From contig DULO01000031.1 in NCBI GenBank assembly GCA_012840345.1, forward strand, positions 26,421 to 90,420: 64,000 nt of DNA. The letters run 5' to 3'. Below, piece by piece: positions 1 through 64,000 of the stretch. Numbering within the stretch: the first letter of the stretch is position 1; every line of letters begins with the position of its first letter. Source of the stretch: Candidatus Fermentithermobacillaceae bacterium (GTDB taxonomy: Bacteria; Bacillota; Sulfobacillia; Fermentithermobacillales; Fermentithermobacillaceae). Both the position numbers and the translations under genes were made by a program. The notes beneath the pieces are model-generated. The model saw only the letters and a program-made list of their open reading frames with translations. It did not search any database and was not told where the DNA came from.

Positions 1-865
1 CAGAACCCTTTTGAGCCAGCCTTCTGCCTAAGGCTTTCCTTGCCGCGTGCACGTTTTGCCCGTAGATGTCCGAATCCGGCCTGGCGAAGTAGATAAACTC
101 AAATACGCACAATGTTTGGGGTTTGGGCGGAAGGGCCCTGGAATACTCCAGAGCACACGAAGTTATCTTGCCTTCGGCATCCCTTTCGATCCTGGCGAAA
201 GCCATTTCCCCCGCGTCCATTTCTCGCAAAAACTTGGCGCCTACCGCGTCGAGGCCGCAAGTCTCGGACGAGAAGATATAGGCGCCGTCGAGTTCGCCCA
301 CACACAAGGGCCTAAAGCCGCGGGCGTCCTTGGCGGCCAAGACTCCCTCGGGCGTTACCAAAGCCAGGGCGTAGGCTCCTTCGAGCTTTTCCAGCACTTC
401 CTTGAAAGCGGCGACTATGTTGGCCTCTTTAGACCGGGCAAGCAGGTGGGCCACTACCTCGCTGTCTGAGGTTGCGTGGAATATGGAGCCCTCTCTCTCC
501 AGGGACTCCCTAAGCTCCGTGGCGTTTACCAAGTTTCCGTTATGGGCCAGAGAACACTGGCCGCGCCACATGTTCACGGTTATGGGCTGGGCGTTTTCTA
601 TGCGGCTTTCTCCCGCGGTTGAGTAACGCACGTGGCCTACGGCAACGTCCCCGGCCATGTGTTTTACGTCCTCCCCGCTCAGGACATCTGAAACCAGGCC
701 CATACCCTTCTTTGTCTTCAGCTTACCGCCGGTCCCGTAAGCGATGCCCGCGGACTCCTGGCCCCTATGCTGGAGCGCGTATAGCCCGTAGTAACAGAGT
801 TCAGCCGCGCGCGGATGGCCGGCCACGGCGAAAATACCGCATTCTTCATGTATCTCGTCGATCAT
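1..865 (-). CDS. purF: amidophosphoribosyltransferase (3' end runs off the window)
   Basis: Not in the ORF track. Manual translation from ATG 865 gives MIDEIHEE-CGIFAV...LQHRGQESAG...GHVRYSTAG...NAQP...HNGNLVN...SDSEV...CVFEFIYFARPDS (Ntn glutaminase with propeptide). GGGGAG RBS; follows purE. Confidence 0.96.
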   Translation of the reverse strand, partial: MIDEIHEECGIFAVAGHPRAAELCYYGLYALQHRGQESAGIAYGTGGKLKTKKGMGLVSDVLSGEDVKHMAGDVAVGHVRYSTAGESRIENAQPITVNMWRGQCSLAHNGNLVNATELRESLEREGSIFHATSDSEVVAHLLARSKEANIVAAFKEVLEKLEGAYALALVTPEGVLAAKDARGFRPLCVGELDGAYIFSSETCGLDAVGAKFLREMDAGEMAFARIERDAEGKITSCALEYSRALPPKPQTLCVFEFIYFARPDSDIYGQNVHAARKALGRRLAQKGS

Positions 866-917
866 AGAGTTCACTCCCCGGCGGTAATGTGCCTTTGGCG
901 TGCTGCTTCTGAGAAGT

Positions 918-1460
918 CTAGGTCCTCCGCCACTGGGGCAAGCCTTTGGCGCTCACCAGATCGCCCTTCTTGAGGGTGTCCTCGGCTTGGCTTTGGCGAT
1001 AGCGCTCCAGTTTTTCCGAGATAGACGGGTCATAAGCGCCCAATATGCGGACTGCAAGGAGCGCCGCGTTCTTGGCGCCATCGATCCCTACAGTGCCTAC
1101 AGGCACTCCGGGAGGCATCTGGGCCATGGCCAACAGGGCGTCAACCCCTCTTAAGGGGCCGGCTTCAACGGGAAGACCTATGACAGGGAGGTCAACCAGC
1201 GCCGCGACAGCCCCGGGCAGGGCCGCGGACAGTCCCGCGGCGGCGATGATGACTTTAATGCCCCGCTCCTTGGCGGCGCTTGCGTACTCTGAAAGCAAAT
1301 CAGGGGTCCTATGGGCAGAGATGACCGCTACCTCATAGGGGACGCCAAAATCTTGAAGGGTTTGAAAGGCGGGCGAAACCCGGTCCAGGTCAGACGCGCT
1401 CCCTAAGAGCACCGACACCTCGGGTCGTCCTTTGGAGGTATTATCTTCCAAGCCTTGCAC
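918..1460 (-). CDS. purE: N5-CAIR mutase
   Basis: GSASD, SAHRTP, AGLSAALPG, QMPPGVPVGTV motifs. Confidence 0.96.
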   Translation of the reverse strand: MQGLEDNTSKGRPEVSVLLGSASDLDRVSPAFQTLQDFGVPYEVAVISAHRTPDLLSEYASAAKERGIKVIIAAAGLSAALPGAVAALVDLPVIGLPVEAGPLRGVDALLAMAQMPPGVPVGTVGIDGAKNAALLAVRILGAYDPSISEKLERYRQSQAEDTLKKGDLVSAKGLPQWRRT

Positions 1461-1487
1461 CTCGCCTTCTGTGGTAGTCTCGCCGGT

Positions 1488-2036
1488 TTAGTCGGTCTGC
1501 TCGTCTAGCTCCTCAAGCACTCCAACGAAAGGCAAGCCCCGGTATTTCTCCGCGTAATCCAGGCCGTAGCCTACAACAAAAGCGTTGGGGATTATGAAGC
1601 CGTAATAATCAATGGCTACTCTGACCTGACGGCGGGCGGGCTTGTCCAAGAGCGTGCATACTCGAACGCTTGCCGGCTGTCTCGCCTTAAGGGCATCCAC
1701 AAGGTACCGGAGCGTGAGTCCGGTATCCACAATGTCTTCCACCAGCAATACGTGGCGGCCGGCCAAGTTCTGTTCCAGGTCTTTCGTTATTCTTACTTCT
1801 CCCGATGACTTGGTCGAGGCGCCGTAGCTGGAAATACCCATGAAGTCGACGCAGACGTGATAATCCAGGTGACGGATCAGATCAGCCAGGAAGATAAAGC
1901 TGCCCTTTAGGACCCCGATGATGATAAGGTCCAATCCGGCGTAATCGCGGGATATCTGCGCGGCCAATTCTTTGATGCGCTTATCCAGCTCTTCTTTGCT
2001 TATAAGAGTGCTTATCCTTTCCTTCGGACGGTCCAT
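1488..2036 (-). CDS. hpt: hypoxanthine phosphoribosyltransferase
   Basis: VLKGSFIF, SSYG, PRPP motif VEDIVDTGLTL, FVVGYGLDY. Confidence 0.96.
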   Translation of the reverse strand: MDRPKERISTLISKEELDKRIKELAAQISRDYAGLDLIIIGVLKGSFIFLADLIRHLDYHVCVDFMGISSYGASTKSSGEVRITKDLEQNLAGRHVLLVEDIVDTGLTLRYLVDALKARQPASVRVCTLLDKPARRQVRVAIDYYGFIIPNAFVVGYGLDYAEKYRGLPFVGVLEELDEQTD

Positions 2037-2252
2037 TCTCTCACCCCACAGTCTTTAAACCAAACTTAACACTCAAACCCGGGTTTCGCAAGAAGTATTA
2101 CGACAGATGTAAAGTTGTAAAACAATTCGGCCCGCGACGGATACTCCCTCTGTGAGGGCACACTATTTGGCGAAGTGTGTTACCCCGGACGCGTCAAGAC
2201 GTACTAAAAGAGTGCTTGCGCAAGAATAGAACCCGAGAGAGCAGGTGCTGTA

Positions 2253-2447
2253 ATGAAGAGGCTTTACCGGTCGACTACCAGGCGCATGGTGGCGGGAGTC
2301 TGCGGAGGACTGGCCGAGTACTTCAACATAGATGAGACCATCGTACGCCTCGGAGTAGCGCTGATGACGGTAGTGACGGGCTTTGTCCCGGGCTTGGTGT
2401 TCTACTTCCTCGCCGCGATCATAATGCCCGAAACCCCAAACGGATAG
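2253..2447 (+). CDS. PspC domain-containing protein
   Basis: KRLYRS..RMVAGVCGGLAEYFNID..IVRL plus a TM segment ending YFLAAIIMP. Confidence 0.9.
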   Translation: MKRLYRSTTRRMVAGVCGGLAEYFNIDETIVRLGVALMTVVTGFVPGLVFYFLAAIIMPETPNG

Positions 2448-2473
2448 GAAAGGCTAAGCCGTGTTTCGCTGAC

Positions 2474-2527
2474 AGGCGGGAAGGCGACGGGAGGCGGGTT
2501 CCCCCTCCTATCGCCTTCCGGCCTTTA
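2474..2527. terminator. GC-rich hairpin between convergent genes
   Basis: ggaaggcga-cgggagg ... cctccta-tcgccttcc inverted repeat between the stops of pspC and the 2525-3937 ORF. Confidence 0.6.
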
Positions 2528-3937
2528 TGCTTGCTCCCGGAATACCTCGAGGTTGGCCTCGGGGATGACCACGGTCTCCCCTGAGCCATCCAGCCGTACC
2601 ACGGCCACTTCCATCGGGCTTTCAGATTCCATGACCTTAAGTTCGGACGGAAGCTCTTCCACCGTCCCCCAAAGTCCGAAATAGGGCTCGCGGACACAGC
2701 GGACCTTGTCTCCCACTGTGAGGGAGACCGTCTCGTGCAAAGACACCTCAAAGGGCTCACCGAAGACGGGTTCTTGAGGAACGTCATCTCGCGGCGGCCC
2801 GCCTTCGCTAAACAGGATTTGGGGACGTATGGCCCCGGCGCGTATGTGGGTCGTTCCGTCCAGGGAAGCGACACGTCCGGCGTGAGAAGCCAGGAGCTCC
2901 CAAGCTCTCGGGCTCATAGGCAGCTCTCCAAACCCCTCTGTCACCACCACCGTGAGTCCGGGCTGTTCTTGCCCTGTCAACCCCACGTTTATCTCGTAAC
3001 CCAGGAACTGCACCAGGTCCAGGTTGTTGATCCCACCGACGACAAGGCCGGCGGCCCCGACGTCTCTCGCCTTGCGGAGCGCCTCCAGGCTCACCGAGCT
3101 TCCCGCCAAAAGGACGCTGCCCTTGTGGTTCTTGTCGATCCCGGCATCGCCGAGCGGTTCTGAGGGTCCGCCGCAAACCATGACAAGTTCCCCGTGCTTC
3201 TCGCCCCCTATGCCGAACACGCCCTCTAGGTACGCGCCCTGGGACTCCACGACGGCGCCGTAGTCAGGCAGGATCTCGGTCACTACCCCGGCGATATGGG
3301 CCAGAACCCTGGAAGGCTTGATCGGCCTAACAACCGTGATTGTGCCGGTCTTGGTGCATATCTTCTCGACCACGCCGCCCATGGGCGTGTAGACGTAGTC
3401 CACTCCCGCCTCGCCGATGAGGGGATTTACGACTGCCGAAGCCAACGCCTGCCCTTCGTACACCGTGTCGCCTTCCTTGACGTTGGTGTACATCCGGATC
3501 ATGGACGGCCATACCTTGAGTTTCTCCGCCACGTTCATTACGACAACCGGCTTGGACGACCTCGGGTCCTCCCTGATGACGACCCTGCCTTGGATCCTCG
3601 ATATCATCTCCACGATCCCGTCGCACGGGGCCTTGACATCAAAGATTTCCGACCAGAACCTCTTCTGGTGCCTGGCGATGGCCTGACCTTTGGTTACTTT
3701 GTCGCCAACTTTGACCAGCAGGACTTCATCCACCAGTTGAGGGGTGAGCCGCATGCGAAGTTCCGAGTTGAGGTCGATCACCCTGGGACTGCCCCGCACA
3801 AACTCGGTCTTGGCGATAACCGTCTCCGGGGTAACCAAGTCTCCCGGCTTAACCAGCACGTCCCCCGGCATGTTCAGCCTGCGCGCCTTTCTGAGCCTGG
3901 CGCGCGGCACTATTTTCGTGTTACAGGCGACGGCCAT
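2525..3937 (-). CDS. uncharacterised GlmL-associated protein: two barrel-sandwich-hybrid (lipoyl-like) repeats, alpha/beta core, C-terminal KOW/SH3-like domain
   Basis: LVKVGDKVTKGQAIA..KAPCDGIV and VKEGDTVYEGQALA..TPMGGVV repeats; VVTEGFG; C-terminal VGDKVRCVREPYFGLWGTV..IPEANLE; no signal peptide. Confidence 0.7.
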   Translation of the reverse strand: MAVACNTKIVPRARLRKARRLNMPGDVLVKPGDLVTPETVIAKTEFVRGSPRVIDLNSELRMRLTPQLVDEVLLVKVGDKVTKGQAIARHQKRFWSEIFDVKAPCDGIVEMISRIQGRVVIREDPRSSKPVVVMNVAEKLKVWPSMIRMYTNVKEGDTVYEGQALASAVVNPLIGEAGVDYVYTPMGGVVEKICTKTGTITVVRPIKPSRVLAHIAGVVTEILPDYGAVVESQGAYLEGVFGIGGEKHGELVMVCGGPSEPLGDAGIDKNHKGSVLLAGSSVSLEALRKARDVGAAGLVVGGINNLDLVQFLGYEINVGLTGQEQPGLTVVVTEGFGELPMSPRAWELLASHAGRVASLDGTTHIRAGAIRPQILFSEGGPPRDDVPQEPVFGEPFEVSLHETVSLTVGDKVRCVREPYFGLWGTVEELPSELKVMESESPMEVAVVRLDGSGETVVIPEANLEVFREQA

Positions 3938-3953
3938 GTCACAAAACCTCCTC

Positions 3954-5750
3954 TCACGAAAGGCTGTCCGCGAACATGCTTTCAGGGTAGGCGTCCATCG
4001 CCTTGGCCCACCTCTTTAAGGCCATAACTCTCCTGCGGTTATCCTCTGGCAAGGATAACGGCCTCCCTCTCCCGTCGAGGATAAGGCCTACGATTCCTCC
4101 GGAAACGTTCGCCGTAACCGGTCTGCCCGGCCCGTTTCCGACATCGAAACCTCTCTTCGGGACGACCGTAACCGGAGCGGTGGTCTTGGGAGGAAGCGGT
4201 ATGACGCGAATCTCACCCGCCTCTATCGCGTAGGACGATTCCTCCATCTCAACCCTGGCGATGGACGAACCGGGCTGGGATGAATGGCCTGAAGGGGCGA
4301 TAACCGTTCCAAGCTCCACCAGCGCTTCAGCGGACATGAGCTCGTTAACGGTCTCAGGTTCGGAATCCATGAGGACGCCCAAATGCGGGAGGAGAAACTG
4401 GCTGTCCACCGCCAGTTCCGTGATGCCTAATGGTTGTAGGGCGTCCATCATCATTAGTGCCGCTTGTGCCCGTCTAGGAGCGTAACTCAACACGCCGCCC
4501 GAACCGATGATGAGCCCGGTCTTCATGAGGTCCACGAGGGTCGCTCCCGTGCCCAGCTGGTTGAAGACGTCCCCTACTTCTCTTTTCTGCTGGATGCCCT
4601 TTAGGTCTCTTATCAGGGAACAGTGGTGGTCCAAAGAAAGGCGCAAAGCTTCTCTGGCCACGGCCTGCTCAAATACCAGGTCTCTCATGGTCTGAGGCAA
4701 AGTGGTGGGCCTGATCATCTTGTTAAAACCCCAGTTGCGTACCGAGTTTTCGTCAGTCTCCCACGGAATCCACCTCAAGACCGACTCCACTTTTGCCTCC
4801 GCCAAGACGTTAGCCAAGCTGTAGGACATTCCCAAGTTGGCCGAGACTGTCCTGAAGAACTGGCCGGATATCACCGAAAATACGTCGGTGGTAGCCCCGC
4901 CAACGTCTACCCCCAAGACGTCGAGGCCGCGGGCCTTTGCCAGGCGGGTCAAGACATCTCCCACCGCGACCGGCGTCGGCTTGATCTTGCCGCCGGTCCA
5001 GGAAGCCAGGGTCTTGTACCCCGGAGCGCGCATCATGACGTGCTCCAGAAACAACCGGTGAATCTCTTCCCTTGCCGGCCCCAGCACCTCCGTCTCCAAG
5101 CTTGGGCGTATGTTGTCTGTCACGCTAAGGTCCAGCGCGTCGCCTATGGCCTCCTCAACGTATCCCCTGGCGTCGAGGTTTCCGGCGTAGATGACGGGGA
5201 TCTTGAAGTCCTTTCCGAACCTGGCTTCGGGGTTGGCCATTGCGATGTATTCAGCCATGGCGGCGACGTCAGAGATGTTGCCTCCGTCGGTACCGCCGGT
5301 CACCAGAATCATGTCCGGACGCACTTTCCGGATGATGTCTATCCGCTCCATGAGCACCCTGTTGTCGTCCAGAGACAGGATATCGGACACAATGGCTCCC
5401 GCCCCCAAGGCCGCCCTGTGGGCGGATTCGGCGGTCATGGTTTTAACCAGCCCGGTAACCAGCATCTGGAGCCCGCCGCCCGCGGAAGATGTCGCCACAA
5501 AAACATCGGTGCCGTCTTCATGGTGGGAAGGAAGGATCAGCCTGGACCCGTCCAAAAGTCTCCTGCCGGTCCTCCTCTCAAGCTTTGCCAAGGCGTTCCT
5601 AAGGCCTATCATGACGTCCAGGTCCGGAGCCTCGACGGTGGTGGGCGCGACGGCCTTCCCAAGGACGCGCCAGCCTTCTTTCCCTCTCTCAAAGAGAACC
5701 GCCTTGGTCGTAGTGCTGCCGACGTCCGCCGCGATGATCCGGTTCCTCAT
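3954..5750 (-). CDS. long GlmL/MutL(PF13941)-family ASKHA ATPase with intact motifs
   Basis: Phosphate-1 DVGSTTTK, SSAGGGL, GGTDGG, YAGN, phosphate-2 DVGGATTDVFS, RTVSANLG, adenosine IGSGGVL; extra C-terminal domain ending LDGRGRP. Confidence 0.85.
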   Translation of the reverse strand: MRNRIIAADVGSTTTKAVLFERGKEGWRVLGKAVAPTTVEAPDLDVMIGLRNALAKLERRTGRRLLDGSRLILPSHHEDGTDVFVATSSAGGGLQMLVTGLVKTMTAESAHRAALGAGAIVSDILSLDDNRVLMERIDIIRKVRPDMILVTGGTDGGNISDVAAMAEYIAMANPEARFGKDFKIPVIYAGNLDARGYVEEAIGDALDLSVTDNIRPSLETEVLGPAREEIHRLFLEHVMMRAPGYKTLASWTGGKIKPTPVAVGDVLTRLAKARGLDVLGVDVGGATTDVFSVISGQFFRTVSANLGMSYSLANVLAEAKVESVLRWIPWETDENSVRNWGFNKMIRPTTLPQTMRDLVFEQAVAREALRLSLDHHCSLIRDLKGIQQKREVGDVFNQLGTGATLVDLMKTGLIIGSGGVLSYAPRRAQAALMMMDALQPLGITELAVDSQFLLPHLGVLMDSEPETVNELMSAEALVELGTVIAPSGHSSQPGSSIARVEMEESSYAIEAGEIRVIPLPPKTTAPVTVVPKRGFDVGNGPGRPVTANVSGGIVGLILDGRGRPLSLPEDNRRRVMALKRWAKAMDAYPESMFADSLS

Positions 5751-5767
5751 CTCTCACACCTCCGTCG

Positions 5768-6916
5768 CTAAAAACCTCCACAAAGTCCGCATTGAGCGCA
5801 GGATGGGTTGGAAAACGCGTATATGGCCTTGTTGTTCAAGAGTTGGTCGCAGGTCGCGTTTCTCGTGAGTCTCAAGGGAAGGAGCGCGCCTCCGGCCAAC
5901 GCCAGCGCTCCCATAACCGCCGACGCGGGAAAAGCCGCGGCCGGAACCGGCGCGGAAAGCCCGAGCTTGCACAGGGCAAACCCAATGACGAGCCCAACCG
6001 GGATCCCCGCGTACCCCAGGTACCAGCATTCAGCCAGGACGAGCCTCCTCAAGTCCGGCCGTGTGGCGCCAATCACTTTTAAGATACCCAACGCGCGTTT
6101 TCGTCCCAGGAAGGATACGGCTAGCACGCACGACACCGCGGACGCCGCCGTAAGGGCTACCATGACCGACACCGCCTGCCAGGGCAGATATGCTCTTAGC
6201 GCTGCCTTTCTGACGATGTGCCGGGTAAAACCATCCATGAACACCTTGGCTCCGGGATAGCTTCTGGACAGTTTGATGACCCGGGACAGGACGACGCTCG
6301 GGTCTCCCGTAACGTCAAAGGCGATCCCCGAAAGGTTTTCATGGCCTAGCGAGTCCGTCGATACCCATGCCCACCCCTCCGGATACTCACCTTCCGGCAG
6401 GTATTCACCGGTAGACCGGACCGTCCAGGTGCCTAACAAGCTCCCAGTGTCCGCGTCCCACACCTCAAGGCTTGAGCCCTCGCCGGCTTCTTTGGCCAAC
6501 GCCGGGCCGCACAGGAGGGTCCCCCTTTCCACCGAATCCAGGGCTCCGAGTACGAACAACGGCCCCAGCCGGGTGTCGGCGTTTACCCAAGGAAACCTCC
6601 TCAAGTTCGCGATGCCTTCGAAGCCCTCGGCTTCTTCCAGGGCCGAGACCGCTTCCTCGGCTGAGTCAAATATGATAATGGCTCCGGCAGGCAAGGACGG
6701 GGTAGCGACCTCTCTAGCCGCCGCGTCGCCGTTTTGAGAGACCATACAGACTACGGCCATGGAAGCCGCCACAGTAAGCGCCACTGACAAAGCCACAACA
6801 GCCGCCGCGCCGATCTCCCGCCTCAAGCGCCTCTTAGACATCAGCCTGGCCATCGACCAAGACAGCGCGGGCCGCAACCTCTCAGCCTGGGGGAGAAGCG
6901 CTCTACTTTTTGGCAT
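5768..6916 (-). CDS. FtsX/MacB-type ABC permease with C-terminal CxxCxxC tail
   Basis: N-terminal TM, extracytoplasmic domain, RKRALGILKVIGAT..LRRLVLAE FtsX signature, three C-terminal TMs; ends SCAQCGLCGGF. Confidence 0.8.
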   Translation of the reverse strand: MPKSRALLPQAERLRPALSWSMARLMSKRRLRREIGAAAVVALSVALTVAASMAVVCMVSQNGDAAAREVATPSLPAGAIIIFDSAEEAVSALEEAEGFEGIANLRRFPWVNADTRLGPLFVLGALDSVERGTLLCGPALAKEAGEGSSLEVWDADTGSLLGTWTVRSTGEYLPEGEYPEGWAWVSTDSLGHENLSGIAFDVTGDPSVVLSRVIKLSRSYPGAKVFMDGFTRHIVRKAALRAYLPWQAVSVMVALTAASAVSCVLAVSFLGRKRALGILKVIGATRPDLRRLVLAECWYLGYAGIPVGLVIGFALCKLGLSAPVPAAAFPASAVMGALALAGGALLPLRLTRNATCDQLLNNKAIYAFSNPSCAQCGLCGGF

Positions 6917-7610
6917 TCAGGACCTTCCTCTCGACGATCTCGCCGTCGGACAGGCGGATAAGCGTATCCGCGTAGTCCAAAAAACCGTCCTCGTGGGTAA
7001 CCACCACAAAGGTCTGTCCTTCCTCTTGGTTGAAGCGCTTAAACAGCTTCATTATCTCCTGGGACATCTTTGAATCCAGGTTTCCGGTAGGTTCGTCGGC
7101 CAGCACGATGGAAGGCCTGGGAGCCAGCGCCCGGGCTATGGCGACTCTCTGCTGCTCACCGCCGCTAAGCTCCACCGGGTAATGGTTCGCCCGGGCCGTC
7201 AACCCGGTAACCTCAAGAAGATGCATGACCCGGGACATGATGTCCCGCTCGTCCATCCGGGCTAGCCTCATGGGCATTCCGATGTTCTCGGCCGCGGTAA
7301 GTTCGGGCAAGAGGTTGAAGAACTGGAACACGATCCCCAACTCGCGGCGCCTCATCACCGCCAGGTCGTCCTCGCTCATTCTGGAGTACTTTCGGCCGTT
7401 TAGGAGGACCTCCCCGTGGGTGGGCCGGTCTATTCCGCCGAGTATGTTCAAGAGAGTGCTCTTGCCTGACCCGGACGGACCCATGATGACGACGAACTGT
7501 CCCCTCTCCACCTCAAGCTCTACGTTGGACAAGGCGAACAAGCCGTCGCCTACTGCATAGAACTTCGAGAGTTCGTGGCACGCGAGGATGGGTCCATGCC
7601 ATTCATTCAC
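6903..7610 (-). CDS. ABC ATP-binding protein, LolD/MacB type
   Basis: GPSGSGKST, VFQFFNL, LSGGEQQRVAIARAL, ADEPTGNLD. Confidence 0.95.
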   Translation of the reverse strand: MNEWHGPILACHELSKFYAVGDGLFALSNVELEVERGQFVVIMGPSGSGKSTLLNILGGIDRPTHGEVLLNGRKYSRMSEDDLAVMRRRELGIVFQFFNLLPELTAAENIGMPMRLARMDERDIMSRVMHLLEVTGLTARANHYPVELSGGEQQRVAIARALAPRPSIVLADEPTGNLDSKMSQEIMKLFKRFNQEEGQTFVVVTHEDGFLDYADTLIRLSDGEIVERKVLNAKK

Positions 7611-9054
7611 GCTTCAACACCTCCGCGCTGGGAACCCGCGCCGCCCACAGACCTACCGCCGTACCCAGGGCCAACGATATTCCCAAAGACATGCCGAAGA
7701 CCGAGATGAAGTCTATGAACGTAAGTTTGATCCACTCGGCGGCCGTAATCTCTGAGGCCAAGAGCGACCACAACGAAAGGACTTTTGCCGCTAAGAACCC
7801 TATGGCTGCTCCCGCGGCCGCGACGTATCCGACAATAGTCAGCACGTAGACCACGACATCTTTGCCTGTGGCGCCAATAACCCGTAAGAGGCCTATCTTT
7901 CTCTTCTGCTGGACCAGCATGATGTAGGAACTCCCGGCCACGATAACGCCGGAAAGCATAAAACCCTGAACCTGAAGAAGCCCGCCGGCGTCGAGCCCTT
8001 GGAACCTAAGAGCTGACCCCGATACCTGGAGTTTCTTGAGTTCAGGCACGGGGCAGACCTGAAAACCTTCTCCCAACTTCTCTTGAATCCCGGACGCTAT
8101 CGCCTTTGCCTCGGACATGCGGTCAACCGATATCAGGAGCTCATAGGTAGGCAGTTGGTTCAAATCCACAGCCGCCTGGGTTTGAGCCAGGATCTCCTGA
8201 AACGTCTCTTTGGTAACGAAAACCTCCGGCCTATCCCAAAAGCGCGCCTCTTCGCCGGGTGCCGGGAACTCGGGCAAAGCGGTGGCATCAGGTTCCAGTA
8301 CCTGGTTGGTGTTCACCCGGTACTTGCCGGATACTTCAAGCACAACCGAAGCCCCGTTGTCCCAATCCAGCCCGAGCCCGAAAGCACCCCCAACAAGTCG
8401 CGCGGGGTCTTTGGAAGAAGGCGCGGGGTTCACGACCAACCGCGGCACTCGAACCGGAACAGACGAGCCTACGAGGTTGTACTCAAGTCCTCCGAAGTTA
8501 GGGAAGAGAGCCTCCATTCCGGAGCCGGCCGCAGGCCCAGGATACTCGCCTTCCACGATGAAGCGGGCCATAGAAAGGGGAAAGCTCTCAGCATCCAAAG
8601 CGTCTCTCGCTCTTAGAATGGCCTGGACCGAACCCACCAAGCACGGCAAGGATACATAAGGTTCGACACGGGTTACGCCGGGGACGTCTTTGATCAGGTC
8701 CATTACTTCGCGTGGGTCAAAGGCGCGCCAACCTAAAGACCCTTCCGATATATAGCCTTCTTGAGAAAGCCGGTGAAAGTAGTAGAGCGCGTGGGACTGC
8801 CAATCCCGTCCCTCCCACGGTTTCACAGTGAGGTTTGCGCCGTTTCGGGACTCTACCCGGCTTGACAGTGGCAAGACGACCAGGTCGCCTCCGATAAACG
8901 CCCTTTCCGCCTGGCCAACGCCCCACGGATAACCCCGGGGGATCATGTGGGACACAACAAGCATCCACGCGGCAAGAGCGGTCGCGGCCAAAGCGACGCC
9001 GGTCCTGGTCCAGTTTCGCTTTATCTCGTTTCTGCCGAGGCGGATTAGGTCCAA
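7603..9054 (-). CDS. FtsX/MacB-type ABC permease
   Basis: N-terminal RNWTRT + TM, large extracytoplasmic domain, QKRKIGLLRVIGAT, C-terminal AARVPSAEVLKRE; TTG start at 9054 after GGAGGG. Confidence 0.8.
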   Translation of the reverse strand: MDLIRLGRNEIKRNWTRTGVALAATALAAWMLVVSHMIPRGYPWGVGQAERAFIGGDLVVLPLSSRVESRNGANLTVKPWEGRDWQSHALYYFHRLSQEGYISEGSLGWRAFDPREVMDLIKDVPGVTRVEPYVSLPCLVGSVQAILRARDALDAESFPLSMARFIVEGEYPGPAAGSGMEALFPNFGGLEYNLVGSSVPVRVPRLVVNPAPSSKDPARLVGGAFGLGLDWDNGASVVLEVSGKYRVNTNQVLEPDATALPEFPAPGEEARFWDRPEVFVTKETFQEILAQTQAAVDLNQLPTYELLISVDRMSEAKAIASGIQEKLGEGFQVCPVPELKKLQVSGSALRFQGLDAGGLLQVQGFMLSGVIVAGSSYIMLVQQKRKIGLLRVIGATGKDVVVYVLTIVGYVAAAGAAIGFLAAKVLSLWSLLASEITAAEWIKLTFIDFISVFGMSLGISLALGTAVGLWAARVPSAEVLKRE

Positions 9055-9236
9055 AGCCCCACCCTCCAATCACACCAATTCCGTATTCTTGGAGGATCTC
9101 CTTCTCGACAATTGCTGACATTGACATTCTACGAGTTTACAAGGGAAAAGGTGCCCACAGAGACTTGCTCGCAGCAATGCGCGGGGTGTCTTGAGGCACA
9201 ATGCCTCGGCTCCGTTTACGCCAGCAATCTTGCGAG

Positions 9237-9265
9237 GTAATACTGTACTGCTACGTAAACGTCAA
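9237..9265 (-). promoter_or_regulatory. putative sigmaA promoter for the downstream permease module
   Basis: TTGACG(9265-9260)-17 nt-TATTAC(9242-9237) on the minus strand. Confidence 0.5.
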
Positions 9266-9279
9266 GCGTTGGTGACAGG

Positions 9280-11247
9280 CTATGTTATCTTGGAGCGGGC
9301 CCACCGGCCCCTCTCGAGCATCACGCCGGCAAGGTCGTCTCCTTGGGAGTACAGGTGCTCTCCATAGGCCTCACAAGCGAGGCCCTCCAGGAAGGGATCG
9401 GAAAACAAACGGGAATCCCTGATAGCTTCCGCGAAATGGCGGTTGGCGGCGACAACGCTTCCGAAACGAGCCTCGGCCTCCCCCAAAGCCACGGAGGACA
9501 CTACTCTGCCTTCTTCATCGCCCAGGGCGTGAAGCGACGTCCACGCCGCGCGCGCCCTTTCCAGAAGGTCCTCTCCATTCTCTTGAAGCCTTAGCGCGCA
9601 CCTTACGGCCCACGCCTCGGCCAAGCACTCTCGCTCTCTATCGCTAAGTCCCCGGGAAAACGCCTTCACAAGCTCCAGTTGCCGCAGGGCTTCGGCGTAC
9701 GCTCCTTCACGGAACCTGACCTTGGCGATTTGCAGCCTCGTCCACGCCTCGGTGGAAGTGTCCCTACCTTCCGAAAGAGCCAGAGCCCTGTTCAGCGAAG
9801 TGACGCTCCTGCCAAGTTCGCCTTTTCGGTAAAAGGCGCGCCCGAGCCCCAATAGAGCGTGAGCCATTAGCGACTGATCTCTTAGTTTTGTAGCTTCGCT
9901 TAGGGCTTCCTCGAACTCCGCCTGGGCGTTTGTGAGCTGCCCTTTCTTAAGGAGTAAGTACGCGAGATCTATACGGGCCCGGGCGGTAAGGCCCGTGTCT
10001 CCCTCTGAAGCTCTAAGGGCTTTCTCCAGGGCTTCTTGGGCTTTTTCAGGCATTCCGAGCCTGGAGTAGAGGCCGCCGGCCACCGACAACCCCATGACAA
10101 GGTCCCTTCGCTTGGAGGTCCTTTCCCAATACGACAGGTTTCGTTCCTGGTATACCAGAGCCTCCTCTAAGTCTCCCAAGTTCGAGCATACGGTGACCAT
10201 CATTTGATACGCTACGGACCTTTGGTCGGGATCTGTCCTTAGGACGGCGTCCAGCGAAAGGACTACCTTCAACCTTTCTTTGGCTACTCTCCACCATCCG
10301 AGGCTCAAAGACTTCTCCGCCGACGCTCTGTACCAGGTCCTCGCCTTGGACAAGTCCTGGGCATCCAAATACAGCTGGGCCAAGATATCCGGGTCCGTAT
10401 CGGGGTACTTCTCCTCAAGGTACCGGGCCAGCGAACAAAGAGCCTCACGACGCGGTTCCAGCGGCACCCACGTCTTTAGGACTGAAGCCGGCACCCTTTC
10501 CGAGAGGCGGACGACCCCGTCCCCCGAAGACGTGGGGACGAGGGAAGCTATCCCTGCCGTGGACAGAGATTCCAACGCCCTAAGCACGCACTGGACGGGC
10601 AAGGCCGTGGCCGCCTCAAGGTACTCCAAAGGCACCTCCCGAAATATGCCTGCCAAACTGCCGAGAACCGCTCCCACGCGCCTTTCGGGAACTCCCAATT
10701 GGTGCTCGGGAATAAGAGCGCGGCCCTCCTGTTCCATCGTCTCGCCTTTAGCGGCCGCCTTGGACGCTTGCCACCGCGCGATAGTGTTCCGCAAGACGCT
10801 GCCCAGGCGGCGTACCTCGGCGTCAGTGAGGGTGTTGACCTCACGGTAAAAAGCGGCGACTAGATAGGGGTCGGTAAGATTCAGGGAGTTCAGGAAGTCT
10901 TCAAATGCCCCTGTATCCCGGACGTCCACGGGCTCTTGAAGCCCGTGCGTCTCCCGCGACCCGACATGCCCCGCCTCTTGGGGCTCAGGAGCGGTCGTGA
11001 CGTCTGAAACCTCCTCGTCCAAAGGCATGTAGAGGCTGGACACCGACACGTCAAGCGCCAAAGCCAGAGCGTCCTTGTGATGATCGCTCAGGTTTTCCCT
11101 CTCGCCCGAAAGGATCAATGAAAAATACGAGGGACTCAGGCCGGCCATCTCGGCCAGCTCCTTTACTTTCAATCCCCGTTCTTTCATGAGCCTCTTTATG
11201 TTGTTGCGGAAAAGCTCGCTTGACTTCATCGGCATCGCCGGCATCAC
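9280..11247 (-). CDS. XRE-family HTH regulator with STAND-like winged-helix/arm and TPR sensor region
   Basis: NIKRLMKERGLKVKELAEMAGLSPSYFSLILSGER..LALALDVSVSSL (HTH_3); multiple TPR-like repeats; no Walker A motif seen. Confidence 0.8.
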   Translation of the reverse strand: MMPAMPMKSSELFRNNIKRLMKERGLKVKELAEMAGLSPSYFSLILSGERENLSDHHKDALALALDVSVSSLYMPLDEEVSDVTTAPEPQEAGHVGSRETHGLQEPVDVRDTGAFEDFLNSLNLTDPYLVAAFYREVNTLTDAEVRRLGSVLRNTIARWQASKAAAKGETMEQEGRALIPEHQLGVPERRVGAVLGSLAGIFREVPLEYLEAATALPVQCVLRALESLSTAGIASLVPTSSGDGVVRLSERVPASVLKTWVPLEPRREALCSLARYLEEKYPDTDPDILAQLYLDAQDLSKARTWYRASAEKSLSLGWWRVAKERLKVVLSLDAVLRTDPDQRSVAYQMMVTVCSNLGDLEEALVYQERNLSYWERTSKRRDLVMGLSVAGGLYSRLGMPEKAQEALEKALRASEGDTGLTARARIDLAYLLLKKGQLTNAQAEFEEALSEATKLRDQSLMAHALLGLGRAFYRKGELGRSVTSLNRALALSEGRDTSTEAWTRLQIAKVRFREGAYAEALRQLELVKAFSRGLSDRERECLAEAWAVRCALRLQENGEDLLERARAAWTSLHALGDEEGRVVSSVALGEAEARFGSVVAANRHFAEAIRDSRLFSDPFLEGLACEAYGEHLYSQGDDLAGVMLERGRWARSKIT

Positions 11248-12405
11248 CTAACCCCGGTCTCTCAGAAGGATATTTGATACGGGAACCAAGAGCGTCTCAC
11301 CGGTTTCCGTCGCCACCTTAGCCCCCGGTAACAGGAGGTCGTTTTCGAGCTTCAACTCAGGCAGGATCTCCACCACCGTGCCTTCTTTCACGGCGGTTGT
11401 GAGGCCTAGGACGCTGACCCTGTCCCCAAGTCCGAGCTCTCCCAGGCGGCATACGGGTTTTTCGGCCTCCTTGGCGACGGCTCCGCCGTTCAGCGGGATG
11501 ACGACCGCGGGCTCATCCGACCCGTTTCCGCCTCCGTCTATGTAGACCGGGTTGCCCTCGCTCTCGGCCAAAAGGGCGAACGCTTCGCCGCCCATGGGCG
11601 AGTCTCCATAGCCCTCGGTTACCACCAATGCCGGTACAATCTCGCTGGGAGAAGGCTCCAAATCCCGGTTCTTGGCGTCCCTTGCCCAATATCTGGCCAG
11701 GAACTCGTCCCAGTCCAAAGACCCTGCAAGGTCCGAGTACCACTCAAATAACCCGCGGCTCACGCTGCCCGCGATGATGCCGGAAACCCTGAACCTTAGG
11801 CAAGCTTCTAGGACTTCTTTGGACACGGAACGGCCGGCAACTATCACTTTCCCCGCGTCGTCCGCCGTGAAGTCCCTGGCGCTTAACTTGTCCGACGGAG
11901 TCTTCGCCTTCATGGAAAGCACCCCCGCCCGACCGTAGCCGGCACCAACAGAAGCCTTAACCAGGTTGCCGTACGTTCTGACCCACACTCCCCTGGCTTC
12001 GTCGGTTTTCTCGACGATTCCGGGAAGGCGGCAATACAAGCTCACCGGCGCTTCCTTGATGGCAATCGAGCCTATGGAAGGAATGAGGGCTACCACTTCC
12101 CCATCACAAGGCGCTGTGTACTCGGTGTATCCCAGCCCAAAGAAGTATGAGTAGTACGCCAGCACCTCGCCGCGCTTTACCTTTTGGCCTTCTTGGACCA
12201 GAACCGTCGCCGAAAAACCTTCTCCCGACGATTCCACCCTGACTTGCCTGAGCCTTCTCCGAGAAGCGTACGTGCCTGCTAGTGTATCCCACGTGACCTC
12301 CGACCCGACGTCTACTTGGGGCTCGCCGATGGAACCAAAGGCCCTTAAGCGCACAATTGGGGTATTGCGGGCAACTCGGGGTTCGTTGAGGGCGTAAAGC
12401 GTCAT
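11248..12405 (-). CDS. paralog of the 2525-3937 GlmL-associated hybrid/KOW protein
   Basis: LVQEGQKVKRGEVLA..TAPCDGEV; VVTEGYGDSPM..F.LL; C-terminal LGDRVSVLG..GTVVEI..VPVSNI. Confidence 0.7.
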   Translation of the reverse strand: MTLYALNEPRVARNTPIVRLRAFGSIGEPQVDVGSEVTWDTLAGTYASRRRLRQVRVESSGEGFSATVLVQEGQKVKRGEVLAYYSYFFGLGYTEYTAPCDGEVVALIPSIGSIAIKEAPVSLYCRLPGIVEKTDEARGVWVRTYGNLVKASVGAGYGRAGVLSMKAKTPSDKLSARDFTADDAGKVIVAGRSVSKEVLEACLRFRVSGIIAGSVSRGLFEWYSDLAGSLDWDEFLARYWARDAKNRDLEPSPSEIVPALVVTEGYGDSPMGGEAFALLAESEGNPVYIDGGGNGSDEPAVVIPLNGGAVAKEAEKPVCRLGELGLGDRVSVLGLTTAVKEGTVVEILPELKLENDLLLPGAKVATETGETLLVPVSNILLRDRG

Positions 12406-14132
12406 TGACCTCTCCCCCTCTCCCAGCCTGATAGAACTTGCTCGGGGAAGACGCCAAGGTTCCTGTACCAGCCTATGATTTCACGGGGAGAGATTCTCTC
12501 CAGGGTTCTAAGCTGCGGCCTGGGGCGTCCGTCCACATAAATCCGGGAAAAGCCGGGCGGAAGATCCCGCACGGTCTTTCGTCCGGGTCCCTCGCCCAAG
12601 TCTTCTTGGCGTGAAGGGTCCAACGTGATTTCCACGGCGGAACCATTTGCGATGGGAACTAACGTTATCTCGCCCATACTCACGGGCAGCTGCTCGTACG
12701 TCCCGTCCAATCTCGCCGAGGCCCATCCCGCGCCGACGCGGTCTCTGTCTTCGCCGGGGGCGACCAGGACGGCCAGAGGCAAGAGACTCTCCAGTATGTT
12801 TGCGCTTCCGGAAGGAAGCAGGCCGGCTACCTGCAGCGCGTTGCAAGTATCAAGGTAGACGCCCACGCCTCCCGCGACCTGCGCGCCGTCCATAACCAAA
12901 GACAGGACCGCTTCCCGGGAAAGGACCCGGGACAGGACGCCGGTCACGACTATCCGCCTCAAGGTAGGCATCTTCAAGAGCGTATCCCCGCCCGAGACTT
13001 CCACTTGGAAAGTCTCCCCTACCTGTCTTTGCCGGTGCACGCCGCGAAGTTCTATGGCGGTGGCCTTATGCTCGGCGATACCTTCCCTTATGGCTTCTTT
13101 CCAAACCGCGAGAAAGACCGATAACTCGTTCCAAGTGGTGGGCAAAACGTGCGGCCGGAGTACCAGGTTGCCTATGAAATCGCCCAGGTTTTCCGCCATT
13201 TGAGGGTGAGGAAGCCATTTGGCCACTTTGTTGGGGTTTACCTTGGCGACCGGGGTCACGGTTCTGGTGAACACTCCCTTGATGCCGGAGAAGACCTGCA
13301 CCGCGTCGCCGTCCAGGGACAGGCCCAAGACGTTCTCGCCCGTTTCCTCGTAGAGCCCCTCGAAAGCAAGGCCCGCCGCGTACCCCGACGGGAAGACTTC
13401 CGGCAAACCCAGCTTGCCTAGACCTTGGAACTTAGGGTCAGAGCGCACGTTTTCCGAAAACGAGCCTACGACCGCGTCGCGCGCTGAAGCTAAGTGCTCT
13501 TCCTCGAGCTTTGCCCTAACGTTGTCGGCCCAGATTATCTCGATATCCCCCAGGATCCTGGCCACTTCCTCCCGGGCTTCTTGAGAACCCGCGTAGACCA
13601 GGGGAATCCTGTCATCGCTCCATCCTTTCTTGGGCAACCCTTTGGCTAGGACTCTGGCGATGTTGAGGATCTGATGGGTTCCGGACTCCATAATTTCCTC
13701 GTCTACCCCGCCGGCCATGACGGCGACGGACACATCCTGGCGGCGCAAGTCCGAAATCCTCTCGAAATCCTGGCGGCCGTCATCGACGCAAACCAGATCG
13801 GTCACAGTGGCGCCGGCCAACAAAGCGGCTCTCTTGGCGGATTCCCCCGAGATGCCCTTGACTACTCCCGCGCATACCGCCTTGGGTTCCCCGCCTGCGC
13901 TAAGGGTCACCATGACGCCTTCATTCTCGTAAGAGGACTTGTCCTCTGACATTCGGGATCCGATGACGTCCAGTACCTCGCCCAACCCCAAAGTTCGTTC
14001 ATCTTTGCTCGCCGGCGGCGGAGTGGGACAGGAAACGCGCTCTAGCTGGACAATCCTGCCGCCCTCGATAGCCAGGGCGCGGGCTTCGGTAACCGTACTG
14101 CCTACGTCTATATGAAAGATACTCTTGGTCAT
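12402..14132 (-). CDS. GlmL/MutL-family ASKHA protein, degenerate paralog
   Basis: Start MTKSIFHIDVGSTVTE (ATG 14132, GGGAGG RBS); SAGG, AGGVD, YAGS retained; phosphate-2 replaced by LSLDGDAVQVFS; same C-terminal DLGEGPGR..VDGRPRP domain. Confidence 0.75.
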   Translation of the reverse strand: MTKSIFHIDVGSTVTEARALAIEGGRIVQLERVSCPTPPPASKDERTLGLGEVLDVIGSRMSEDKSSYENEGVMVTLSAGGEPKAVCAGVVKGISGESAKRAALLAGATVTDLVCVDDGRQDFERISDLRRQDVSVAVMAGGVDEEIMESGTHQILNIARVLAKGLPKKGWSDDRIPLVYAGSQEAREEVARILGDIEIIWADNVRAKLEEEHLASARDAVVGSFSENVRSDPKFQGLGKLGLPEVFPSGYAAGLAFEGLYEETGENVLGLSLDGDAVQVFSGIKGVFTRTVTPVAKVNPNKVAKWLPHPQMAENLGDFIGNLVLRPHVLPTTWNELSVFLAVWKEAIREGIAEHKATAIELRGVHRQRQVGETFQVEVSGGDTLLKMPTLRRIVVTGVLSRVLSREAVLSLVMDGAQVAGGVGVYLDTCNALQVAGLLPSGSANILESLLPLAVLVAPGEDRDRVGAGWASARLDGTYEQLPVSMGEITLVPIANGSAVEITLDPSRQEDLGEGPGRKTVRDLPPGFSRIYVDGRPRPQLRTLERISPREIIGWYRNLGVFPEQVLSGWERGRGQ

Positions 14133-14133
14133 C

Positions 14134-14838
14134 TCAGCCCTCCCGTGCCATTCCTCCGTCGTATACGCGGGTGATGCGCCCGTCGAGCATCTCCACAACC
14201 CGGTGCGCCCACCTGGTGATCGAAGGATCATGTGAAACCACGACAAAGGTCTGGCCTCTTTCTACATTGAGTCTGTGGAAGATCTCGCCGATCTCCGACG
14301 AAGTCTTGGAGTCCAGATTCCCGGTTGGCTCGTCGGCCAGCACTATCGCGGGTTGGTTGGCCAAGGCCCTGGCGATAGCCACTCGCTGCTGCTCCCCTCC
14401 GGATAGCTCTAAAGGCTTGTGATCTTGCCTTTGGCCTAGGCCTACTTGAACCAAGAGCTCTCTCGCCCGTTCAGTCATGGCCTTCTTGCTCATTCCGCCA
14501 AACCTCATGGGCAACATCACGTTCTCGAGCGCTGTGAAGTGGGCTATGAGGTTAAAGAACTGGAACACGAACCCGACCTTGTTCCGCCTGATCCGGGCCA
14601 GACCGCTTTCGGAAAGCTGGGAGTATCTCTGGCCGTCCAGGATGACATCCCCGCTCTGGGGCCTGTCTAACCCTCCCAAGAGCCCAAGGAGCGTGCTCTT
14701 GCCGCTGCCCGAGGGGCCCATCAAAACGATGAATTCGCCGCGGTCCACTACCAGGTTCACGTCGTTGACCGCGTAGATTGTCTGTCCCAAGTGAAAGGAT
14801 TTCTTGAGGTTCACTGTCCTCAGGATAGGCTCATCCAA
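14134..14838 (-). CDS. ABC ATP-binding protein, LolD/MacB type
   Basis: GPSGSGKST, VFQFFNL, LSGGEQQRVAIARAL, ADEPTGNLD. Confidence 0.95.
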   Translation of the reverse strand: MDEPILRTVNLKKSFHLGQTIYAVNDVNLVVDRGEFIVLMGPSGSGKSTLLGLLGGLDRPQSGDVILDGQRYSQLSESGLARIRRNKVGFVFQFFNLIAHFTALENVMLPMRFGGMSKKAMTERARELLVQVGLGQRQDHKPLELSGGEQQRVAIARALANQPAIVLADEPTGNLDSKTSSEIGEIFHRLNVERGQTFVVVSHDPSITRWAHRVVEMLDGRITRVYDGGMAREG

Positions 14839-14901
14839 TGGGAATACCCCCGCGTGGTTACTAAGTGACGCTTTTCACTATCCCGGTAGTTACTTCTTCG
14901 C

Positions 14902-14987
14902 AGGACACCCATATCCTTTCCGAGAATGCTTCGGGAACAGTAGGATCCCCTGGATAAAGGAGGTTCCCGGCAGGATACGGGTGTCCT
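14902..14987 (-). other. long stem-loop, putative structured RNA element
   Basis: ~24-bp inverted repeat 14902-14926 / 14964-14987; two substitutions form G-U pairs on the minus strand. Confidence 0.6.
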
Positions 14988-14998
14988 CGTTCCCGTAC

Positions 14999-16204
14999 TT
15001 ATCCTTGGACTTTCTTTCTCAGGTACTCCTTGGCTTCGGCCAACAACTCGGGCTCCAGCAGGAGGTCCACGGCGCACAATGACAAGACCGAAGCGGCGTC
15101 CACGGTGGCGTCGATACCCTGGTCCGTGACGGTAGCGTCGGCCATGTCGGTCGAGTGGCCCCTGGCGTCGCCGATCCTGAAGCCGATTTGAATGGACGGA
15201 GTAACCCACGTTACGTTGCCGACATCGGTAACTCCGCCTCCGCCTCCGGTCTCCTGATTAAGCTCGTGCCCTATGTACTCAAAGTTCTTGCGGGCCAGTT
15301 CTTTCAGCACAGGGTGTTCCAGAGTGTCCCGGAATAGGTTTTCGTGATGCCGGAACTCCACGGTGGTTCCATTGGCCAACGCGGCGCCCTCCGCGCATCT
15401 CTTCACCCTGGGAATGATCACGTCCTCGAGGTAGCGCCAATCGGTGCAGCGCAAGGTGAACCTCATGACCGCCTTATCGGGGATGATGTTCTGAGCGTCT
15501 CCGCCGTGGGTGATGATGCCCGCGATCCTTACATCGTCTCTCAGGCTATGCCGGAGGTTGCGGATGGCGATGTAAGCTTGAACGCAGGCGTCTAGGGCGT
15601 TTATGCCGCCTTGAGGGTTGCCGCCCGCGTGGGCCGAGCGCCCGTGAAACGTGATCTCTATGGGGTGGGAAGCCCACGCCACGCCGCCGCCCACCGAGTC
15701 ACGCTGGCCGGGATGGGCGATAAACGCGGCGTCTATATCGTCAAAGACTCCCTGCTCGGACATGATTACTTTGCCTCCGACAGTCTCCTCGGCCGGCGTG
15801 CCCAACACTATCCATGACGGGCCGCCATCAGAAAGGCTTCCGGCAGGAATGACGGAACTGCAGGCGATGCCGGCCGCGACCGCGCAGGCCGCCATCAAGT
15901 TGTGACCGCACCCGTGTCCTATGGCCGGGAGCGCGTCGTACTCCGCCATGAACGCTATGGCAGGTTTGCCTGTTCCCTTGCGCGCGAAGAATGAGGTGGG
16001 TAGCCCCGCCAATCCCCGTTCCACCTGAAAGCCGTTCTCTTCAAGGATCCCGACAAGTTTGTCAGCCGCGAAGTACTCGTTGAGCCCCGTCTCAGGATGC
16101 TCGTAGAGGGACACCGCGATGTCAGAAACAAGAGGCCTAAGTACTTTTGCCGTCTCGACAATCTGCTTCCGAATCCGGTCTCTGTCACACGCTTCTTTTT
16201 TCAA
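14999..16204 (-). CDS. M20D family amidohydrolase (Acy1L2/AbgB-like)
   Basis: HPETGLNE, AEYDALP, HGCGHNL, GTPAEE, HP, G.SAHA..P..GINALDA, TDVGNV. Confidence 0.9.
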   Translation of the reverse strand: MKKEACDRDRIRKQIVETAKVLRPLVSDIAVSLYEHPETGLNEYFAADKLVGILEENGFQVERGLAGLPTSFFARKGTGKPAIAFMAEYDALPAIGHGCGHNLMAACAVAAGIACSSVIPAGSLSDGGPSWIVLGTPAEETVGGKVIMSEQGVFDDIDAAFIAHPGQRDSVGGGVAWASHPIEITFHGRSAHAGGNPQGGINALDACVQAYIAIRNLRHSLRDDVRIAGIITHGGDAQNIIPDKAVMRFTLRCTDWRYLEDVIIPRVKRCAEGAALANGTTVEFRHHENLFRDTLEHPVLKELARKNFEYIGHELNQETGGGGGVTDVGNVTWVTPSIQIGFRIGDARGHSTDMADATVTDQGIDATVDAASVLSLCAVDLLLEPELLAEAKEYLRKKVQG

Positions 16205-16250
16205 TTATTTACCTCCTCCGGTCTCCGGGTCGAATGTCGGTCCCTAGGGC

Positions 16251-17597
16251 TTACACTCCCAAAAAAGTGGCCGCCAGGAGCCAAATCGCTTCTCCCCGGG
16301 TGACGCCGGTATCGCCGGCTTCTCGGGAACGCTTTAGAACCAAGGCTTTTCTTCTCGCGCATTCCTCCTCGTTTATGCTGAGATTGGAGATCACGTCCAA
16401 GCAAGCCTCCATGATGTCTTTCCTATCTACTCTCTTCGACTCACCGGAAAACCTTCCCGCCCGGCCCTTGGCAGCCATCCGCTGAGAGATGACTTGGAAC
16501 AGGCCGCGGTCGGAAGCGTCTTCGAGTTTCGAGTTTCTTTGGGCGGCGTACGGGACTCCGGCCGGAACGGACATCAGGTTTAGCTCACGGACCGTAATCG
16601 GCTTCGAGGGGCGGACCCGGTTGTCCGCGTAGGTCACTATGTATCCGGCGCGCAAGAGGGCTTCCGCCGCGGGATACAGGGGATCGTCAGGGGGCAAGTC
16701 GGTGAACTGGGACATTTTAAGAAGCTCGGAGACGGTAACGACCTCGTAGCCGTAGGCCTTCAACACCGCCAGCTGCCGCTTAAGCCCAAAAGGCGCGGGC
16801 GCTTCCGAGGACATGTTGTAACCGTCTTTGTGAAAGATTATGGAACCGTTAAGGCAGTCCGGATCGTTGGATAGAGCTTCTTCCAACGGTCGGACCATGT
16901 TTTCCACGTCTCTTTGGAAGTCGCCTGTGGAAGCCTGCCACCCGCCTCCGTCAAAGCTGGCTCCCAAGTACATGTAGCCCAGAGCACGGTACGCGTCGTA
17001 GGCGTCGTAGCCTCCCAAGATCCGGTCGATATAGTGGGGCGGCCTGCCCAGCTCCATTTTCACGCCGCAAAGGGACAAGACGAAGTCATCCAGCGCCCTA
17101 AGGTCCTCTACCACCGCGTCGAAACTTGGGAGAAACCCGCGGAACGCGTAAGGGTACTTGTTGGGGCCAAAGGCGGCGTGGCTGAACCCGTGGTTGGAAA
17201 GCTGGTGGCCCTCGGCGACTATGCGTTTCACGAGGTCAGGCTGGTTTACGGCGCCTCCAAGGTGGTCTTGCCCAAACTCAGGATAGTGGTCGTACCTTAC
17301 CCCATTCCAGTACGGGCCGCCGTTCTTCCCTTTCGTGTCCGGATACTTGAACTTGGTGGAGCCGATAATGTCAAAAGTGCCCTTAGCGCCAGCTTCCTTA
17401 AGCGTCTCAAGGATGGATAAAGTGAGAGGTTCGGGCCCCGGCCGGGCGGGGCCCGCGCAAGGCCCGTCGTCAAAGGTTATGGCCACTACCCTCCGCCCGG
17501 GCACGGGAGCCACCCGGTCTATCCTTCTCACCGGGCCGATTTTCTGCGACAGGCGGTAGTTCTTCAGTTTTCTGTATATTTCTCTAGGCCCTTGCAT
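16251..17597 (-). CDS. polysaccharide deacetylase (CE4) with C-terminal SLH-like domain
   Basis: ITFDDGP, NHGFSH, RPPH, IIFHKD; C-terminal FTDLPPDDPLY..L..AGYIVTYADNRVRPSKPITVRE. Confidence 0.8.
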   Translation of the reverse strand: MQGPREIYRKLKNYRLSQKIGPVRRIDRVAPVPGRRVVAITFDDGPCAGPARPGPEPLTLSILETLKEAGAKGTFDIIGSTKFKYPDTKGKNGGPYWNGVRYDHYPEFGQDHLGGAVNQPDLVKRIVAEGHQLSNHGFSHAAFGPNKYPYAFRGFLPSFDAVVEDLRALDDFVLSLCGVKMELGRPPHYIDRILGGYDAYDAYRALGYMYLGASFDGGGWQASTGDFQRDVENMVRPLEEALSNDPDCLNGSIIFHKDGYNMSSEAPAPFGLKRQLAVLKAYGYEVVTVSELLKMSQFTDLPPDDPLYPAAEALLRAGYIVTYADNRVRPSKPITVRELNLMSVPAGVPYAAQRNSKLEDASDRGLFQVISQRMAAKGRAGRFSGESKRVDRKDIMEACLDVISNLSINEEECARRKALVLKRSREAGDTGVTRGEAIWLLAATFLGV

Positions 17598-18786
17598 GTC
17601 TTCTGAAAACTCCTCCCGTCAAGTGGATAAGTCCCGGCATTGGGTCCGAGAGGCTAAAGAGGCCGTCTCTTGGACGGTACTTGAGGAGGTCCCAAAGCCC
17701 CTTAGCGATGTAGCCGGCTCCGTTTCCGGGTAGACGCGAGTATTCGAACAGAGAGACGAAGTCGCCGGGGAAAAACCGCACCCTTACGCCGTCTTTCTGC
17801 CGCAAGGGAGCAATATCCTCCCCAAGGCAAGCGCGGTAATACAGAAGAGGAAAATCCACGCCTGCTTCAACAGCCAAAGCCAGGCTGCCCCAAAACCGCG
17901 GGTTCACCTCGAGAAAGCGGAACTTGCCGTCGAGGCCCCTCCTAAAGTCCAGCATGGCCATACCTCGCCAGTTGAGAGCCGAAAGCAAACGGTGGCTGTA
18001 GTCCACCAGCTCGGGGCAGTCCTCTGACACGCAATACACTGTGGGGCCAGCTCCCCTGGGCCTTTCACGTATGCTCCGGTAGGTAAACGAGGCAACCGGC
18101 CTTCCGTCCTTGTCGTAGAGGAGCGCGGCGCCGTAATCCTCGCCTGCCACGTATTCTTGGGCGATTGGAGCGGTTTGAACCGTTTCCATCTGACGGTACG
18201 CTTCCAATACTTCTTCCGGCGATGAGCACATTCGGTAACGTAAAGACGCGGGCAGCCCCGCGTCCTCGCCTGACCTGTATTTCAACATGACGGGGTAAGG
18301 AAGGTCTTGCGCCCACTTGAGCATGGCGGAGGCATCCCGGATGTCTACCCCGTTTTCCGCGGGCGAACTTGTTCGTGGGACCGGCACGCCCAGGCTTCGC
18401 GCCAGCTTTGTGCACCTCGCCTTGTCGTGGGCTTCTTCCAGGGCTGACGGTGTGGGGACCAGCGTTTTGGCCCGCCTCGCGATCTTAGGCTCGTCCCAAG
18501 ACATTTTAAACACGGCCGGGGTAAAGACGGGCACGAGCACTCCCCCTTCTCCCGCCGCCTCCAGCAGGGTTTCGACATCGGCGTCGGAGAGAGCGGTTTT
18601 GGCGCCGCGGCCGAGATTGACACTAGACTTGACATACTTGGAATGGAAGGCAAGCGGCCTGGGGGTGTCAGCCGCCTCGGCGGCGACAACATGTATCCCA
18701 GCCCGGCCCAGGGACCGGGCGATAGTAACCGCTATGCGAAGCCTCGCGTCGGTCACCACTGCCTTGGGTTTCTCGTAAACCGCCAT
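17584..18786 (-). CDS. ATP-grasp carboxylate-amine ligase
   Basis: ARSLGRAGI, HDK, YPVMLK, IAQEYVAG, FLEVNPRFWGS..AGVDFP. Confidence 0.85.
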   Translation of the reverse strand: MAVYEKPKAVVTDARLRIAVTIARSLGRAGIHVVAAEAADTPRPLAFHSKYVKSSVNLGRGAKTALSDADVETLLEAAGEGGVLVPVFTPAVFKMSWDEPKIARRAKTLVPTPSALEEAHDKARCTKLARSLGVPVPRTSSPAENGVDIRDASAMLKWAQDLPYPVMLKYRSGEDAGLPASLRYRMCSSPEEVLEAYRQMETVQTAPIAQEYVAGEDYGAALLYDKDGRPVASFTYRSIRERPRGAGPTVYCVSEDCPELVDYSHRLLSALNWRGMAMLDFRRGLDGKFRFLEVNPRFWGSLALAVEAGVDFPLLYYRACLGEDIAPLRQKDGVRVRFFPGDFVSLFEYSRLPGNGAGYIAKGLWDLLKYRPRDGLFSLSDPMPGLIHLTGGVFRRHARA

Positions 18787-18864
18787 GCTCCACTCCCTTT
18801 AGTTGATTCTACCGATACCGGATGCCCCAGTCCACCAAAGCCAATTGGCACTACAATTGGGTCG

Positions 18865-18893
18865 TTGACACTCAATTATTCCGGTGTTAAACT
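18865..18893 (+). promoter_or_regulatory. sigmaA promoter of guaB
   Basis: TTGACA-17 nt-TAAACT with extended TG; AGGAGG RBS downstream. Confidence 0.75.
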
Positions 18894-18900
18894 CCATTAA

Positions 18901-20376
<1,476 letters not shown>

Positions 20377-20443
20377 ACGGTAGAAAGCGGAGCATGGCGC
20401 GGCCACGCGGTTCCGTACGTTAGGTTAACATAAAACCACGCTG

Positions 20444-20494
20444 GATACCTCCCGCGTATGTTGCGTTGGCACGTACGCGAGGAGGTATCTTTAT
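20444..20494 (+). terminator. intrinsic terminator after guaB
   Basis: gatacctcc-cgcgtatgt / acgtacgcg-a-ggaggtatc stem followed by TTTAT. Confidence 0.65.
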
Positions 20495-20515
20495 GAGTGA
20501 GAGCGGGGCGCGTGT

Positions 20516-21300
20516 CTATTTCAGCCATCCCAAAGCGCCGGAAGCGGCTCTCTCGTCCCCGCGCACGGACTCGCACCCCAGGAATCTCCTGAACTCGTCC
20601 AGGCAAGAAATGATGGCGGATCGCATATCCTGGTCGTCCGGGTCAACAGGCACGCGGCCATCCTGCCCTGTCTCCCACCACCAGTTGCGGATGACCAGTT
20701 CCTTTCTCTTTCGGTCCCGGACCGGCTCGCATCTGGCAATGAACCGGTCCCCGTACAAGACCGGCAGCACGTAGTACCCGTACCGCCGCTTGGACGGAGT
20801 CACGTAGACTTCCCAGGTATAGTCGAACTTGAAAAGCGTGGAGACAAGCCACCGGTCCCAAAGGAGATTGTCCAAGGGAGCTATGAAAGCGGCTTTCGGA
20901 GCGGAAGATTCCTCCTCGGCTTCGCGACTGAGCACAGCCTCGAGGGTAGGCTCGTCCTGGGCGCGCATGTACATAGGATGCGGGATGCCCTCCACGCTCA
21001 CTTGCTTAAGCTCCCTTTTCGCCAGGAGACGGGCGATGGACTCGGCTCTCCTGGAGCTGTTCGTGCCCTCAATTCCCAGCCATGCTTCGACGCCCCTGTT
21101 GGCAAGCAAACCCACGCTGCCGATTCTCCTGTGCACGTGCCAGTCGTGGTACTCCTCGTCGGTCGGGTTGGGCTCCGGAGCATTTAGCAGTTCAGGCGGA
21201 ATATGCCTTTCGGTCAGATCGTACGTTTTCCTGACTCCCGACTTGCTGTGGACGATCAGTTCACCCCAGAAGTACATGCCTTCCAAGGTCGCCCTGGCAT
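20516..21300 (-). pseudogene. 5'-truncated YcaQ/HTH_42-family winged-helix DNA glycosylase-like protein
   Basis: Family-like sequence from RATLEGMYFWGEL..RKTYDLTERH to FIAPLDNLLWDR..FDYTWEVYVTPSKRRYGYYVLPVLYGD. The upstream part of the ORF is the antisense of the next gene, so the N-terminal region is missing. Confidence 0.7.
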
Positions 21301-21314
21301 CAAAGGAGGGCAAC

Positions 21315-21740
21315 ATGAGGAGAATGTGGTGGTTATACGTTTTGGGGTTCCTGGTCCTCGCGTTGGGTGTGGGGTTCCTGTTTGCTATCCGGGGCCTGAA
21401 AGAAACTTTGGGACTTAAGATCAACCATGTCGACTTAAGCGGCGTCTCTGACGGCACGTATCAGGGAGAGTACGAGGCCGGACGTTTCAAGCTCACAGTC
21501 CAGGTTACCGTGAAGAACGGCTCCATAGCCAAAGTTGACATCATGGACTTCGACAAGTCCGGAGATGTCGGAAAGAAGATCTGGGAATCCGTTTATGGGC
21601 CGACGATAGACAGAATAGTCGAGTCCCAATCGCCCAACGTGGACATCATGTCTGGCGCGACCGCTACAACGAAGGCGCTGCTTAAGGCCGTAGAAAACGC
21701 GCTGGTGGAAGCGGGCGGAGAGATCTCGTCTTCCCGGTAA
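21315..21740 (+). CDS. membrane-anchored FMN-binding (flavinylation substrate) protein
   Basis: AAAGGAGG RBS then MRRMWW + TM; DGTYQGEY..V.VTVKNGSI; VDIMSGATATT motif. Confidence 0.88.
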   Translation: MRRMWWLYVLGFLVLALGVGFLFAIRGLKETLGLKINHVDLSGVSDGTYQGEYEAGRFKLTVQVTVKNGSIAKVDIMDFDKSGDVGKKIWESVYGPTIDRIVESQSPNVDIMSGATATTKALLKAVENALVEAGGEISSSR

Positions 21741-21756
21741 ACCTTCTCAGACGATA

Positions 21757-21795
21757 CGGGGGCAGGCGGGCCTTAGGCCCTCATGCCCCCTGAAA
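21757..21795. terminator. hairpin between convergent genes
   Basis: gggggca..gggcc-tta-ggccc..tgccccc. Confidence 0.5.
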
Positions 21796-21804
21796 AGACC
21801 AACT

Positions 21805-23058
21805 CTACTCCGCCGGAGGCACGTAGTTCACACCGTCCGTGTAGATGTTGGACGGGTTCCAAAGCATGAAAGTATAGATTCCGCGCTCGAACAGGGCGTT
21901 AATCTGCCCCTGCACTTCAGCTGGGCCGTACTTGATCCTCATAGAGAAGTCCTGCAGCCAAGGTCTGTTCTTCGCTCTGAGTCCCGCGGTCCTCTCTGCT
22001 GCCTCGTCCGCGGACTTCCCCACGACCTCGTACGGGTGAGCCTCGGGGACTTCGAAACCGTAGATCCCGGCGTTGTAGTAGTGAGACGGGTACACCATGG
22101 GAGATATGAAATCGACACAGTCGGCCACCTGTTCCAGCTTTTGGCCAATTCCCATGTCGTCCACGGCGATAGTGGTAAAGCCGAAAATGTCCGCGCTCAG
22201 TATGGCTTTGTCCTTTAGAGCATCGGACATGTAGTTGAGAAACGCCACGATGGCATCGCCCCGGCTCTCGTACTTCTCTCGCCCCGGCATCACAGTGGTG
22301 TTTTCTATCCCGGCTGCGCTGTCAGGGAAACGGACGTAGTCAAGCTGGATCTCGTGGAAACCCATCTCCACAGCCCACAAGGCTGTGGTCTTGATGTGCT
22401 CCCAGTTTCTTTCGTCGCACGGATTTAGCCACAATCGCCCGTCGCGGTCCCGCCACGGCGTGCCAGAAGGGGTGCGTATGGCCAGTTCGGGATAATTGGA
22501 CGCGATATAGGGGTCCTGGAAACACACGATGCGGGCGATAAGGTAGTACCCTTCCCGGCTTAGTTCCTTCACCAACGCGGGGTAGTGTTTGTAACCCGCC
22601 GAACGGGACGGCACTCCCTCAGGCGGATCGCACGGGACCATGCCGCTGTTGTCCCTCACGTCCATGACCAGAGCGTTAAGCCCTTCGTGTTTCCGCACAA
22701 AGGTGATGATGGAAGACATCTTTGAGACCGTCCCCGCCGCGGGGATTGTAACGTATACGGCGCGCGCTTCCTGCGCACGTTCCATTAGTGTGGGCCCCGG
22801 CGGTTCGATCTCTTCAGGGTCTTCTGTGTCGACCGGCACAGGATCGCCGGCGGGGCCCCAAGGCCCGGATATGCCGCTAAGGAATTCGACGCTCCCGTCA
22901 AATGGATAGGTGCCCGTCGCCCACAAAGCAACCGCCGCGCAAACGATCATCGCAAGACTGACCCAGACAAGTACCCCCGGACTTCCCCTCCGTCTGCGAC
23001 TCCTTCGTGAAGCGACAACAACCGCGCGCAAGTCCTCATTACCGGCATTCCCCGCCAT
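21805..23058 (-). CDS. membrane-anchored putative glycoside hydrolase (DUF4015-like)
   Basis: TM then NALVMDVRD..G, IARIVCFQDP, WLNP, GFHEIQLDYVRFP, SADIFG, ISPMVYPSHY, RPWLQDF. Confidence 0.85.
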   Translation of the reverse strand: MAGNAGNEDLRAVVVASRRSRRRRGSPGVLVWVSLAMIVCAAVALWATGTYPFDGSVEFLSGISGPWGPAGDPVPVDTEDPEEIEPPGPTLMERAQEARAVYVTIPAAGTVSKMSSIITFVRKHEGLNALVMDVRDNSGMVPCDPPEGVPSRSAGYKHYPALVKELSREGYYLIARIVCFQDPYIASNYPELAIRTPSGTPWRDRDGRLWLNPCDERNWEHIKTTALWAVEMGFHEIQLDYVRFPDSAAGIENTTVMPGREKYESRGDAIVAFLNYMSDALKDKAILSADIFGFTTIAVDDMGIGQKLEQVADCVDFISPMVYPSHYYNAGIYGFEVPEAHPYEVVGKSADEAAERTAGLRAKNRPWLQDFSMRIKYGPAEVQGQINALFERGIYTFMLWNPSNIYTDGVNYVPPAE

Positions 23059-23258
23059 CAAGGCTCCCCCGTCTCTCCTGAGATTCCCAGCCCAAGCTCC
23101 TCGGACATACTCCGACAGGCTTCTACAAGGGCTTCTACAGGGACGAACACAAACCTTCTTTTGTTCCAGCGTTTTGGGCACAGCCGGTTTGAGGTCAGGC
23201 CTAATGGTTGGTTAACGCCATGTGATTAGAATTGGGACAGGTAGCGGCTTCTCAGACT

Positions 23259-23747
23259 CTATTTCTTCGAGAGATACCTGAGCGCCACTGAAATCCCCAT
23301 GAATCCGACAGACAGTTCCAGAGGAATCACCAATCTTTGGATGTCCACCGTAGAAATTACGACACCTTTCCCGGCAATAACGGTCGGAGGCGTCAAATTA
23401 CACTGGAATCCGTAATCCTCGAGGCCGGCAGCGGCCTGCGCGGTGATGATGTTCCCCATCTCAGCGATAGCCGACTCGGCCAGTTGTCCAAAAACCGGGA
23501 CGGGTTCCCCTATGAGGATGGAGGCGATTTGCTTAGCGGTCTTCTCCGACATGCTGTAGAGGACGGTGCCCTCGGCCTCTCCGGCCACCCCGATGGCCAC
23601 GTTAACCTCTCCCGAAGTAGCCTTGGAGGACTCCAGCCTCAACTGGCCCCTGGTTACTTCCACTCTCAACTCCTCCTGCAGGAACCGGTAGGCAGACTCA
23701 ACGAACGGAATGACCAGGCCTGCCTTCATCATGGAAATCCCCTCCAA
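23259..23747 (-). CDS. cheX: CheX phosphatase
   Basis: IPFVESA, IGVAGEAEG, SAIAEMGNII, LTPPTVI.G. Confidence 0.88.
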   Translation of the reverse strand: MEGISMMKAGLVIPFVESAYRFLQEELRVEVTRGQLRLESSKATSGEVNVAIGVAGEAEGTVLYSMSEKTAKQIASILIGEPVPVFGQLAESAIAEMGNIITAQAAAGLEDYGFQCNLTPPTVIAGKGVVISTVDIQRLVIPLELSVGFMGISVALRYLSKK

Positions 23748-23756
23748 ACGGCAAAT

Positions 23757-24644
23757 TCACATAGCTTGATAGAAAAACGGCATTATCTGAGTAAGCCCGT
23801 ATTTGTTCGCGTCCACAATCGCTTCGGTAGAACCGGCGAAAAACACACCTTCAGGAACCAAAGACTTACTTAAGTTTCGAAGCACATGGTCTTTGCCGGC
23901 GGCGGTGAAGTAGATCATGACGTTTCGGCACAAGACAAGGCCGACTCCTGACGGGTAGGGGTCCGACAGCAGGTTGTGGCGCTCGAATGTAACCAGGCGT
24001 CTAAGCGAAGGCTTGACGGTGTACGCGGCGCCGTCCCTGCTGAAGTACGCGTTCAGAATCTCCGGAGGTATCCCCTGAACTTCGTCCTCGGAATATCGCC
24101 CTGAGGACGCCTTATCCAGACTTGGCCGGTGGATGTCGGTACCCAGCACGCGGAACCGTCTCCCCATATGCCGGTCCAGCGCCATAGCCACGGAGTAGGC
24201 CTCTTGGCCGCCTGACGAGCCCGCGCTCCAAACGAATACCTCCCGGTTTCGGTCCGCCAACTTCCGGAGAATGGGCACGATCCGGCGGACCAACCCCTCC
24301 CATTGCTCCGTGTCTCGGAAAAACCCGGAGACGTTGATGGTTATGTAGTCCAGAAGACTCCCTAGGCTCTCGCGGTCTCTTTCCAGCGAGGACGCCAGGG
24401 CGTAGAAACTGGGAAAACCCTGCCTCTGGCGGTACGCGTTGAGCCTCCTGTGCATCTGCTGGCCTTTGTACCTGGAAAGATCGATCCCGGTCCGCTCCAG
24501 TATTATTTTGCACACGCAGGAATAACCGGGTCCGTAGACCCGAGCGTCATCACCACACAAAGCGCCGGGGTTCACCTGAACCGGACCGGAACGCCGGACC
24601 TGTTGGTGAGGAAGATACGGGGTCTCGAGGTTCACCCCTGACAC
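23757..24644 (-). CDS. cheR: chemotaxis methyltransferase
   Basis: GIDLSRYK..MHRRL, TINVSGFFRD, WSAGSSGGQEAYS, LCRNVMIYF. Confidence 0.92.
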   Translation of the reverse strand: MSGVNLETPYLPHQQVRRSGPVQVNPGALCGDDARVYGPGYSCVCKIILERTGIDLSRYKGQQMHRRLNAYRQRQGFPSFYALASSLERDRESLGSLLDYITINVSGFFRDTEQWEGLVRRIVPILRKLADRNREVFVWSAGSSGGQEAYSVAMALDRHMGRRFRVLGTDIHRPSLDKASSGRYSEDEVQGIPPEILNAYFSRDGAAYTVKPSLRRLVTFERHNLLSDPYPSGVGLVLCRNVMIYFTAAGKDHVLRNLSKSLVPEGVFFAGSTEAIVDANKYGLTQIMPFFYQAM

Positions 24645-25000
24645 TGCTTTCGCACCGCTTCCAAGAGCTTATCGGGCTCGAAGGGTTTTATCACGAAGTC
24701 CCTGGCCCCCGCCCTAATCGCCTCAAGGACCATGCTCCTTTGGCTGATCGCGGTAACCATAATCACCTTGGCTTCCGGGTCTTTTTCCCTTATGGCTTTG
24801 ACCGCTTCTATTCCTCCCATAACTGGCATGGTGATGTCCATGAGGACCACGTCCGGCTTCACGTCGAAGTACTTGTCCACGGCGTCGGCACCGTTAACCG
24901 CCTCGTAGATTTCGTACCCTTGACCCGCGAGAAGCCTCGCCGCTTTAGTTCTCATGAACAAAGCGTCGTCAACGCATAAGACCTTAGCCACGGCCACCAA
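24632..25000 (-). CDS. cheY: single-domain response regulator
   Basis: VDDALFMR, MDITMPVMGG, FVIKPF; located in the che cluster. Confidence 0.9.
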   Translation of the reverse strand: MVAVAKVLCVDDALFMRTKAARLLAGQGYEIYEAVNGADAVDKYFDVKPDVVLMDITMPVMGGIEAVKAIREKDPEAKVIMVTAISQRSMVLEAIRAGARDFVIKPFEPDKLLEAVRKQCQG

Positions 25001-25037
25001 CTCCCCTCATCTTGTCCTGGCCGATCGTCTGAAACTC

Positions 25038-27050
25038 TCACAGAATCCGGTTGATGTCCAAGATTACCGCCGGGTCACCTTCAGCGAGTATGGTCGCCCC
25101 GGCTACTCCCCTGACGCGCGAAAGGAGGCCTCTCAATTCTTTGACCACGATCTCCTCCTCGCCCAGCAATTCTTCTACTCCAAGCGCCACGGGCTGAGCC
25201 TGGGTCCTGGTAAGGAGCGCGTAACGGCTTCCGTCGCGCTGCCAGGGCGAGTCGCTCAAGACTCCTTTGAGGGAGACAAGCGGGACTATCCTGTCTCTCA
25301 CTTTCATGGCCTGCTTGCCCCGCACGCTCCCTATGGACTGGTCCTTAAGGGAGAAGATTTCCTCAACCGAGGAGGTCGGTATGGCGTAAACCTCGTCTGC
25401 GCATTTCACCAACAGGGCCCGCATGATGGAAAGTGTAAGGGGCAGCCTGAGGGTCACTTGAGTACCTTCGCCCGGGCGGGTCCAAAGCTCGATCCGGCCG
25501 TTCACTCGTTCAAGGTTTTGGCGGGCCACGTCCATGCCCACTCCCCGCCCCGACACTTCGGTCGTCTCGGACGCGGTCGAAAGACCGGGGAGAAAAACCA
25601 GTTCGCAGATTTCCTGTTCCGAAAGCTTGCGGCTGGCCTCTTCCGTAATAAGCCCCTTCTTCACGGCAGTTCTACGAATCCTTTCAGGATCCATGCCCGC
25701 CCCGTCGTCCTCAACCCTTACGAGGATCTGGTTGTCTTCATACCAGGCCGAAAGGCGGATGTTCCCCGCCTTGGGTTTCCCAAGCCTCTCCCGTTCATCA
25801 GGCATTTCGATACCGTGATCAACCGCGTTCCTCAAGAGGTGGATCAGGGGATCGTCAATAGCTTCAAGAACCGTGCGGTCCATCTCGGTTGACTCTCCGG
25901 TCATGCTGAATACAGTCTCTTTGCCGCAGCGCCGCGAAAGGTCCCTGACCATTCTTGGGAATTTGCCGACTATGCTCTTTAGCGGGAGCAGCCTTGCCCG
26001 CATGAGTCCGTCTTGAAGCTCCGAACTGGTCCTTTGGAGGTGGGATGCCAGAGAGCTTATTTCGCTGCCCACTGCCGCCGTTTCGCTGTTGGACATGAGC
26101 CTTGCCGCTATCTGGCTGAGCCTGGTCCTGTCTATCACCAGTTCTCCTACCATGTTCATTAGAGAGTCCAGAAGGGCCACATCGACGCGAACGGTCTTCC
26201 CCAGCGCGGTCTTTTCCACTCTTATTTCCGGCTTTTTGTCAGGCGAAGACGCGCCGGCGATGGTGGTGTTTACCGTATACCTTCGCACAGACACTTCCAC
26301 TACATCCTGAACCGTGGCAGCTATCCTTTGGGCTTGTTCCGACTCCTTTTCTCCCACGACGTACAAAGTCAGAGCGTCGCTGGCCTTGTCGTTTTCGATG
26401 TCCTCCAACGACGGCGAGGAGCCGGCCACTTCCGCCACTTCTTCCACCAGCGTCAGCACTTGAAAGCACCTTACTGAGAGCAGGGGAGCGTCCGTTCTGA
26501 ACCTGACCGTTAGTACGTAGACAGGGTTGCCTTGAGATACAAGCGCCTCCAAAGAAGCGGTCAAGGCGCCGGCCGCGCCCTTGGCGGGAAGCTTCTCGCA
26601 CGTTTCAGGCCATTTCAGGGGGACATTACTCTGGGGACCTTCCGACGGTGACGGGCATATCTGGAGGGCTTCAACAACCGGGAGTATCCCGGACGCCGGA
26701 GGGCCTTCCGCGCCTTCCCCGATGGCGTTACGCCAGTCCTTAAGCCAGTCTAAGACCTTGAACAGGCCGTTCATCATCTCGGAAGTGACGGAACGCTGGC
26801 CGGTCCTCACCTCGTCCAATACGGTCTCCATCCCGTGGCAAACGGAAACGGCTTCTTCCAGACCTAGGGTCGCCGCGCCGCCTTTCAATGTGTGCATCGC
26901 CCTGAACAGTTCCTGAAGCAGGGCGCTGTCAGATGGCGCTTTCTCAAGCAGTACAAGGTTCTGCTCGGTGTTGGCCAGGATCTCGTCGGTTTCGGCAAGC
27001 AAAACCTCGAGGTCTTTCGCGTACTCCTTCGCTTCCGCTTCTCTGATCAT
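25038..27050 (-). CDS. cheA: chemotaxis histidine kinase
   Basis: Hpt FRAMHTLKG, P2, VRVDVALLDSLMNMVGEL, HLLRNAVDHG, SGRGVGMD, C-terminal CheW domain. Confidence 0.96.
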   Translation of the reverse strand: MIREAEAKEYAKDLEVLLAETDEILANTEQNLVLLEKAPSDSALLQELFRAMHTLKGGAATLGLEEAVSVCHGMETVLDEVRTGQRSVTSEMMNGLFKVLDWLKDWRNAIGEGAEGPPASGILPVVEALQICPSPSEGPQSNVPLKWPETCEKLPAKGAAGALTASLEALVSQGNPVYVLTVRFRTDAPLLSVRCFQVLTLVEEVAEVAGSSPSLEDIENDKASDALTLYVVGEKESEQAQRIAATVQDVVEVSVRRYTVNTTIAGASSPDKKPEIRVEKTALGKTVRVDVALLDSLMNMVGELVIDRTRLSQIAARLMSNSETAAVGSEISSLASHLQRTSSELQDGLMRARLLPLKSIVGKFPRMVRDLSRRCGKETVFSMTGESTEMDRTVLEAIDDPLIHLLRNAVDHGIEMPDERERLGKPKAGNIRLSAWYEDNQILVRVEDDGAGMDPERIRRTAVKKGLITEEASRKLSEQEICELVFLPGLSTASETTEVSGRGVGMDVARQNLERVNGRIELWTRPGEGTQVTLRLPLTLSIMRALLVKCADEVYAIPTSSVEEIFSLKDQSIGSVRGKQAMKVRDRIVPLVSLKGVLSDSPWQRDGSRYALLTRTQAQPVALGVEELLGEEEIVVKELRGLLSRVRGVAGATILAEGDPAVILDINRIL

Positions 27051-27068
27051 TTCTTCCTCACTAGAAAA

Positions 27069-27563
27069 CTAAGGGTTTTTAGCCTCTTTGAGCGTCCTCT
27101 TCTCGGCGTCCGAGATGATCTTGGTCAGGTCTACAAGGACGATTAGATCATCGTCAACCTTGGCGATGCCTTCTATGTACTCGACATCGGGACCCACGAT
27201 CACTTGAGCCGGGGGCTCGATAGAGTCCACGGGAATCTGCATGACGGAAGACACCGCGTCAACGACTACCCCTATGCTGTCATACTCGTCCTCAACCAAA
27301 ATGATCCGCTGGTCTTCAGCCGATTGGGAGCGTGGGAGGCCGAAGTGCTTTCTTAGGTCCAGAACGGGGATAACCCGTCCCCGCAAGTTTATGATGCCTT
27401 CCACAAACTCGGGCGCCCTGGGCACCCGAACGATCTTCTGGCTGGGAATGATCTCCCGGACCTTGGAGATATCCACTCCGTAAAGCTCCGAGCCCAAAGA
27501 AAAGGCGACGATTTGCCGTTCCGCGCTTATTTGAACAGGTGGCCCTGACAATTGTGTAGCCAA
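27069..27563 (-). CDS. cheW: chemotaxis coupling protein
   Basis: YGVDISKVREI, VPRAPEFVEGIINLRGRVIPVLDL; TTG start after GGGAGG. Confidence 0.93.
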   Translation of the reverse strand: MATQLSGPPVQISAERQIVAFSLGSELYGVDISKVREIIPSQKIVRVPRAPEFVEGIINLRGRVIPVLDLRKHFGLPRSQSAEDQRIILVEDEYDSIGVVVDAVSSVMQIPVDSIEPPAQVIVGPDVEYIEGIAKVDDDLIVLVDLTKIISDAEKRTLKEAKNP

Positions 27564-27623
27564 AAGAAAAACCCCCTCCCGAGGGTTTATCGAAACCTGC
27601 GAGGGGGAATTAACTGACAAGAG

Positions 27624-29303
27624 TTACTTTACATATTCGTCTATGACATCCCAAACGTCCAGGGTCTCGAAACCCCGTCTCCAAGCCGCCACGCCCGCCA
27701 GTCCGTACTTGTCAGCCAGTTCCAGCCTGGCCTTTATTGAATCCTTGTCCTCTATCCATACCTTGTAGTTGTCCTGGCCGATCTTCTTCTCGGCGTACCT
27801 CACGCCGGTTTCGGGGTCAAACACAGGGGTCACCCCGTTCCTGGACAACCAGTTGTTTAACCCGTTCATGCTGTAGGCCTCTTGAGAAACCTTTATCGCG
27901 CCGCCCGACTCCGTCTCCCGCCACAACCTGGTGTAGAACGGAATGCCCAAGACCAGCTTCTCGGCCGGAACTTCCTCCAGAGTCCTCTGGATGGTCCATT
28001 CCGCCCAGGGAATGGCCGACACCGGTCCCGCCACAGGTGAGCTGGCCCAATACTGGTCGTAAGCCATTAGCATCATGTAGTCGACCGATTCCGCCAAACG
28101 GTCCCGCTCGTAACACAAAGACCAGTTCTCGCTTTGGGAACGGACGGTCACGTCCATTGACACCGTAAGCCCCTGCTGGTGCAACAGCGGGGTGAGTTCC
28201 CGCACGAACTGGGTGAGATATGGGGCGTCGGCCATGTATACGTTCTCAAAGTCCAGGTTGATGCCGTCCAGAGAGTAGATCTCGGCCAAAATCAGTATTT
28301 GAGAGGCGACTTTGTCGCGAAGCGAAGAATTCCTAAGCACGGCGCGGGTCAAGTCCGGGTCGAAGGAGTTTGAGAACAAAGCCCACACCTGGTACCCGTT
28401 ATCGTGGGCCCAGTCAACGTAACGCATATCGGCGAGGTTGACGATTTCCCCCGGAGTCGGCCCCAGGTGGAACCAAGTCGGAGACACTACGTTTAGGCCT
28501 TTCATCTTGGGAAGGGTCGCGGGGTCCGGGTTCTTGTTTATCACATGTTCCCATACAAGGCTTACTTTACGGCCAGGGATCGGCTTAGGCGTGTAGGGCT
28601 TTCCTTCCGGCGCTCTAGGGGGCTTGGCCTCTATGCCGTAGACATCCCTCGCTCTAAGGTAGCCGAACAGCCCGTCCGAAGACTCGACCCTAAGCCAGTC
28701 GCCGTCGGTGTGAAACACTTCCACCTCGTCGCCAACGTCCAAATTACCGCGCCTCCTCGCGAGGGACGAGGGCTTTTCCCTCAAAATGGCCAATTGCTTG
28801 ACGGTGCCCCTCATCACCCAAGCGTCATTCCTCTTGAGCTGCACCGTCCCTGCTTCCGGGGAATGAAACAAGTTCAGTGAGTATACGGTTTCAAGGACGG
28901 CCGCGGGAATATACGGCTCGTTGCCCTCAAGTATTACAGGCAGTCTTAGTTCTACCGGGTTTTGATTGACGTAGGCGGTCAGAGAGTCGGTCTTAAGTTT
29001 CACGACTTTATCTTTTGTGGTGATGATCACTTCTCCTCCATCCCACACAGCATCCGGGTCCACGATCTCCTTAACGAAAGTGAAAGGGATGTAGGCCTCT
29101 TCGCTTTGCGCGACCACGGGAAAACCCTGGACTACCCCTTGGTACACCAGATAGGGGCGGGAATCGGGCGGCTTTGGGATATAAGTGAAGGAAGGAGCCA
29201 GCAAAGTCACGGCGCCGCCAAGGAGCAACAAGACGGGCAGCCACCACCACATCTGGGAAGGCGCCCGACGCCTCACAGCTCTCGGGGGAATAGACATAAT
29301 CAT
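27624..29303 (-). CDS. GH18 hydrolase with N-terminal TM, copper-amine-oxidase-N-like and SH3b domains (spore cortex/peptidoglycan hydrolase-like)
   Basis: VVSPTWF, LDGINLDFEN (DxxDxDxE type), LMAYDQ, LGIPFYTRLW, GVAAWRRG. Confidence 0.85.
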   Translation of the reverse strand: MIMSIPPRAVRRRAPSQMWWWLPVLLLLGGAVTLLAPSFTYIPKPPDSRPYLVYQGVVQGFPVVAQSEEAYIPFTFVKEIVDPDAVWDGGEVIITTKDKVVKLKTDSLTAYVNQNPVELRLPVILEGNEPYIPAAVLETVYSLNLFHSPEAGTVQLKRNDAWVMRGTVKQLAILREKPSSLARRRGNLDVGDEVEVFHTDGDWLRVESSDGLFGYLRARDVYGIEAKPPRAPEGKPYTPKPIPGRKVSLVWEHVINKNPDPATLPKMKGLNVVSPTWFHLGPTPGEIVNLADMRYVDWAHDNGYQVWALFSNSFDPDLTRAVLRNSSLRDKVASQILILAEIYSLDGINLDFENVYMADAPYLTQFVRELTPLLHQQGLTVSMDVTVRSQSENWSLCYERDRLAESVDYMMLMAYDQYWASSPVAGPVSAIPWAEWTIQRTLEEVPAEKLVLGIPFYTRLWRETESGGAIKVSQEAYSMNGLNNWLSRNGVTPVFDPETGVRYAEKKIGQDNYKVWIEDKDSIKARLELADKYGLAGVAAWRRGFETLDVWDVIDEYVK

Positions 29304-29441
29304 ACCTCCGGTCGTTATGGGCTACCTTAGATAATGACCTTCGTTGCTAATCCTGGCAAAGCCCTTTTTGTGGATCCCTGAAGGATTGGTCGCCCTGGTA
29401 AAGAAAGTATCTCTGTTGATTGTTAACTCACTGGAAGGGAC

Positions 29442-30284
29442 GTGTTTACCTTGCCAAACGACACTGCCCTAGACATCCTGTGGAACACCATGGAACAAGA
29501 CCTTAACCGGCGGTGCTCTTCGGTGGGCGCCGGAGTCATGGGCTACTCTTTGTGCGATTTGACGACAGGAAAAACGGCCAAGTTCCAAGAACAGGTAGTC
29601 TTTCCGACAGCAAGCACCATAAAGATAGCCATCCTGTTGGCGGTGGCCACCAAAGTCCACGCCGGCCAGCTGGACTGGCAGAGCCGCTACAACACGGCCG
29701 GACTCCCCAAGGTAGGCGGCAGCGGGATCTTGTCGCTCCTTCGAGATCCGGTTGAGTTGTCCCTCTGGGATCTATCATCGTTGATGATAGCCCTATCCGA
29801 TAACGATGCCACAAACGCGTGTATTGACCTGGCTGGAATGGATTACGTCAACTCCCTTCTGTCCTCCTTGGGCCTGAAAAAGACCCTTTTGCGCCGGAAG
29901 ATGATGGACGGGGAAGCCGTCTTGAGAGGGGACGAAAACGTCTCGACTCCTGAGGAACTCATGAAGCTGGTCTCGATGATAGAGAAACGAGACGGAATCC
30001 CGGACGCCGTCTGCAAAGATGTCCTGACCATCTTGAGCCTAGAAAAAGACGGGGCCTTCACCCAAGGGCTGCCTCCCCACGTCAAGAGGGCCAACAAACC
30101 GGGAGGGCTGGACCACGTGGCGGTGGACGCGGGCTTAATCTACCTTAGGGACCGGACCGTGGCGTTGGGGGTCATGGCCTGTTTCGTGGAAGAGAAGCCT
30201 ACCGAGACCGTCGCGGATCTGATCCGAACAGCGTACCGCTACCTAAACCTCATATCCGAGTGCACCGAGTACGGAAGGGCTTAG
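29442..30284 (+). CDS. cytoplasmic class A beta-lactamase-fold serine hydrolase
   Basis: FPTASTIK (SxxK), LSDNDATN, NKPG; no signal peptide. Confidence 0.85.
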   Translation: MFTLPNDTALDILWNTMEQDLNRRCSSVGAGVMGYSLCDLTTGKTAKFQEQVVFPTASTIKIAILLAVATKVHAGQLDWQSRYNTAGLPKVGGSGILSLLRDPVELSLWDLSSLMIALSDNDATNACIDLAGMDYVNSLLSSLGLKKTLLRRKMMDGEAVLRGDENVSTPEELMKLVSMIEKRDGIPDAVCKDVLTILSLEKDGAFTQGLPPHVKRANKPGGLDHVAVDAGLIYLRDRTVALGVMACFVEEKPTETVADLIRTAYRYLNLISECTEYGRA

Positions 30285-30311
30285 GGCGCGCGTAGATCAC
30301 TTGTACAACAA

Positions 30312-30373
30312 GACCGGACATTTCTTCCGGCACGGAGAAGCGGGTGACGGGAGAAACGTCCGGTCGTTTTCTT
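30312..30373. terminator. long hairpin between convergent genes
   Basis: gaccggac-a-tttcttccg..cgggagaaa-c-gtccggtc followed by GTTTTCTT. Confidence 0.6.
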
Positions 30374-30389
30374 GTCGCCGGGAACGCTC

Positions 30390-31391
30390 CTAGCCGATTA
30401 CCTCACGGTACACCCTAAGCCAGTTGCCTCCAAGAACCTTCTTGACCTCTTCCTCGGTGTATCCCCTGGACAGAAGCTCGGCCGTCAACGCGGGCAACTC
30501 GCTCACGTCCTTCATCACAACAGGTTTGCCGGGAACGGGGGTATATCCGTCAAAGTCAGAACCTAAAGCCACACAGTCGATGCCGCCGATGCTCTTGATG
30601 TGATCTATGTGATCGCAAAGCCTCGCGAGGGAGACGTTGTCCGGGTTATCGTCCACGAAACCGGGCGCGAAAACCACGCCGATAACTCCGCCTTTCTTGG
30701 CCAAGGCTTCTATTTGCTGATCGGTCAGGTTTCTCCGGTGAGAGGCAAGCGCCCTGGCGTTGGAGTGAGAAGCGATGTACGGCCTTTCCGCGACCTTGTC
30801 CAGAGACCAGAAGCTGGCGTCTGACAGGTGGGATACGTCCACCAACATGCCGAGGCGCTCCATCTCCTTGACCACTGACACTCCGAAGTCGGTCAAACCC
30901 GACCCGCCCGATCTCTCTCCTACACCGTCAGCTATGTCATTGCGCTGGTTCCAGGTGAGCCCCATGGCGCGGACGCCGAGCTTATAGAACCCGCGCAAGA
31001 GCGCGAGGCTCCCTTCCACCGCTTCCCCTCCTTCAATGCTCAGGAGAAAAGCTACCTTGTCCGCCGCCTTCGCCGCCTCGATGTCCGCCGCCCGGGTCGC
31101 GAGCATGAGTTCCTCTGAGCTTTCCACCAGAGCGTGGAGCGCGTCAAGCAACTCGAGAGCCCGCCTGGCGGAGCGAGCGGGTTTGTAGTGGTCCTCTATG
31201 TAAGCCGCCATTACCTGGCAGGTCACGCCGCCTTCCTTGAGTCTCGGGAGGTCGATCATGCCGGTGTCTCCGCGGGCGAAGAAATCCCTGGGCCTTTGCC
31301 CCATGAAGCCCCGGCCCGTGACCGTCAAAATGGTGTCGCAGTGGCCGTCGATGATAATCGCTTCTTTATGGAGTCTCTCGGCGTCTTCCAC
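30390..31391 (-). CDS. membrane dipeptidase family M19
   Basis: IDGHCD, SIEG, LTWN, DVSHL, ASHSN, RNLTD, LGSDFDG, GGNWLRV. Confidence 0.93.
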   Translation of the reverse strand: MEDAERLHKEAIIIDGHCDTILTVTGRGFMGQRPRDFFARGDTGMIDLPRLKEGGVTCQVMAAYIEDHYKPARSARRALELLDALHALVESSEELMLATRAADIEAAKAADKVAFLLSIEGGEAVEGSLALLRGFYKLGVRAMGLTWNQRNDIADGVGERSGGSGLTDFGVSVVKEMERLGMLVDVSHLSDASFWSLDKVAERPYIASHSNARALASHRRNLTDQQIEALAKKGGVIGVVFAPGFVDDNPDNVSLARLCDHIDHIKSIGGIDCVALGSDFDGYTPVPGKPVVMKDVSELPALTAELLSRGYTEEEVKKVLGGNWLRVYREVIG

Positions 31392-31498
31392 TTGGAACCC
31401 CTCCTGTACTTGAATGCCAGGTCCGGGTATTCCGGCCTGGCATTCATTTAGACTGCTTTTAGACTGCTGTGACTTCTGGCACCGTACCGCAGAATGCC

Positions 31499-31717
<219 letters not shown>

Positions 31718-31732
31718 TTACTTCATGTCTGG

Positions 31733-31741
31733 ATTATAACA
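31733..31741 (-). promoter_or_regulatory. extended -10 promoter of the ferredoxin gene
   Basis: TGTTATAAT on the minus strand ~40 nt upstream of the ATG. Confidence 0.6.
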
Positions 31742-31750
31742 CAGGCAAGG

Positions 31751-33193
31751 CTAGAGGGACGTGCTAGTTGGGGAACTTACTGGAAGGGTAAAGAAAAAAC
31801 TGGAGCCTTGTCCCAGAACGCTTTCGGCCCAGATCCTTCCGCCGTGCCGCTCCACAACCTTCTTGGCTATCGCCAAGCCCAATCCCGAGCCGCCCGTGGC
31901 CCGCGCCCTTGATTTATCGCCCCTGAAAAACCGCTCAAACACCCTGGGCAAGTCTTCGGGAGCTATTCCTTCCCCGGTGTCGGTCACCTCGAAGGTCACA
32001 AAGGGTTCCGTTTCTTTATCATGATCGCTCCCGTACCCTTTATAAGCGCGAATGGTGATGGTCCCGCCTGAAGGCGTATACCTGAAGGCATTGGACAAGA
32101 GGTTTGAGAACACCTGGCTCACCGCGTCCAAGTCCGCTTGAACCGGCGGAAGGCCTTCTTCCACCCGCTGCTCTACGGCGATGCCCTTACCGGATGAAAG
32201 GCCTTGTACAGACGCCGCGGCCCTTGAGACTAGCTCGGAAGGAAGAACGGGCACTGTTTTGAGGGCAGGCGATGCCTGAACCATATCCAACTGGTCCAGG
32301 TTGGCCAAGAGTCCCTCCAGACGGGTCACCTCGTTGGACATAGCGTTGATGGTATCTTCGTCGGGCTCTGAGATGCCCAGGGAAATGGCCTCCAGGTTCC
32401 CTTTGATTATGGTGAGAGGCGTCCGGACTTCATGGGCCACGTCCGATAGAAACTCCCTCTTGTTTTGCTCTTGGGCTTTGAGCTCCCTCGACATGTAGTT
32501 AAAAGACCTTACGAGCTCTCGCATATCCATTGGCGCCCCGGGCACGTCGGCTACCTGGTGGCCGAAATCGCCTTGAGCCACTTTTGAAGAAGCGTCGCGA
32601 AGGGCCTCGAGGGGGCTGGAAATACCTTTCGACAGCCTGACGGCCAAGAACAAAGCCACCGCCATGGACACCGCGCCCGTGGCCAAGGACGCGCGCCTGA
32701 CGCGCGACAGGAAGGCCTGCTCCAAGAACCCCAGGTCCCCGGACGCCGATAGCGCCGTGACCAGGACGTATCCAACCCTGTTTCCTCTCACGGTGATGGC
32801 CGCCGCGTGTTGCAAAGCCTCCGCGTTTAGCGGCAATATGCCGGCGGCCGAGTCGTAGACCAAATAACCGCGGGCATCAAGGAGAATGATCCTCTCGTAA
32901 TCCTGGCATTCGCTCTGAACGCCCCAGCGGTCCGCCCAACCCGGGTTGAAAGTAATGGAAGGCATCCGCAGGATGAGGCCGACGCCTTCCCACCCTCCCG
33001 TCAACTCATAAAACTGGGACAAGACCGGCACAAGAGATGCCGTGCGAAGGGCGTATTGGTCCTGCACATATCCGTGAAAGGTATCTCCGGTGGCCCACAT
33101 GGCGCCAAGCCAGACCAGCGCCACCCCGATGGCTGATACTAAGAGGAACTGGATGATGAGACGGCCCCTGACGTTGGACATGTCACTTACCAC
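31751..33193 (-). CDS. sensor histidine kinase (2 TM, HAMP, HisKA, HATPase)
   Basis: DVAHEVRTPLT, NLLSNAFRY, DTGEGI, GSGLGLAI. Confidence 0.95.
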   Translation of the reverse strand: MVSDMSNVRGRLIIQFLLVSAIGVALVWLGAMWATGDTFHGYVQDQYALRTASLVPVLSQFYELTGGWEGVGLILRMPSITFNPGWADRWGVQSECQDYERIILLDARGYLVYDSAAGILPLNAEALQHAAAITVRGNRVGYVLVTALSASGDLGFLEQAFLSRVRRASLATGAVSMAVALFLAVRLSKGISSPLEALRDASSKVAQGDFGHQVADVPGAPMDMRELVRSFNYMSRELKAQEQNKREFLSDVAHEVRTPLTIIKGNLEAISLGISEPDEDTINAMSNEVTRLEGLLANLDQLDMVQASPALKTVPVLPSELVSRAAASVQGLSSGKGIAVEQRVEEGLPPVQADLDAVSQVFSNLLSNAFRYTPSGGTITIRAYKGYGSDHDKETEPFVTFEVTDTGEGIAPEDLPRVFERFFRGDKSRARATGGSGLGLAIAKKVVERHGGRIWAESVLGQGSSFFFTLPVSSPTSTSL

Positions 33194-33860
33194 TCTTGTA
33201 GCCGACGCCGAACACCGTCAGCACGTATTGAGGTTTTGACGGGTCGGGCTCGATTTTCTTTCTGAGGCTCCAGATATGGGTGTCAATGGTCCTTTCGTAG
33301 CTCTCGTAGATGTCCCCCGCTACGGCGTTCAACAGTTCTTCCCTGGTGAACACCTTTCCGGGCCTGGAGTAAAGGGTCTTAAGAAGCTGAAACTCAGTCC
33401 TGGTTAAGTCTACCTTCTTGCCCGCTATGCTGACTTCCATCTTTTCAGGGTCCAATACCAGGTCCCCAAAGACCATGGGCTTTTGATAAACTTGCCCTGC
33501 CGTCCGCCTCATAATGGCGCGTATCCTAAGGCTAAGCTCCCTGAGGCTGAAAGGCTTGGTCACGTAGTCGTCTGCGCCTAAGCCCAAACCGGCGATCTTG
33601 TCTTCTTCCAGAGACCTCGCCGTAAGAAGCAATACGGGTACCTGGCTGTCTTCGCGAAGGCGCTTAAGGACCTCCCACCCGTTTAGCCTCGGGAGCATGA
33701 TATCCAGCACCACGATATCGGGCTGCTCCTTTTTGAAGACTTCCAGGGCGGAAACCCCGTCGTACGCCAAAGCGACGGAAAAGCCGTCCTTCTCGAGGAA
33801 CTTCCGTATCATCTGGACGATTCCCGGCTCGTCGTCAACGACCAAGACCTTTGGGCTCAA
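33183..33860 (-). CDS. OmpR-family response regulator
   Basis: VVDDE, LDIMLP, GADDYVTKPF, RTIDTHI..LRKK, TVFGVGY. Confidence 0.95.
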   Translation of the reverse strand: MSPKVLVVDDEPGIVQMIRKFLEKDGFSVALAYDGVSALEVFKKEQPDIVVLDIMLPRLNGWEVLKRLREDSQVPVLLLTARSLEEDKIAGLGLGADDYVTKPFSLRELSLRIRAIMRRTAGQVYQKPMVFGDLVLDPEKMEVSIAGKKVDLTRTEFQLLKTLYSRPGKVFTREELLNAVAGDIYESYERTIDTHIWSLRKKIEPDPSKPQYVLTVFGVGYKSGK

Positions 33861-33916
33861 GGCTATCCCCTCCCCAAAGTATTACCTACCGGATGTCAAG
33901 ATGGCGTCAAGGAGCG

Positions 33917-34630
33917 TTACCTTACCCTCGCTTTGGCCAGCGCGTCGCTGACCGCCTCGATCCATCCGGTAGAGCTCCTGGTCGCTCCGGCAAAGGCATC
34001 CACACCGGCCTCTCCTTTGGCCACAAAAGCCTTCTCCATGGCGTCCTTGGCTTCCAGCGCCTTTGTGTAGGTGTAGGTGATCCAGTCTCTGAACTGGCCG
34101 TCTTTGGAAACTTCGTTAAGTATTACCTCGGTTATTCTGTCTTCCTTAATCGTCACCCACGCCACCTGATAACCCTCTTCCGTGCCACGGGAGATACCGT
34201 AAAACACCCCGTCGAAGTATGTCGAGGTGACTGTGGGGGTCATTCTCGCTTTCTCAAGGGCCCATCCCACGGCCTCTTTGTACTTTCGAGAGGACTTAGT
34301 GGCGCCCGCGTAGGCGTCAACGGCGGCGTCCTGCCTGCCCAAAAACCGCTTAGCCATTTCAGCGTTGGCTTCTTTCGCTGGCTCGTACTCGTACGTGTCC
34401 AGGTCCTTCTCCCGTCCGTACCGGTCAAACTCGGTTAGTTCCACAGAAACGATCTTGTCTTTCTCGACCGACACCTCCGCCAAGACGTACCCGGTATCGT
34501 CAGCGGAAGAATAAGCCCTGTAAGTGCCGTCGTTGTACACTTTGGGCCCACAAGCGGCAAGAACTACCGAAACCGCCAACGCCAAAAAGCAAAGCACCGC
34601 CGCCTTGGAACAATAACGCGCCCTGTTCAT
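33917..34630 (-). CDS. lipoprotein with two FMN-binding domains
   Basis: Lipobox VLAA-C; two repeats (YNDGTY.. and YFDGVFY..) each ending VDAYAGATKSS / VDAFAGATRSS. Confidence 0.85.
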   Translation of the reverse strand: MNRARYCSKAAVLCFLALAVSVVLAACGPKVYNDGTYRAYSSADDTGYVLAEVSVEKDKIVSVELTEFDRYGREKDLDTYEYEPAKEANAEMAKRFLGRQDAAVDAYAGATKSSRKYKEAVGWALEKARMTPTVTSTYFDGVFYGISRGTEEGYQVAWVTIKEDRITEVILNEVSKDGQFRDWITYTYTKALEAKDAMEKAFVAKGEAGVDAFAGATRSSTGWIEAVSDALAKARVR

Positions 34631-34908
34631 CCAGAAGACCTCCCGCCCCGCAGGACTTTCTAAGTGTTTGTGTAGAAGGATGGCTTATTCGGAGACTGTT
34701 GACGATTCTTGTCCAACGCACGAAAGCCAGCCAGTCTCAGTGTCGCTCCCCGAAACCCCGGCTGTCAAGGACAAGAAAGTACGCGCACGCTGTCGGTAAG
34801 CGTCGAACGATTCTTTCTTGTCCACAAGGGTATCCACAAAGATGCCTTCGAACTCTATGCATCCCAAAGACCGTGACGCGGTGAATCTACGGGAGGCGGT
34901 AATAGTCA

Positions 34909-35247
34909 ATGAGCAACACGGTAAAGGAAACGTCCAGGTCCTTCGTGGATGGGGAACGAGAGTTCTTTTTGACTTACAGGCTCTCTGCCCAGACAACCGG
35001 TGACGGCCGGGACCAAAGGCACTCCATAACAGCTTTTTCGGTGGAAAAAAGCAAAGCGAGCACACAAAAAGAGTCAACGTGCTCGGTTCACATAATGAAC
35101 CTGTCCGCGGAAACCAGCCTCAGGCTATTTGAGCTCATAGCCCAAGCGGAGAGCCCTGTCTTCCCATGTCACCTGGCCGACATCGTACGGGACCAGATCC
35201 ACGGTATGAGCTTTTGCGAAGTCACCCCTAGCGCTGCGAAGGTATGA
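34909..35247 (+). CDS. hypothetical protein (DUF6514-like)
   Basis: GGAGG RBS; C-terminal LFELI..PVFPCHLADIVRD resembles clostridial DUF6514. Confidence 0.55.
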   Translation: MSNTVKETSRSFVDGEREFFLTYRLSAQTTGDGRDQRHSITAFSVEKSKASTQKESTCSVHIMNLSAETSLRLFELIAQAESPVFPCHLADIVRDQIHGMSFCEVTPSAAKV

Positions 35248-35851
35248 CCCTCGATATCTGAGGCAAAAGGTCGTAGAGCTCGATGAACTCGTCGGCGGCG
35301 TCGACAAGTTCGTCGGCAGCCTTGAAGTTGCACCGGGCGTAGGCGTCGGGATGCTGTGTGGATAACACCTGTATCCTGACGCCTCTCTGGGCGACGGCCT
35401 TTATGAGCGGGACAAAGTCCCCGTCCCCCGACACAAGCACGTACTTGTCGCACCGGTCGACCAGGGACAACATATCGATGGCAAGCTCGAGATCTAAGTC
35501 CGCCTTAATGGAACCTCCGGCGAACACCTTGAGGGGCTTTCTGACCACCATGTAACCGTTTCTGTTGAGGAACCGGTGGAACGACTGGGACCGTCTTCTC
35601 TGGGCGTCCAGCTCTTCTCTTACGGCCTGGGGATCAGGGGAATTTGTCAGCTTAACGTATTGCTCAATGCTGTCGGTAGTCCATTCGCCAGTGTAGTAGT
35701 AAGCTCTGATTAAAATGCTGTCTTTGCTAAGGATCTCAAGGAGTTTTACGAAGTCGACGTGGATTCCAAAGGAGTCATAGGTAGCGTACTTGAAGTTCCA
35801 ACCGTCGACAAAAAAAGCTAGGCGCGATGCGGGAGTAGTGACGTTTTTCAT
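35228..35851 (-). CDS. NYN/LabA (PIN-like) domain protein
   Basis: FVDGWN, IRAYYY, KADLDLELAIDM, LVSGDGDF.P, ADEFI; ATG 35851 after GGAGG. Confidence 0.9.
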   Translation of the reverse strand: MKNVTTPASRLAFFVDGWNFKYATYDSFGIHVDFVKLLEILSKDSILIRAYYYTGEWTTDSIEQYVKLTNSPDPQAVREELDAQRRRSQSFHRFLNRNGYMVVRKPLKVFAGGSIKADLDLELAIDMLSLVDRCDKYVLVSGDGDFVPLIKAVAQRGVRIQVLSTQHPDAYARCNFKAADELVDAADEFIELYDLLPQISRVIPSQR

Positions 35852-35908
35852 TTGAATCCTCCAGGATACGCACGCGGGGCCAAAGCTACCGTGCGTGGTG
35901 GCGGAAGT

Positions 35909-35985
35909 TGGTGCGCCCGGCGCGATTCGAACGCGCAACCTCTGGCTCCGGAGGCCAACACTCTATCCGATTGAGCTACGGGCGC
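35909..35985 (-). tRNA. tRNA-Arg(CCG)
   Basis: GCGCCCG acceptor, D arm GCTC..GAGT, anticodon loop CT-CCG-GA, TTCGAAT T loop, encoded CCA; 77 nt. Confidence 0.97.
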
Positions 35986-35999
35986 ACACCACATCACCC

Positions 36000-36028
36000 A
36001 TTATACAGTCCTAAATGCGACCTAACAA
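36000..36028 (-). promoter_or_regulatory. sigmaA promoter of tRNA-Arg
   Basis: TTGTTA-17 nt-TATAAT, 14 nt upstream of the tRNA. Confidence 0.6.
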
Positions 36029-36283
36029 TATCAGGGCGCCTATTACCAGGAACCCGCCTCCTGCGACCGTCTTGATGATACTCTGGGGAACGACCCTGTA
36101 AAGGGTGTCTCCTACCAGTACGCCGATTAGCGAAGACAGGACCAACGCGACCGCGGAACCCAGGAACACGCTCAGAGGAGCCTTCTTGGACGAAGCCAGC
36201 ATCATGGTGGACAACTGGGTCTTGTCTCCCAGTTCGGCGAAAAACACCGCTATGAACGTAGAAAACACTACTTGCCAGTTCAA
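36011..36283 (-). CDS. TMEM165/GDT1 (UPF0016) half-size Mn/Ca transporter
   Basis: Single AELGDKTQL motif, three TMs; TTG start after GGAGG. Confidence 0.88.
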   Translation of the reverse strand: MNWQVVFSTFIAVFFAELGDKTQLSTMMLASSKKAPLSVFLGSAVALVLSSLIGVLVGDTLYRVVPQSIIKTVAGGGFLVIGALILLGRI

Positions 36284-36399
36284 TATGTACGAGCCTCCGG
36301 CTCGTCCCTCCTCCCTGGTTGCCGTAGTTAGAGAGAACGCCGCCAAAATACTATATTAACCCGCAAGAACTGTCCAGAAACGGTTTGAGCGGGAAGGTC

Positions 36400-37734
36400 C
36401 TACGACAGCCCCAATGACTTCGCTTTCTCGTCAATAGCGTCTTGAAGCGTAGGCCGGCCGATCTCCTGAAGTTCGTAGCGGACCCTGGTCCAGGGTTTGT
36501 CTATTTTGGCTATCCTGCTCAAGTCTATGGGCGTGGCCACTACTACCCCATCGCAAGGCGTCTTCCGGATCGTCTCTTCCAGGTCCCTCACTTGCCCCTC
36601 TCCGTATCCCATAGCAGGCAGCAAAGTGCCGATCCTGGGATAAGTCCGGTATGTTTCCAAGATGCTCTTTACGGCGTACTCCCTGGGATCCACCAGTGAT
36701 TCCGCTCTGTAACGTTTGGCGGCGACCACACCCGCGCCAAAGGTCATCTCCCCGTGGGTAAGCGTTGGCCCGTCCTCAATGACCAGCACTTTCTTTCCTC
36801 TGATAACCTCGGGGTTATCCACGAAAATGGGCGAAGCGGCTTCTACCACGATGGCGTCGGGATTAAGGGAATCGATGCTTTCCCTGACTCTCTCCACCCC
36901 GTCGGGCGACGCGGTGTCGACCTTGTTTATTACGATGATGTCAGCCATGCGCAGGTTAGTCTCGCCCGGATGGTAACGCTCCTCGTGTCCCGGGCGGTGA
37001 GGATCGACCAGTACGATGTGAATGTCGGGACGGTAGAACGGTATGTCGTTGTTGCCGCCGTCCCACAAGATGATATCGGACTCAGCTTCCACTCCCCGGA
37101 GTATCCGCTCGTAGTCGACTCCCGCCCATACGACCAGCCCCCGGTCAACTATGGGTTCGTACTCCTCTCGTTCCTCGATGGTGCACTTGTGGATGTCCAT
37201 GTCTTCATAGGTGGCGAATCTCTCCGCGGCTTGAGCCAGAAGGTCCCCGTAAGGCATAGGATGGCGGACGACCCCCACCTTACGGTTCTTGGAGACCAGG
37301 ATATCGGCGACCCTCCGGGTGGTCTGGCTTTTGCCAACACCGGTTCTCACGGCGGTCACCGCGATGACCGGCTTAGTCGACTTCAGCATGGTAGTCTTCG
37401 GGCCCATGATGCGGAAGTCGGCGCCGGCTGCCGCGCACATTGAAGCCTTGTGCATCACGTACTCGTGGGGTACGTCGCTGTACGCGAAGACTACCTCGTC
37501 AACATCATGGGAAGCGATTAGCCGGGGGAGGTCCGCTTCCGGGTAAATGGGAATGCCGTCCTCGTAACCGGGACCCGCCAGTTCCGGAGGGTACCTGCGC
37601 CCCGCTATGTCCGGGATTTGGGCCGCCGTGAAAAACAACACCCTGTAGTCAGGGTTCCCGCGGAAATACACGTTGAAGTTGTGGAAGTCCCTGCCTGCCG
37701 CCCCCATGATCGCGACCTTTTTGGGGTTCCCCAC
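36400..37734 (-). CDS. cDPG-synthetase-like P-loop protein, probable arginine synthetase (ArcE) family
   Basis: MGAAGRDFHNFN, AVRTGVGKSQT, RHPMPYGDL, CTIEEREEYE, WDGGNND, EDGPTLTHG, LPAMGY. Confidence 0.8.
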   Translation of the reverse strand: MGNPKKVAIMGAAGRDFHNFNVYFRGNPDYRVLFFTAAQIPDIAGRRYPPELAGPGYEDGIPIYPEADLPRLIASHDVDEVVFAYSDVPHEYVMHKASMCAAAGADFRIMGPKTTMLKSTKPVIAVTAVRTGVGKSQTTRRVADILVSKNRKVGVVRHPMPYGDLLAQAAERFATYEDMDIHKCTIEEREEYEPIVDRGLVVWAGVDYERILRGVEAESDIILWDGGNNDIPFYRPDIHIVLVDPHRPGHEERYHPGETNLRMADIIVINKVDTASPDGVERVRESIDSLNPDAIVVEAASPIFVDNPEVIRGKKVLVIEDGPTLTHGEMTFGAGVVAAKRYRAESLVDPREYAVKSILETYRTYPRIGTLLPAMGYGEGQVRDLEETIRKTPCDGVVVATPIDLSRIAKIDKPWTRVRYELQEIGRPTLQDAIDEKAKSLGLS

Positions 37735-37759
37735 TTTTCATTCCTCCTTGAAATCGGCT

Positions 37760-39748
37760 CTAACTGACCGCCCTCGTCTCTTCTGTCCTCGGGGTCTTGA
37801 CCCAGGCCTTGGGTTCTTTCCCCATAGACTTCAACACCAGCGCGCTGGTATATGGCACAGGGAACATGAACGCCGCCAAAGGCAAAAGGAACAATCCCAT
37901 GTAGACACAGAACCTGCCCAACCAGGAGTTGGGACAGCAGCTGTTGTCAAGATGAGCGCTGTACCTGCGAAACGCGTAGAAAGTGAACCCGAGATAGATG
38001 GCGGAAAACCCGCTCAGCATCCACTGTCCCGCCGCCGGCACAAGAGTGGCGTCCATAAGGTCCTGGTGGTGCAACACCATGGCTATTGGCGGCACAAAGG
38101 TGGCCAGTTGGTACAGGACCCACTCCAGCTGGCCCTTGATAATGAGACTCAGGCGCAGCCGTCGTTGGGCTGATCTCTCCACATCCTTATAGGTTAGGAC
38201 CTTGTCGACCACCTGAAGATGTCCGGTGCCCCACCTAAGCCTCTGGCGAAAGAAGGCTTTAAAAGTCGGAGGTGTCTGCTCTGATGACGAATAAGGAAGG
38301 TATTCGGGCCAGGCTCCTCTCAAGAGATAAGCTCTCGTCCCGAACTCAAGGTCTTCTGTGAGTACGTGACAGTCCCACCCTCCTACCTCTCTTAAGAGGT
38401 CGTGAGCTATGAAGACGTTGGTCCCGCCGACAAAAGGCAAGGTGCGGAACAGCCAAGGAAGGTACCAATCGTGGGCGACGGCCTGATACAGGGCGGCAAT
38501 GCGGCAGAAGGGCGTCATCTGGTAGAAGTTCCTTACCTGGAACACGGGGCCTTGCAAGACTCTTGACTTCTCGGGGTCCATCATTCTCCTGTAGCCCACA
38601 TATAGAAGGACATCCTTATGAGGCCTGCTCTCCGCGTCGTAGAACCCGACGACTTCGGTCCTGGGGTCCAGGTAGTTGATTCCCCAGTTCAAAGCCCTAC
38701 CCTTGGTGGACGGTACCGGTCTTCCCGTCTTTTTTCCGTTGAGAGCGCCGTCAAAGTCGTAGGGCACGACCACGTGCCTCACGGCCGGAACGCCTGGTTT
38801 TTGGGCGGCTTCCGAGGCGACTCTGTCCACCACTTCTTGGGTGGTAGGGTATAGATCCAAGAGAGCGTGGCGTATCTTATCCCGTATTTCGCCCGTCCTA
38901 GACGCCTTGCGGACGGCTTGGCACACCCGTTTGGCTATCAAGTCGGTCATCCGCCGGATGATGTCTTGAGTCAGGTCATGGTTCGCCTTGATTGTGTGCT
39001 GAATGGTCCTCCTTAAGATCTTCCGGCTCGATTCGTCGCAGATCTCGGAGTACGCCGCTATGACCGGCACGGCTACCGCCAAGCAAGCGGGATACAGCCT
39101 CTCGATGTCCAGTTCGGAAAGCCACGGACAAGTCTTTTTCAGTATGCCCTTGAGCCTCCCCGCCTGAGGGGCCCCGTGAGAAGCGAGTATGGCGATGCTG
39201 ATGCCTCTCACCACGGCGTGGCGTTCGAGCCCGGGAAGCAGATAGAGCTCGGACGCTCCCGACGGGTAGTCTTTTTGAAAGCCTTTGGACAGGTATTCCC
39301 TCAACGCGTACTCGGAGAGGCAGGATACTATAACGGCCCGGAGTTCCACCTCGTGTCTTGACCGGACTCCTTCCCTTTCCCCCGACAAGATCTCCACGGC
39401 CAAAGCCTCCAAGGCTTTACGGTCTTCTTGAGCCGCCAGGATCTCTTTTTCGTCGGTCACCACCATGACTTCGTAACGGCCTTGCGGGTACCGCAAGGAA
39501 AGCAAATGGTTGATTGTGTTTTCAATGACCAGGGATTCGTTTCGGGCCGGGACCATGATGCTGATAAAAGGAACGGGCCTACCCAGTGAAGCCGCCGTCT
39601 CTTCTATGAAGGCGGGCTTTAGAGTCGGCTTCCTATTCCAGTACTTTCGTTCGCTGTAGTGCTTCCAGACCAGAAACCTGGCAAATAACAAAAAGAACAC
39701 AAGATAAACCGCGTACGCGACGAGGTACAGAGTCTGGGCGGGCGTCAT
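37760..39748 (-). CDS. processive GT2 glycosyltransferase with large insertion
   Basis: VPARNE, VVTDE, KGRALN, YDAES, GGTN, LTEDLE, RQRLRW; N- and C-terminal TMs. Confidence 0.88.
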   Translation of the reverse strand: MTPAQTLYLVAYAVYLVFFLLFARFLVWKHYSERKYWNRKPTLKPAFIEETAASLGRPVPFISIMVPARNESLVIENTINHLLSLRYPQGRYEVMVVTDEKEILAAQEDRKALEALAVEILSGEREGVRSRHEVELRAVIVSCLSEYALREYLSKGFQKDYPSGASELYLLPGLERHAVVRGISIAILASHGAPQAGRLKGILKKTCPWLSELDIERLYPACLAVAVPVIAAYSEICDESSRKILRRTIQHTIKANHDLTQDIIRRMTDLIAKRVCQAVRKASRTGEIRDKIRHALLDLYPTTQEVVDRVASEAAQKPGVPAVRHVVVPYDFDGALNGKKTGRPVPSTKGRALNWGINYLDPRTEVVGFYDAESRPHKDVLLYVGYRRMMDPEKSRVLQGPVFQVRNFYQMTPFCRIAALYQAVAHDWYLPWLFRTLPFVGGTNVFIAHDLLREVGGWDCHVLTEDLEFGTRAYLLRGAWPEYLPYSSSEQTPPTFKAFFRQRLRWGTGHLQVVDKVLTYKDVERSAQRRLRLSLIIKGQLEWVLYQLATFVPPIAMVLHHQDLMDATLVPAAGQWMLSGFSAIYLGFTFYAFRRYSAHLDNSCCPNSWLGRFCVYMGLFLLPLAAFMFPVPYTSALVLKSMGKEPKAWVKTPRTEETRAVS

Positions 39749-39842
39749 GATGTCGGCTTCCACTCCCTTGTCGGTTAACGCTTTCTGTGCCCAACCAGTA
39801 TTGTTGCGCTTGCCGGATGGGGCTATGCGCCAGCGTAACCTC

Positions 39843-39880
39843 AAAAGGAAAGCGGTCCCTGTTCGGGACCGCTCCCAAAA
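39843..39880 (-). terminator. intrinsic terminator
   Basis: Minus strand gagcggtccc-gaaca-gggaccgct followed by TTCCTTTT. Confidence 0.7.
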
Positions 39881-39916
39881 GCCCTCTCAATATCCTTTCT
39901 GGAAGCCTACCGCCTC

Positions 39917-41239
39917 TTAGAGGACGCCTCCCACCGCTTCTATGGCTTCTTTGAGCGTAGGAGTCCCCACCTCTTGAAGTTCATACCGCACGCGCATTGA
40001 CGGCTTGTCGATCTTCATGATCCGCCGCAAGTCTATTGGGGTTGCCACAAGCACTAGGTCACACGGGGTGCGCGCCACCGTCTCTTCCAGTTCCGACACC
40101 TGTTTGGGTGAGTACCCCATTGCCGGAAGCACGGGTCCCAGGTGGCTGTACTTCTCGAAAGTGCGGGCAATGCTGCCTACGCTGTACGGCCGCGGGTCAA
40201 CCAGTTCCAGCGCTCCCCACTTCCGCGCTGCCATAACGCCGGCCCCGTAAGCCATCTCGCCGTGGGTGAGAGTCGGGCCGTCTTCTATGACCAGCACCCG
40301 CTTGCCTGTGATTTCCTGTCCCCTCTCAGGGAACACGGGGGAAGCGGCTTCGACTATTATGGCCTTGGGATTAAGTTTCCTGACGTTGTCCCTGACCGCG
40401 TCCACATTGGCCTTGTCCGCCGTGTCTATCTTGTTGATCACCACTATGTCGGCCATGCGAAGGTTGGTCTCACCGGGATGGTACGAAACCTCGTGCCCGG
40501 GCCTGTGCGGGTCAACCAACACTATGTGACAGTCTGACTTATAGAACGGGATGTCGTTGTTGCCGCCATCCCAGAGGATCACCTGGGATTCTTCCTCCGC
40601 ACGCTTTAGTATTTCGCCGTAGTCAACCCCGGCGTACACAATAATCCCGCGGTCGATGTGGGGTTCGTATTCTTCCCGCTCTTCGATGGTGCACTCGTGA
40701 AGATCCAGGTCCGCGTAGGTTTCGAACCGCTGGCAAGCCTGCTTAGCCAAGTCTCCGTAGGGCATTGGGTGGCGAATAGCGGCCACTTTTTTCCCTGAAG
40801 CGCGCAGGAGCTCCGCGACTTTCCTGGTGGTCTGGCTCTTACCCACGCCCGTTCGCACGGCGCAGACCGAAATCACCGGGTTCCTCGATTTTATGGCGGT
40901 CGCGTTGTACCCGATGAGTTTGAAATCGGCTCCCGCGGAAAGAACTATGGACGCTTTGTGCATAACGTCCACGTGGCTTATGTCGCTGTAGGAAAAGACA
41001 ACTTCATCGACCTTGTGCTTTACTATGAGGTCCGGCAGTTCTTCCTCCGGGTAAATGGGGATGCCGTCTGGGTACCGCTCTCCCGCCAATTCGGGAGGAT
41101 AGCGCCTTCCCTCAATGTTAGGTATTTGCGTGGCGGTGAAGCAGACGACTTCGCTTTGGGGATCGTTCCTGTAAACCGTGTTGAAGTTGTGGAAATCCCT
41201 GCCCGCTGCCCCCATAATGATGACCTTCTTGGCACACAT
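39917..41239 (-). CDS. second cDPG-synthetase-like / ArcE-family P-loop protein
   Basis: Same motif set as 36400-37734; ATG 41239 after GGAGGAGG. Confidence 0.8.
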   Translation of the reverse strand: MCAKKVIIMGAAGRDFHNFNTVYRNDPQSEVVCFTATQIPNIEGRRYPPELAGERYPDGIPIYPEEELPDLIVKHKVDEVVFSYSDISHVDVMHKASIVLSAGADFKLIGYNATAIKSRNPVISVCAVRTGVGKSQTTRKVAELLRASGKKVAAIRHPMPYGDLAKQACQRFETYADLDLHECTIEEREEYEPHIDRGIIVYAGVDYGEILKRAEEESQVILWDGGNNDIPFYKSDCHIVLVDPHRPGHEVSYHPGETNLRMADIVVINKIDTADKANVDAVRDNVRKLNPKAIIVEAASPVFPERGQEITGKRVLVIEDGPTLTHGEMAYGAGVMAARKWGALELVDPRPYSVGSIARTFEKYSHLGPVLPAMGYSPKQVSELEETVARTPCDLVLVATPIDLRRIMKIDKPSMRVRYELQEVGTPTLKEAIEAVGGVL

Positions 41240-41277
41240 GAGAAACGCTCCTCCTCCGGTTATACTGGTCTTTTCTC

Positions 41278-42309
41278 CTATCGCGCCCAAACCTCTCCCA
41301 CTATTTCAAGAGGTCTCCGGCACTTGGGACACGCCTTACCGTCCAGGTAAGATGCTTCCAGCTCCATTCCTCCCCGTTCCAGCAAGAGTTCTCCGCATTT
41401 CGGGCACCTCGTGTCCGCGTAACCTGTTTTCCAAGCGTTGCCTATGTAAACATAGTGAAGGTTTCTAAGAGCCACTTCCCTAAGCCTCTCCAAAGTCTCC
41501 GTGGGCGTCACCTGCTCTCGCGACTTGTAGGCGGGAAAGTATCTAGATAGGTGCAAGGGTATGGCGGGGCTCAGGGAACCAAGCCAGCCGGACAGGCCCT
41601 CCATGTCTTCGTCTCTATCGTTCTGGCCGGGTATGACCAGACACGTTACCTCCACCCAAGCACCGTACCTGACGGCGCGTTCCACGGTCTTCTTCACGGG
41701 CTCTAAGCGGCCTCCCGCCAGATCGCGGTAGAAATCCTCATCCCAAGCCTTCACGTCTATGTTGAAGGCGCCTACAAGCGGCAGGACCTCTTCCAGAGCC
41801 TTTGGGGAAATGAACCCGTTGGTTACCATGACGTTCAGAAGCCCCTGTTCGTTTGCCAAACGGGCGGAATCAAGAACAAACTCCAGCCCAACCGTGGGTT
41901 CGTTGTAGGTGTAGGCTATCCCCACCACCCGCCGGTCCGCCTGCCTCCTTTGGGACGCGCAAAGCACGATTTCCTCAGGCTCAAACACCTCACAGTAAGG
42001 CCGGGCCTGGGATATCTGCCAGTTTTGACAAAACTCGCACCGGAAGTTGCACCCGAAAGACCCTACCGATAGCAGCATCCCCCCGGGATGGACGTGAAAG
42101 AGGGGTTTTTTCTCTACCGGGTCTAAGGCCAGCGACGTAACCGCCCCGTAATTCCGGCTTACCAGCTTCCCGTCCAGGTTTTGCCTGACCCTGCAAATGC
42201 CGTACTTGCCGGGCGGGATTACGCAGCCGTGGGGGCAAAGCTCGCAGGCCACCTTGCCTCCCTCTTGGCTCCGGTAAAACCTGGCCTCAGTCGACGGCAA
42301 GCTATCCAT
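41278..42309 (-). CDS. amrS: AmmeMemoRadiSam system radical SAM enzyme
   Basis: CELCPHGC..G.CRVR, DPVEKKPLFH, GCNFRCEFCQNWQISQ, YTYNEP, YVYIGN, C-terminal CPKC pairs. Confidence 0.92.
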   Translation of the reverse strand: MDSLPSTEARFYRSQEGGKVACELCPHGCVIPPGKYGICRVRQNLDGKLVSRNYGAVTSLALDPVEKKPLFHVHPGGMLLSVGSFGCNFRCEFCQNWQISQARPYCEVFEPEEIVLCASQRRQADRRVVGIAYTYNEPTVGLEFVLDSARLANEQGLLNVMVTNGFISPKALEEVLPLVGAFNIDVKAWDEDFYRDLAGGRLEPVKKTVERAVRYGAWVEVTCLVIPGQNDRDEDMEGLSGWLGSLSPAIPLHLSRYFPAYKSREQVTPTETLERLREVALRNLHYVYIGNAWKTGYADTRCPKCGELLLERGGMELEASYLDGKACPKCRRPLEIVGEVWAR

Positions 42310-42322
42310 GGCGCAACGCCTC

Positions 42323-43735
42323 TCAATGGTATCTGGTTACTTTGAAACGATACAGCCTTACGTCCTTCTCCCTCTCACCTATGCCGGCCTTGCGCTTGGC
42401 GATGGAGACTTGTTCCTCCACCGTGTTGACGCCTGGCAAGTCGGGCAGCAGCAGGCCTCTGCGCCGTCCCTTTTCACAGATAACCCCATATACCTTAGGG
42501 TCAAGGTCCGAGAGAGACTCGACGGGCTCGGAAGGCGAAAGAACGTCCACAGAGTAGTCCAGGTAGTCCAACTCGGAAGAGTCTACCGGTTCGAACCTCG
42601 GGTCCCTCGCGGCCGCGCTGACGGCGTTGGATATGATCTCCGCCGCCAAGCTGGACGTGGTGGCCTCCGTGGTCCCAATGCACCCTCGAAGGTCTCCCTC
42701 TTTATGGATGGATACGAAGACCCCGCCCCGCTCCAGGAACTCAGCGGGCACATCCTTGGGAACTCCTATGATCCTGCCCGTCTTTACGTACTCCTCCACC
42801 GCCTTTCTCGCCAGGGAGACGGGATAGGACTCGCCGCTCCGGATGGAGTTCATACGTTCCTGGCGCTTGCGGTTGATCTCATCCAAACGGGGGGCCTTGA
42901 GTTCTCCCTTTGGAGTAAACAGGGCCACCGAGTACCCTACCCCGAAAGGTCCTTCGTAAGACAGGACCTGGGACGAAACCTCCACGCGGTCCAAGATGCC
43001 CAGCATGAGGGCGATGGGCCTGAGCCCGCATTCGCCCGCCTCTTCTATCAGGTCTTTGGGCAGCGTCAGTATCTTGGAAGGCTCGAAGTCTCTTAGCAGG
43101 TTTATCAGTTCCCGGTCGAAGACCTCGCCCTTGGGGCTGTACCCCGCGGGAGCATCACGAGTAAGCCTGTGGGACAGATCGCCTGAGCACAACACGGCCA
43201 CCCGGCGTCCCAAGCTCCGGCATGCCCGCTCCACGGCTATGCCCGCTCTGTAAAGGTCCAGAAGGGAAAGGAACCCGATGTTGAGCACTACCATACGCCC
43301 GGCAAAGCCCTTTCGCGCAAGGAAACTCACGGGCACGACGACCCCGTGGTCGAGACGGTCGCCTATCATGTACCGGGAGCGTGTATTCCTGTCCAACAGG
43401 ACGGCCGGGGTGCTAGGGTCTTTGGAGAGCTCCCGAACTAACGCGGAAGCCAGGTCGGAGTCGTTTAGGTAGCGTACGCGGACTTCGGGGGCTCCGAACC
43501 CCGACAGGTCCCCGATAAGCTCCGCTTCATCCCTCACCGACAGGGCATCTCTGAATACCGGGCCGTGGGGGGTGATGACCAACAGGGTTTCAGGTCCGGC
43601 GTCTATGAAGGCGGAAGCGAGCCGGTCCATTGCCCGTCGCGTAGCCAGAACCTTTCTCTCTTCGCCGCGCCCCACCTCGGGGAGCAATATCGCCGGATGC
43701 GGGGCCAGTCCGCACAAGACCACGCTTGTCGTCAC
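42323..43735 (-). CDS. amrA: fused Memo/LigB (AmrB-like) and AMMECR1 (AmrA) protein
   Basis: PHP, TPHG, DHG, SGDLSH, GECG, YEGPFGVGY; then GVFVSI..LRGCIGT, AAARDPRF, GLLLPDL. Confidence 0.88.
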   Translation of the reverse strand: MTTSVVLCGLAPHPAILLPEVGRGEERKVLATRRAMDRLASAFIDAGPETLLVITPHGPVFRDALSVRDEAELIGDLSGFGAPEVRVRYLNDSDLASALVRELSKDPSTPAVLLDRNTRSRYMIGDRLDHGVVVPVSFLARKGFAGRMVVLNIGFLSLLDLYRAGIAVERACRSLGRRVAVLCSGDLSHRLTRDAPAGYSPKGEVFDRELINLLRDFEPSKILTLPKDLIEEAGECGLRPIALMLGILDRVEVSSQVLSYEGPFGVGYSVALFTPKGELKAPRLDEINRKRQERMNSIRSGESYPVSLARKAVEEYVKTGRIIGVPKDVPAEFLERGGVFVSIHKEGDLRGCIGTTEATTSSLAAEIISNAVSAAARDPRFEPVDSSELDYLDYSVDVLSPSEPVESLSDLDPKVYGVICEKGRRRGLLLPDLPGVNTVEEQVSIAKRKAGIGEREKDVRLYRFKVTRYH

Positions 43736-43736
43736 G

Positions 43737-44801
43737 TCAGCGCACCACCTTTTCCACAAATGGAGACGTCGCCGCCTGCAAAAGGGAACTGTAAGCGGGG
43801 ATGAACCGCAGCATTGAGCCAACCTTCACATCCCCCGCGTCCTGAACGTCCAAAATGAGATGGTCTGAAGACGCTCCTAATACCTGCACTCCCGGTTCCA
43901 GAGGGGTCAGCCCGTCAGGATCTATGTCCTGCCGTCCCGCGGCACAGATGGCTCTCTTGCGGATTCCCCGGTCTGGAAAAGTAACCACGAGACCGAAAGC
44001 GTTTTGCCCGACCTGTCCTTCCGGTTTTGAGGGCTTGGTTTGGACTTCTATGACTTCCGCGACTATGGTAAAGGCGTCTGGGTAACACCCGGGGACAGGA
44101 GACCTATGGACCGCTTCCGTCCCCAAAAGCACGCTTTCGCCTATGCGGAGTTCGGTTATCCCCGCGGGCATCTCCTTGTTCATCACCAGGGGCATGTTGG
44201 CCGAATTGCCGCCTGACACGGTTTCCAGCTTTAGTCCTAGGCTCGACTCGATATCGTCCCTTACTTTGAGCAATGCCTCCATCTTCTCCCGGGTCGGGAT
44301 TACCCCGCCGTAGCAAGCCAGGTTCACCCCGATACCCGCCAGCTTCACGCCGTCTTCTGAGCTCATGGCTTTGGCGGTTTCCACTGCCTTGTGGACGGGA
44401 ACTCCCTCCCGGAGGTCTCCCAGGTCCACCATGAGTACCACCTTGTGGGTCCTGTTTGCCTTCCTCGCCGCCTTGGCCAGCATCCTGACGACTTCCACTT
44501 CAGAGTTTAGGCTCACGTCGGCGACCGCTACCGCTTCGTCCACTCGGCTGGGCGCCGGGGACCTCAGGAGCACCGTTTCCCCCGCGTATCCGCCCTCTCT
44601 TGCCCTGGCGAGGTTCTCAACCCGGGAATCAGCTATAGCGGCGGCACCGCCCTCAACCATGGCCTTCACAACCGCGGGGTGACCCAGTACGGACTTGGGA
44701 ACGCCGACCAGCCTCATGCCCAACTCGCCCAGCATAGACGACACCACGCGGGTGTTGTGCCTGATTTTGGCCGTGTCGATAACCAATGCAGGTAGCTTCA
44801 T
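43737..44801 (-). CDS. orr: PLP-dependent ornithine/alanine racemase family protein (Orr-like)
   Basis: VGVPKS, ADSRVEN, MVDLGDLREG, NLACYGG, SGGNS, LRIGE, LGASSDH; adjacent to an oraF-like gene. Confidence 0.75.
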   Translation of the reverse strand: MKLPALVIDTAKIRHNTRVVSSMLGELGMRLVGVPKSVLGHPAVVKAMVEGGAAAIADSRVENLARAREGGYAGETVLLRSPAPSRVDEAVAVADVSLNSEVEVVRMLAKAARKANRTHKVVLMVDLGDLREGVPVHKAVETAKAMSSEDGVKLAGIGVNLACYGGVIPTREKMEALLKVRDDIESSLGLKLETVSGGNSANMPLVMNKEMPAGITELRIGESVLLGTEAVHRSPVPGCYPDAFTIVAEVIEVQTKPSKPEGQVGQNAFGLVVTFPDRGIRKRAICAAGRQDIDPDGLTPLEPGVQVLGASSDHLILDVQDAGDVKVGSMLRFIPAYSSLLQAATSPFVEKVVR

Positions 44802-46144
44802 TAGACCAACCCCAGACTTGTCTTTAGAATTGTCATGGCCTCACTCGGCTTTTCTCTGGAAAGCACGCCGCATGCCGCCATGATGTAGTCCTTGTCTATA
44901 AGGATGCGGGCGTCTTTCGGGTAAAGCTCCCTTCCGGCGCCCTGCCCGATCAGTCTCTTCAGTATCTCTTCCCCGCCTGGAAGCCTGGTTAGGGCCCCGC
45001 CTGTTCCGATGATCGTTCCTACGCTAGATAGGTCTTTCCCGCTTGCGACGGCCTGTCTGCCCGACGGCCCGTAAAGATACCGGATTCTGCCGGCGTGCCG
45101 CGAAAACGCGATCTCGCAGGCGGCCTTGGTAAGATACGACACCAAGCGGGATTCACGATCCGAGGGTATCACGCTGAGTTTGTCCAAAAGAGGCTCGGGA
45201 TCAAAGCCAAGCTCAAGAACTGCTCTATCCTTCACTTCTTCATAGACGTTCTTGGCGTTGATGAACACTCCCAAGTCCCCTTCAACGGTCCGTTTGGCCA
45301 AGGGCTCAGGGTTCTCCAGGATGGCCTGGATTTCGGGGCTCCCTTTTGCCACCGAGTGAACGTCGGTCGTGGCGCCGCCCACGTCGAGAGCGCACAAGTC
45401 TCCCAAATCCTCCCACAAGACCTTACACGCTTCCATAACGGCGCCGGGCGTCGGCATTATGGGCCCGTCCACCATTTCCCTGATAGTATCCATCCCCGGG
45501 GCTTTGGTAATGTGCTCCTCAAACGCCGCCTGTATCACCTTTCTGGCGGGCTCCACCACCAGTTCGTCAACTCGCGGAAATACGTTTTCAACAAAGTACA
45601 CCTTGCCCCCGTGGTCCTTGAGGATGTCCGCCACTTCCTGCCTGGCGGCTATATTGCCGGCGTAGATGATTGGGACATCGGGCAGAACTTCGTGAAGCAC
45701 CCTCGCGTTATGCAAGGCGGTAGATTTCTCGCCGTAATCCACCCCTCCGGCCAAGAGCGCTATCTTGGGCTTCACCTTCTGAAGACGCAGAGCGTCGGAC
45801 GAGGTCATCTCGCCGGCGGTTATGAATCTAATCACCGCTCCCGCTCCCAACGCCGCTTCCTTGGCGGCCCTGACGGTCATGTCGTATACCAGGCCGTGGA
45901 CGCTCATGGAAAGCCCTCCGGCCGCGCTGGAAACCGCCATCATGCGGTCGTAGTCCAGCGAACCGGCGCCAAGGGACTCCTTTAGCCGGTCCAAAGCCTT
46001 GCGCAGCCCTAGAGTGACGTCTCCTTGGGCGACAGTGGTCTCCGACACCCCCTGCCCAAGAAACCGCGGGTCTTTCGAAAGGTCAAAAGCGTTCACTACT
46101 GTGGTTGTGCTGCCGATCTCGGCGACCAATGCATGGACTTTCAT
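44801..46144 (-). CDS. GlmL-related ornithine aminomutase reactivating factor (OraF/Or-4-like)
   Basis: MKVHALVAEIGSTTT, SSAAGGL..SVHGLVYDMT, AGGVDYGE, DVGGATTDVHS, KRTVEGDLG, IGTGGAL; short form lacking the C-terminal domain. Confidence 0.85.
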   Translation of the reverse strand: MKVHALVAEIGSTTTVVNAFDLSKDPRFLGQGVSETTVAQGDVTLGLRKALDRLKESLGAGSLDYDRMMAVSSAAGGLSMSVHGLVYDMTVRAAKEAALGAGAVIRFITAGEMTSSDALRLQKVKPKIALLAGGVDYGEKSTALHNARVLHEVLPDVPIIYAGNIAARQEVADILKDHGGKVYFVENVFPRVDELVVEPARKVIQAAFEEHITKAPGMDTIREMVDGPIMPTPGAVMEACKVLWEDLGDLCALDVGGATTDVHSVAKGSPEIQAILENPEPLAKRTVEGDLGVFINAKNVYEEVKDRAVLELGFDPEPLLDKLSVIPSDRESRLVSYLTKAACEIAFSRHAGRIRYLYGPSGRQAVASGKDLSSVGTIIGTGGALTRLPGGEEILKRLIGQGAGRELYPKDARILIDKDYIMAACGVLSREKPSEAMTILKTSLGLV

Positions 46145-46310
46145 TATCGCGACTCCCGCCTCTCCTTAAGCCGCTATTAGCATCAAAACCTCCACCCTCA
46201 TGCATTCTTGCATGAGAGGTGAATTCCTGCCAAAATAAGGGCTCTTAAGGCGTCGCGGGGTTTTCGCGGGTTCGTGGGGTAACCGGACGTTGGGTTAACA
46301 TGGCTCTATA

Positions 46311-47057
46311 CTAGCTGGACGAGTGGACGAAAGAAATGACGGCTTGCCTTATGCATTCCGCAAGCTTCTGTTGGTAAGCGGGCGAACCCAGAAGGGCCTC
46401 CTCCTCAGGGTTTGATAGAAATCCCAGTTCCACGGTGGCCGCGGGGACGTTCCCATAGTTCAACATGAAATGGTCGAGGCGGGCCGAGTGTTCCCTGTCG
46501 GTATCCGTCTCTTTTCTGAGGATTTCTTGGATTAGCCTTGCCAGCTTCTCGGAGTCAGGGTGCTTCTTGGCGTTGTAGAACGTCTGTGCCCCTCTTTCCC
46601 TCGGATCGGTGAACGCGTTGCAGTGGAGAGACAGCACTATGGTGGCCCCTGAGGAGTCGATAAGGCGCTGCCTGGCGGTAACGTCGTCGATTTCGTCGGA
46701 TTCCAGGTCGTAATCTCCCGTGCGGGAGTATACGACCTTGGCCCCGCTCTTCTCCAGCCTGACCCCCAGGTACAAAGCCACGTTCAGGGCTATGTCTTTC
46801 TCGAGGTACCGGCTTCCGCAGGCCCCGGGATCGATCCCGCCGTGGCCGGGGTCTATGTATATAACCTGACCCTCCAGGGGTTTGGTGGTATCCGCCGGCT
46901 CTCCGGCCGAGATCACTCCCCGTTCAATGAGAAACGGGCGTGAAGCGGCGTAGGCGACCAACGCCAGCGCCAGAGACACGGCCACGGACAGTACAGTGTT
47001 CTTATGGACAATAACAAAAAGGGGCCGGCCGGTTTGCCTGCCCCTTCTTCTCGCCAT
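46311..47057 (-). CDS. cwlD: N-acetylmuramoyl-L-alanine amidase (Amidase_3), CwlD-like
   Basis: IDPGHGGIDPGA, EKDI, SLHCN, GAQTFY, VELGFLSNPEE; downstream of rpsI. Confidence 0.8.
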   Translation of the reverse strand: MARRRGRQTGRPLFVIVHKNTVLSVAVSLALALVAYAASRPFLIERGVISAGEPADTTKPLEGQVIYIDPGHGGIDPGACGSRYLEKDIALNVALYLGVRLEKSGAKVVYSRTGDYDLESDEIDDVTARQRLIDSSGATIVLSLHCNAFTDPRERGAQTFYNAKKHPDSEKLARLIQEILRKETDTDREHSARLDHFMLNYGNVPAATVELGFLSNPEEEALLGSPAYQQKLAECIRQAVISFVHSSS

Positions 47058-47154
47058 ACAAAATCCCCCGCGTGTTGCTTAAGTTACTCCAAAAGATATA
47101 CGGTCGGGCAAGGAAAAATGACAGACCCAACGCCTGTCAGATCCTTCCCAAAGG

Positions 47155-47544
47155 TTAACGCTTGGAGAACTGCGGAGCCTTCCTAGCCTTTTTCAGACCG
47201 TACTTGCGGCGCTCCTTCATGCGCGGGTCCCTGGTCAGGTAACCGGCTTTCTTCAGAGGAGTATGGAAGTTCTCGTCCACTTGGAGTAGAGCGCGGGCTA
47301 CTCCGTGCCTGCACGCTCCCGCCTGGCCGCTTAGGCCTCCGCCGATGACGTTTACCACGAGATCGAACTTGCCCTCGGTCTCCGTCACTCTGAAAGGCGC
47401 GATTACTTCCTGCTCCAAGCTGGGATTCATGAAGTAGCTCGATAGGTCCTTGCCGTTTATCGAGATATTGCCCGAACCCGGGGCAATCCTAACCCTGGCC
47501 ACAGCGTTTTTCCGGCGACCGGTCGCGGAAATGGTCTCTGCCAC
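47155..47544 (-). CDS. rpsI: 30S ribosomal protein S9
   Basis: [30 protein letters not shown]; GTG start. Confidence 0.98.
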
Positions 47545-47984
47545 TACAATTCTCCTCCTTGCCACACCGAAGGCTTCTGCGACTCGTGGGGATGAGTGCC
47601 GCCTCTGTAAACAAACAACCGTTTCATGAGTTTCCGTGAAAGGCGCGTGTGAGGGAGCATCCCCTTAACGGCCGTCTCAATCACCCTCTCAGGGTGCTTC
47701 TTGATCATGAACTTGTAAGGAGTAAGGCGGGCGCCTCCTGGATAGCCGGAGTGGGTGAAGAACATCTTCTGCTCCATTTTCTTGCCGGTCAGCTTGACCT
47801 TCGAAGCGTTCAATATGATAACACTATCCCCCATGTCAACCGAGGGTGTATAGGTTGGCTTGTGTTTGCCTCGGAGTATTGTCGAAACCAAGGTCGCGAG
47901 CCTTCCCAAGGGCTTTCCCTCTGCGTCAATAACCCACCATTTCCTCTGGTCAGGACTGGGTTTCGCCATGTACGTCTCGCCCAA
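47544..47984 (-). CDS. rplM: 50S ribosomal protein L13
   Basis: [29 protein letters not shown]. Confidence 0.98.
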
Positions 47985-48026
47985 TCTAATGAAACCTCCT
48001 TAGTGCCGCCCTAGCAAGCACCATAC

Positions 48027-48055
48027 ATTCTAACTTCGTGACCTATCCCGGTCAA
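48027..48055 (-). promoter_or_regulatory. sigmaA promoter of rplM-rpsI
   Basis: TTGACC-17 nt-TAGAAT. Confidence 0.75.
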
Positions 48056-48810
48056 GAGAAGGCCACCTCTTCGAGGCATAAGCCTTTCCCGGGAAGGCAC
48101 ATGCCCCTCTCTACGCTCTCTCCCAAAAGCACTCTCTTGACTTGCCCCGGAGGCAACCGCCCCCTACCTACATCAACTAGCGTTCCAACAATGAGGCGCA
48201 CCATCTTGTACAGAAAGCCGTCGGCCGTTATGAAAAACTCCCACAGTTCGCCCTGAGAGCATTCCCTACGCGCCCACCTTGCCTTAAAGACCTCTCTCAC
48301 GGTAGTCACAGCGGACGACCCTTCCGCCCTAAAGCCCCTAAAATCGTGTTTCCCCACTAGTTCCGCCGTCTCGGCCACCATCAGGTCCCAGTCCAAGACC
48401 CCCCGGTAAGGGTAGGAGAACCTGGACCAAAACACGTCCTCAAAAGGTCCCCTCCAGATCCGGTAACAATACGTCTTGCTGACGGCGTCCCTTAAGGGAT
48501 CGAAAGACGCCGGGACTTCCTCGCACCGGTCTACCAGCACATCCGGAGGAAGCGCACCGCTGAGCGCCTCCGGCAACCTTTGGGCCGGGATGGGGTTGTG
48601 GGTAAGGAACGATACCACCTGACCCCTGGCGTGCACTCCCGCGTCGGTGCGCCCCGCGCCCCTCACGGTCACTTGATGCCCCAAGAGAGACCCGAGGCAC
48701 TCTTCCAGAACTCCTTGCACGGTTCTAGCCGATTTTTGACGCTGGAAACCGGAAAAGCAGGTGCCGTCGTACTGGACTCTGGCCTTAAGGCGACGCGTGC
48801 GGTCTTCCAG
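48052..48810 (-). CDS. truA: tRNA pseudouridine(38-40) synthase
   Basis: YDGTCFSGFQRQ (upstream of the ORF-track start), GRTDAGVHA, GFLYKMVR; CTG start at 48810 after GGAGGT. Confidence 0.93.
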   Translation of the reverse strand: MEDRTRRLKARVQYDGTCFSGFQRQKSARTVQGVLEECLGSLLGHQVTVRGAGRTDAGVHARGQVVSFLTHNPIPAQRLPEALSGALPPDVLVDRCEEVPASFDPLRDAVSKTYCYRIWRGPFEDVFWSRFSYPYRGVLDWDLMVAETAELVGKHDFRGFRAEGSSAVTTVREVFKARWARRECSQGELWEFFITADGFLYKMVRLIVGTLVDVGRGRLPPGQVKRVLLGESVERGMCLPGKGLCLEEVAFS

Positions 48811-48822
48811 AAGGCTACCTCC

Positions 48823-49650
48823 CTAGAGAGGCCTGGTAATAACCGGGCCAAACTTGATCCTTACGTAAATCACCAGCGCTGTTACCACACCGAGATACAC
48901 GAACGCAAGGTAATCCCTTAGGGCCAAATGGAACTCCCGCATCCTCGTGCGGCCTTCCCCGCCCCTATAGCCCCTGGCCTCCATCGCCATGGCAAGATCG
49001 TCGGCTCTCCGGAAAGCGCTCACGAACAAGGGCACAAGCAGCGGCACAAGGCTTTTCGCTCTTTTCACAATGTTGCCCGACTCAAAGTCGGCTCCCCTGG
49101 CCATCTGGGCTTTCATGATTCTCTCAGCTTCCTCGAGAAGCGTCGGGATGAACCTCAAGGCGATGGTCATCATCATCGCAAGCTCGTGGGCCGGCACACC
49201 CAGCCTGGCAAAAGGCTTCAAAATATCCTCAAGGCCGTCGGTGAGCTCGATGGGCGAGGTGGTGAGAGTCAGAAGCGATGTGAACATAATAAGAATCACC
49301 AGCCTAAGCCCAACGAACAAGCCCTGCACCAACCCTGCCCAGGTGGCCTTCGCGGGCCCTATCTGGAAAATGACCGGGCCGGGCGTAAGGAACAGGTGCA
49401 AAACCAGGGTGAAGAGCAGTATGAATAAGACCGGCCTTAGCCCCCTGACCAGCAACCTGATAGGAACCCTGGACAAGTAGATCGCGAGAGCGGCGAAAGC
49501 GCCCATAACAAGGAAAGCCCAGAAGTTGTTGCCGATGAACAAAACGACCATGAAAACAACCGCGATAATTATCTTGGCACGAGGGTCCATGGAGTGGACC
49601 GGTGACAAGACGGGGTAGTATTGCCCCATTATCGCCCCGCCGCCTATCAT
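48823..49650 (-). CDS. ecfT: ECF transporter T component
   Basis: DPRAK, ALRFIPTL, AQMARG, AMEARGY. Confidence 0.95.
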   Translation of the reverse strand: MIGGGAIMGQYYPVLSPVHSMDPRAKIIIAVVFMVVLFIGNNFWAFLVMGAFAALAIYLSRVPIRLLVRGLRPVLFILLFTLVLHLFLTPGPVIFQIGPAKATWAGLVQGLFVGLRLVILIMFTSLLTLTTSPIELTDGLEDILKPFARLGVPAHELAMMMTIALRFIPTLLEEAERIMKAQMARGADFESGNIVKRAKSLVPLLVPLFVSAFRRADDLAMAMEARGYRGGEGRTRMREFHLALRDYLAFVYLGVVTALVIYVRIKFGPVITRPL

Positions 49651-50507
49651 CGCGCCTCTTTCCTCCTGCCCAGTTCCTTCATTATCTCAGCGAACGCTTC
49701 CTCCACGTTCACTACGTCGACCCTAACGTCCCAGCCGCGGTTCCTGAGCCCTTCCATGAGCGCCACCACTTCGGGCGGCCTTAGCCCTATCTCTTTCACA
49801 AACTCCAACCTGCTGAAAATGTCCCGAGGAACGCCGTCGGCCACCAAACGGCCTTCGTTAAGGACTAAGAGCCTCTGGCAGAGTCTTGCCACGTCCTCCA
49901 TGTTGTGGGAAACCAGAATCACGGTCATTCCCATCCGGTGCATCTTGGAAACGTTCATGAGCACGTCGTCCCGACCGCGAGGGTCAAGCCCCGCGGCGGG
50001 TTCGTCCAGAACCAATACCTTGGGTCTCATGGAGACGACGCCCGCTATGGCTACTCTCCTAAGCTGCCCGCCTGACAACTCAAACGGGGACCTGTCCAAG
50101 AGGTCCTCGGAGAGACCTACCATCCCGCACGCCTCTCTCACCCGCCGGTCTATCTCCTCAGGGCTCAGTCCGAGGTTTTTCGGGCCGAACGCGATGTCCT
50201 CGCGAACCGTCTCCTCAAACACTTGTTGTTCGGGGAACTGGAAAACCAGCCCGACCTTTTGCCTGAGCGTTCGAAGGCTCATCCCCTTCTGCCAAATGTC
50301 CACACCGTCAACCAGCACTTGCCCGGAACTGGGCTTAAGGAGCCCGTTAAGGTGCTGGATGAGGGTGGACTTGCCCGATCCCGTGGGACCTATGAGGCCC
50401 ACAAACTCACCGTCTTCGATACGGAAAGAAACGCCCGACAGGGCGCGAGATTCAGATGTGCTGCCCTTGTTGTATATATGGGTTAAGTCCCTGACTTCAA
50501 TCGGCAT
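49647..50507 (-). CDS. ecfA2: ECF transporter ATPase A2
   Basis: [26 protein letters not shown]. Confidence 0.95.
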
Positions 50508-51337
50508 AGTTCATCCACCAGTTCGTCAACTGAAAGGGCGTCAGGTCTTACGTTGACTCCGGCCGCGGCCAGCATAGCCGAGAGTTTGCCCAACTGGGGA
50601 ACGTCAAGCCCCAAAGACAAGAGCTCGTCTCTCTTCTGAAATACCTCTCTAGGCGGCCCTTCCATAATCACTTTTCCTCGGTCCATGACCAGAACTCTAT
50701 CGGCGAACAGCGCCTCGTCCATGTAGTGGGTAATGTGGATCACAGTGAGCCCGTGTTCCTTGTTGATCTGGCGGACCGCGTTCATCACTTCGACCCTTCC
50801 GCGGGGATCCAGCATGGCCGTAGGCTCGTCCAAAATCACGCACATAGGCTCCATGGCAAGTACGCCCGCTATGGCAACCCTTTGCTTCTGTCCTCCCGAC
50901 AACAGGTGTGGAGCATGACGACGGTAAGACAGCATTCCGACAAAGCCTAGGCATTTTTCGACCCTCTGCCTGATCTCAGCCGGCTTGACCCCAAGGTTCT
51001 CCGGGCCAAAGGCCACGTCTTCCTCGACCACTGTCGCCACTATCTGGTTGTCGGGGTTTTGAAACACCATTCCCGCGTTCTTGCGGATTTCCCAGGTGTG
51101 GGCCGGGTCTTTGGTGTTCATGCCGAAGACCACGACGTCTCCCTGGTCTGGAAGCAATAGGGCGTTAAAATGCTTGGCCAGGGTAGACTTGCCCGACCCG
51201 TTGGGCCCGATAATCACGAGGAATTCTCCTCGCGATACCTTGATATCCACCCCGGCCAGCGCTATTACCTGTTGAGCCTCGCCTACTTCGTACTTGTGGT
51301 AAAGCCCTGTGGTTTCGATTCCGGTCTCCTCAACCAT
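50483..51337 (-). CDS. ecfA1: ECF transporter ATPase A1
   Basis: [30 protein letters not shown]. Confidence 0.95.
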
Positions 51338-51350
51338 TTCGGCTTGCCAC

Positions 51351-51701
51351 TTACTTCTCCGGCTTTACCAGTTCAACTATGGCCATGGGCGCTCCGTCCC
51401 CGCGCCTCTGGCGGGTTTCCAGAATCCTGGTGTAACCACCTTGACGGTGGGCATACCGCGGGCCAAGGGTTTCAAAGAGCTTCTTTACCACGTCCTCGTC
51501 GTAAAGGTAGGCTAGAGCTCTCCGGCGCGCTGCCAGGTTGTCCTGTTTGGCCAGACTTATCATTTTTTCGGACAGGGTCTGAGCGGCTTTTGCCTTGGTC
51601 AGAGTCGTCTCAACCCGCTCCGTTTTCAACAGCGATGTAACCAACCCGCGCAATAGGGCCTTGCGCTGGGCAGTGGAACGATCAAAACGCGAGTAACCCA
51701 A
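51351..51701 (-). CDS. rplQ: 50S ribosomal protein L17
   Basis: [29 protein letters not shown]. Confidence 0.97.
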
Positions 51702-51714
51702 ATCTACTTCCCCC

Positions 51715-52665
51715 TTACTCTTCCTCAGGGCGGAAAGCCAATCCCATCTCGGCAAGCTTGTTCTTGACTTCCTCTAGGGATTTCTTGCCCATGTTCCTTA
51801 CCTTGGAGATCTCTTCTTCGGTCTTCTGAATGAGTTCTCCGACAGTGTTGATGCCCGCTCTCTTTAGGCAGTTGAAAGACCGCATGGAGAGTTCCAGTTC
51901 CTCAATGGGCATCTCCAGCACTTTCTCGACTTCGGACTTCTCGACGTACTCCTCGTCACCCCTGTCTTCCTTGACACGGGCCGAGAGGTCTATAAACATG
52001 CGGAAGTGGCCTATGAGAATGTCGGCAGCCCTCTCCAACGCCTCGTCGGGGCGAATGCTTCCGTCGGTCCAGATCTCCAGCGTCAGCTTGTCAAAGTCCG
52101 TCCTCTGCCCTACACGAGTATTCTCTATCGTATAGTTCACCTTAGTGACGGGGGTAAAACGGGAGTCAATGGCGATCATCCCGATGGGCTGGTTGGGGAT
52201 CTTGTTGGCCTCCGCCGTCACGTAACCCCTGCCTTCTTCGATGGTAAGCTCAATGAAGAGCCTCCCGCCCACGTCGATCTCGGCTATGTGAAGGTCGGGG
52301 TTGATTATCTCGACGTCGGGGTCACAGATGATGTCCCTGCCCGTAACCTCTGCCGGCCCTTCTTTCTCTATCCTGGCCACTTTTGGTCCTGGGCTGTGAA
52401 GCTGGACCACAAGTTCCTTGAGGTTAAGGATGATATCTGTTACGTCCTCTTTGACAGCGGGAATAGTCGAAAACTCGTGCAACACACCGTCAATGCTTAG
52501 CCTGGTGACCGCTGCCCCGGGGAGCGACGACAGGAGTACTCGCCGCAAGGAATTGCCCACAGTGACTCCGTAGCCGGGCTCCAACGGCTCGACGACGAAT
52601 CGACCGTACCGCTTGTCCGGCGCTATTTCCTCGCACTCCACTCTCGCCTCTATCAAATCTAACAC
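51715..52665 (-). CDS. rpoA: RNA polymerase alpha subunit (start codon approximate)
   Basis: [50 protein letters not shown]. Confidence 0.98.
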
Positions 52666-52709
52666 TCTGGCAGTGCCCCCTTCAATTTCAAGGCTCAATC
52701 GGGGTGAGC

Positions 52710-53330
52710 TTACTTAGAGTAGAGCTCAACGATCAAACGCTCGTCTACCGGCGCGTCTACTTCATCCCGTTCCGGCAACCGGAGGATGGTGCACTTCCAG
52801 TTCTGCGCGTCCAAAGACATCCAAGCCGGAACGTTGTGCCCCTGAAGCCCTTCCGCCATGGCCTTGAACTTGTCGGATTTCAGAGCGCGTGGACGAACGG
52901 CAATCACATCGCCCGGAGAGACCAGGTACGAAGGAATGTCGACCTTGTGGCCGTTGACCTCCAAGTGCCCGTGTCCGATAAGCTGCCTGGCTTCCTTTCT
53001 GGACTGCGCGAAACCGGCGCGGTAGACCACGTTATCCAACCTTCGCTCCAACAAGATCATGAGGGTCTCGCCGGTGACGCCGCGAGTCCTGGTGGCGCGG
53101 GCGAAATAGTTTCTAAACTGTCTCTCCCCGACCCCGTAAAACCTTCTGGCCTTCTGCTTCTCGCGAAGCTGAGTGCCGTACTCGCTCGGTCGTCTTACTC
53201 TTCCGTGGACACCGGGAGGAGTCGACCTCTTCTCGAAGGTGCACTTGGTGAAGCACTTCTCGCCCTTCAAGTAAAGTTTCTGACTCTCGCGCCTGCATAG
53301 CCTGCAGGAAGGTCCTGTATACCTGGACAT
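52710..53330 (-). CDS. rpsD: 30S ribosomal protein S4 (Zn-ribbon form)
   Basis: [29 protein letters not shown]. Confidence 0.98.
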
Positions 53331-53341
53331 ATTGTGCCTCC

Positions 53342-53731
53342 TTACACCCTTCGTCTCTTAGGCGGCCGGCATCCGTTGTGGGGAACCGGGGTAACGTCCT
53401 TGATCATCGTTACCTCGAGACCCGCGGCTTGCAGCGCTCGGATGGCGGCTTCTCTGCCCGCTCCAGGGCCTTTGACCATGACTTCAACTTCCCTCATGCC
53501 CTGGTCAATAGCGGCTTTGGCCGCGGATTCGGCCGCGAGCTGAGCGGCAAAAGGCGTGCTCTTCCTGGAGCCCTTAAAACCCTGCTTGCCCGCGGTCGAC
53601 CATGAGACGGTCCCGCCCTGGGTATCGGTAATGCTGACTATGGTGTTGTTAAAAGTCGATTTGATGTGGGCTACGCCCTTTTCCACGACCCTGCGTTCTC
53701 TTCTTCTGGGCCGCTGTTCCCTCTTAGCCAA
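53342..53731 (-). CDS. rpsK: 30S ribosomal protein S11
   Basis: [26 protein letters not shown]. Confidence 0.98.
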
Positions 53732-53752
53732 CTCTATCGCGCCTCCCTACCG

Positions 53753-54124
53753 TTACTTCTTCCGCCTGACCCCAACCGTCTTCTTGGGACCTTTACGAGT
53801 TCTCGCGTTGGTTTGGGTCCTTTGGCCTCTGACGGGAAGGCCTCTGCGGTGACGCAGACCCCTGTAGGTGCCTAGGTCGATCAACCTCTTTATGTTGAGC
53901 TGAGTCTCGGTACGGAGGTCTCCCTCGACCTTAAAGTTGTTGTCGATGTACTCCCTGATACGCGCTATTTCCTCTTCAGTGAGGTCACGCACGCGAGTGT
54001 CCGGGCTCACCCCGGTCTTGGTCAAAATCTCTTTCGCCCTGGTAGGTCCTATTCCATAAATATACGGTAGGGCGGCTTCCACCCTCTTGTCTCTCGGCAA
54101 GTCCACTCCGGCTATACGAGCCAT
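53753..54124 (-). CDS. rpsM: 30S ribosomal protein S13
   Basis: [26 protein letters not shown]. Confidence 0.98.
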
Positions 54125-54139
54125 TACCTCACCCCCTGC

Positions 54140-54253
54140 TTAACCCTGTTTCTGCTTGTGCTTCGGATTGGAGCACAAGACCATTATCCTACCGTGCCGT
54201 TTGATGATGCGGCACTTCTCGCATATCCTCTTAACCGAAGGTCTAACCTTCAC
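54140..54253 (-). CDS. rpmJ: 50S ribosomal protein L36
   Basis: Below the ORF-track cutoff; manual translation [37 protein letters not shown]. Confidence 0.98.
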
Positions 54254-54294
54254 GATTGAACCCCCCTCTTTGAAAGGACACTCCCGCGAATGTC

Positions 54295-54513
54295 CTATCT
54301 CATCCGCCGGACAATCCTGCCGCGGGTGAGATCGTACGGGCTAAGCTCTAGGAGAACCCTGTCTCCGGGAAGGATCTTGATGAAGTTAATCCTCATCTTG
54401 CCCGAAATGTGGGCCAGGACCTTGTGCCCTCCCTCAATCTCCACCCGAAACATGGCATTGGGTAGCGGCTCTACGACTCTGCCTTCGACCTCAATGCTGT
54501 CTTGCTTCGGCAT
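54295..54513 (-). CDS. infA: translation initiation factor IF-1
   Basis: [31 protein letters not shown]. Confidence 0.98.
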
Positions 54514-54562
54514 GTTATTCCCCCTCGTATCCCTAAGGAAAGTCTGTCCACGCGCTGGGAAC

Positions 54563-55306
54563 TTATACCAAAGTAAGGCACCTCGGGCCGTCGGATGTGA
54601 CAGCCACCGTGTGCTCAAAGTGCGCCGACAAAGACCCGTCGCGGGTCACGACCCGCATATTGGGATAAGTCACTACTTCCCAGGTGCCTACGTTGACCAT
54701 GGGTTCTATGGCGATTACCATGCCCCTTCTAAGACGGGGCCCCATCCCGGGTATCCCGAAGTTGGGGACGCTCGGCTCCTCGTGCATGTCCCTGCCTACG
54801 CCGTGTCCGGCGTAGTCGCGGACGACGCTAAAGCCGTACTTCCTTACATGCTGGCTAATCGCGTAACCGATGTCGCCTATGAACCCGTTCTCTCTGACTT
54901 GAGCAATGCCAAGGGCTAAAGCTTCGCTCGTAGCCTTCAACAGTCTAGAGGCTTCCGGAGAGATCTTCCCTACCGGGAAAGTCATGGCGGTGTCACCGAC
55001 AAAACCGCCGTAAGTCGCCCCTACGTCTATTGAGACAATGTCGCCTTCTTTTAGCCGGGTATCGTCAGGAGTCCCGTGGACGACTACCTCATTTACGGAC
55101 GCGCAGATGGTAGCGGGAAACCCTTGGTAACCCTTGAAAGTGGGTATCGCGCCGTGTTTCCTGATAAATGCTTCAGCGGCCGCGTCGAGTTCCCGGGTGG
55201 TTATGCCCGGCTCGATCATTGACCCCACCATCTGGAGGCACAGCCCGGCGATTCGGCCTGCCTGAGCCATAACCTCTATTTCGCTATCGCTCTTAAGAAA
55301 TATCAT
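54563..55306 (-). CDS. map: methionine aminopeptidase type I
   Basis: [35 protein letters not shown]. Confidence 0.97.
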
Positions 55307-55331
55307 TTGTGCATCTCATCTCGGTCTTTGT

Positions 55332-55994
55332 TCACGGTTTCACCGCTTGACGTTTCAAAACGGCCGAGACCACCGCCGAAGTCACTTCCGCGGGAGGCCG
55401 GCACCCGTCCACAGTCACGAGTTCTCCTTTGTTGGCGTAGTACTCGACCAACGGTTCGGAGTACTTGTGATAGACCCGGCACCTTTCAATAACCGTTTCT
55501 TCCGCGTCGTCTGCCCTGGCGACAAGTTCGCCGCCGCACCGATCACATTTCCCGGCTACCGCCGGGGGATGCGACGCCAGGTTGTAGGGGGCGCCGCATA
55601 CGGAACACACCCTTCTATTCCTGGCCCGCTCTAAGATGGCCTCTTCCGTCACCTCAAGATTCACAGCGCAGTCCAGCCTCTTACCCAGCTTAGCGAGGAT
55701 CTCATCCAACGCTTCGGCCTGGGCTAGGTTCCTGGGGAACCCATCCAACACGAATCCCGAGTCGCACTCTTTGGACGACAGGCTCTTTTCCATGAGCTTT
55801 ATTGTCACGCTGTCGTCCACCAGCTCGCCTTTGGCCATGGCGGTCTCAACCAGACGCCCTAATTCGGTACCGGCCTTTACCTCCCGTCGAAACATGTCTC
55901 CGGGAGATATATGCGCGATCCCAAACCTCTCGGCCAACGCCTTGGCTTGGGTGCCCTTCCCGGAACCCGGCGGGCCCAACAGCACTAGATTCAC
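55332..55994 (-). CDS. adk: adenylate kinase (Zn-lid)
   Basis: GPPGSGKGTQ, LDGFPR, CSVC..CDRC lid. Confidence 0.97.
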   Translation of the reverse strand: MNLVLLGPPGSGKGTQAKALAERFGIAHISPGDMFRREVKAGTELGRLVETAMAKGELVDDSVTIKLMEKSLSSKECDSGFVLDGFPRNLAQAEALDEILAKLGKRLDCAVNLEVTEEAILERARNRRVCSVCGAPYNLASHPPAVAGKCDRCGGELVARADDAEETVIERCRVYHKYSEPLVEYYANKGELVTVDGCRPPAEVTSAVVSAVLKRQAVKP

Positions 55995-56006
55995 AACGAT
56001 CGCCTC

Positions 56007-57269
56007 TTACTTCAGGAACCCTTGATAGTTCCTCATGACCAGCTGGGCTTCGATCTGTTTCATAACATCCAAAGCCACGCCCACCACGATTAGGAGAGCT
56101 GTCCCGCCTAGAGCGTGAAATCCCGGAAGACCCGTAAGCTGGATCATGAAGTTCGGCAGAATCGCCACTAAGGCTAAGAACAAGCCTCCGACTACGGTGA
56201 TTCTGGTCACAACCCTTGAAAGCGCGTCCGCGGTGGGCCTGCCCGGTCTTATGCCGGGGATAAACCCGCCGTACTTCCTCATGTTGTCCGCGATGTCAAA
56301 CGGGTTGAAGATCATGCCCGTGTAGAAAAAGGTGAAACCGAATATCAACAGGGCATACAACGCAGTATACCACGGCTGAGTATAGTCGAAAATCTCTCCC
56401 AGCTTTTGCGCCCACGGCGCCTTAACGAACGACGCGATGGTGGCCGGGAACGACAAGAGGGACGAAGCGAAGATGACCGGGATGACTCCCGCCTGGTTGA
56501 TCTTGATAGGAATGTGGGTGGAGTAGCCCCCCATCATCTTCCTTCCTACTACCCTCTTAGAATACTGAACCGGGATCCTTCTCTCGCCCTCCGTAATCCA
56601 GATGACCAAGAAAATGGTGAGCACTGAGATTACGAGCATGGCCAATACGTTGTACCACGCGGTCTGACCCGCCTTAAGCAGGGTGTAAATCTGGTACAAC
56701 TCCGCGGGCATCTCCGTGATGATACCTCCGAATATGAACAGGGAGATGCCGTTGCCGATGCCCTTCTCGGTGATGAGTTCGCCAAGCCACATAAGAAACG
56801 CGGTGCCTGCCACGAGGCTCAACATAGCTTCTATCGCCAGCCATACGGACTGGGAAACAAGAGCGCCTCTCGCCCGAATGGCCCACGTCATGCCAAACGC
56901 CTGGATAGACGCCAGTATGACGGTCGCGTACCTCGTATAACCCTGAAGCGTCTTGCGCCCGTCCTCGTCCTTGGACATCTCTTCCCACTTGGGGATAACC
57001 ATCTGGAGGAGCTGCATAATAATCGAGGCGTTGATGTAGGGATAAATCCCCATGGCAAACACCGAATAGTTGCTGAGCGCTCCGCCAGAGAAGAGGTCCA
57101 TGAACGCGAATAAGGTTCCCTCTCCAAAAAGGGTCGCAATGACCCCAGGCACTATTCCCGGAACGGGAACGGCGACTCCTGCCCTGTACACTATGAGCAT
57201 GCCGACAGTAACCAGGATCCTCTTTCGAAGATCTGGGACGCGCCACGCGTTGCGCAGGGTGGCGAACAT
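56007..57269 (-). CDS. secY: preprotein translocase SecY
   Basis: MGIYPYINASII, GIGNGISL, AGVIPVIFA, FIPGIRPG. Confidence 0.98.
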   Translation of the reverse strand: MFATLRNAWRVPDLRKRILVTVGMLIVYRAGVAVPVPGIVPGVIATLFGEGTLFAFMDLFSGGALSNYSVFAMGIYPYINASIIMQLLQMVIPKWEEMSKDEDGRKTLQGYTRYATVILASIQAFGMTWAIRARGALVSQSVWLAIEAMLSLVAGTAFLMWLGELITEKGIGNGISLFIFGGIITEMPAELYQIYTLLKAGQTAWYNVLAMLVISVLTIFLVIWITEGERRIPVQYSKRVVGRKMMGGYSTHIPIKINQAGVIPVIFASSLLSFPATIASFVKAPWAQKLGEIFDYTQPWYTALYALLIFGFTFFYTGMIFNPFDIADNMRKYGGFIPGIRPGRPTADALSRVVTRITVVGGLFLALVAILPNFMIQLTGLPGFHALGGTALLIVVGVALDVMKQIEAQLVMRNYQGFLK

Positions 57270-57710
57270 CTATATCACCTCGACCTTGCCGCCAGCGGTC
57301 TCGATTTTCTCCTTTGCCGACTGTGAGAAGGCATGGGCCTTGACGGTAAGGGCCTTGTCCAAAGAGCCTTCTCCCAAGACTTTAAGGAAGGAAGCGTTTC
57401 TTCTCATGAGGCCCGCGGCCTTAAGCTCCTCGGGACCAACCTCAGCGCCTTCGTCGAACCTCGTGAGAGAGCCCACGTTAACCAGGTCGTAGACCACGGC
57501 GAACTTGTTGTGGAACCCGCGCTTGGGGAGCCTCATGGTGAGCCTCATCTGGCCGCCTTCAAAGCCGGGACCCTTGGTGCCGCCCGAACGCGACTTTTGG
57601 CCTTTGTGGCCGCGTCCCGCGGTCTTTCCGTTACCGGATCCAAGCCCTTGTCCCTTGCGCTTGGCCTTCTTTACGGAACCCGGGATTGGTTTAAGATCAT
57701 GCAGTTCCAT
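57270..57710 (-). CDS. rplO: 50S ribosomal protein L15
   Basis: [27 protein letters not shown]. Confidence 0.98.
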
Positions 57711-58302
57711 TGGAAGTGACCTCCGCTTCCCCACCCGTTTGCGCCTTTGCCTGCTTGCCGCGAAGCTCAAACACCTTCTGGGCGCTTCTTAGCTCTTTTA
57801 GAGCCTGGATGGTAGCATAAACCACGTTGTACGGGTTCTCGGAACCCAACGACTTCGCCAAGACGTCCTGAATCCCCGCAAGCTCCATGAGGGGGCGCAC
57901 ACCGCGTCCGGCGATGATGCCGGTACCGGGCGACGCGGGCTTCAACAAAACCATGCCGGCGCCGAACTGGCCCAAGACTTCGTGGGGGATGGTATTCTCA
58001 TGCCTGGGAACCTCAATCAGGTTCTTCTTGGCGTCTTCAATTCCTTTTCTTATAGCGTCGGTAAGGTCGAGAGCTTTACCGAGGCCGGCTCCTACCTTTC
58101 CGTTCCCGTTCCCGACGACTACCAGGGCGCGGAAGCTGCGCCTGCGGCCGCCCTTGACGGTCTTGGAGACGGGGCCTACTGAAACGACCTCATCCCTAAA
58201 TTCGTCGCCCTGGCGATCCACGGGACCCTCTTTAGGGGGGTTCTCGTTACGACCTCTGCCTTTTGGACGTGACGGATTATCCACCAAGTAATCACCCCGC
58301 AT
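57697..58302 (-). CDS. rpsE: 30S ribosomal protein S5
   Basis: [27 protein letters not shown]. Confidence 0.97.
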
Positions 58303-58668
58303 TTAAAAATCCAGCCCGCCTTCACGAGCGGCATCTGCCAACGCTTTCACTCTTCCGTGATAGAGGTAGCCGCCCCGGTCGAAGACTACCTGCTTAATGC
58401 CTTTATCTAGGGCTCTCTGGGCAATCATCTTTCCGACCGCCTGAGCCGCGGCGATGTTCCCGCCGCTCTTGTGGGTCTCTCTGAAAGCCGGTTCGTTTGA
58501 GGACGCGAAGGCCAAAGTTACCCGAGCGGTGTCGTCCACAACCTGAGCGTATATATGGTTCAGGCTTCGAAACACGCACAGCCTAGGCCTCTCGGGCGTT
58601 CCCACGACTTTCTTTCGCACCCTAAGGTGGCGCCTGACCCTCTTTTCTTCCTTTCCTTTCACAGCCAT
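58303..58668 (-). CDS. rplR: 50S ribosomal protein L18
   Basis: [22 protein letters not shown]. Confidence 0.98.
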
Positions 58669-58697
58669 AGAAGGTCTATCCTCCCTGCTCTTTCCCG

Positions 58698-59234
58698 CTA
58701 CTTAGCGCTCTTCGCGGCCTTGCGTCGTATCTTCTCGCCGACGTACTTAACACCCGTGCCCTGGTACGGCTCGGGCGGCCTTAGTCTCCTGATGTTGGCC
58801 GCGATCTGCCCCACTACTTCCTTGTCGATACCGCGAATGGTAACGCTGGTCGGGGTCGGGACGTCTATTTCGACGTCCTTGGGCGGGACGATCTCCACAG
58901 GTCTGATGAACCCAAGGTTTAGGACCAACTTGTCTCCTTGCTTCTGCGCGCGGTAACCCATACCCGAAATCTCTAGGCCCTTGGAGTAGCCTTCGGTTAC
59001 TCCGGTGATCATGTTGGCCAGGAGAGTGCGGGTAAGCCCGTGCATTGCCCTGTGAGTCTTGTCGTCGCTGGGCCTCTCGACCGTGGCGGTATTGCCCTCG
59101 ACGGTAATCTTCATGTCCGGATGAAAACGCCTAGTAAGGGTCCCCTTAGGTCCCTTGACCGTGACCTCTCCATCCTTCTGGGTCACGACGACCCCTGACG
59201 GGATCGGTATTGGTTTGCTGCCTATTCGAGACAC
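58698..59234 (-). CDS. rplF: 50S ribosomal protein L6
   Basis: MSRIG, VKGPKG, RPPEPY. Confidence 0.98.
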
Positions 59235-59256
59235 GTCAAAGACCTCCCGAGGATTC

Positions 59257-59652
59257 TTACCATACGTAGCAGATTACTTCTCCGCCCAATCCGCGCGCCC
59301 GGGCCTCTTTGTCCGTCATAATCCCCTGGGAAGTGGAGACCACGGCTATGCCGAGACCTCCCAATACCCTCGGGATTTCGTCCTTTCGGGCGTAAACGCG
59401 GAGTCCGGGCTTTGAGATCTGCTTAATGCCGGTAATCGCTCTGGTCCTGCCCGCGCCGTACTTCAGGTAAATCTTCAGCTTAGCCACGGGCTTTTCCGGG
59501 ATTACCTCGTAATCTCTTATATAACCCTCCGCCTTGAGAACGCTCGCGATCCTCTCTTTGAGCTTGGAGGTGGGAAACTCCAGCTTCTCATGCCTGGCCA
59601 TGCCGGCGTTGCGGAGCCTCGTCAGCATATCCCCAACAGGGTCGTGTGTCAC
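59257..59652 (-). CDS. rpsH: 30S ribosomal protein S8
   Basis: [26 protein letters not shown]. Confidence 0.98.
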
Positions 59653-59665
59653 GGTGATCCCCCTC

Positions 59666-59851
59666 CTACCAACTGGCCTTGGTTACGCCAGGAATCTCTC
59701 CACGGTGAGCCAACACCCTGAAGCAGTGCCTGCAGAGCCCAAACTTGCGCATTACCGAGTGGGAGCGTCCGCAGATCTGGCACCTGTTGACTCTCTGAGT
59801 CCGGTATTTTGGCTCCTTTTTTGCCTTGTTGATTTTGGCTATAGACGCCAA
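59666..59851 (-). CDS. rpsZ: 30S ribosomal protein S14 type Z
   Basis: [25 protein letters not shown], 61 aa. Confidence 0.97.
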
Positions 59852-59863
59852 GTAATCTCCTCC

Positions 59864-60415
59864 TTACTGCCTAAACGGCATTCCTAGGGCCTTAAGAAGG
59901 AACAAGCCCTCTTCATCGGTCCTGGCGGTTGTCGTAAGGGTGATGTTCATTCCCCGGATCTTGCTGACCTTGTCGTACTCGATCTCAGGGAAGATGATCT
60001 GTTCTCTGAGCCCAAGGGAGAAGTTGCCTCTCCCGTCAAAACCGTCAGTCGAAATTCCTCTAAAGTCCCTGATACGGGGCATGACCACATTGAAAAGCTT
60101 CTCAAGGAAGTCGTACATGCGGTCCCCGCGCAAGGTTACCTTGCAGCCTACGTTCATTCCCGCCCTCACTTTGAACGCGGAGATGGAACGTTTGGCCTTG
60201 GTAATGACCGGCTTCTGGCCGGCAATCTTCATGAGGTCCGAAACCGCGCCCTCAATCGCGTCGGCGTTCTGGGTGGCTTCACCCACTCCCATGTTGATGG
60301 TGACCTTGGTTATCTTGGGCACCTGCATTTCGTTCCGGTACCCAAAGGCCTTCATCATCGCTGGGACGACCTCTTTACGGTATAGTTCCTTTAGGGCCAC
60401 GTCACTCGACCTCAC
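59864..60415 (-). CDS. rplE: 50S ribosomal protein L5
   Basis: [28 protein letters not shown]. Confidence 0.98.
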
Positions 60416-60738
60416 TTGTCAATGGCTTCTCCACATTTGTGGCAGACACGGACTTTCTTGTCTGGGCCTACCCTGAATCCTAGCCTCGTGGGCTTGGAGC
60501 ACTTCGGGCATACCAGCATTACGTTTGACCTGTGGATTGGCCCTTCGCTTTCTATAATGCCGCCCTGCTGAACGTCCTTGGTCGGCCGCTGGTGCTTTTT
60601 CCTGATGTTGACGCCCTCAACTATCAGGTAACCCTTAGCGGGCATGGCCCTCATGACCTTGCCCTTCTTGCCCTTGTACTTACCGGTGATAACCAGGACC
60701 GTATCGTCCTTGCGAATATCCATAAGACACTGCACCAC
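60412..60738 (-). CDS. rplX: 50S ribosomal protein L24
   Basis: [31 protein letters not shown]. Confidence 0.97.
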
Positions 60739-60747
60739 CCTTCCGTC

Positions 60748-61116
60748 CTATATGACTTCGGGGGCCAAAGAGATAATCTTGGTGTACCTCTTATCCCTGA
60801 GCTCCCTGGCCACGGGCCCAAAAATGCGCGTCCCCTGTGGCTCCTTCTCATCACGAAGGATGACGGCGGCGTTGTCGTCAAATTTGATGTAGGTACCGTC
60901 GGGCCTTCTCACATTCTTCGTGGTCCTGACCACGACCGCCCTCACTACCTGACCCTTCTTGACAACGCCTCCGGGAGTGGCCTCTTTAACGGTGCAGACG
61001 ATAATGTCGCCGAGACCCGCGTAACGGCGGTGGGCGCCGCCCAAGACCTTGATGCACATAACCTTCTTGGCTCCCGTGTTGTCGGCCACGTTCAACCTGG
61101 TTTGAACCTGAATCAC
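60748..61116 (-). CDS. rplN: 50S ribosomal protein L14
   Basis: [23 protein letters not shown]. Confidence 0.98.
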
Positions 61117-61400
61117 GAGGCGTCACCTCCGACGGGAGTTCCATCGCGGTCGGTGAGAATCTCGGCTATTCGCCATCTCTTTTGCGCCGAAAGGGGCCTT
61201 GTCTCAACCAGACGCACTTTGTCGCCGACTTTCGCGGCGTTGTTCTCATCATGAGCCTTCACCCTGTGCGTGGAGAGCACTCTCTTGCGGTAGATGGGAC
61301 TGACCTTCCATGACTCGATGCGGACCACACGGGTCTTATCCATCTTGTCGCTCACTACCACGCCGGTGACTTCCTTGCGCTTCGCGCGTTCCATGATCAA
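61113..61400 (-). CDS. rpsQ: 30S ribosomal protein S17
   Basis: [24 protein letters not shown]. Confidence 0.98.
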
Positions 61401-61612
61401 CCCTCCTGAGGGAGCTTCGCGAGTTCCCGCTGGCGCTGAATGGTCTTCACCCTGGCGATGGACCGCTTGACCTCCCGAATGCGCATTACGTCGTCAAGCT
61501 GCCCTGTGGTCATCTGAAAACGCAGGTTGAAGAGCTCCTCCTGAAGGTCCAAAAGCCTCTTTTCCAGATCCGCGTCACTTAGACTCCTAATCTCCTGCGC
61601 CTTCATTCTCAT
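61397..61612 (-). CDS. rpmC: 50S ribosomal protein L29
   Basis: [17 protein letters not shown]. Confidence 0.97.
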
Positions 61613-62051
61613 TCACCGCCTTCTCAAGCGTCTCTCCGGTCACTTCGCGCCGCGCCTGAAACTTAGTTCGGATGGGGAGCTTAGTGCCGGCAAGCCGCAA
61701 GGCTTCCCTTGCGTCGGCCTCTGGCACCCCGGCTATCTCAAACAGAATGCGTCCGGGCTTGACCACAGCCACCCAGTATTCGGGGTTACCCTTTCCGCCG
61801 CCCATACGAGTTTCCGCAGGCTTCTTGGTCACAGGCTTGTCGGGGAAGATCCTGATCCAAACCTTGCCGCCTCTCCTGATGTAACGGGTGAGAGCCACCC
61901 TAGCGGCCTCAATCTGCCTGTCGGTAATCCAGGCGGGGTCCAAAGCCTGCAAACCGTACTCCCCGTAAAACACTTCGTTGCCGCGCTTGGCCTCACCGTG
62001 CATCTTGCCGCGGTGTTGCTTGCGCCACTTAAATCTCTTGGGCATCAACAT
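61587..62051 (-). CDS. rplP: 50S ribosomal protein L16
   Basis: MLMPKR, QIEAAR, WIRIFPD, ETRMG.GKG. Confidence 0.98.
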
Positions 62052-62054
62052 GGC

Positions 62055-62717
62055 TTAGTTCCCTCCCTCTGTCGCGACGGGTCTCTGCTTAGCGGGAAGG
62101 ATGTCGCCCTTGTAGATCCACACTTTGATGCCGATCCGTCCGTAAGTCGTGTGGGCTTCGGAAAACCCGTAGTCGACATCGGCGCGGAGCGTATGAAGGG
62201 GAACGGTCCCCTCGCCGGCGCGCTCGCTGCGCGCGATTTCGGCTCCCTGCAACCTTCCGGAAATCCTAATCCTAATACCCTTCGCTCCCGCTCTCATGGC
62301 CCTCAGCATCGCCTGCCGCATTGCCCTGCGGTAAGACACTCGTCTCTCGATGGATTCCGCGATGTTATCGGCCACAAGCTGAGCGTCCATCTCAGGGTTC
62401 TTCACCTCGACGGCGTGAAGGATGACCCTCTTCTTGGTAAGTTCCGCCAGCTCTTTGCGGACGGTCTCAATGCCGGTGCCGCCTCGGCCGATAACGATGC
62501 CGGGCTTGGCGGCATGGATCGTGACCGTAACTTCTTGAGGCTTTCTCTCAATGACGACCCGTGAGATGCCGGCCAAAGGCAAACGCTTCTTGATGAAGTC
62601 CCTGATTTTCTTGTCTTCCAGCAAGAGTTCTGAGAAGTCTTTGCGGGCAAACCACCGGGAGTCCCAGTCGTAGATAACCCCGACTCTAAACCCTTTCGGA
62701 TGAACCTTCTGTCCCAA
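62055..62717 (-). CDS. rpsC: 30S ribosomal protein S3
   Basis: [33 protein letters not shown]. Confidence 0.98.
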
Positions 62718-62719
62718 GG

Positions 62720-63061
62720 TTAGCCCTCCCCTCTTTCTCTGACGACCACAGTAATGTGGGACGTCTTTTTCAAAATCGGAAACGCTTGACCTCTCTGGCG
62801 CGGGTGGAACCTCTTGAGCGTAGGCCCTTGGTCCACGTAAATCTCGGACACCACGAGAGAATCCCTGTCCATCTCCATGTTGTTCTCAGCGTTGGCCGCC
62901 GCCGAAGTGATGACCTTCTCCAACCAGCGACTGGCACGCTTCGGCGTGTATTTCAATATGGCCAGCGCGTCCTTGACGGGCTTTCCCCGAACGAGATCCG
63001 CTACGATTCGTACTTTCGAAGGGGAAATCCTCAAGTGCTTCAAATAAGCTCTGGCTTCCAT
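62720..63061 (-). CDS. rplV: 50S ribosomal protein L22
   Basis: SPSKVR.VADLVRG, SAAANA, TSHITVV. Confidence 0.98.
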
Positions 63062-63079
63062 GATTGCCGGATTACCCCC

Positions 63080-63364
63080 CTACTTGAGCGCGGTCGAACG
63101 CTCTGTGTGATGACCGTGACCTCTAAATGTACGAGTGGGAGCGAATTCGCCAAGCTTGTGACCTACCGCGTCTTCGGTGATATACACAGGAACGTGCTTT
63201 CTACCGTCATGAACCGCGATGGTGTGCCCCAGCATCTCAGGCACTATGGTGCAATCCCGTGCCCAGGTCCGTATCACTCGCTTCTCGTTCTTCCTGTTCA
63301 TCTCCCGGATTTTCTCAATCAATTTGGGATCGACATACGGTCCCTTCTTGGTTGACCGGCTCAC
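63080..63364 (-). CDS. rpsS: 30S ribosomal protein S19
   Basis: [25 protein letters not shown]. Confidence 0.98.
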
Positions 63365-63388
63365 AATCGCCCCCTCCTTCCCCTTGTG

Positions 63389-64000
63389 TTATTTCCTGCG
63401 CTTAACGATCAACTTGTCAGATGCCTTGTTCTTCTTCCTTGTCTTGTATCCAAGGGCAGGCTTACCCCAAGGAGTTAGAGGCCCGGGATGCCCGATGGGC
63501 GACTTGCCCTCGCCTCCGCCGTGGGGGTGATCCACCGGGTTCATAACCACACCGCGAACGGTCGGTCTCCAACCCATGTGACGCCTGATTCCAGCCTTGC
63601 CCAATGAGATGTTCTCATGCTCGACGTTGCCAACTTGGCCCACGGTCGCCTTGCACATTACAGGCACTTTCCTCTGCTCTCCAGAGGGAAGCCTCAGGAG
63701 GGCGAACCCGCCTTCCTTGGCCATCAACTGGGCCTGCTGTCCGGCGCTTCGCACCAGCTGAGCTCCCTTGCCGGGAACCAGCTCGATGTTGTGGACCATT
63801 GTGCCGGTGGGGATGCTGTCCAGCGGCAAGGCGTTACCCACCTTTATGTCGGCGTCGGGGCCCGAGCGGACCACGTCGTTAACCGCGAGTCCCGCGGGGG
63901 CCAAAATGTAACGCTTCTCGCCGTCTGCGTACACGAGCAGAGCCAACCTGGCGGTCCTGCCGGGATCGTACTCAATGGCGGCCACTCTGGCAGGAATGCC
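63389..64000 (-). CDS. rplB: 50S ribosomal protein L2 (5' end outside the window)
   Basis: [29 protein letters not shown]. Confidence 0.98.

Follow-up and report, generated by a model that had tools for sequence, protein, structure and literature searches.

Background

In excerpts of PMC4682846, MutL/GlmL is described as a chaperone that reactivates glutamate mutase. Excerpts of PMC10094684 present LolCDE as a type VII ABC system working by mechanotransmission, and excerpts of PMC6705773 describe type VII ABC systems that operate with an actin-like protein or accessory cofactors, i.e. FtsEX-FtsA of E. coli and FtsEX-CwlO-SweCD of B. subtilis.

Here, we analysed a nine-gene block carried by a 64-kb stretch of DNA (hereafter the window). 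GlmL1, one of its two long GlmL-type proteins, shares family PF13941 and the ASKHA motifs with GlmL/MutL of glutamate mutase and Or-4 of D-ornithine 4,5-aminomutase. Unlike these, long GlmL proteins are about 130-150 aa longer, fall below three mutase-linked NCBIfam cut-offs, have an obligate partner and no mutase nearby, and occur as several paralogues per genome, some of them dead. Like LolCDE and other heteromeric type VII ABCs, the locus encodes two different FtsX-type permeases and a LolD-like ATPase; it differs from LolCDE in that its ATPases score below the LolD cut-off, the permB tail is Cys-rich or of barrel-sandwich type, the locus is tied to a cytoplasmic ASKHA pair, and no LolA-like gene is present in it. 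FtsEX with FtsA and SweCD offers a precedent for a type VII ABC with an actin-like partner and cofactors, but it has one permease type where this locus has two, and FtsA, a distant fold relative of GlmL1 (TM 0.29), is not known to have a swivel/barrel-sandwich partner. A separate ftsE-like gene apparently lies on contig C49, as judged by likeness only.

The diol dehydratase reactivating factor DdrAB has an ASKHA ATPase fold in common with GlmL1 (E 2.7e-7). In DdrA, the ATPase is joined to a swivelling domain and the client is remodelled by subunit exchange. In the present system, the ATPase and the swivel domain are separate chains (joined end to end in some cases), a membrane complex is the likely client, and DdrA is absent from the structure matches listed for the partner.

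The papers searched contained no description of a GlmL/partner pair beside ABC membrane-complex genes, nor of any actin-fold ATPase that serves membrane complexes together with a swivel/barrel-sandwich partner. The newness lies in the GlmL/partner module, the ABC part alone belonging to a known kind.

Results and discussion

Organisation and promoters of the locus

All nine ORFs lie on the minus strand (Table 1), in the order announced by an earlier sequence-only reading, i.e. ABC2 - GlmL2 - P2 - XRE-TPR - permA - ABC1 - permB - GlmL1 - P1, and the tight spacing it had described within modules was found again (from 14-nt overlaps up to 17 nt). As this gene order is kept in relatives, the block is not a chance assembly. 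The start of permA was placed at a TTG (9054) preceded by a GGAGG site, the first start given by the ORF finder being 9069.

Table 1 Features of the nine-gene block, in window coordinates
Feature	Position	Strand	Description
P1	2525..3937	-	repeated barrel-sandwich units + swivelling beta/beta/alpha domain + KOW/SH3 domain
GlmL1	3954..5750	-	long GlmL-type ASKHA ATPase, C-terminal beta domain; PF13941 389 bits
permB	5768..6916	-	FtsX/MacB-type permease, CxxCxxCGG tail; PF02687
ABC1	6903..7610	-	ABC ATPase of module 1; PF00005
permA	7603..9054	-	FtsX/MacB-type permease, large predicted extracytoplasmic domain; PF02687, hydropathy
Candidate sigma-H-type promoter of permA-ABC1-permB-GlmL1-P1	9078..9102	-	AGGA-N17-GAAT
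XRE-TPR	9280..11247	-	XRE helix-turn-helix + TPR regulator; HTH_3/HTH_26, TPR_12, TPR_MalT-like
P2	11248..12405	-	one barrel-sandwich unit + swivel without TQIRAGxxRP loop + KOW-like end
GlmL2	12402..14132	-	long GlmL-type ASKHA protein, predicted pseudo-ATPase; PF13941 131 bits
ABC2	14134..14838	-	LolD/MacB-type ABC ATPase of module 2; PF00005
Candidate sigma-H-type promoter of ABC2-GlmL2-P2-XRE	14893..14917	-	AGGA-N17-GAAG

The sequence-only reading had also placed a promoter in a 225-nt gap between XRE-TPR and permA. The length of this gap was exact; a sigma-70 scan found no promoter in it (over 13.3 kb, the scan gave two sites for 2.8 expected), but the gap does contain a site of the sigma-H type. 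Such sites precede both halves of the block. The sigma-H consensus is AGGA-N17/18-GAAT, and the genome has a sigH gene (TIGR02859, 362 bits for a cut-off of 294.8). Across 1799 upstream regions the AGGA/GAAT spacing peaked at 17-18 (26 and 26 occurrences, versus 4-12), with 1 and 3 occurrences at these spacings among 1868 coding controls. The site before permA, one of 48 strict sites in the same upstream regions, is poorly conserved in relatives. Before ABC2, a relaxed motif lies 57-112 nt upstream in the window and in 6/6 family relatives examined, a pattern noticed post hoc and to be read against a background of 203/1799 genes.

The XRE-TPR protein had been taken for a dedicated regulator. 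It proved optional, being found in 9/40 fetched regions and missing from two otherwise complete loci (L126 and L018). It has the RRNPP-type build (XRE HTH + TPR array) and also resembles MalT-type TPR; its 655 aa presumably exceed the length of known RRNPP members.

Two unequal long GlmL proteins

GlmL1 and GlmL2 both pass PF13941 (cut-off 27), and in GlmL1 this family together with the ASKHA motifs covers residues 5-473. Both fail NF040745, NF040744 and TIGR01319 (GlmL1: 233/475, 215/600 and 173/204; GlmL2 lower), whereas the short copy of the window (44801-46144) passes NF040744 (Or-4). With 598 and 576 aa, compared with 447 aa for the short copy, they are indeed long forms, and they align over their full length (29 %), including the extra C-terminal domain that had been proposed to be common to both. 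The earlier treatment of the two copies as alike does not hold: the phosphate-1, phosphate-2 and adenosine motifs are intact in GlmL1 and degenerate in GlmL2, lost in 9/9 aligned family orthologues, and GlmL2 is therefore predicted from its motifs to be a pseudo-ATPase.

According to their family label, the long proteins could be reactivases of B12 mutases whose genes lie elsewhere in the genome, the role described for MutL/GlmL with glutamate mutase in the PMC4682846 excerpts. The genome has several B12 enzymes, and the short Or-4 gene is likewise far from the likely OraSE genes (contig C9). We nevertheless regard this possibility as very improbable. No B12-binding or lysine/ornithine aminomutase gene occurs within the window, in keeping with what had been claimed for the locus and its surroundings, the nearest B12-binding match being a sub-threshold radical-SAM gene outside it. 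Likewise, no B12-binding domain was detected in any of 72 long-GlmL loci (1.14 Mb searched with a home-made profile built on six domains taken from this genome), in agreement with the proposed mutase independence. The failed NCBIfam cut-offs and the need of long GlmL for a partner, which short GlmL does without, also speak against it.

The GlmL1 model (pLDDT 89.9) has an actin-like fold, and the Foldseek matches listed are ASKHA proteins: nearest Apc, N-methylhydantoinase and acetone carboxylase (E 1e-9 to 5e-8; TM-scores 0.26-0.35), then sugar kinases, diol dehydratase reactivase, PilM and FtsA. Of the corresponding families, PF05378 is sub-threshold in GlmL1 (20.6/25.2) and PF01968 passes on a 37-residue stretch (25.7/22.9).

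The partner and its pairing with GlmL

The P1 model (pLDDT 92.9) gave structure matches for its domains and none for the whole chain. Its swivel domain carries an invariant TQIRAGxxRP-type loop, which is lost in P2, a member of the same family (E 1e-51 with the partner-family HMM). The GlmL-partner interaction suggested earlier is predicted by complex modelling for GlmL1/P1, with a score of 0.73 versus 0.00 for the best control; the mark for this score is reached by 116/157 solved pairs and 2/215 mismatched pairs. Prediction runs agreed on at least 71 % of contacts, with partner pLDDT of at least 79. In these models, the P1 swivel domain is seated on GlmL1 beside the ATP site, the interface being at P1 240-241, 304-319, 335-337, 365-366 and GlmL1 286, 305-318, 334-348. 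Natural GlmL-partner full fusions also exist in other bacteria, i.e. three among the best 150 representatives and a cluster of 92 fused members, in a partner family of 1833 clusters at 50 % identity.

The swivel domain most closely matches two phosphohistidine domains, that of PTS enzyme I (Z 9.4, rmsd 2.6, 109 aligned) and that of rifampin phosphotransferase (Z 8.6, rmsd 2.7, 106 aligned). With its predicted docking near the ATP site, this could evoke a PTS-like phosphorelay in which the ASKHA kinase phosphorylates the swivel domain, which then hands the phosphate on to a membrane complex or its substrate. We give this scheme hardly any chance: no column of the partner alignment (123 sequences) has His above 50 %, and since RraA matches equally well (Z 8.6), the swivel fold shows no function.

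GlmL1/P1 could also be an ATP-dependent enzyme of two subunits, of the hydantoinase/oxoprolinase type, activating or hydrolysing a small substrate (N-acyl or D-amino-acid peptide) passed to it at the membrane complex. This reading, which we consider distinctly unlikely, draws on the nearest folds and weak PF01968/PF05378 matches of GlmL1, on the clustering of the invariant charged residues of the partner in its swivel domain, at the predicted interface, and on the canonical copy of the pair, found on contig C101 behind genes that, by sequence likeness, resemble those of D-peptide and gamma-glutamyl hydrolases. However, the TM-scores are low, the partner has no match to the hydantoinase B family, no such subunit is encoded in the locus, and no His, Cys or Lys that could serve metal or covalent catalysis is conserved in the partner alignment.

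Dead copies weigh on the same question. ATP motifs and partner loop are concordant in 82/90 complete pairs (64 both intact, 18 both lost), and GlmL2/P2 is by its motifs a dead copy, ATP motifs and arginine loop having been lost together. Dead copies have been retained and have at least two separate origins, as would suit a structural or regulatory role rather than an enzyme. In several genera the ABC-linked GlmL1/P1 copy is itself degenerate, the intact copy standing alone elsewhere.

Probable components of two ABC complexes

Walker A, signature, Walker B/D-loop and H-loop are all intact in ABC1 and ABC2, which score below the cut-off of LolD, the best NCBIfam for ABC2 (251 and 242 bits for 307.75). 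Both permeases pass PF02687 and, with an orphan permease pair on contig C12 (32777-35460), follow the type VII (MacB-superfamily) FtsX plan of one N-terminal and three C-terminal helices with a large loop; hydropathy gave 1+3 membrane helices for permB and both C12 permeases, and 1+2 above threshold for permA. A single ABC complex had been assumed. Parts of two are more likely encoded: ABC2 falls in its own clade with ATPases adjoining permA'/permB' and GlmL2 (G061, G063, G087, G088), and the C12 permeases cluster with ABC2/GlmL2-linked permeases (supports 93 and 99). Most likely, ABC1 and ABC2 serve different permease pairs, that of ABC2 being on C12.

permA is conserved across families, and in most relatives ABC1 separates permA from permB. 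In the permB tail, C373, C376, C379, G380 and G381 are invariant in 29/29 aligned members, a set selected on the presence of the CxxCxxCGG tail; this tail is predicted to be cytoplasmic and is a possible metal or Fe-S site.

A link between the GlmL/partner pair and these permeases was borne out by three lines of evidence. First, GlmL directly follows the Cys-tailed permB in 20/33 loci and lies within 7 kb in 26/33; no GlmL/partner was found within the fetched stretch in 7/33, nor in 10/10 loci outside the class. Second, the permB family was seen only in partner-positive genomes, both in the class (59/59, the partner occurring in 88/210) and in a phylum sample (15/15, the partner occurring in 36/401), counts that overstate the association because kin are not independent. 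Third, permB' of five other Bacillota families, outside the class, ends in a partner-type barrel-sandwich unit (16/16), one being additionally fused to an M14 peptidase; these units nest within those of P2 (support 97), in a tree of 76 columns only and for a kind of unit that is common. The dependence is one-way, as 29/88 partner-positive genomes of the class are without the permB family (E 1e-30). permA/permB-type permeases occur in only 7/72 long-GlmL loci, all of one family.

DUF6754 cassettes as a possible second client

The commonest membrane companion of the long-GlmL/partner family is a four-gene DUF6754 cassette rather than the ABC complex, which the sequence-only reading had seen as its membrane machine. 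The pairs could accordingly be the common motor of these four-protein cassettes, representing a new ATP-driven peptide or amino-acid importer in which a single energiser drives many substrate modules; the ABC genes would then be no more than neighbours under shared regulation, or have been added late. The partner is present in all 79 genomes of the class that carry DUF6754, and the 11 DUF6754 genes of this genome belong to a cassette type encoding no ATPase of its own. Co-directional cassette neighbours include M14, three M20, M81 and S9 peptidases, DUF885, amidohydrolases, an amidase and amino-acid lyases, and excerpts of PMC10215811 describe the only complete relative as fermenting peptides. 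We still judge this alternative unlikely: a third, canonical pair (C101) is available for the cassettes, many cassette neighbours are unrelated genes and the peptidase tally is a raw count, and both the association of GlmL1/P1 with permA-ABC1-permB across families and the P2-type unit fused to permB' are left unexplained.

Proposed mechanism

Our leading reading, held tentatively and at a little under even chances, is that GlmL1/P1 is an ATP-driven control module docking on a LolCDE-like ABC complex, GlmL2/P2 being dead and limited to docking. It is the best explanation of the gene order, folds, intact and lost motifs, fusions and co-occurrence reported above. GlmL1, with its intact actin-fold ATPase, and P1, its predicted binder, would form the module; the barrel-sandwich arm of P1 would dock on the cytoplasmic side of permA-permB-ABC1, and its invariant arginine loop would sense or trigger hydrolysis by GlmL1. 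The ATP cycle may then move the arm and switch, assemble or reset the membrane complex, by analogy with reactivase chaperones of the same fold acting on enzymes. GlmL2/P2 would only dock, on a second complex formed by ABC2 with the C12 permeases, and similar pairs would serve DUF6754 cassettes. At the weakest step, these complexes might act at the outer face on peptides or wall peptides during stationary phase (sigma-H), for which we counted the M14-fused permB' and the DUF6754 cassettes near peptidases and amidohydrolases. The activation, modification or delivery of a substrate, as formerly envisaged, found no support.

Further points stand against a control module: with an ATPase of its own, the ABC complex does not require another motor; the solved folds closest to the GlmL1 model are enzymes, not chaperones; and, judging from motifs, the ABC-linked pair is degenerate in the genera mentioned above. 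A broader proposal, which we find less probable and on balance doubtful, is that long GlmL and partner form a general-purpose actin-fold module, so far unrecognised, for membrane machines that are unrelated to each other: it would energise a new class of four-subunit peptide importers (DUF6754 cassettes, at least 11 per genome), dock on type VII ABCs by a barrel-sandwich arm, in active or dead form, so as to switch them, and couple peptide uptake to wall-peptide processing at the outer face under sigma-H.

Conclusions

Databases label the long GlmL ATPase 'glutamate mutase L' or 'methylaspartate mutase', and such mutase labels mislead when the metabolism of uncultured bacteria from digesters and the subsurface is reconstructed. 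The locus makes the question testable, as it combines an intact pair with a dead one and offers a predicted interface that includes a candidate arginine loop, a natural fusion hinting at where docking occurs, and a candidate sigma factor.

Genomic context of the nine-gene block

The nine minus-strand ORFs of the block (2525..14838; ABC2, GlmL2, P2, XRE-TPR, permA, ABC1, permB, GlmL1 and P1) agree in order, spacing and length with the sequence-only reading. They comprise permA-ABC1-permB with GlmL1/P1 (module 1) and ABC2 with GlmL2/P2 (module 2), each long GlmL-type ASKHA protein being accompanied by a barrel-sandwich/swivel/KOW protein, hereafter the partner. The genome is 97.7% complete; among named relatives, Candidatus Fermentithermobacillaceae and other uncultured Bacillota stand closest. 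According to its description (PMC10215811), the sole complete relative forms spores and ferments peptides and amino acids.

Four PF13941 genes were found in the genome, i.e. GlmL1, GlmL2, the short conventional Or-4 (44801-46144) and a third long copy with its own partner on contig C101, referred to as the canonical pair. The neighbourhood had been read as free of mutases, and indeed the B12 enzymes of this genome lie on other contigs and none in the window. On one side of the canonical pair lie a toxin-antitoxin pair and D-peptide-hydrolase-like genes, on the other tsaE-tsaB-rimI-like genes, and many relatives carry two tandem GlmL/partner pairs at this position. Elsewhere in the window, a family-2 glycosyltransferase gene lies between two weakly CobW/MeaB-like P-loop GTPase genes (36400-41290), and an AmmeMemoRadiSam system consists of a radical SAM gene next to a LigB/Memo-like and AMMECR1 fusion (41278-43822).

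Location of the main features (G000, this genome; C, its contigs; L, fetched regions; permA'/permB', module-2-type permeases)
Feature	Location	Remarks
Or-4 and ornithine racemase	window 43737-46144	mutase absent alongside; OraSE-like genes on contig C9
Third, canonical long GlmL and partner	L012:9437-13601 (G000:C101)	accompanied by two small conserved genes
Orphan permA'/permB' pair	G000:C12:32777-35460 (L185:12778-15461)	ATPase gene absent; groups with permA'/permB' clade
974-aa permB'	L225:7805-10729	barrel-sandwich unit, further membrane segment, M14 zinc carboxypeptidase domain
Relocated permA-ABC1-permB-GlmL-partner copy	L115-L119, L127, L129, L132-L134	ATP motifs and partner loop degenerated independently of GlmL2
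Eleven DUF6754 genes	G000 C1, C11, C18 (two), C50, C73, C75, C76, C98, C116, C124	each heads an ATPase-less four-gene cassette, often next to peptidase or amidohydrolase genes

Fold and predicted complex of the GlmL/partner pair

The GlmL1 model (pLDDT 89.9) adopts an ASKHA fold, the nearest folds being Apc, N-methylhydantoinase and acetone carboxylase, followed by sugar kinases, diol dehydratase reactivase, PilM and FtsA (TM 0.21-0.35). Sequence searches of the PDB returned no relative of GlmL1 and single-domain matches only for the partner. The P1 model (pLDDT 92.9) contains repeated barrel-sandwich units, a swivelling domain and a KOW domain, and gave no whole-chain structural match. A hydantoinase-like enzyme formed by GlmL1/P1 would fit the nearest folds of GlmL1, though at low TM values, and we consider such an enzyme quite unlikely. 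The swivelling domain matched PTS enzyme I (Z 9.4), rifampin phosphotransferase and RraA (both Z 8.6). A phosphorelay would accord with the first two matches; no conserved His, Cys or Lys was found in the partner, and we give this reading hardly any credence.

GlmL1 (residues 2-592) and P1 (1-395) were predicted to form a complex with a score of 0.73, the best control reaching 0.00; the mark applied to this score is reached by 116 of 157 solved pairs vs 2 of 215 mismatched pairs. Contact agreement was at least 71% and partner pLDDT at least 79, and the modelling supports, as a prediction, binding of P1 to GlmL1. At the predicted interface, the swivel domain, including R366, lies against those GlmL motifs that are most strongly conserved and against phosphate-2-loop residue 286.

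Intact and degenerate copies

In all nine family orthologues aligned, GlmL2 has lost the lysine of phosphate-1, the DxGG of phosphate-2 and the adenosine motif. Among 90 complete non-redundant pairs (three incomplete ones removed), the ATP motifs and the TQIRAGxxRP loop of the partner are retained jointly in 64 and lost jointly in 18, the remaining eight being discordant; the rows are related, and this is a pattern rather than a statistic. Of the discordant pairs, six are relocated copies with ATP motifs that had already changed, and one is a conservative change. Two separate degenerations were distinguished on a quick GlmL tree, i.e. the old GlmL2 clade and a GlmL1 copy relocated with permA-ABC1-permB in four genera, where an intact pair remains before hpt. 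We infer that the loop and the ATP site act together.

A probable second ABC complex

The order ABC2-permA'-permB'-GlmL2-P2, then permA-ABC1-permB, was found in two of the genomes compared (G061 and G063), and in two others (G087 and G088) ABC2-GlmL2-P2 is divergent from an adaptor-like gene with permA'-permB'. The C12 permeases of the present genome fall within the permA'/permB' clade with local supports of 93 and 99 (FastTree, with long-branch warnings), so that ABC2 would most likely serve this pair. The service of one permease pair by two ATPases was rejected on the permease and ATPase trees, though ABC2 directly precedes permA in L135 and L136. A CxxCxxCGG C-terminus is present on module-1 permB and absent from module-2 permB'. 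In L121-L125 and L130 (two genera and the sister family), permB is only 225-240 aa long and retains the Cys tail, so most of the outer domain appears dispensable.

Distribution of the pair and its link to the ABC complexes

Long GlmL proteins are abundant (8000 of 8000 scored candidates, i.e. at least 8000) and the partner family comprises 1833 clusters at 50% identity. Class genomes hold up to eight GlmL/partner pairs each, several pairs standing alone. Full GlmL-partner fusions were found three times among the best 150 partner representatives, and one fused cluster has 92 members in Atlas. In L169 (10079-14077), a 1332-aa frame bears a long, partly hydrophobic N-terminal extension before the GlmL domain, the partner gene being next.

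Long GlmL had been expected to be linked to the partner and to the permeases rather than to B12 mutases. Among 72 long-GlmL loci, many of which end early, the partner was found in 37, the permeases in only seven, DUF6754 in six and a B12-binding domain in none; the last is a modest test, its profile having been derived from six of this genome's own domains. A role as mutase reactivase is in our opinion very improbable.

The 33 Cys-tailed permB genes, drawn from 40 regions hand-chosen among search matches, have GlmL directly behind in 20 cases, within 7 kb in six and nowhere in the stretch in seven. The partner was present in 88 of 210 class genomes, and all 79 DUF6754-positive and all 59 permB-positive genomes fall within these 88. 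In a sample of 401 phylum genomes, which overlaps the class set by three, the partner was found in 36 and the permB family in 15, all within the 36. Opine dehydrogenase/B12-binding genes were observed near permA-ABC1-permB without adjacent GlmL in L144, L145 and L148; an opine dehydrogenase is followed by a B12-binding protein at G000:C39:76783-79656 and at L145:9186-12064 (weak MutE likeness in L145).

Five families that do not belong to the class contributed ten permease loci, and at all ten neither GlmL nor partner was found within 12-20 kb. At the C-terminus of all 16 permB' of these loci, the partner profile matches a unit (E 8e-12 to 5e-4) that is invisible to Pfam in the nine proteins scanned. 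On a 76-column quick tree, for which a pattern cut out nine of 13 tails tried and missed six more canonical units, the nine tail units nest within 12 P2 units (support 97) and apart from three canonical and nine long-partner units; the tail units averaged 66.5 bits against the P2 profile vs 38.5 and 27.2 against the other partner profiles. Through this fusion, permB' would bear a barrel-sandwich unit of P2 type on its predicted cytoplasmic end, which is the strongest evidence for docking. A frame of a length like that of the 974-aa permB' is present in G436. Precedent for an actin-like protein acting with a type VII ABC complex is provided by FtsA and FtsEX (PMC6705773).

DUF6754 cassettes

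A membrane cassette of four genes with DUF6754 at its head is the commonest companion of the pair and adjoins GlmL/partner in other phyla and some Bacillota. Partial cassettes were also found on C38 and C58 of this genome; many relatives have at least 11 DUF6754 genes, and expansions are similar or larger across the family. The 52 co-directional neighbours scanned, a subset of 85 listed from which short or doubtful ORFs were omitted, included M14, three M20, M81 and S9 peptidases, two DUF885, four amidohydrolases and an amidase, together with a serine dehydratase, a beta-eliminating lyase and many unrelated genes. These peptidase and amidohydrolase neighbours, taken without a background rate, point to peptide or amino-acid uptake. 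PDB sequence searches gave no relative of the DUF6754 or third subunit; the two as inverted-topology homologues received a probability of only 3.9% (E 0.011), and this is not claimed. The pair might be the motor of a DUF6754 importer, its ABC linkage being incidental; the presence of the partner in all DUF6754-positive class genomes speaks for this, the permB' fusion and the GlmL genes behind permB speak for the ABC complex, and we regard the importer motor as unlikely.

Regulation

The genome has a sigH gene. The sigma-H consensus used was not found in print in the literature looked up. AGGA-N-GAAT peaked at spacers 17 and 18 (26 and 26 of 1799 upstream regions), other spacers giving 4-12 per 1799 and coding controls 1 and 3 of 1868; the relaxed pattern alone gave no spacing peak. 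Strict sites precede permA (9102-9078), Or-4 (~85 nt upstream), the canonical C101 operon, two DUF6754 cassettes, several peptidases and an hpf-like gene. In the window and in six of six family relatives, ABC2 is preceded by a relaxed site (background 11%), of a kind that is rare before permA (3/39 relatives' copies plus L013). Sigma-70 and terminator scans of the locus were at chance level, and the locus appears in RNA runs as contigs with flat cover over both strands and gaps. The TPR regulator, proposed as dedicated, proved not to be so, XRE-TPR occurring in nine of 40 regions and being absent from otherwise full loci. TTGC(T/G)G, a motif picked after the fact, occurs three times in the 9055-9279 gap and at least once before permA in 9/9 regions with XRE-TPR vs 3/31 without, and is a possible operator.

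Proposed role of the pair

No published description of the GlmL/partner pair or of the DUF6754 cassette was found in the mostly open-access literature searched. Anatomy, folds, motifs, fusions and co-occurrence are observed, binding near the ATP site is predicted, and the rest of the following scheme is inferred. We tentatively favour the pair as an ATP-driven control module that docks on the ABC complex, which we hold to be quite possible. P1 is predicted to bind GlmL1 near its ATP site; the arginine loop would link hydrolysis with motion of the barrel-sandwich arm, which would dock on the permease complex. The ATP cycle would switch or reset the permease complex, and the dead pairs may retain docking alone.
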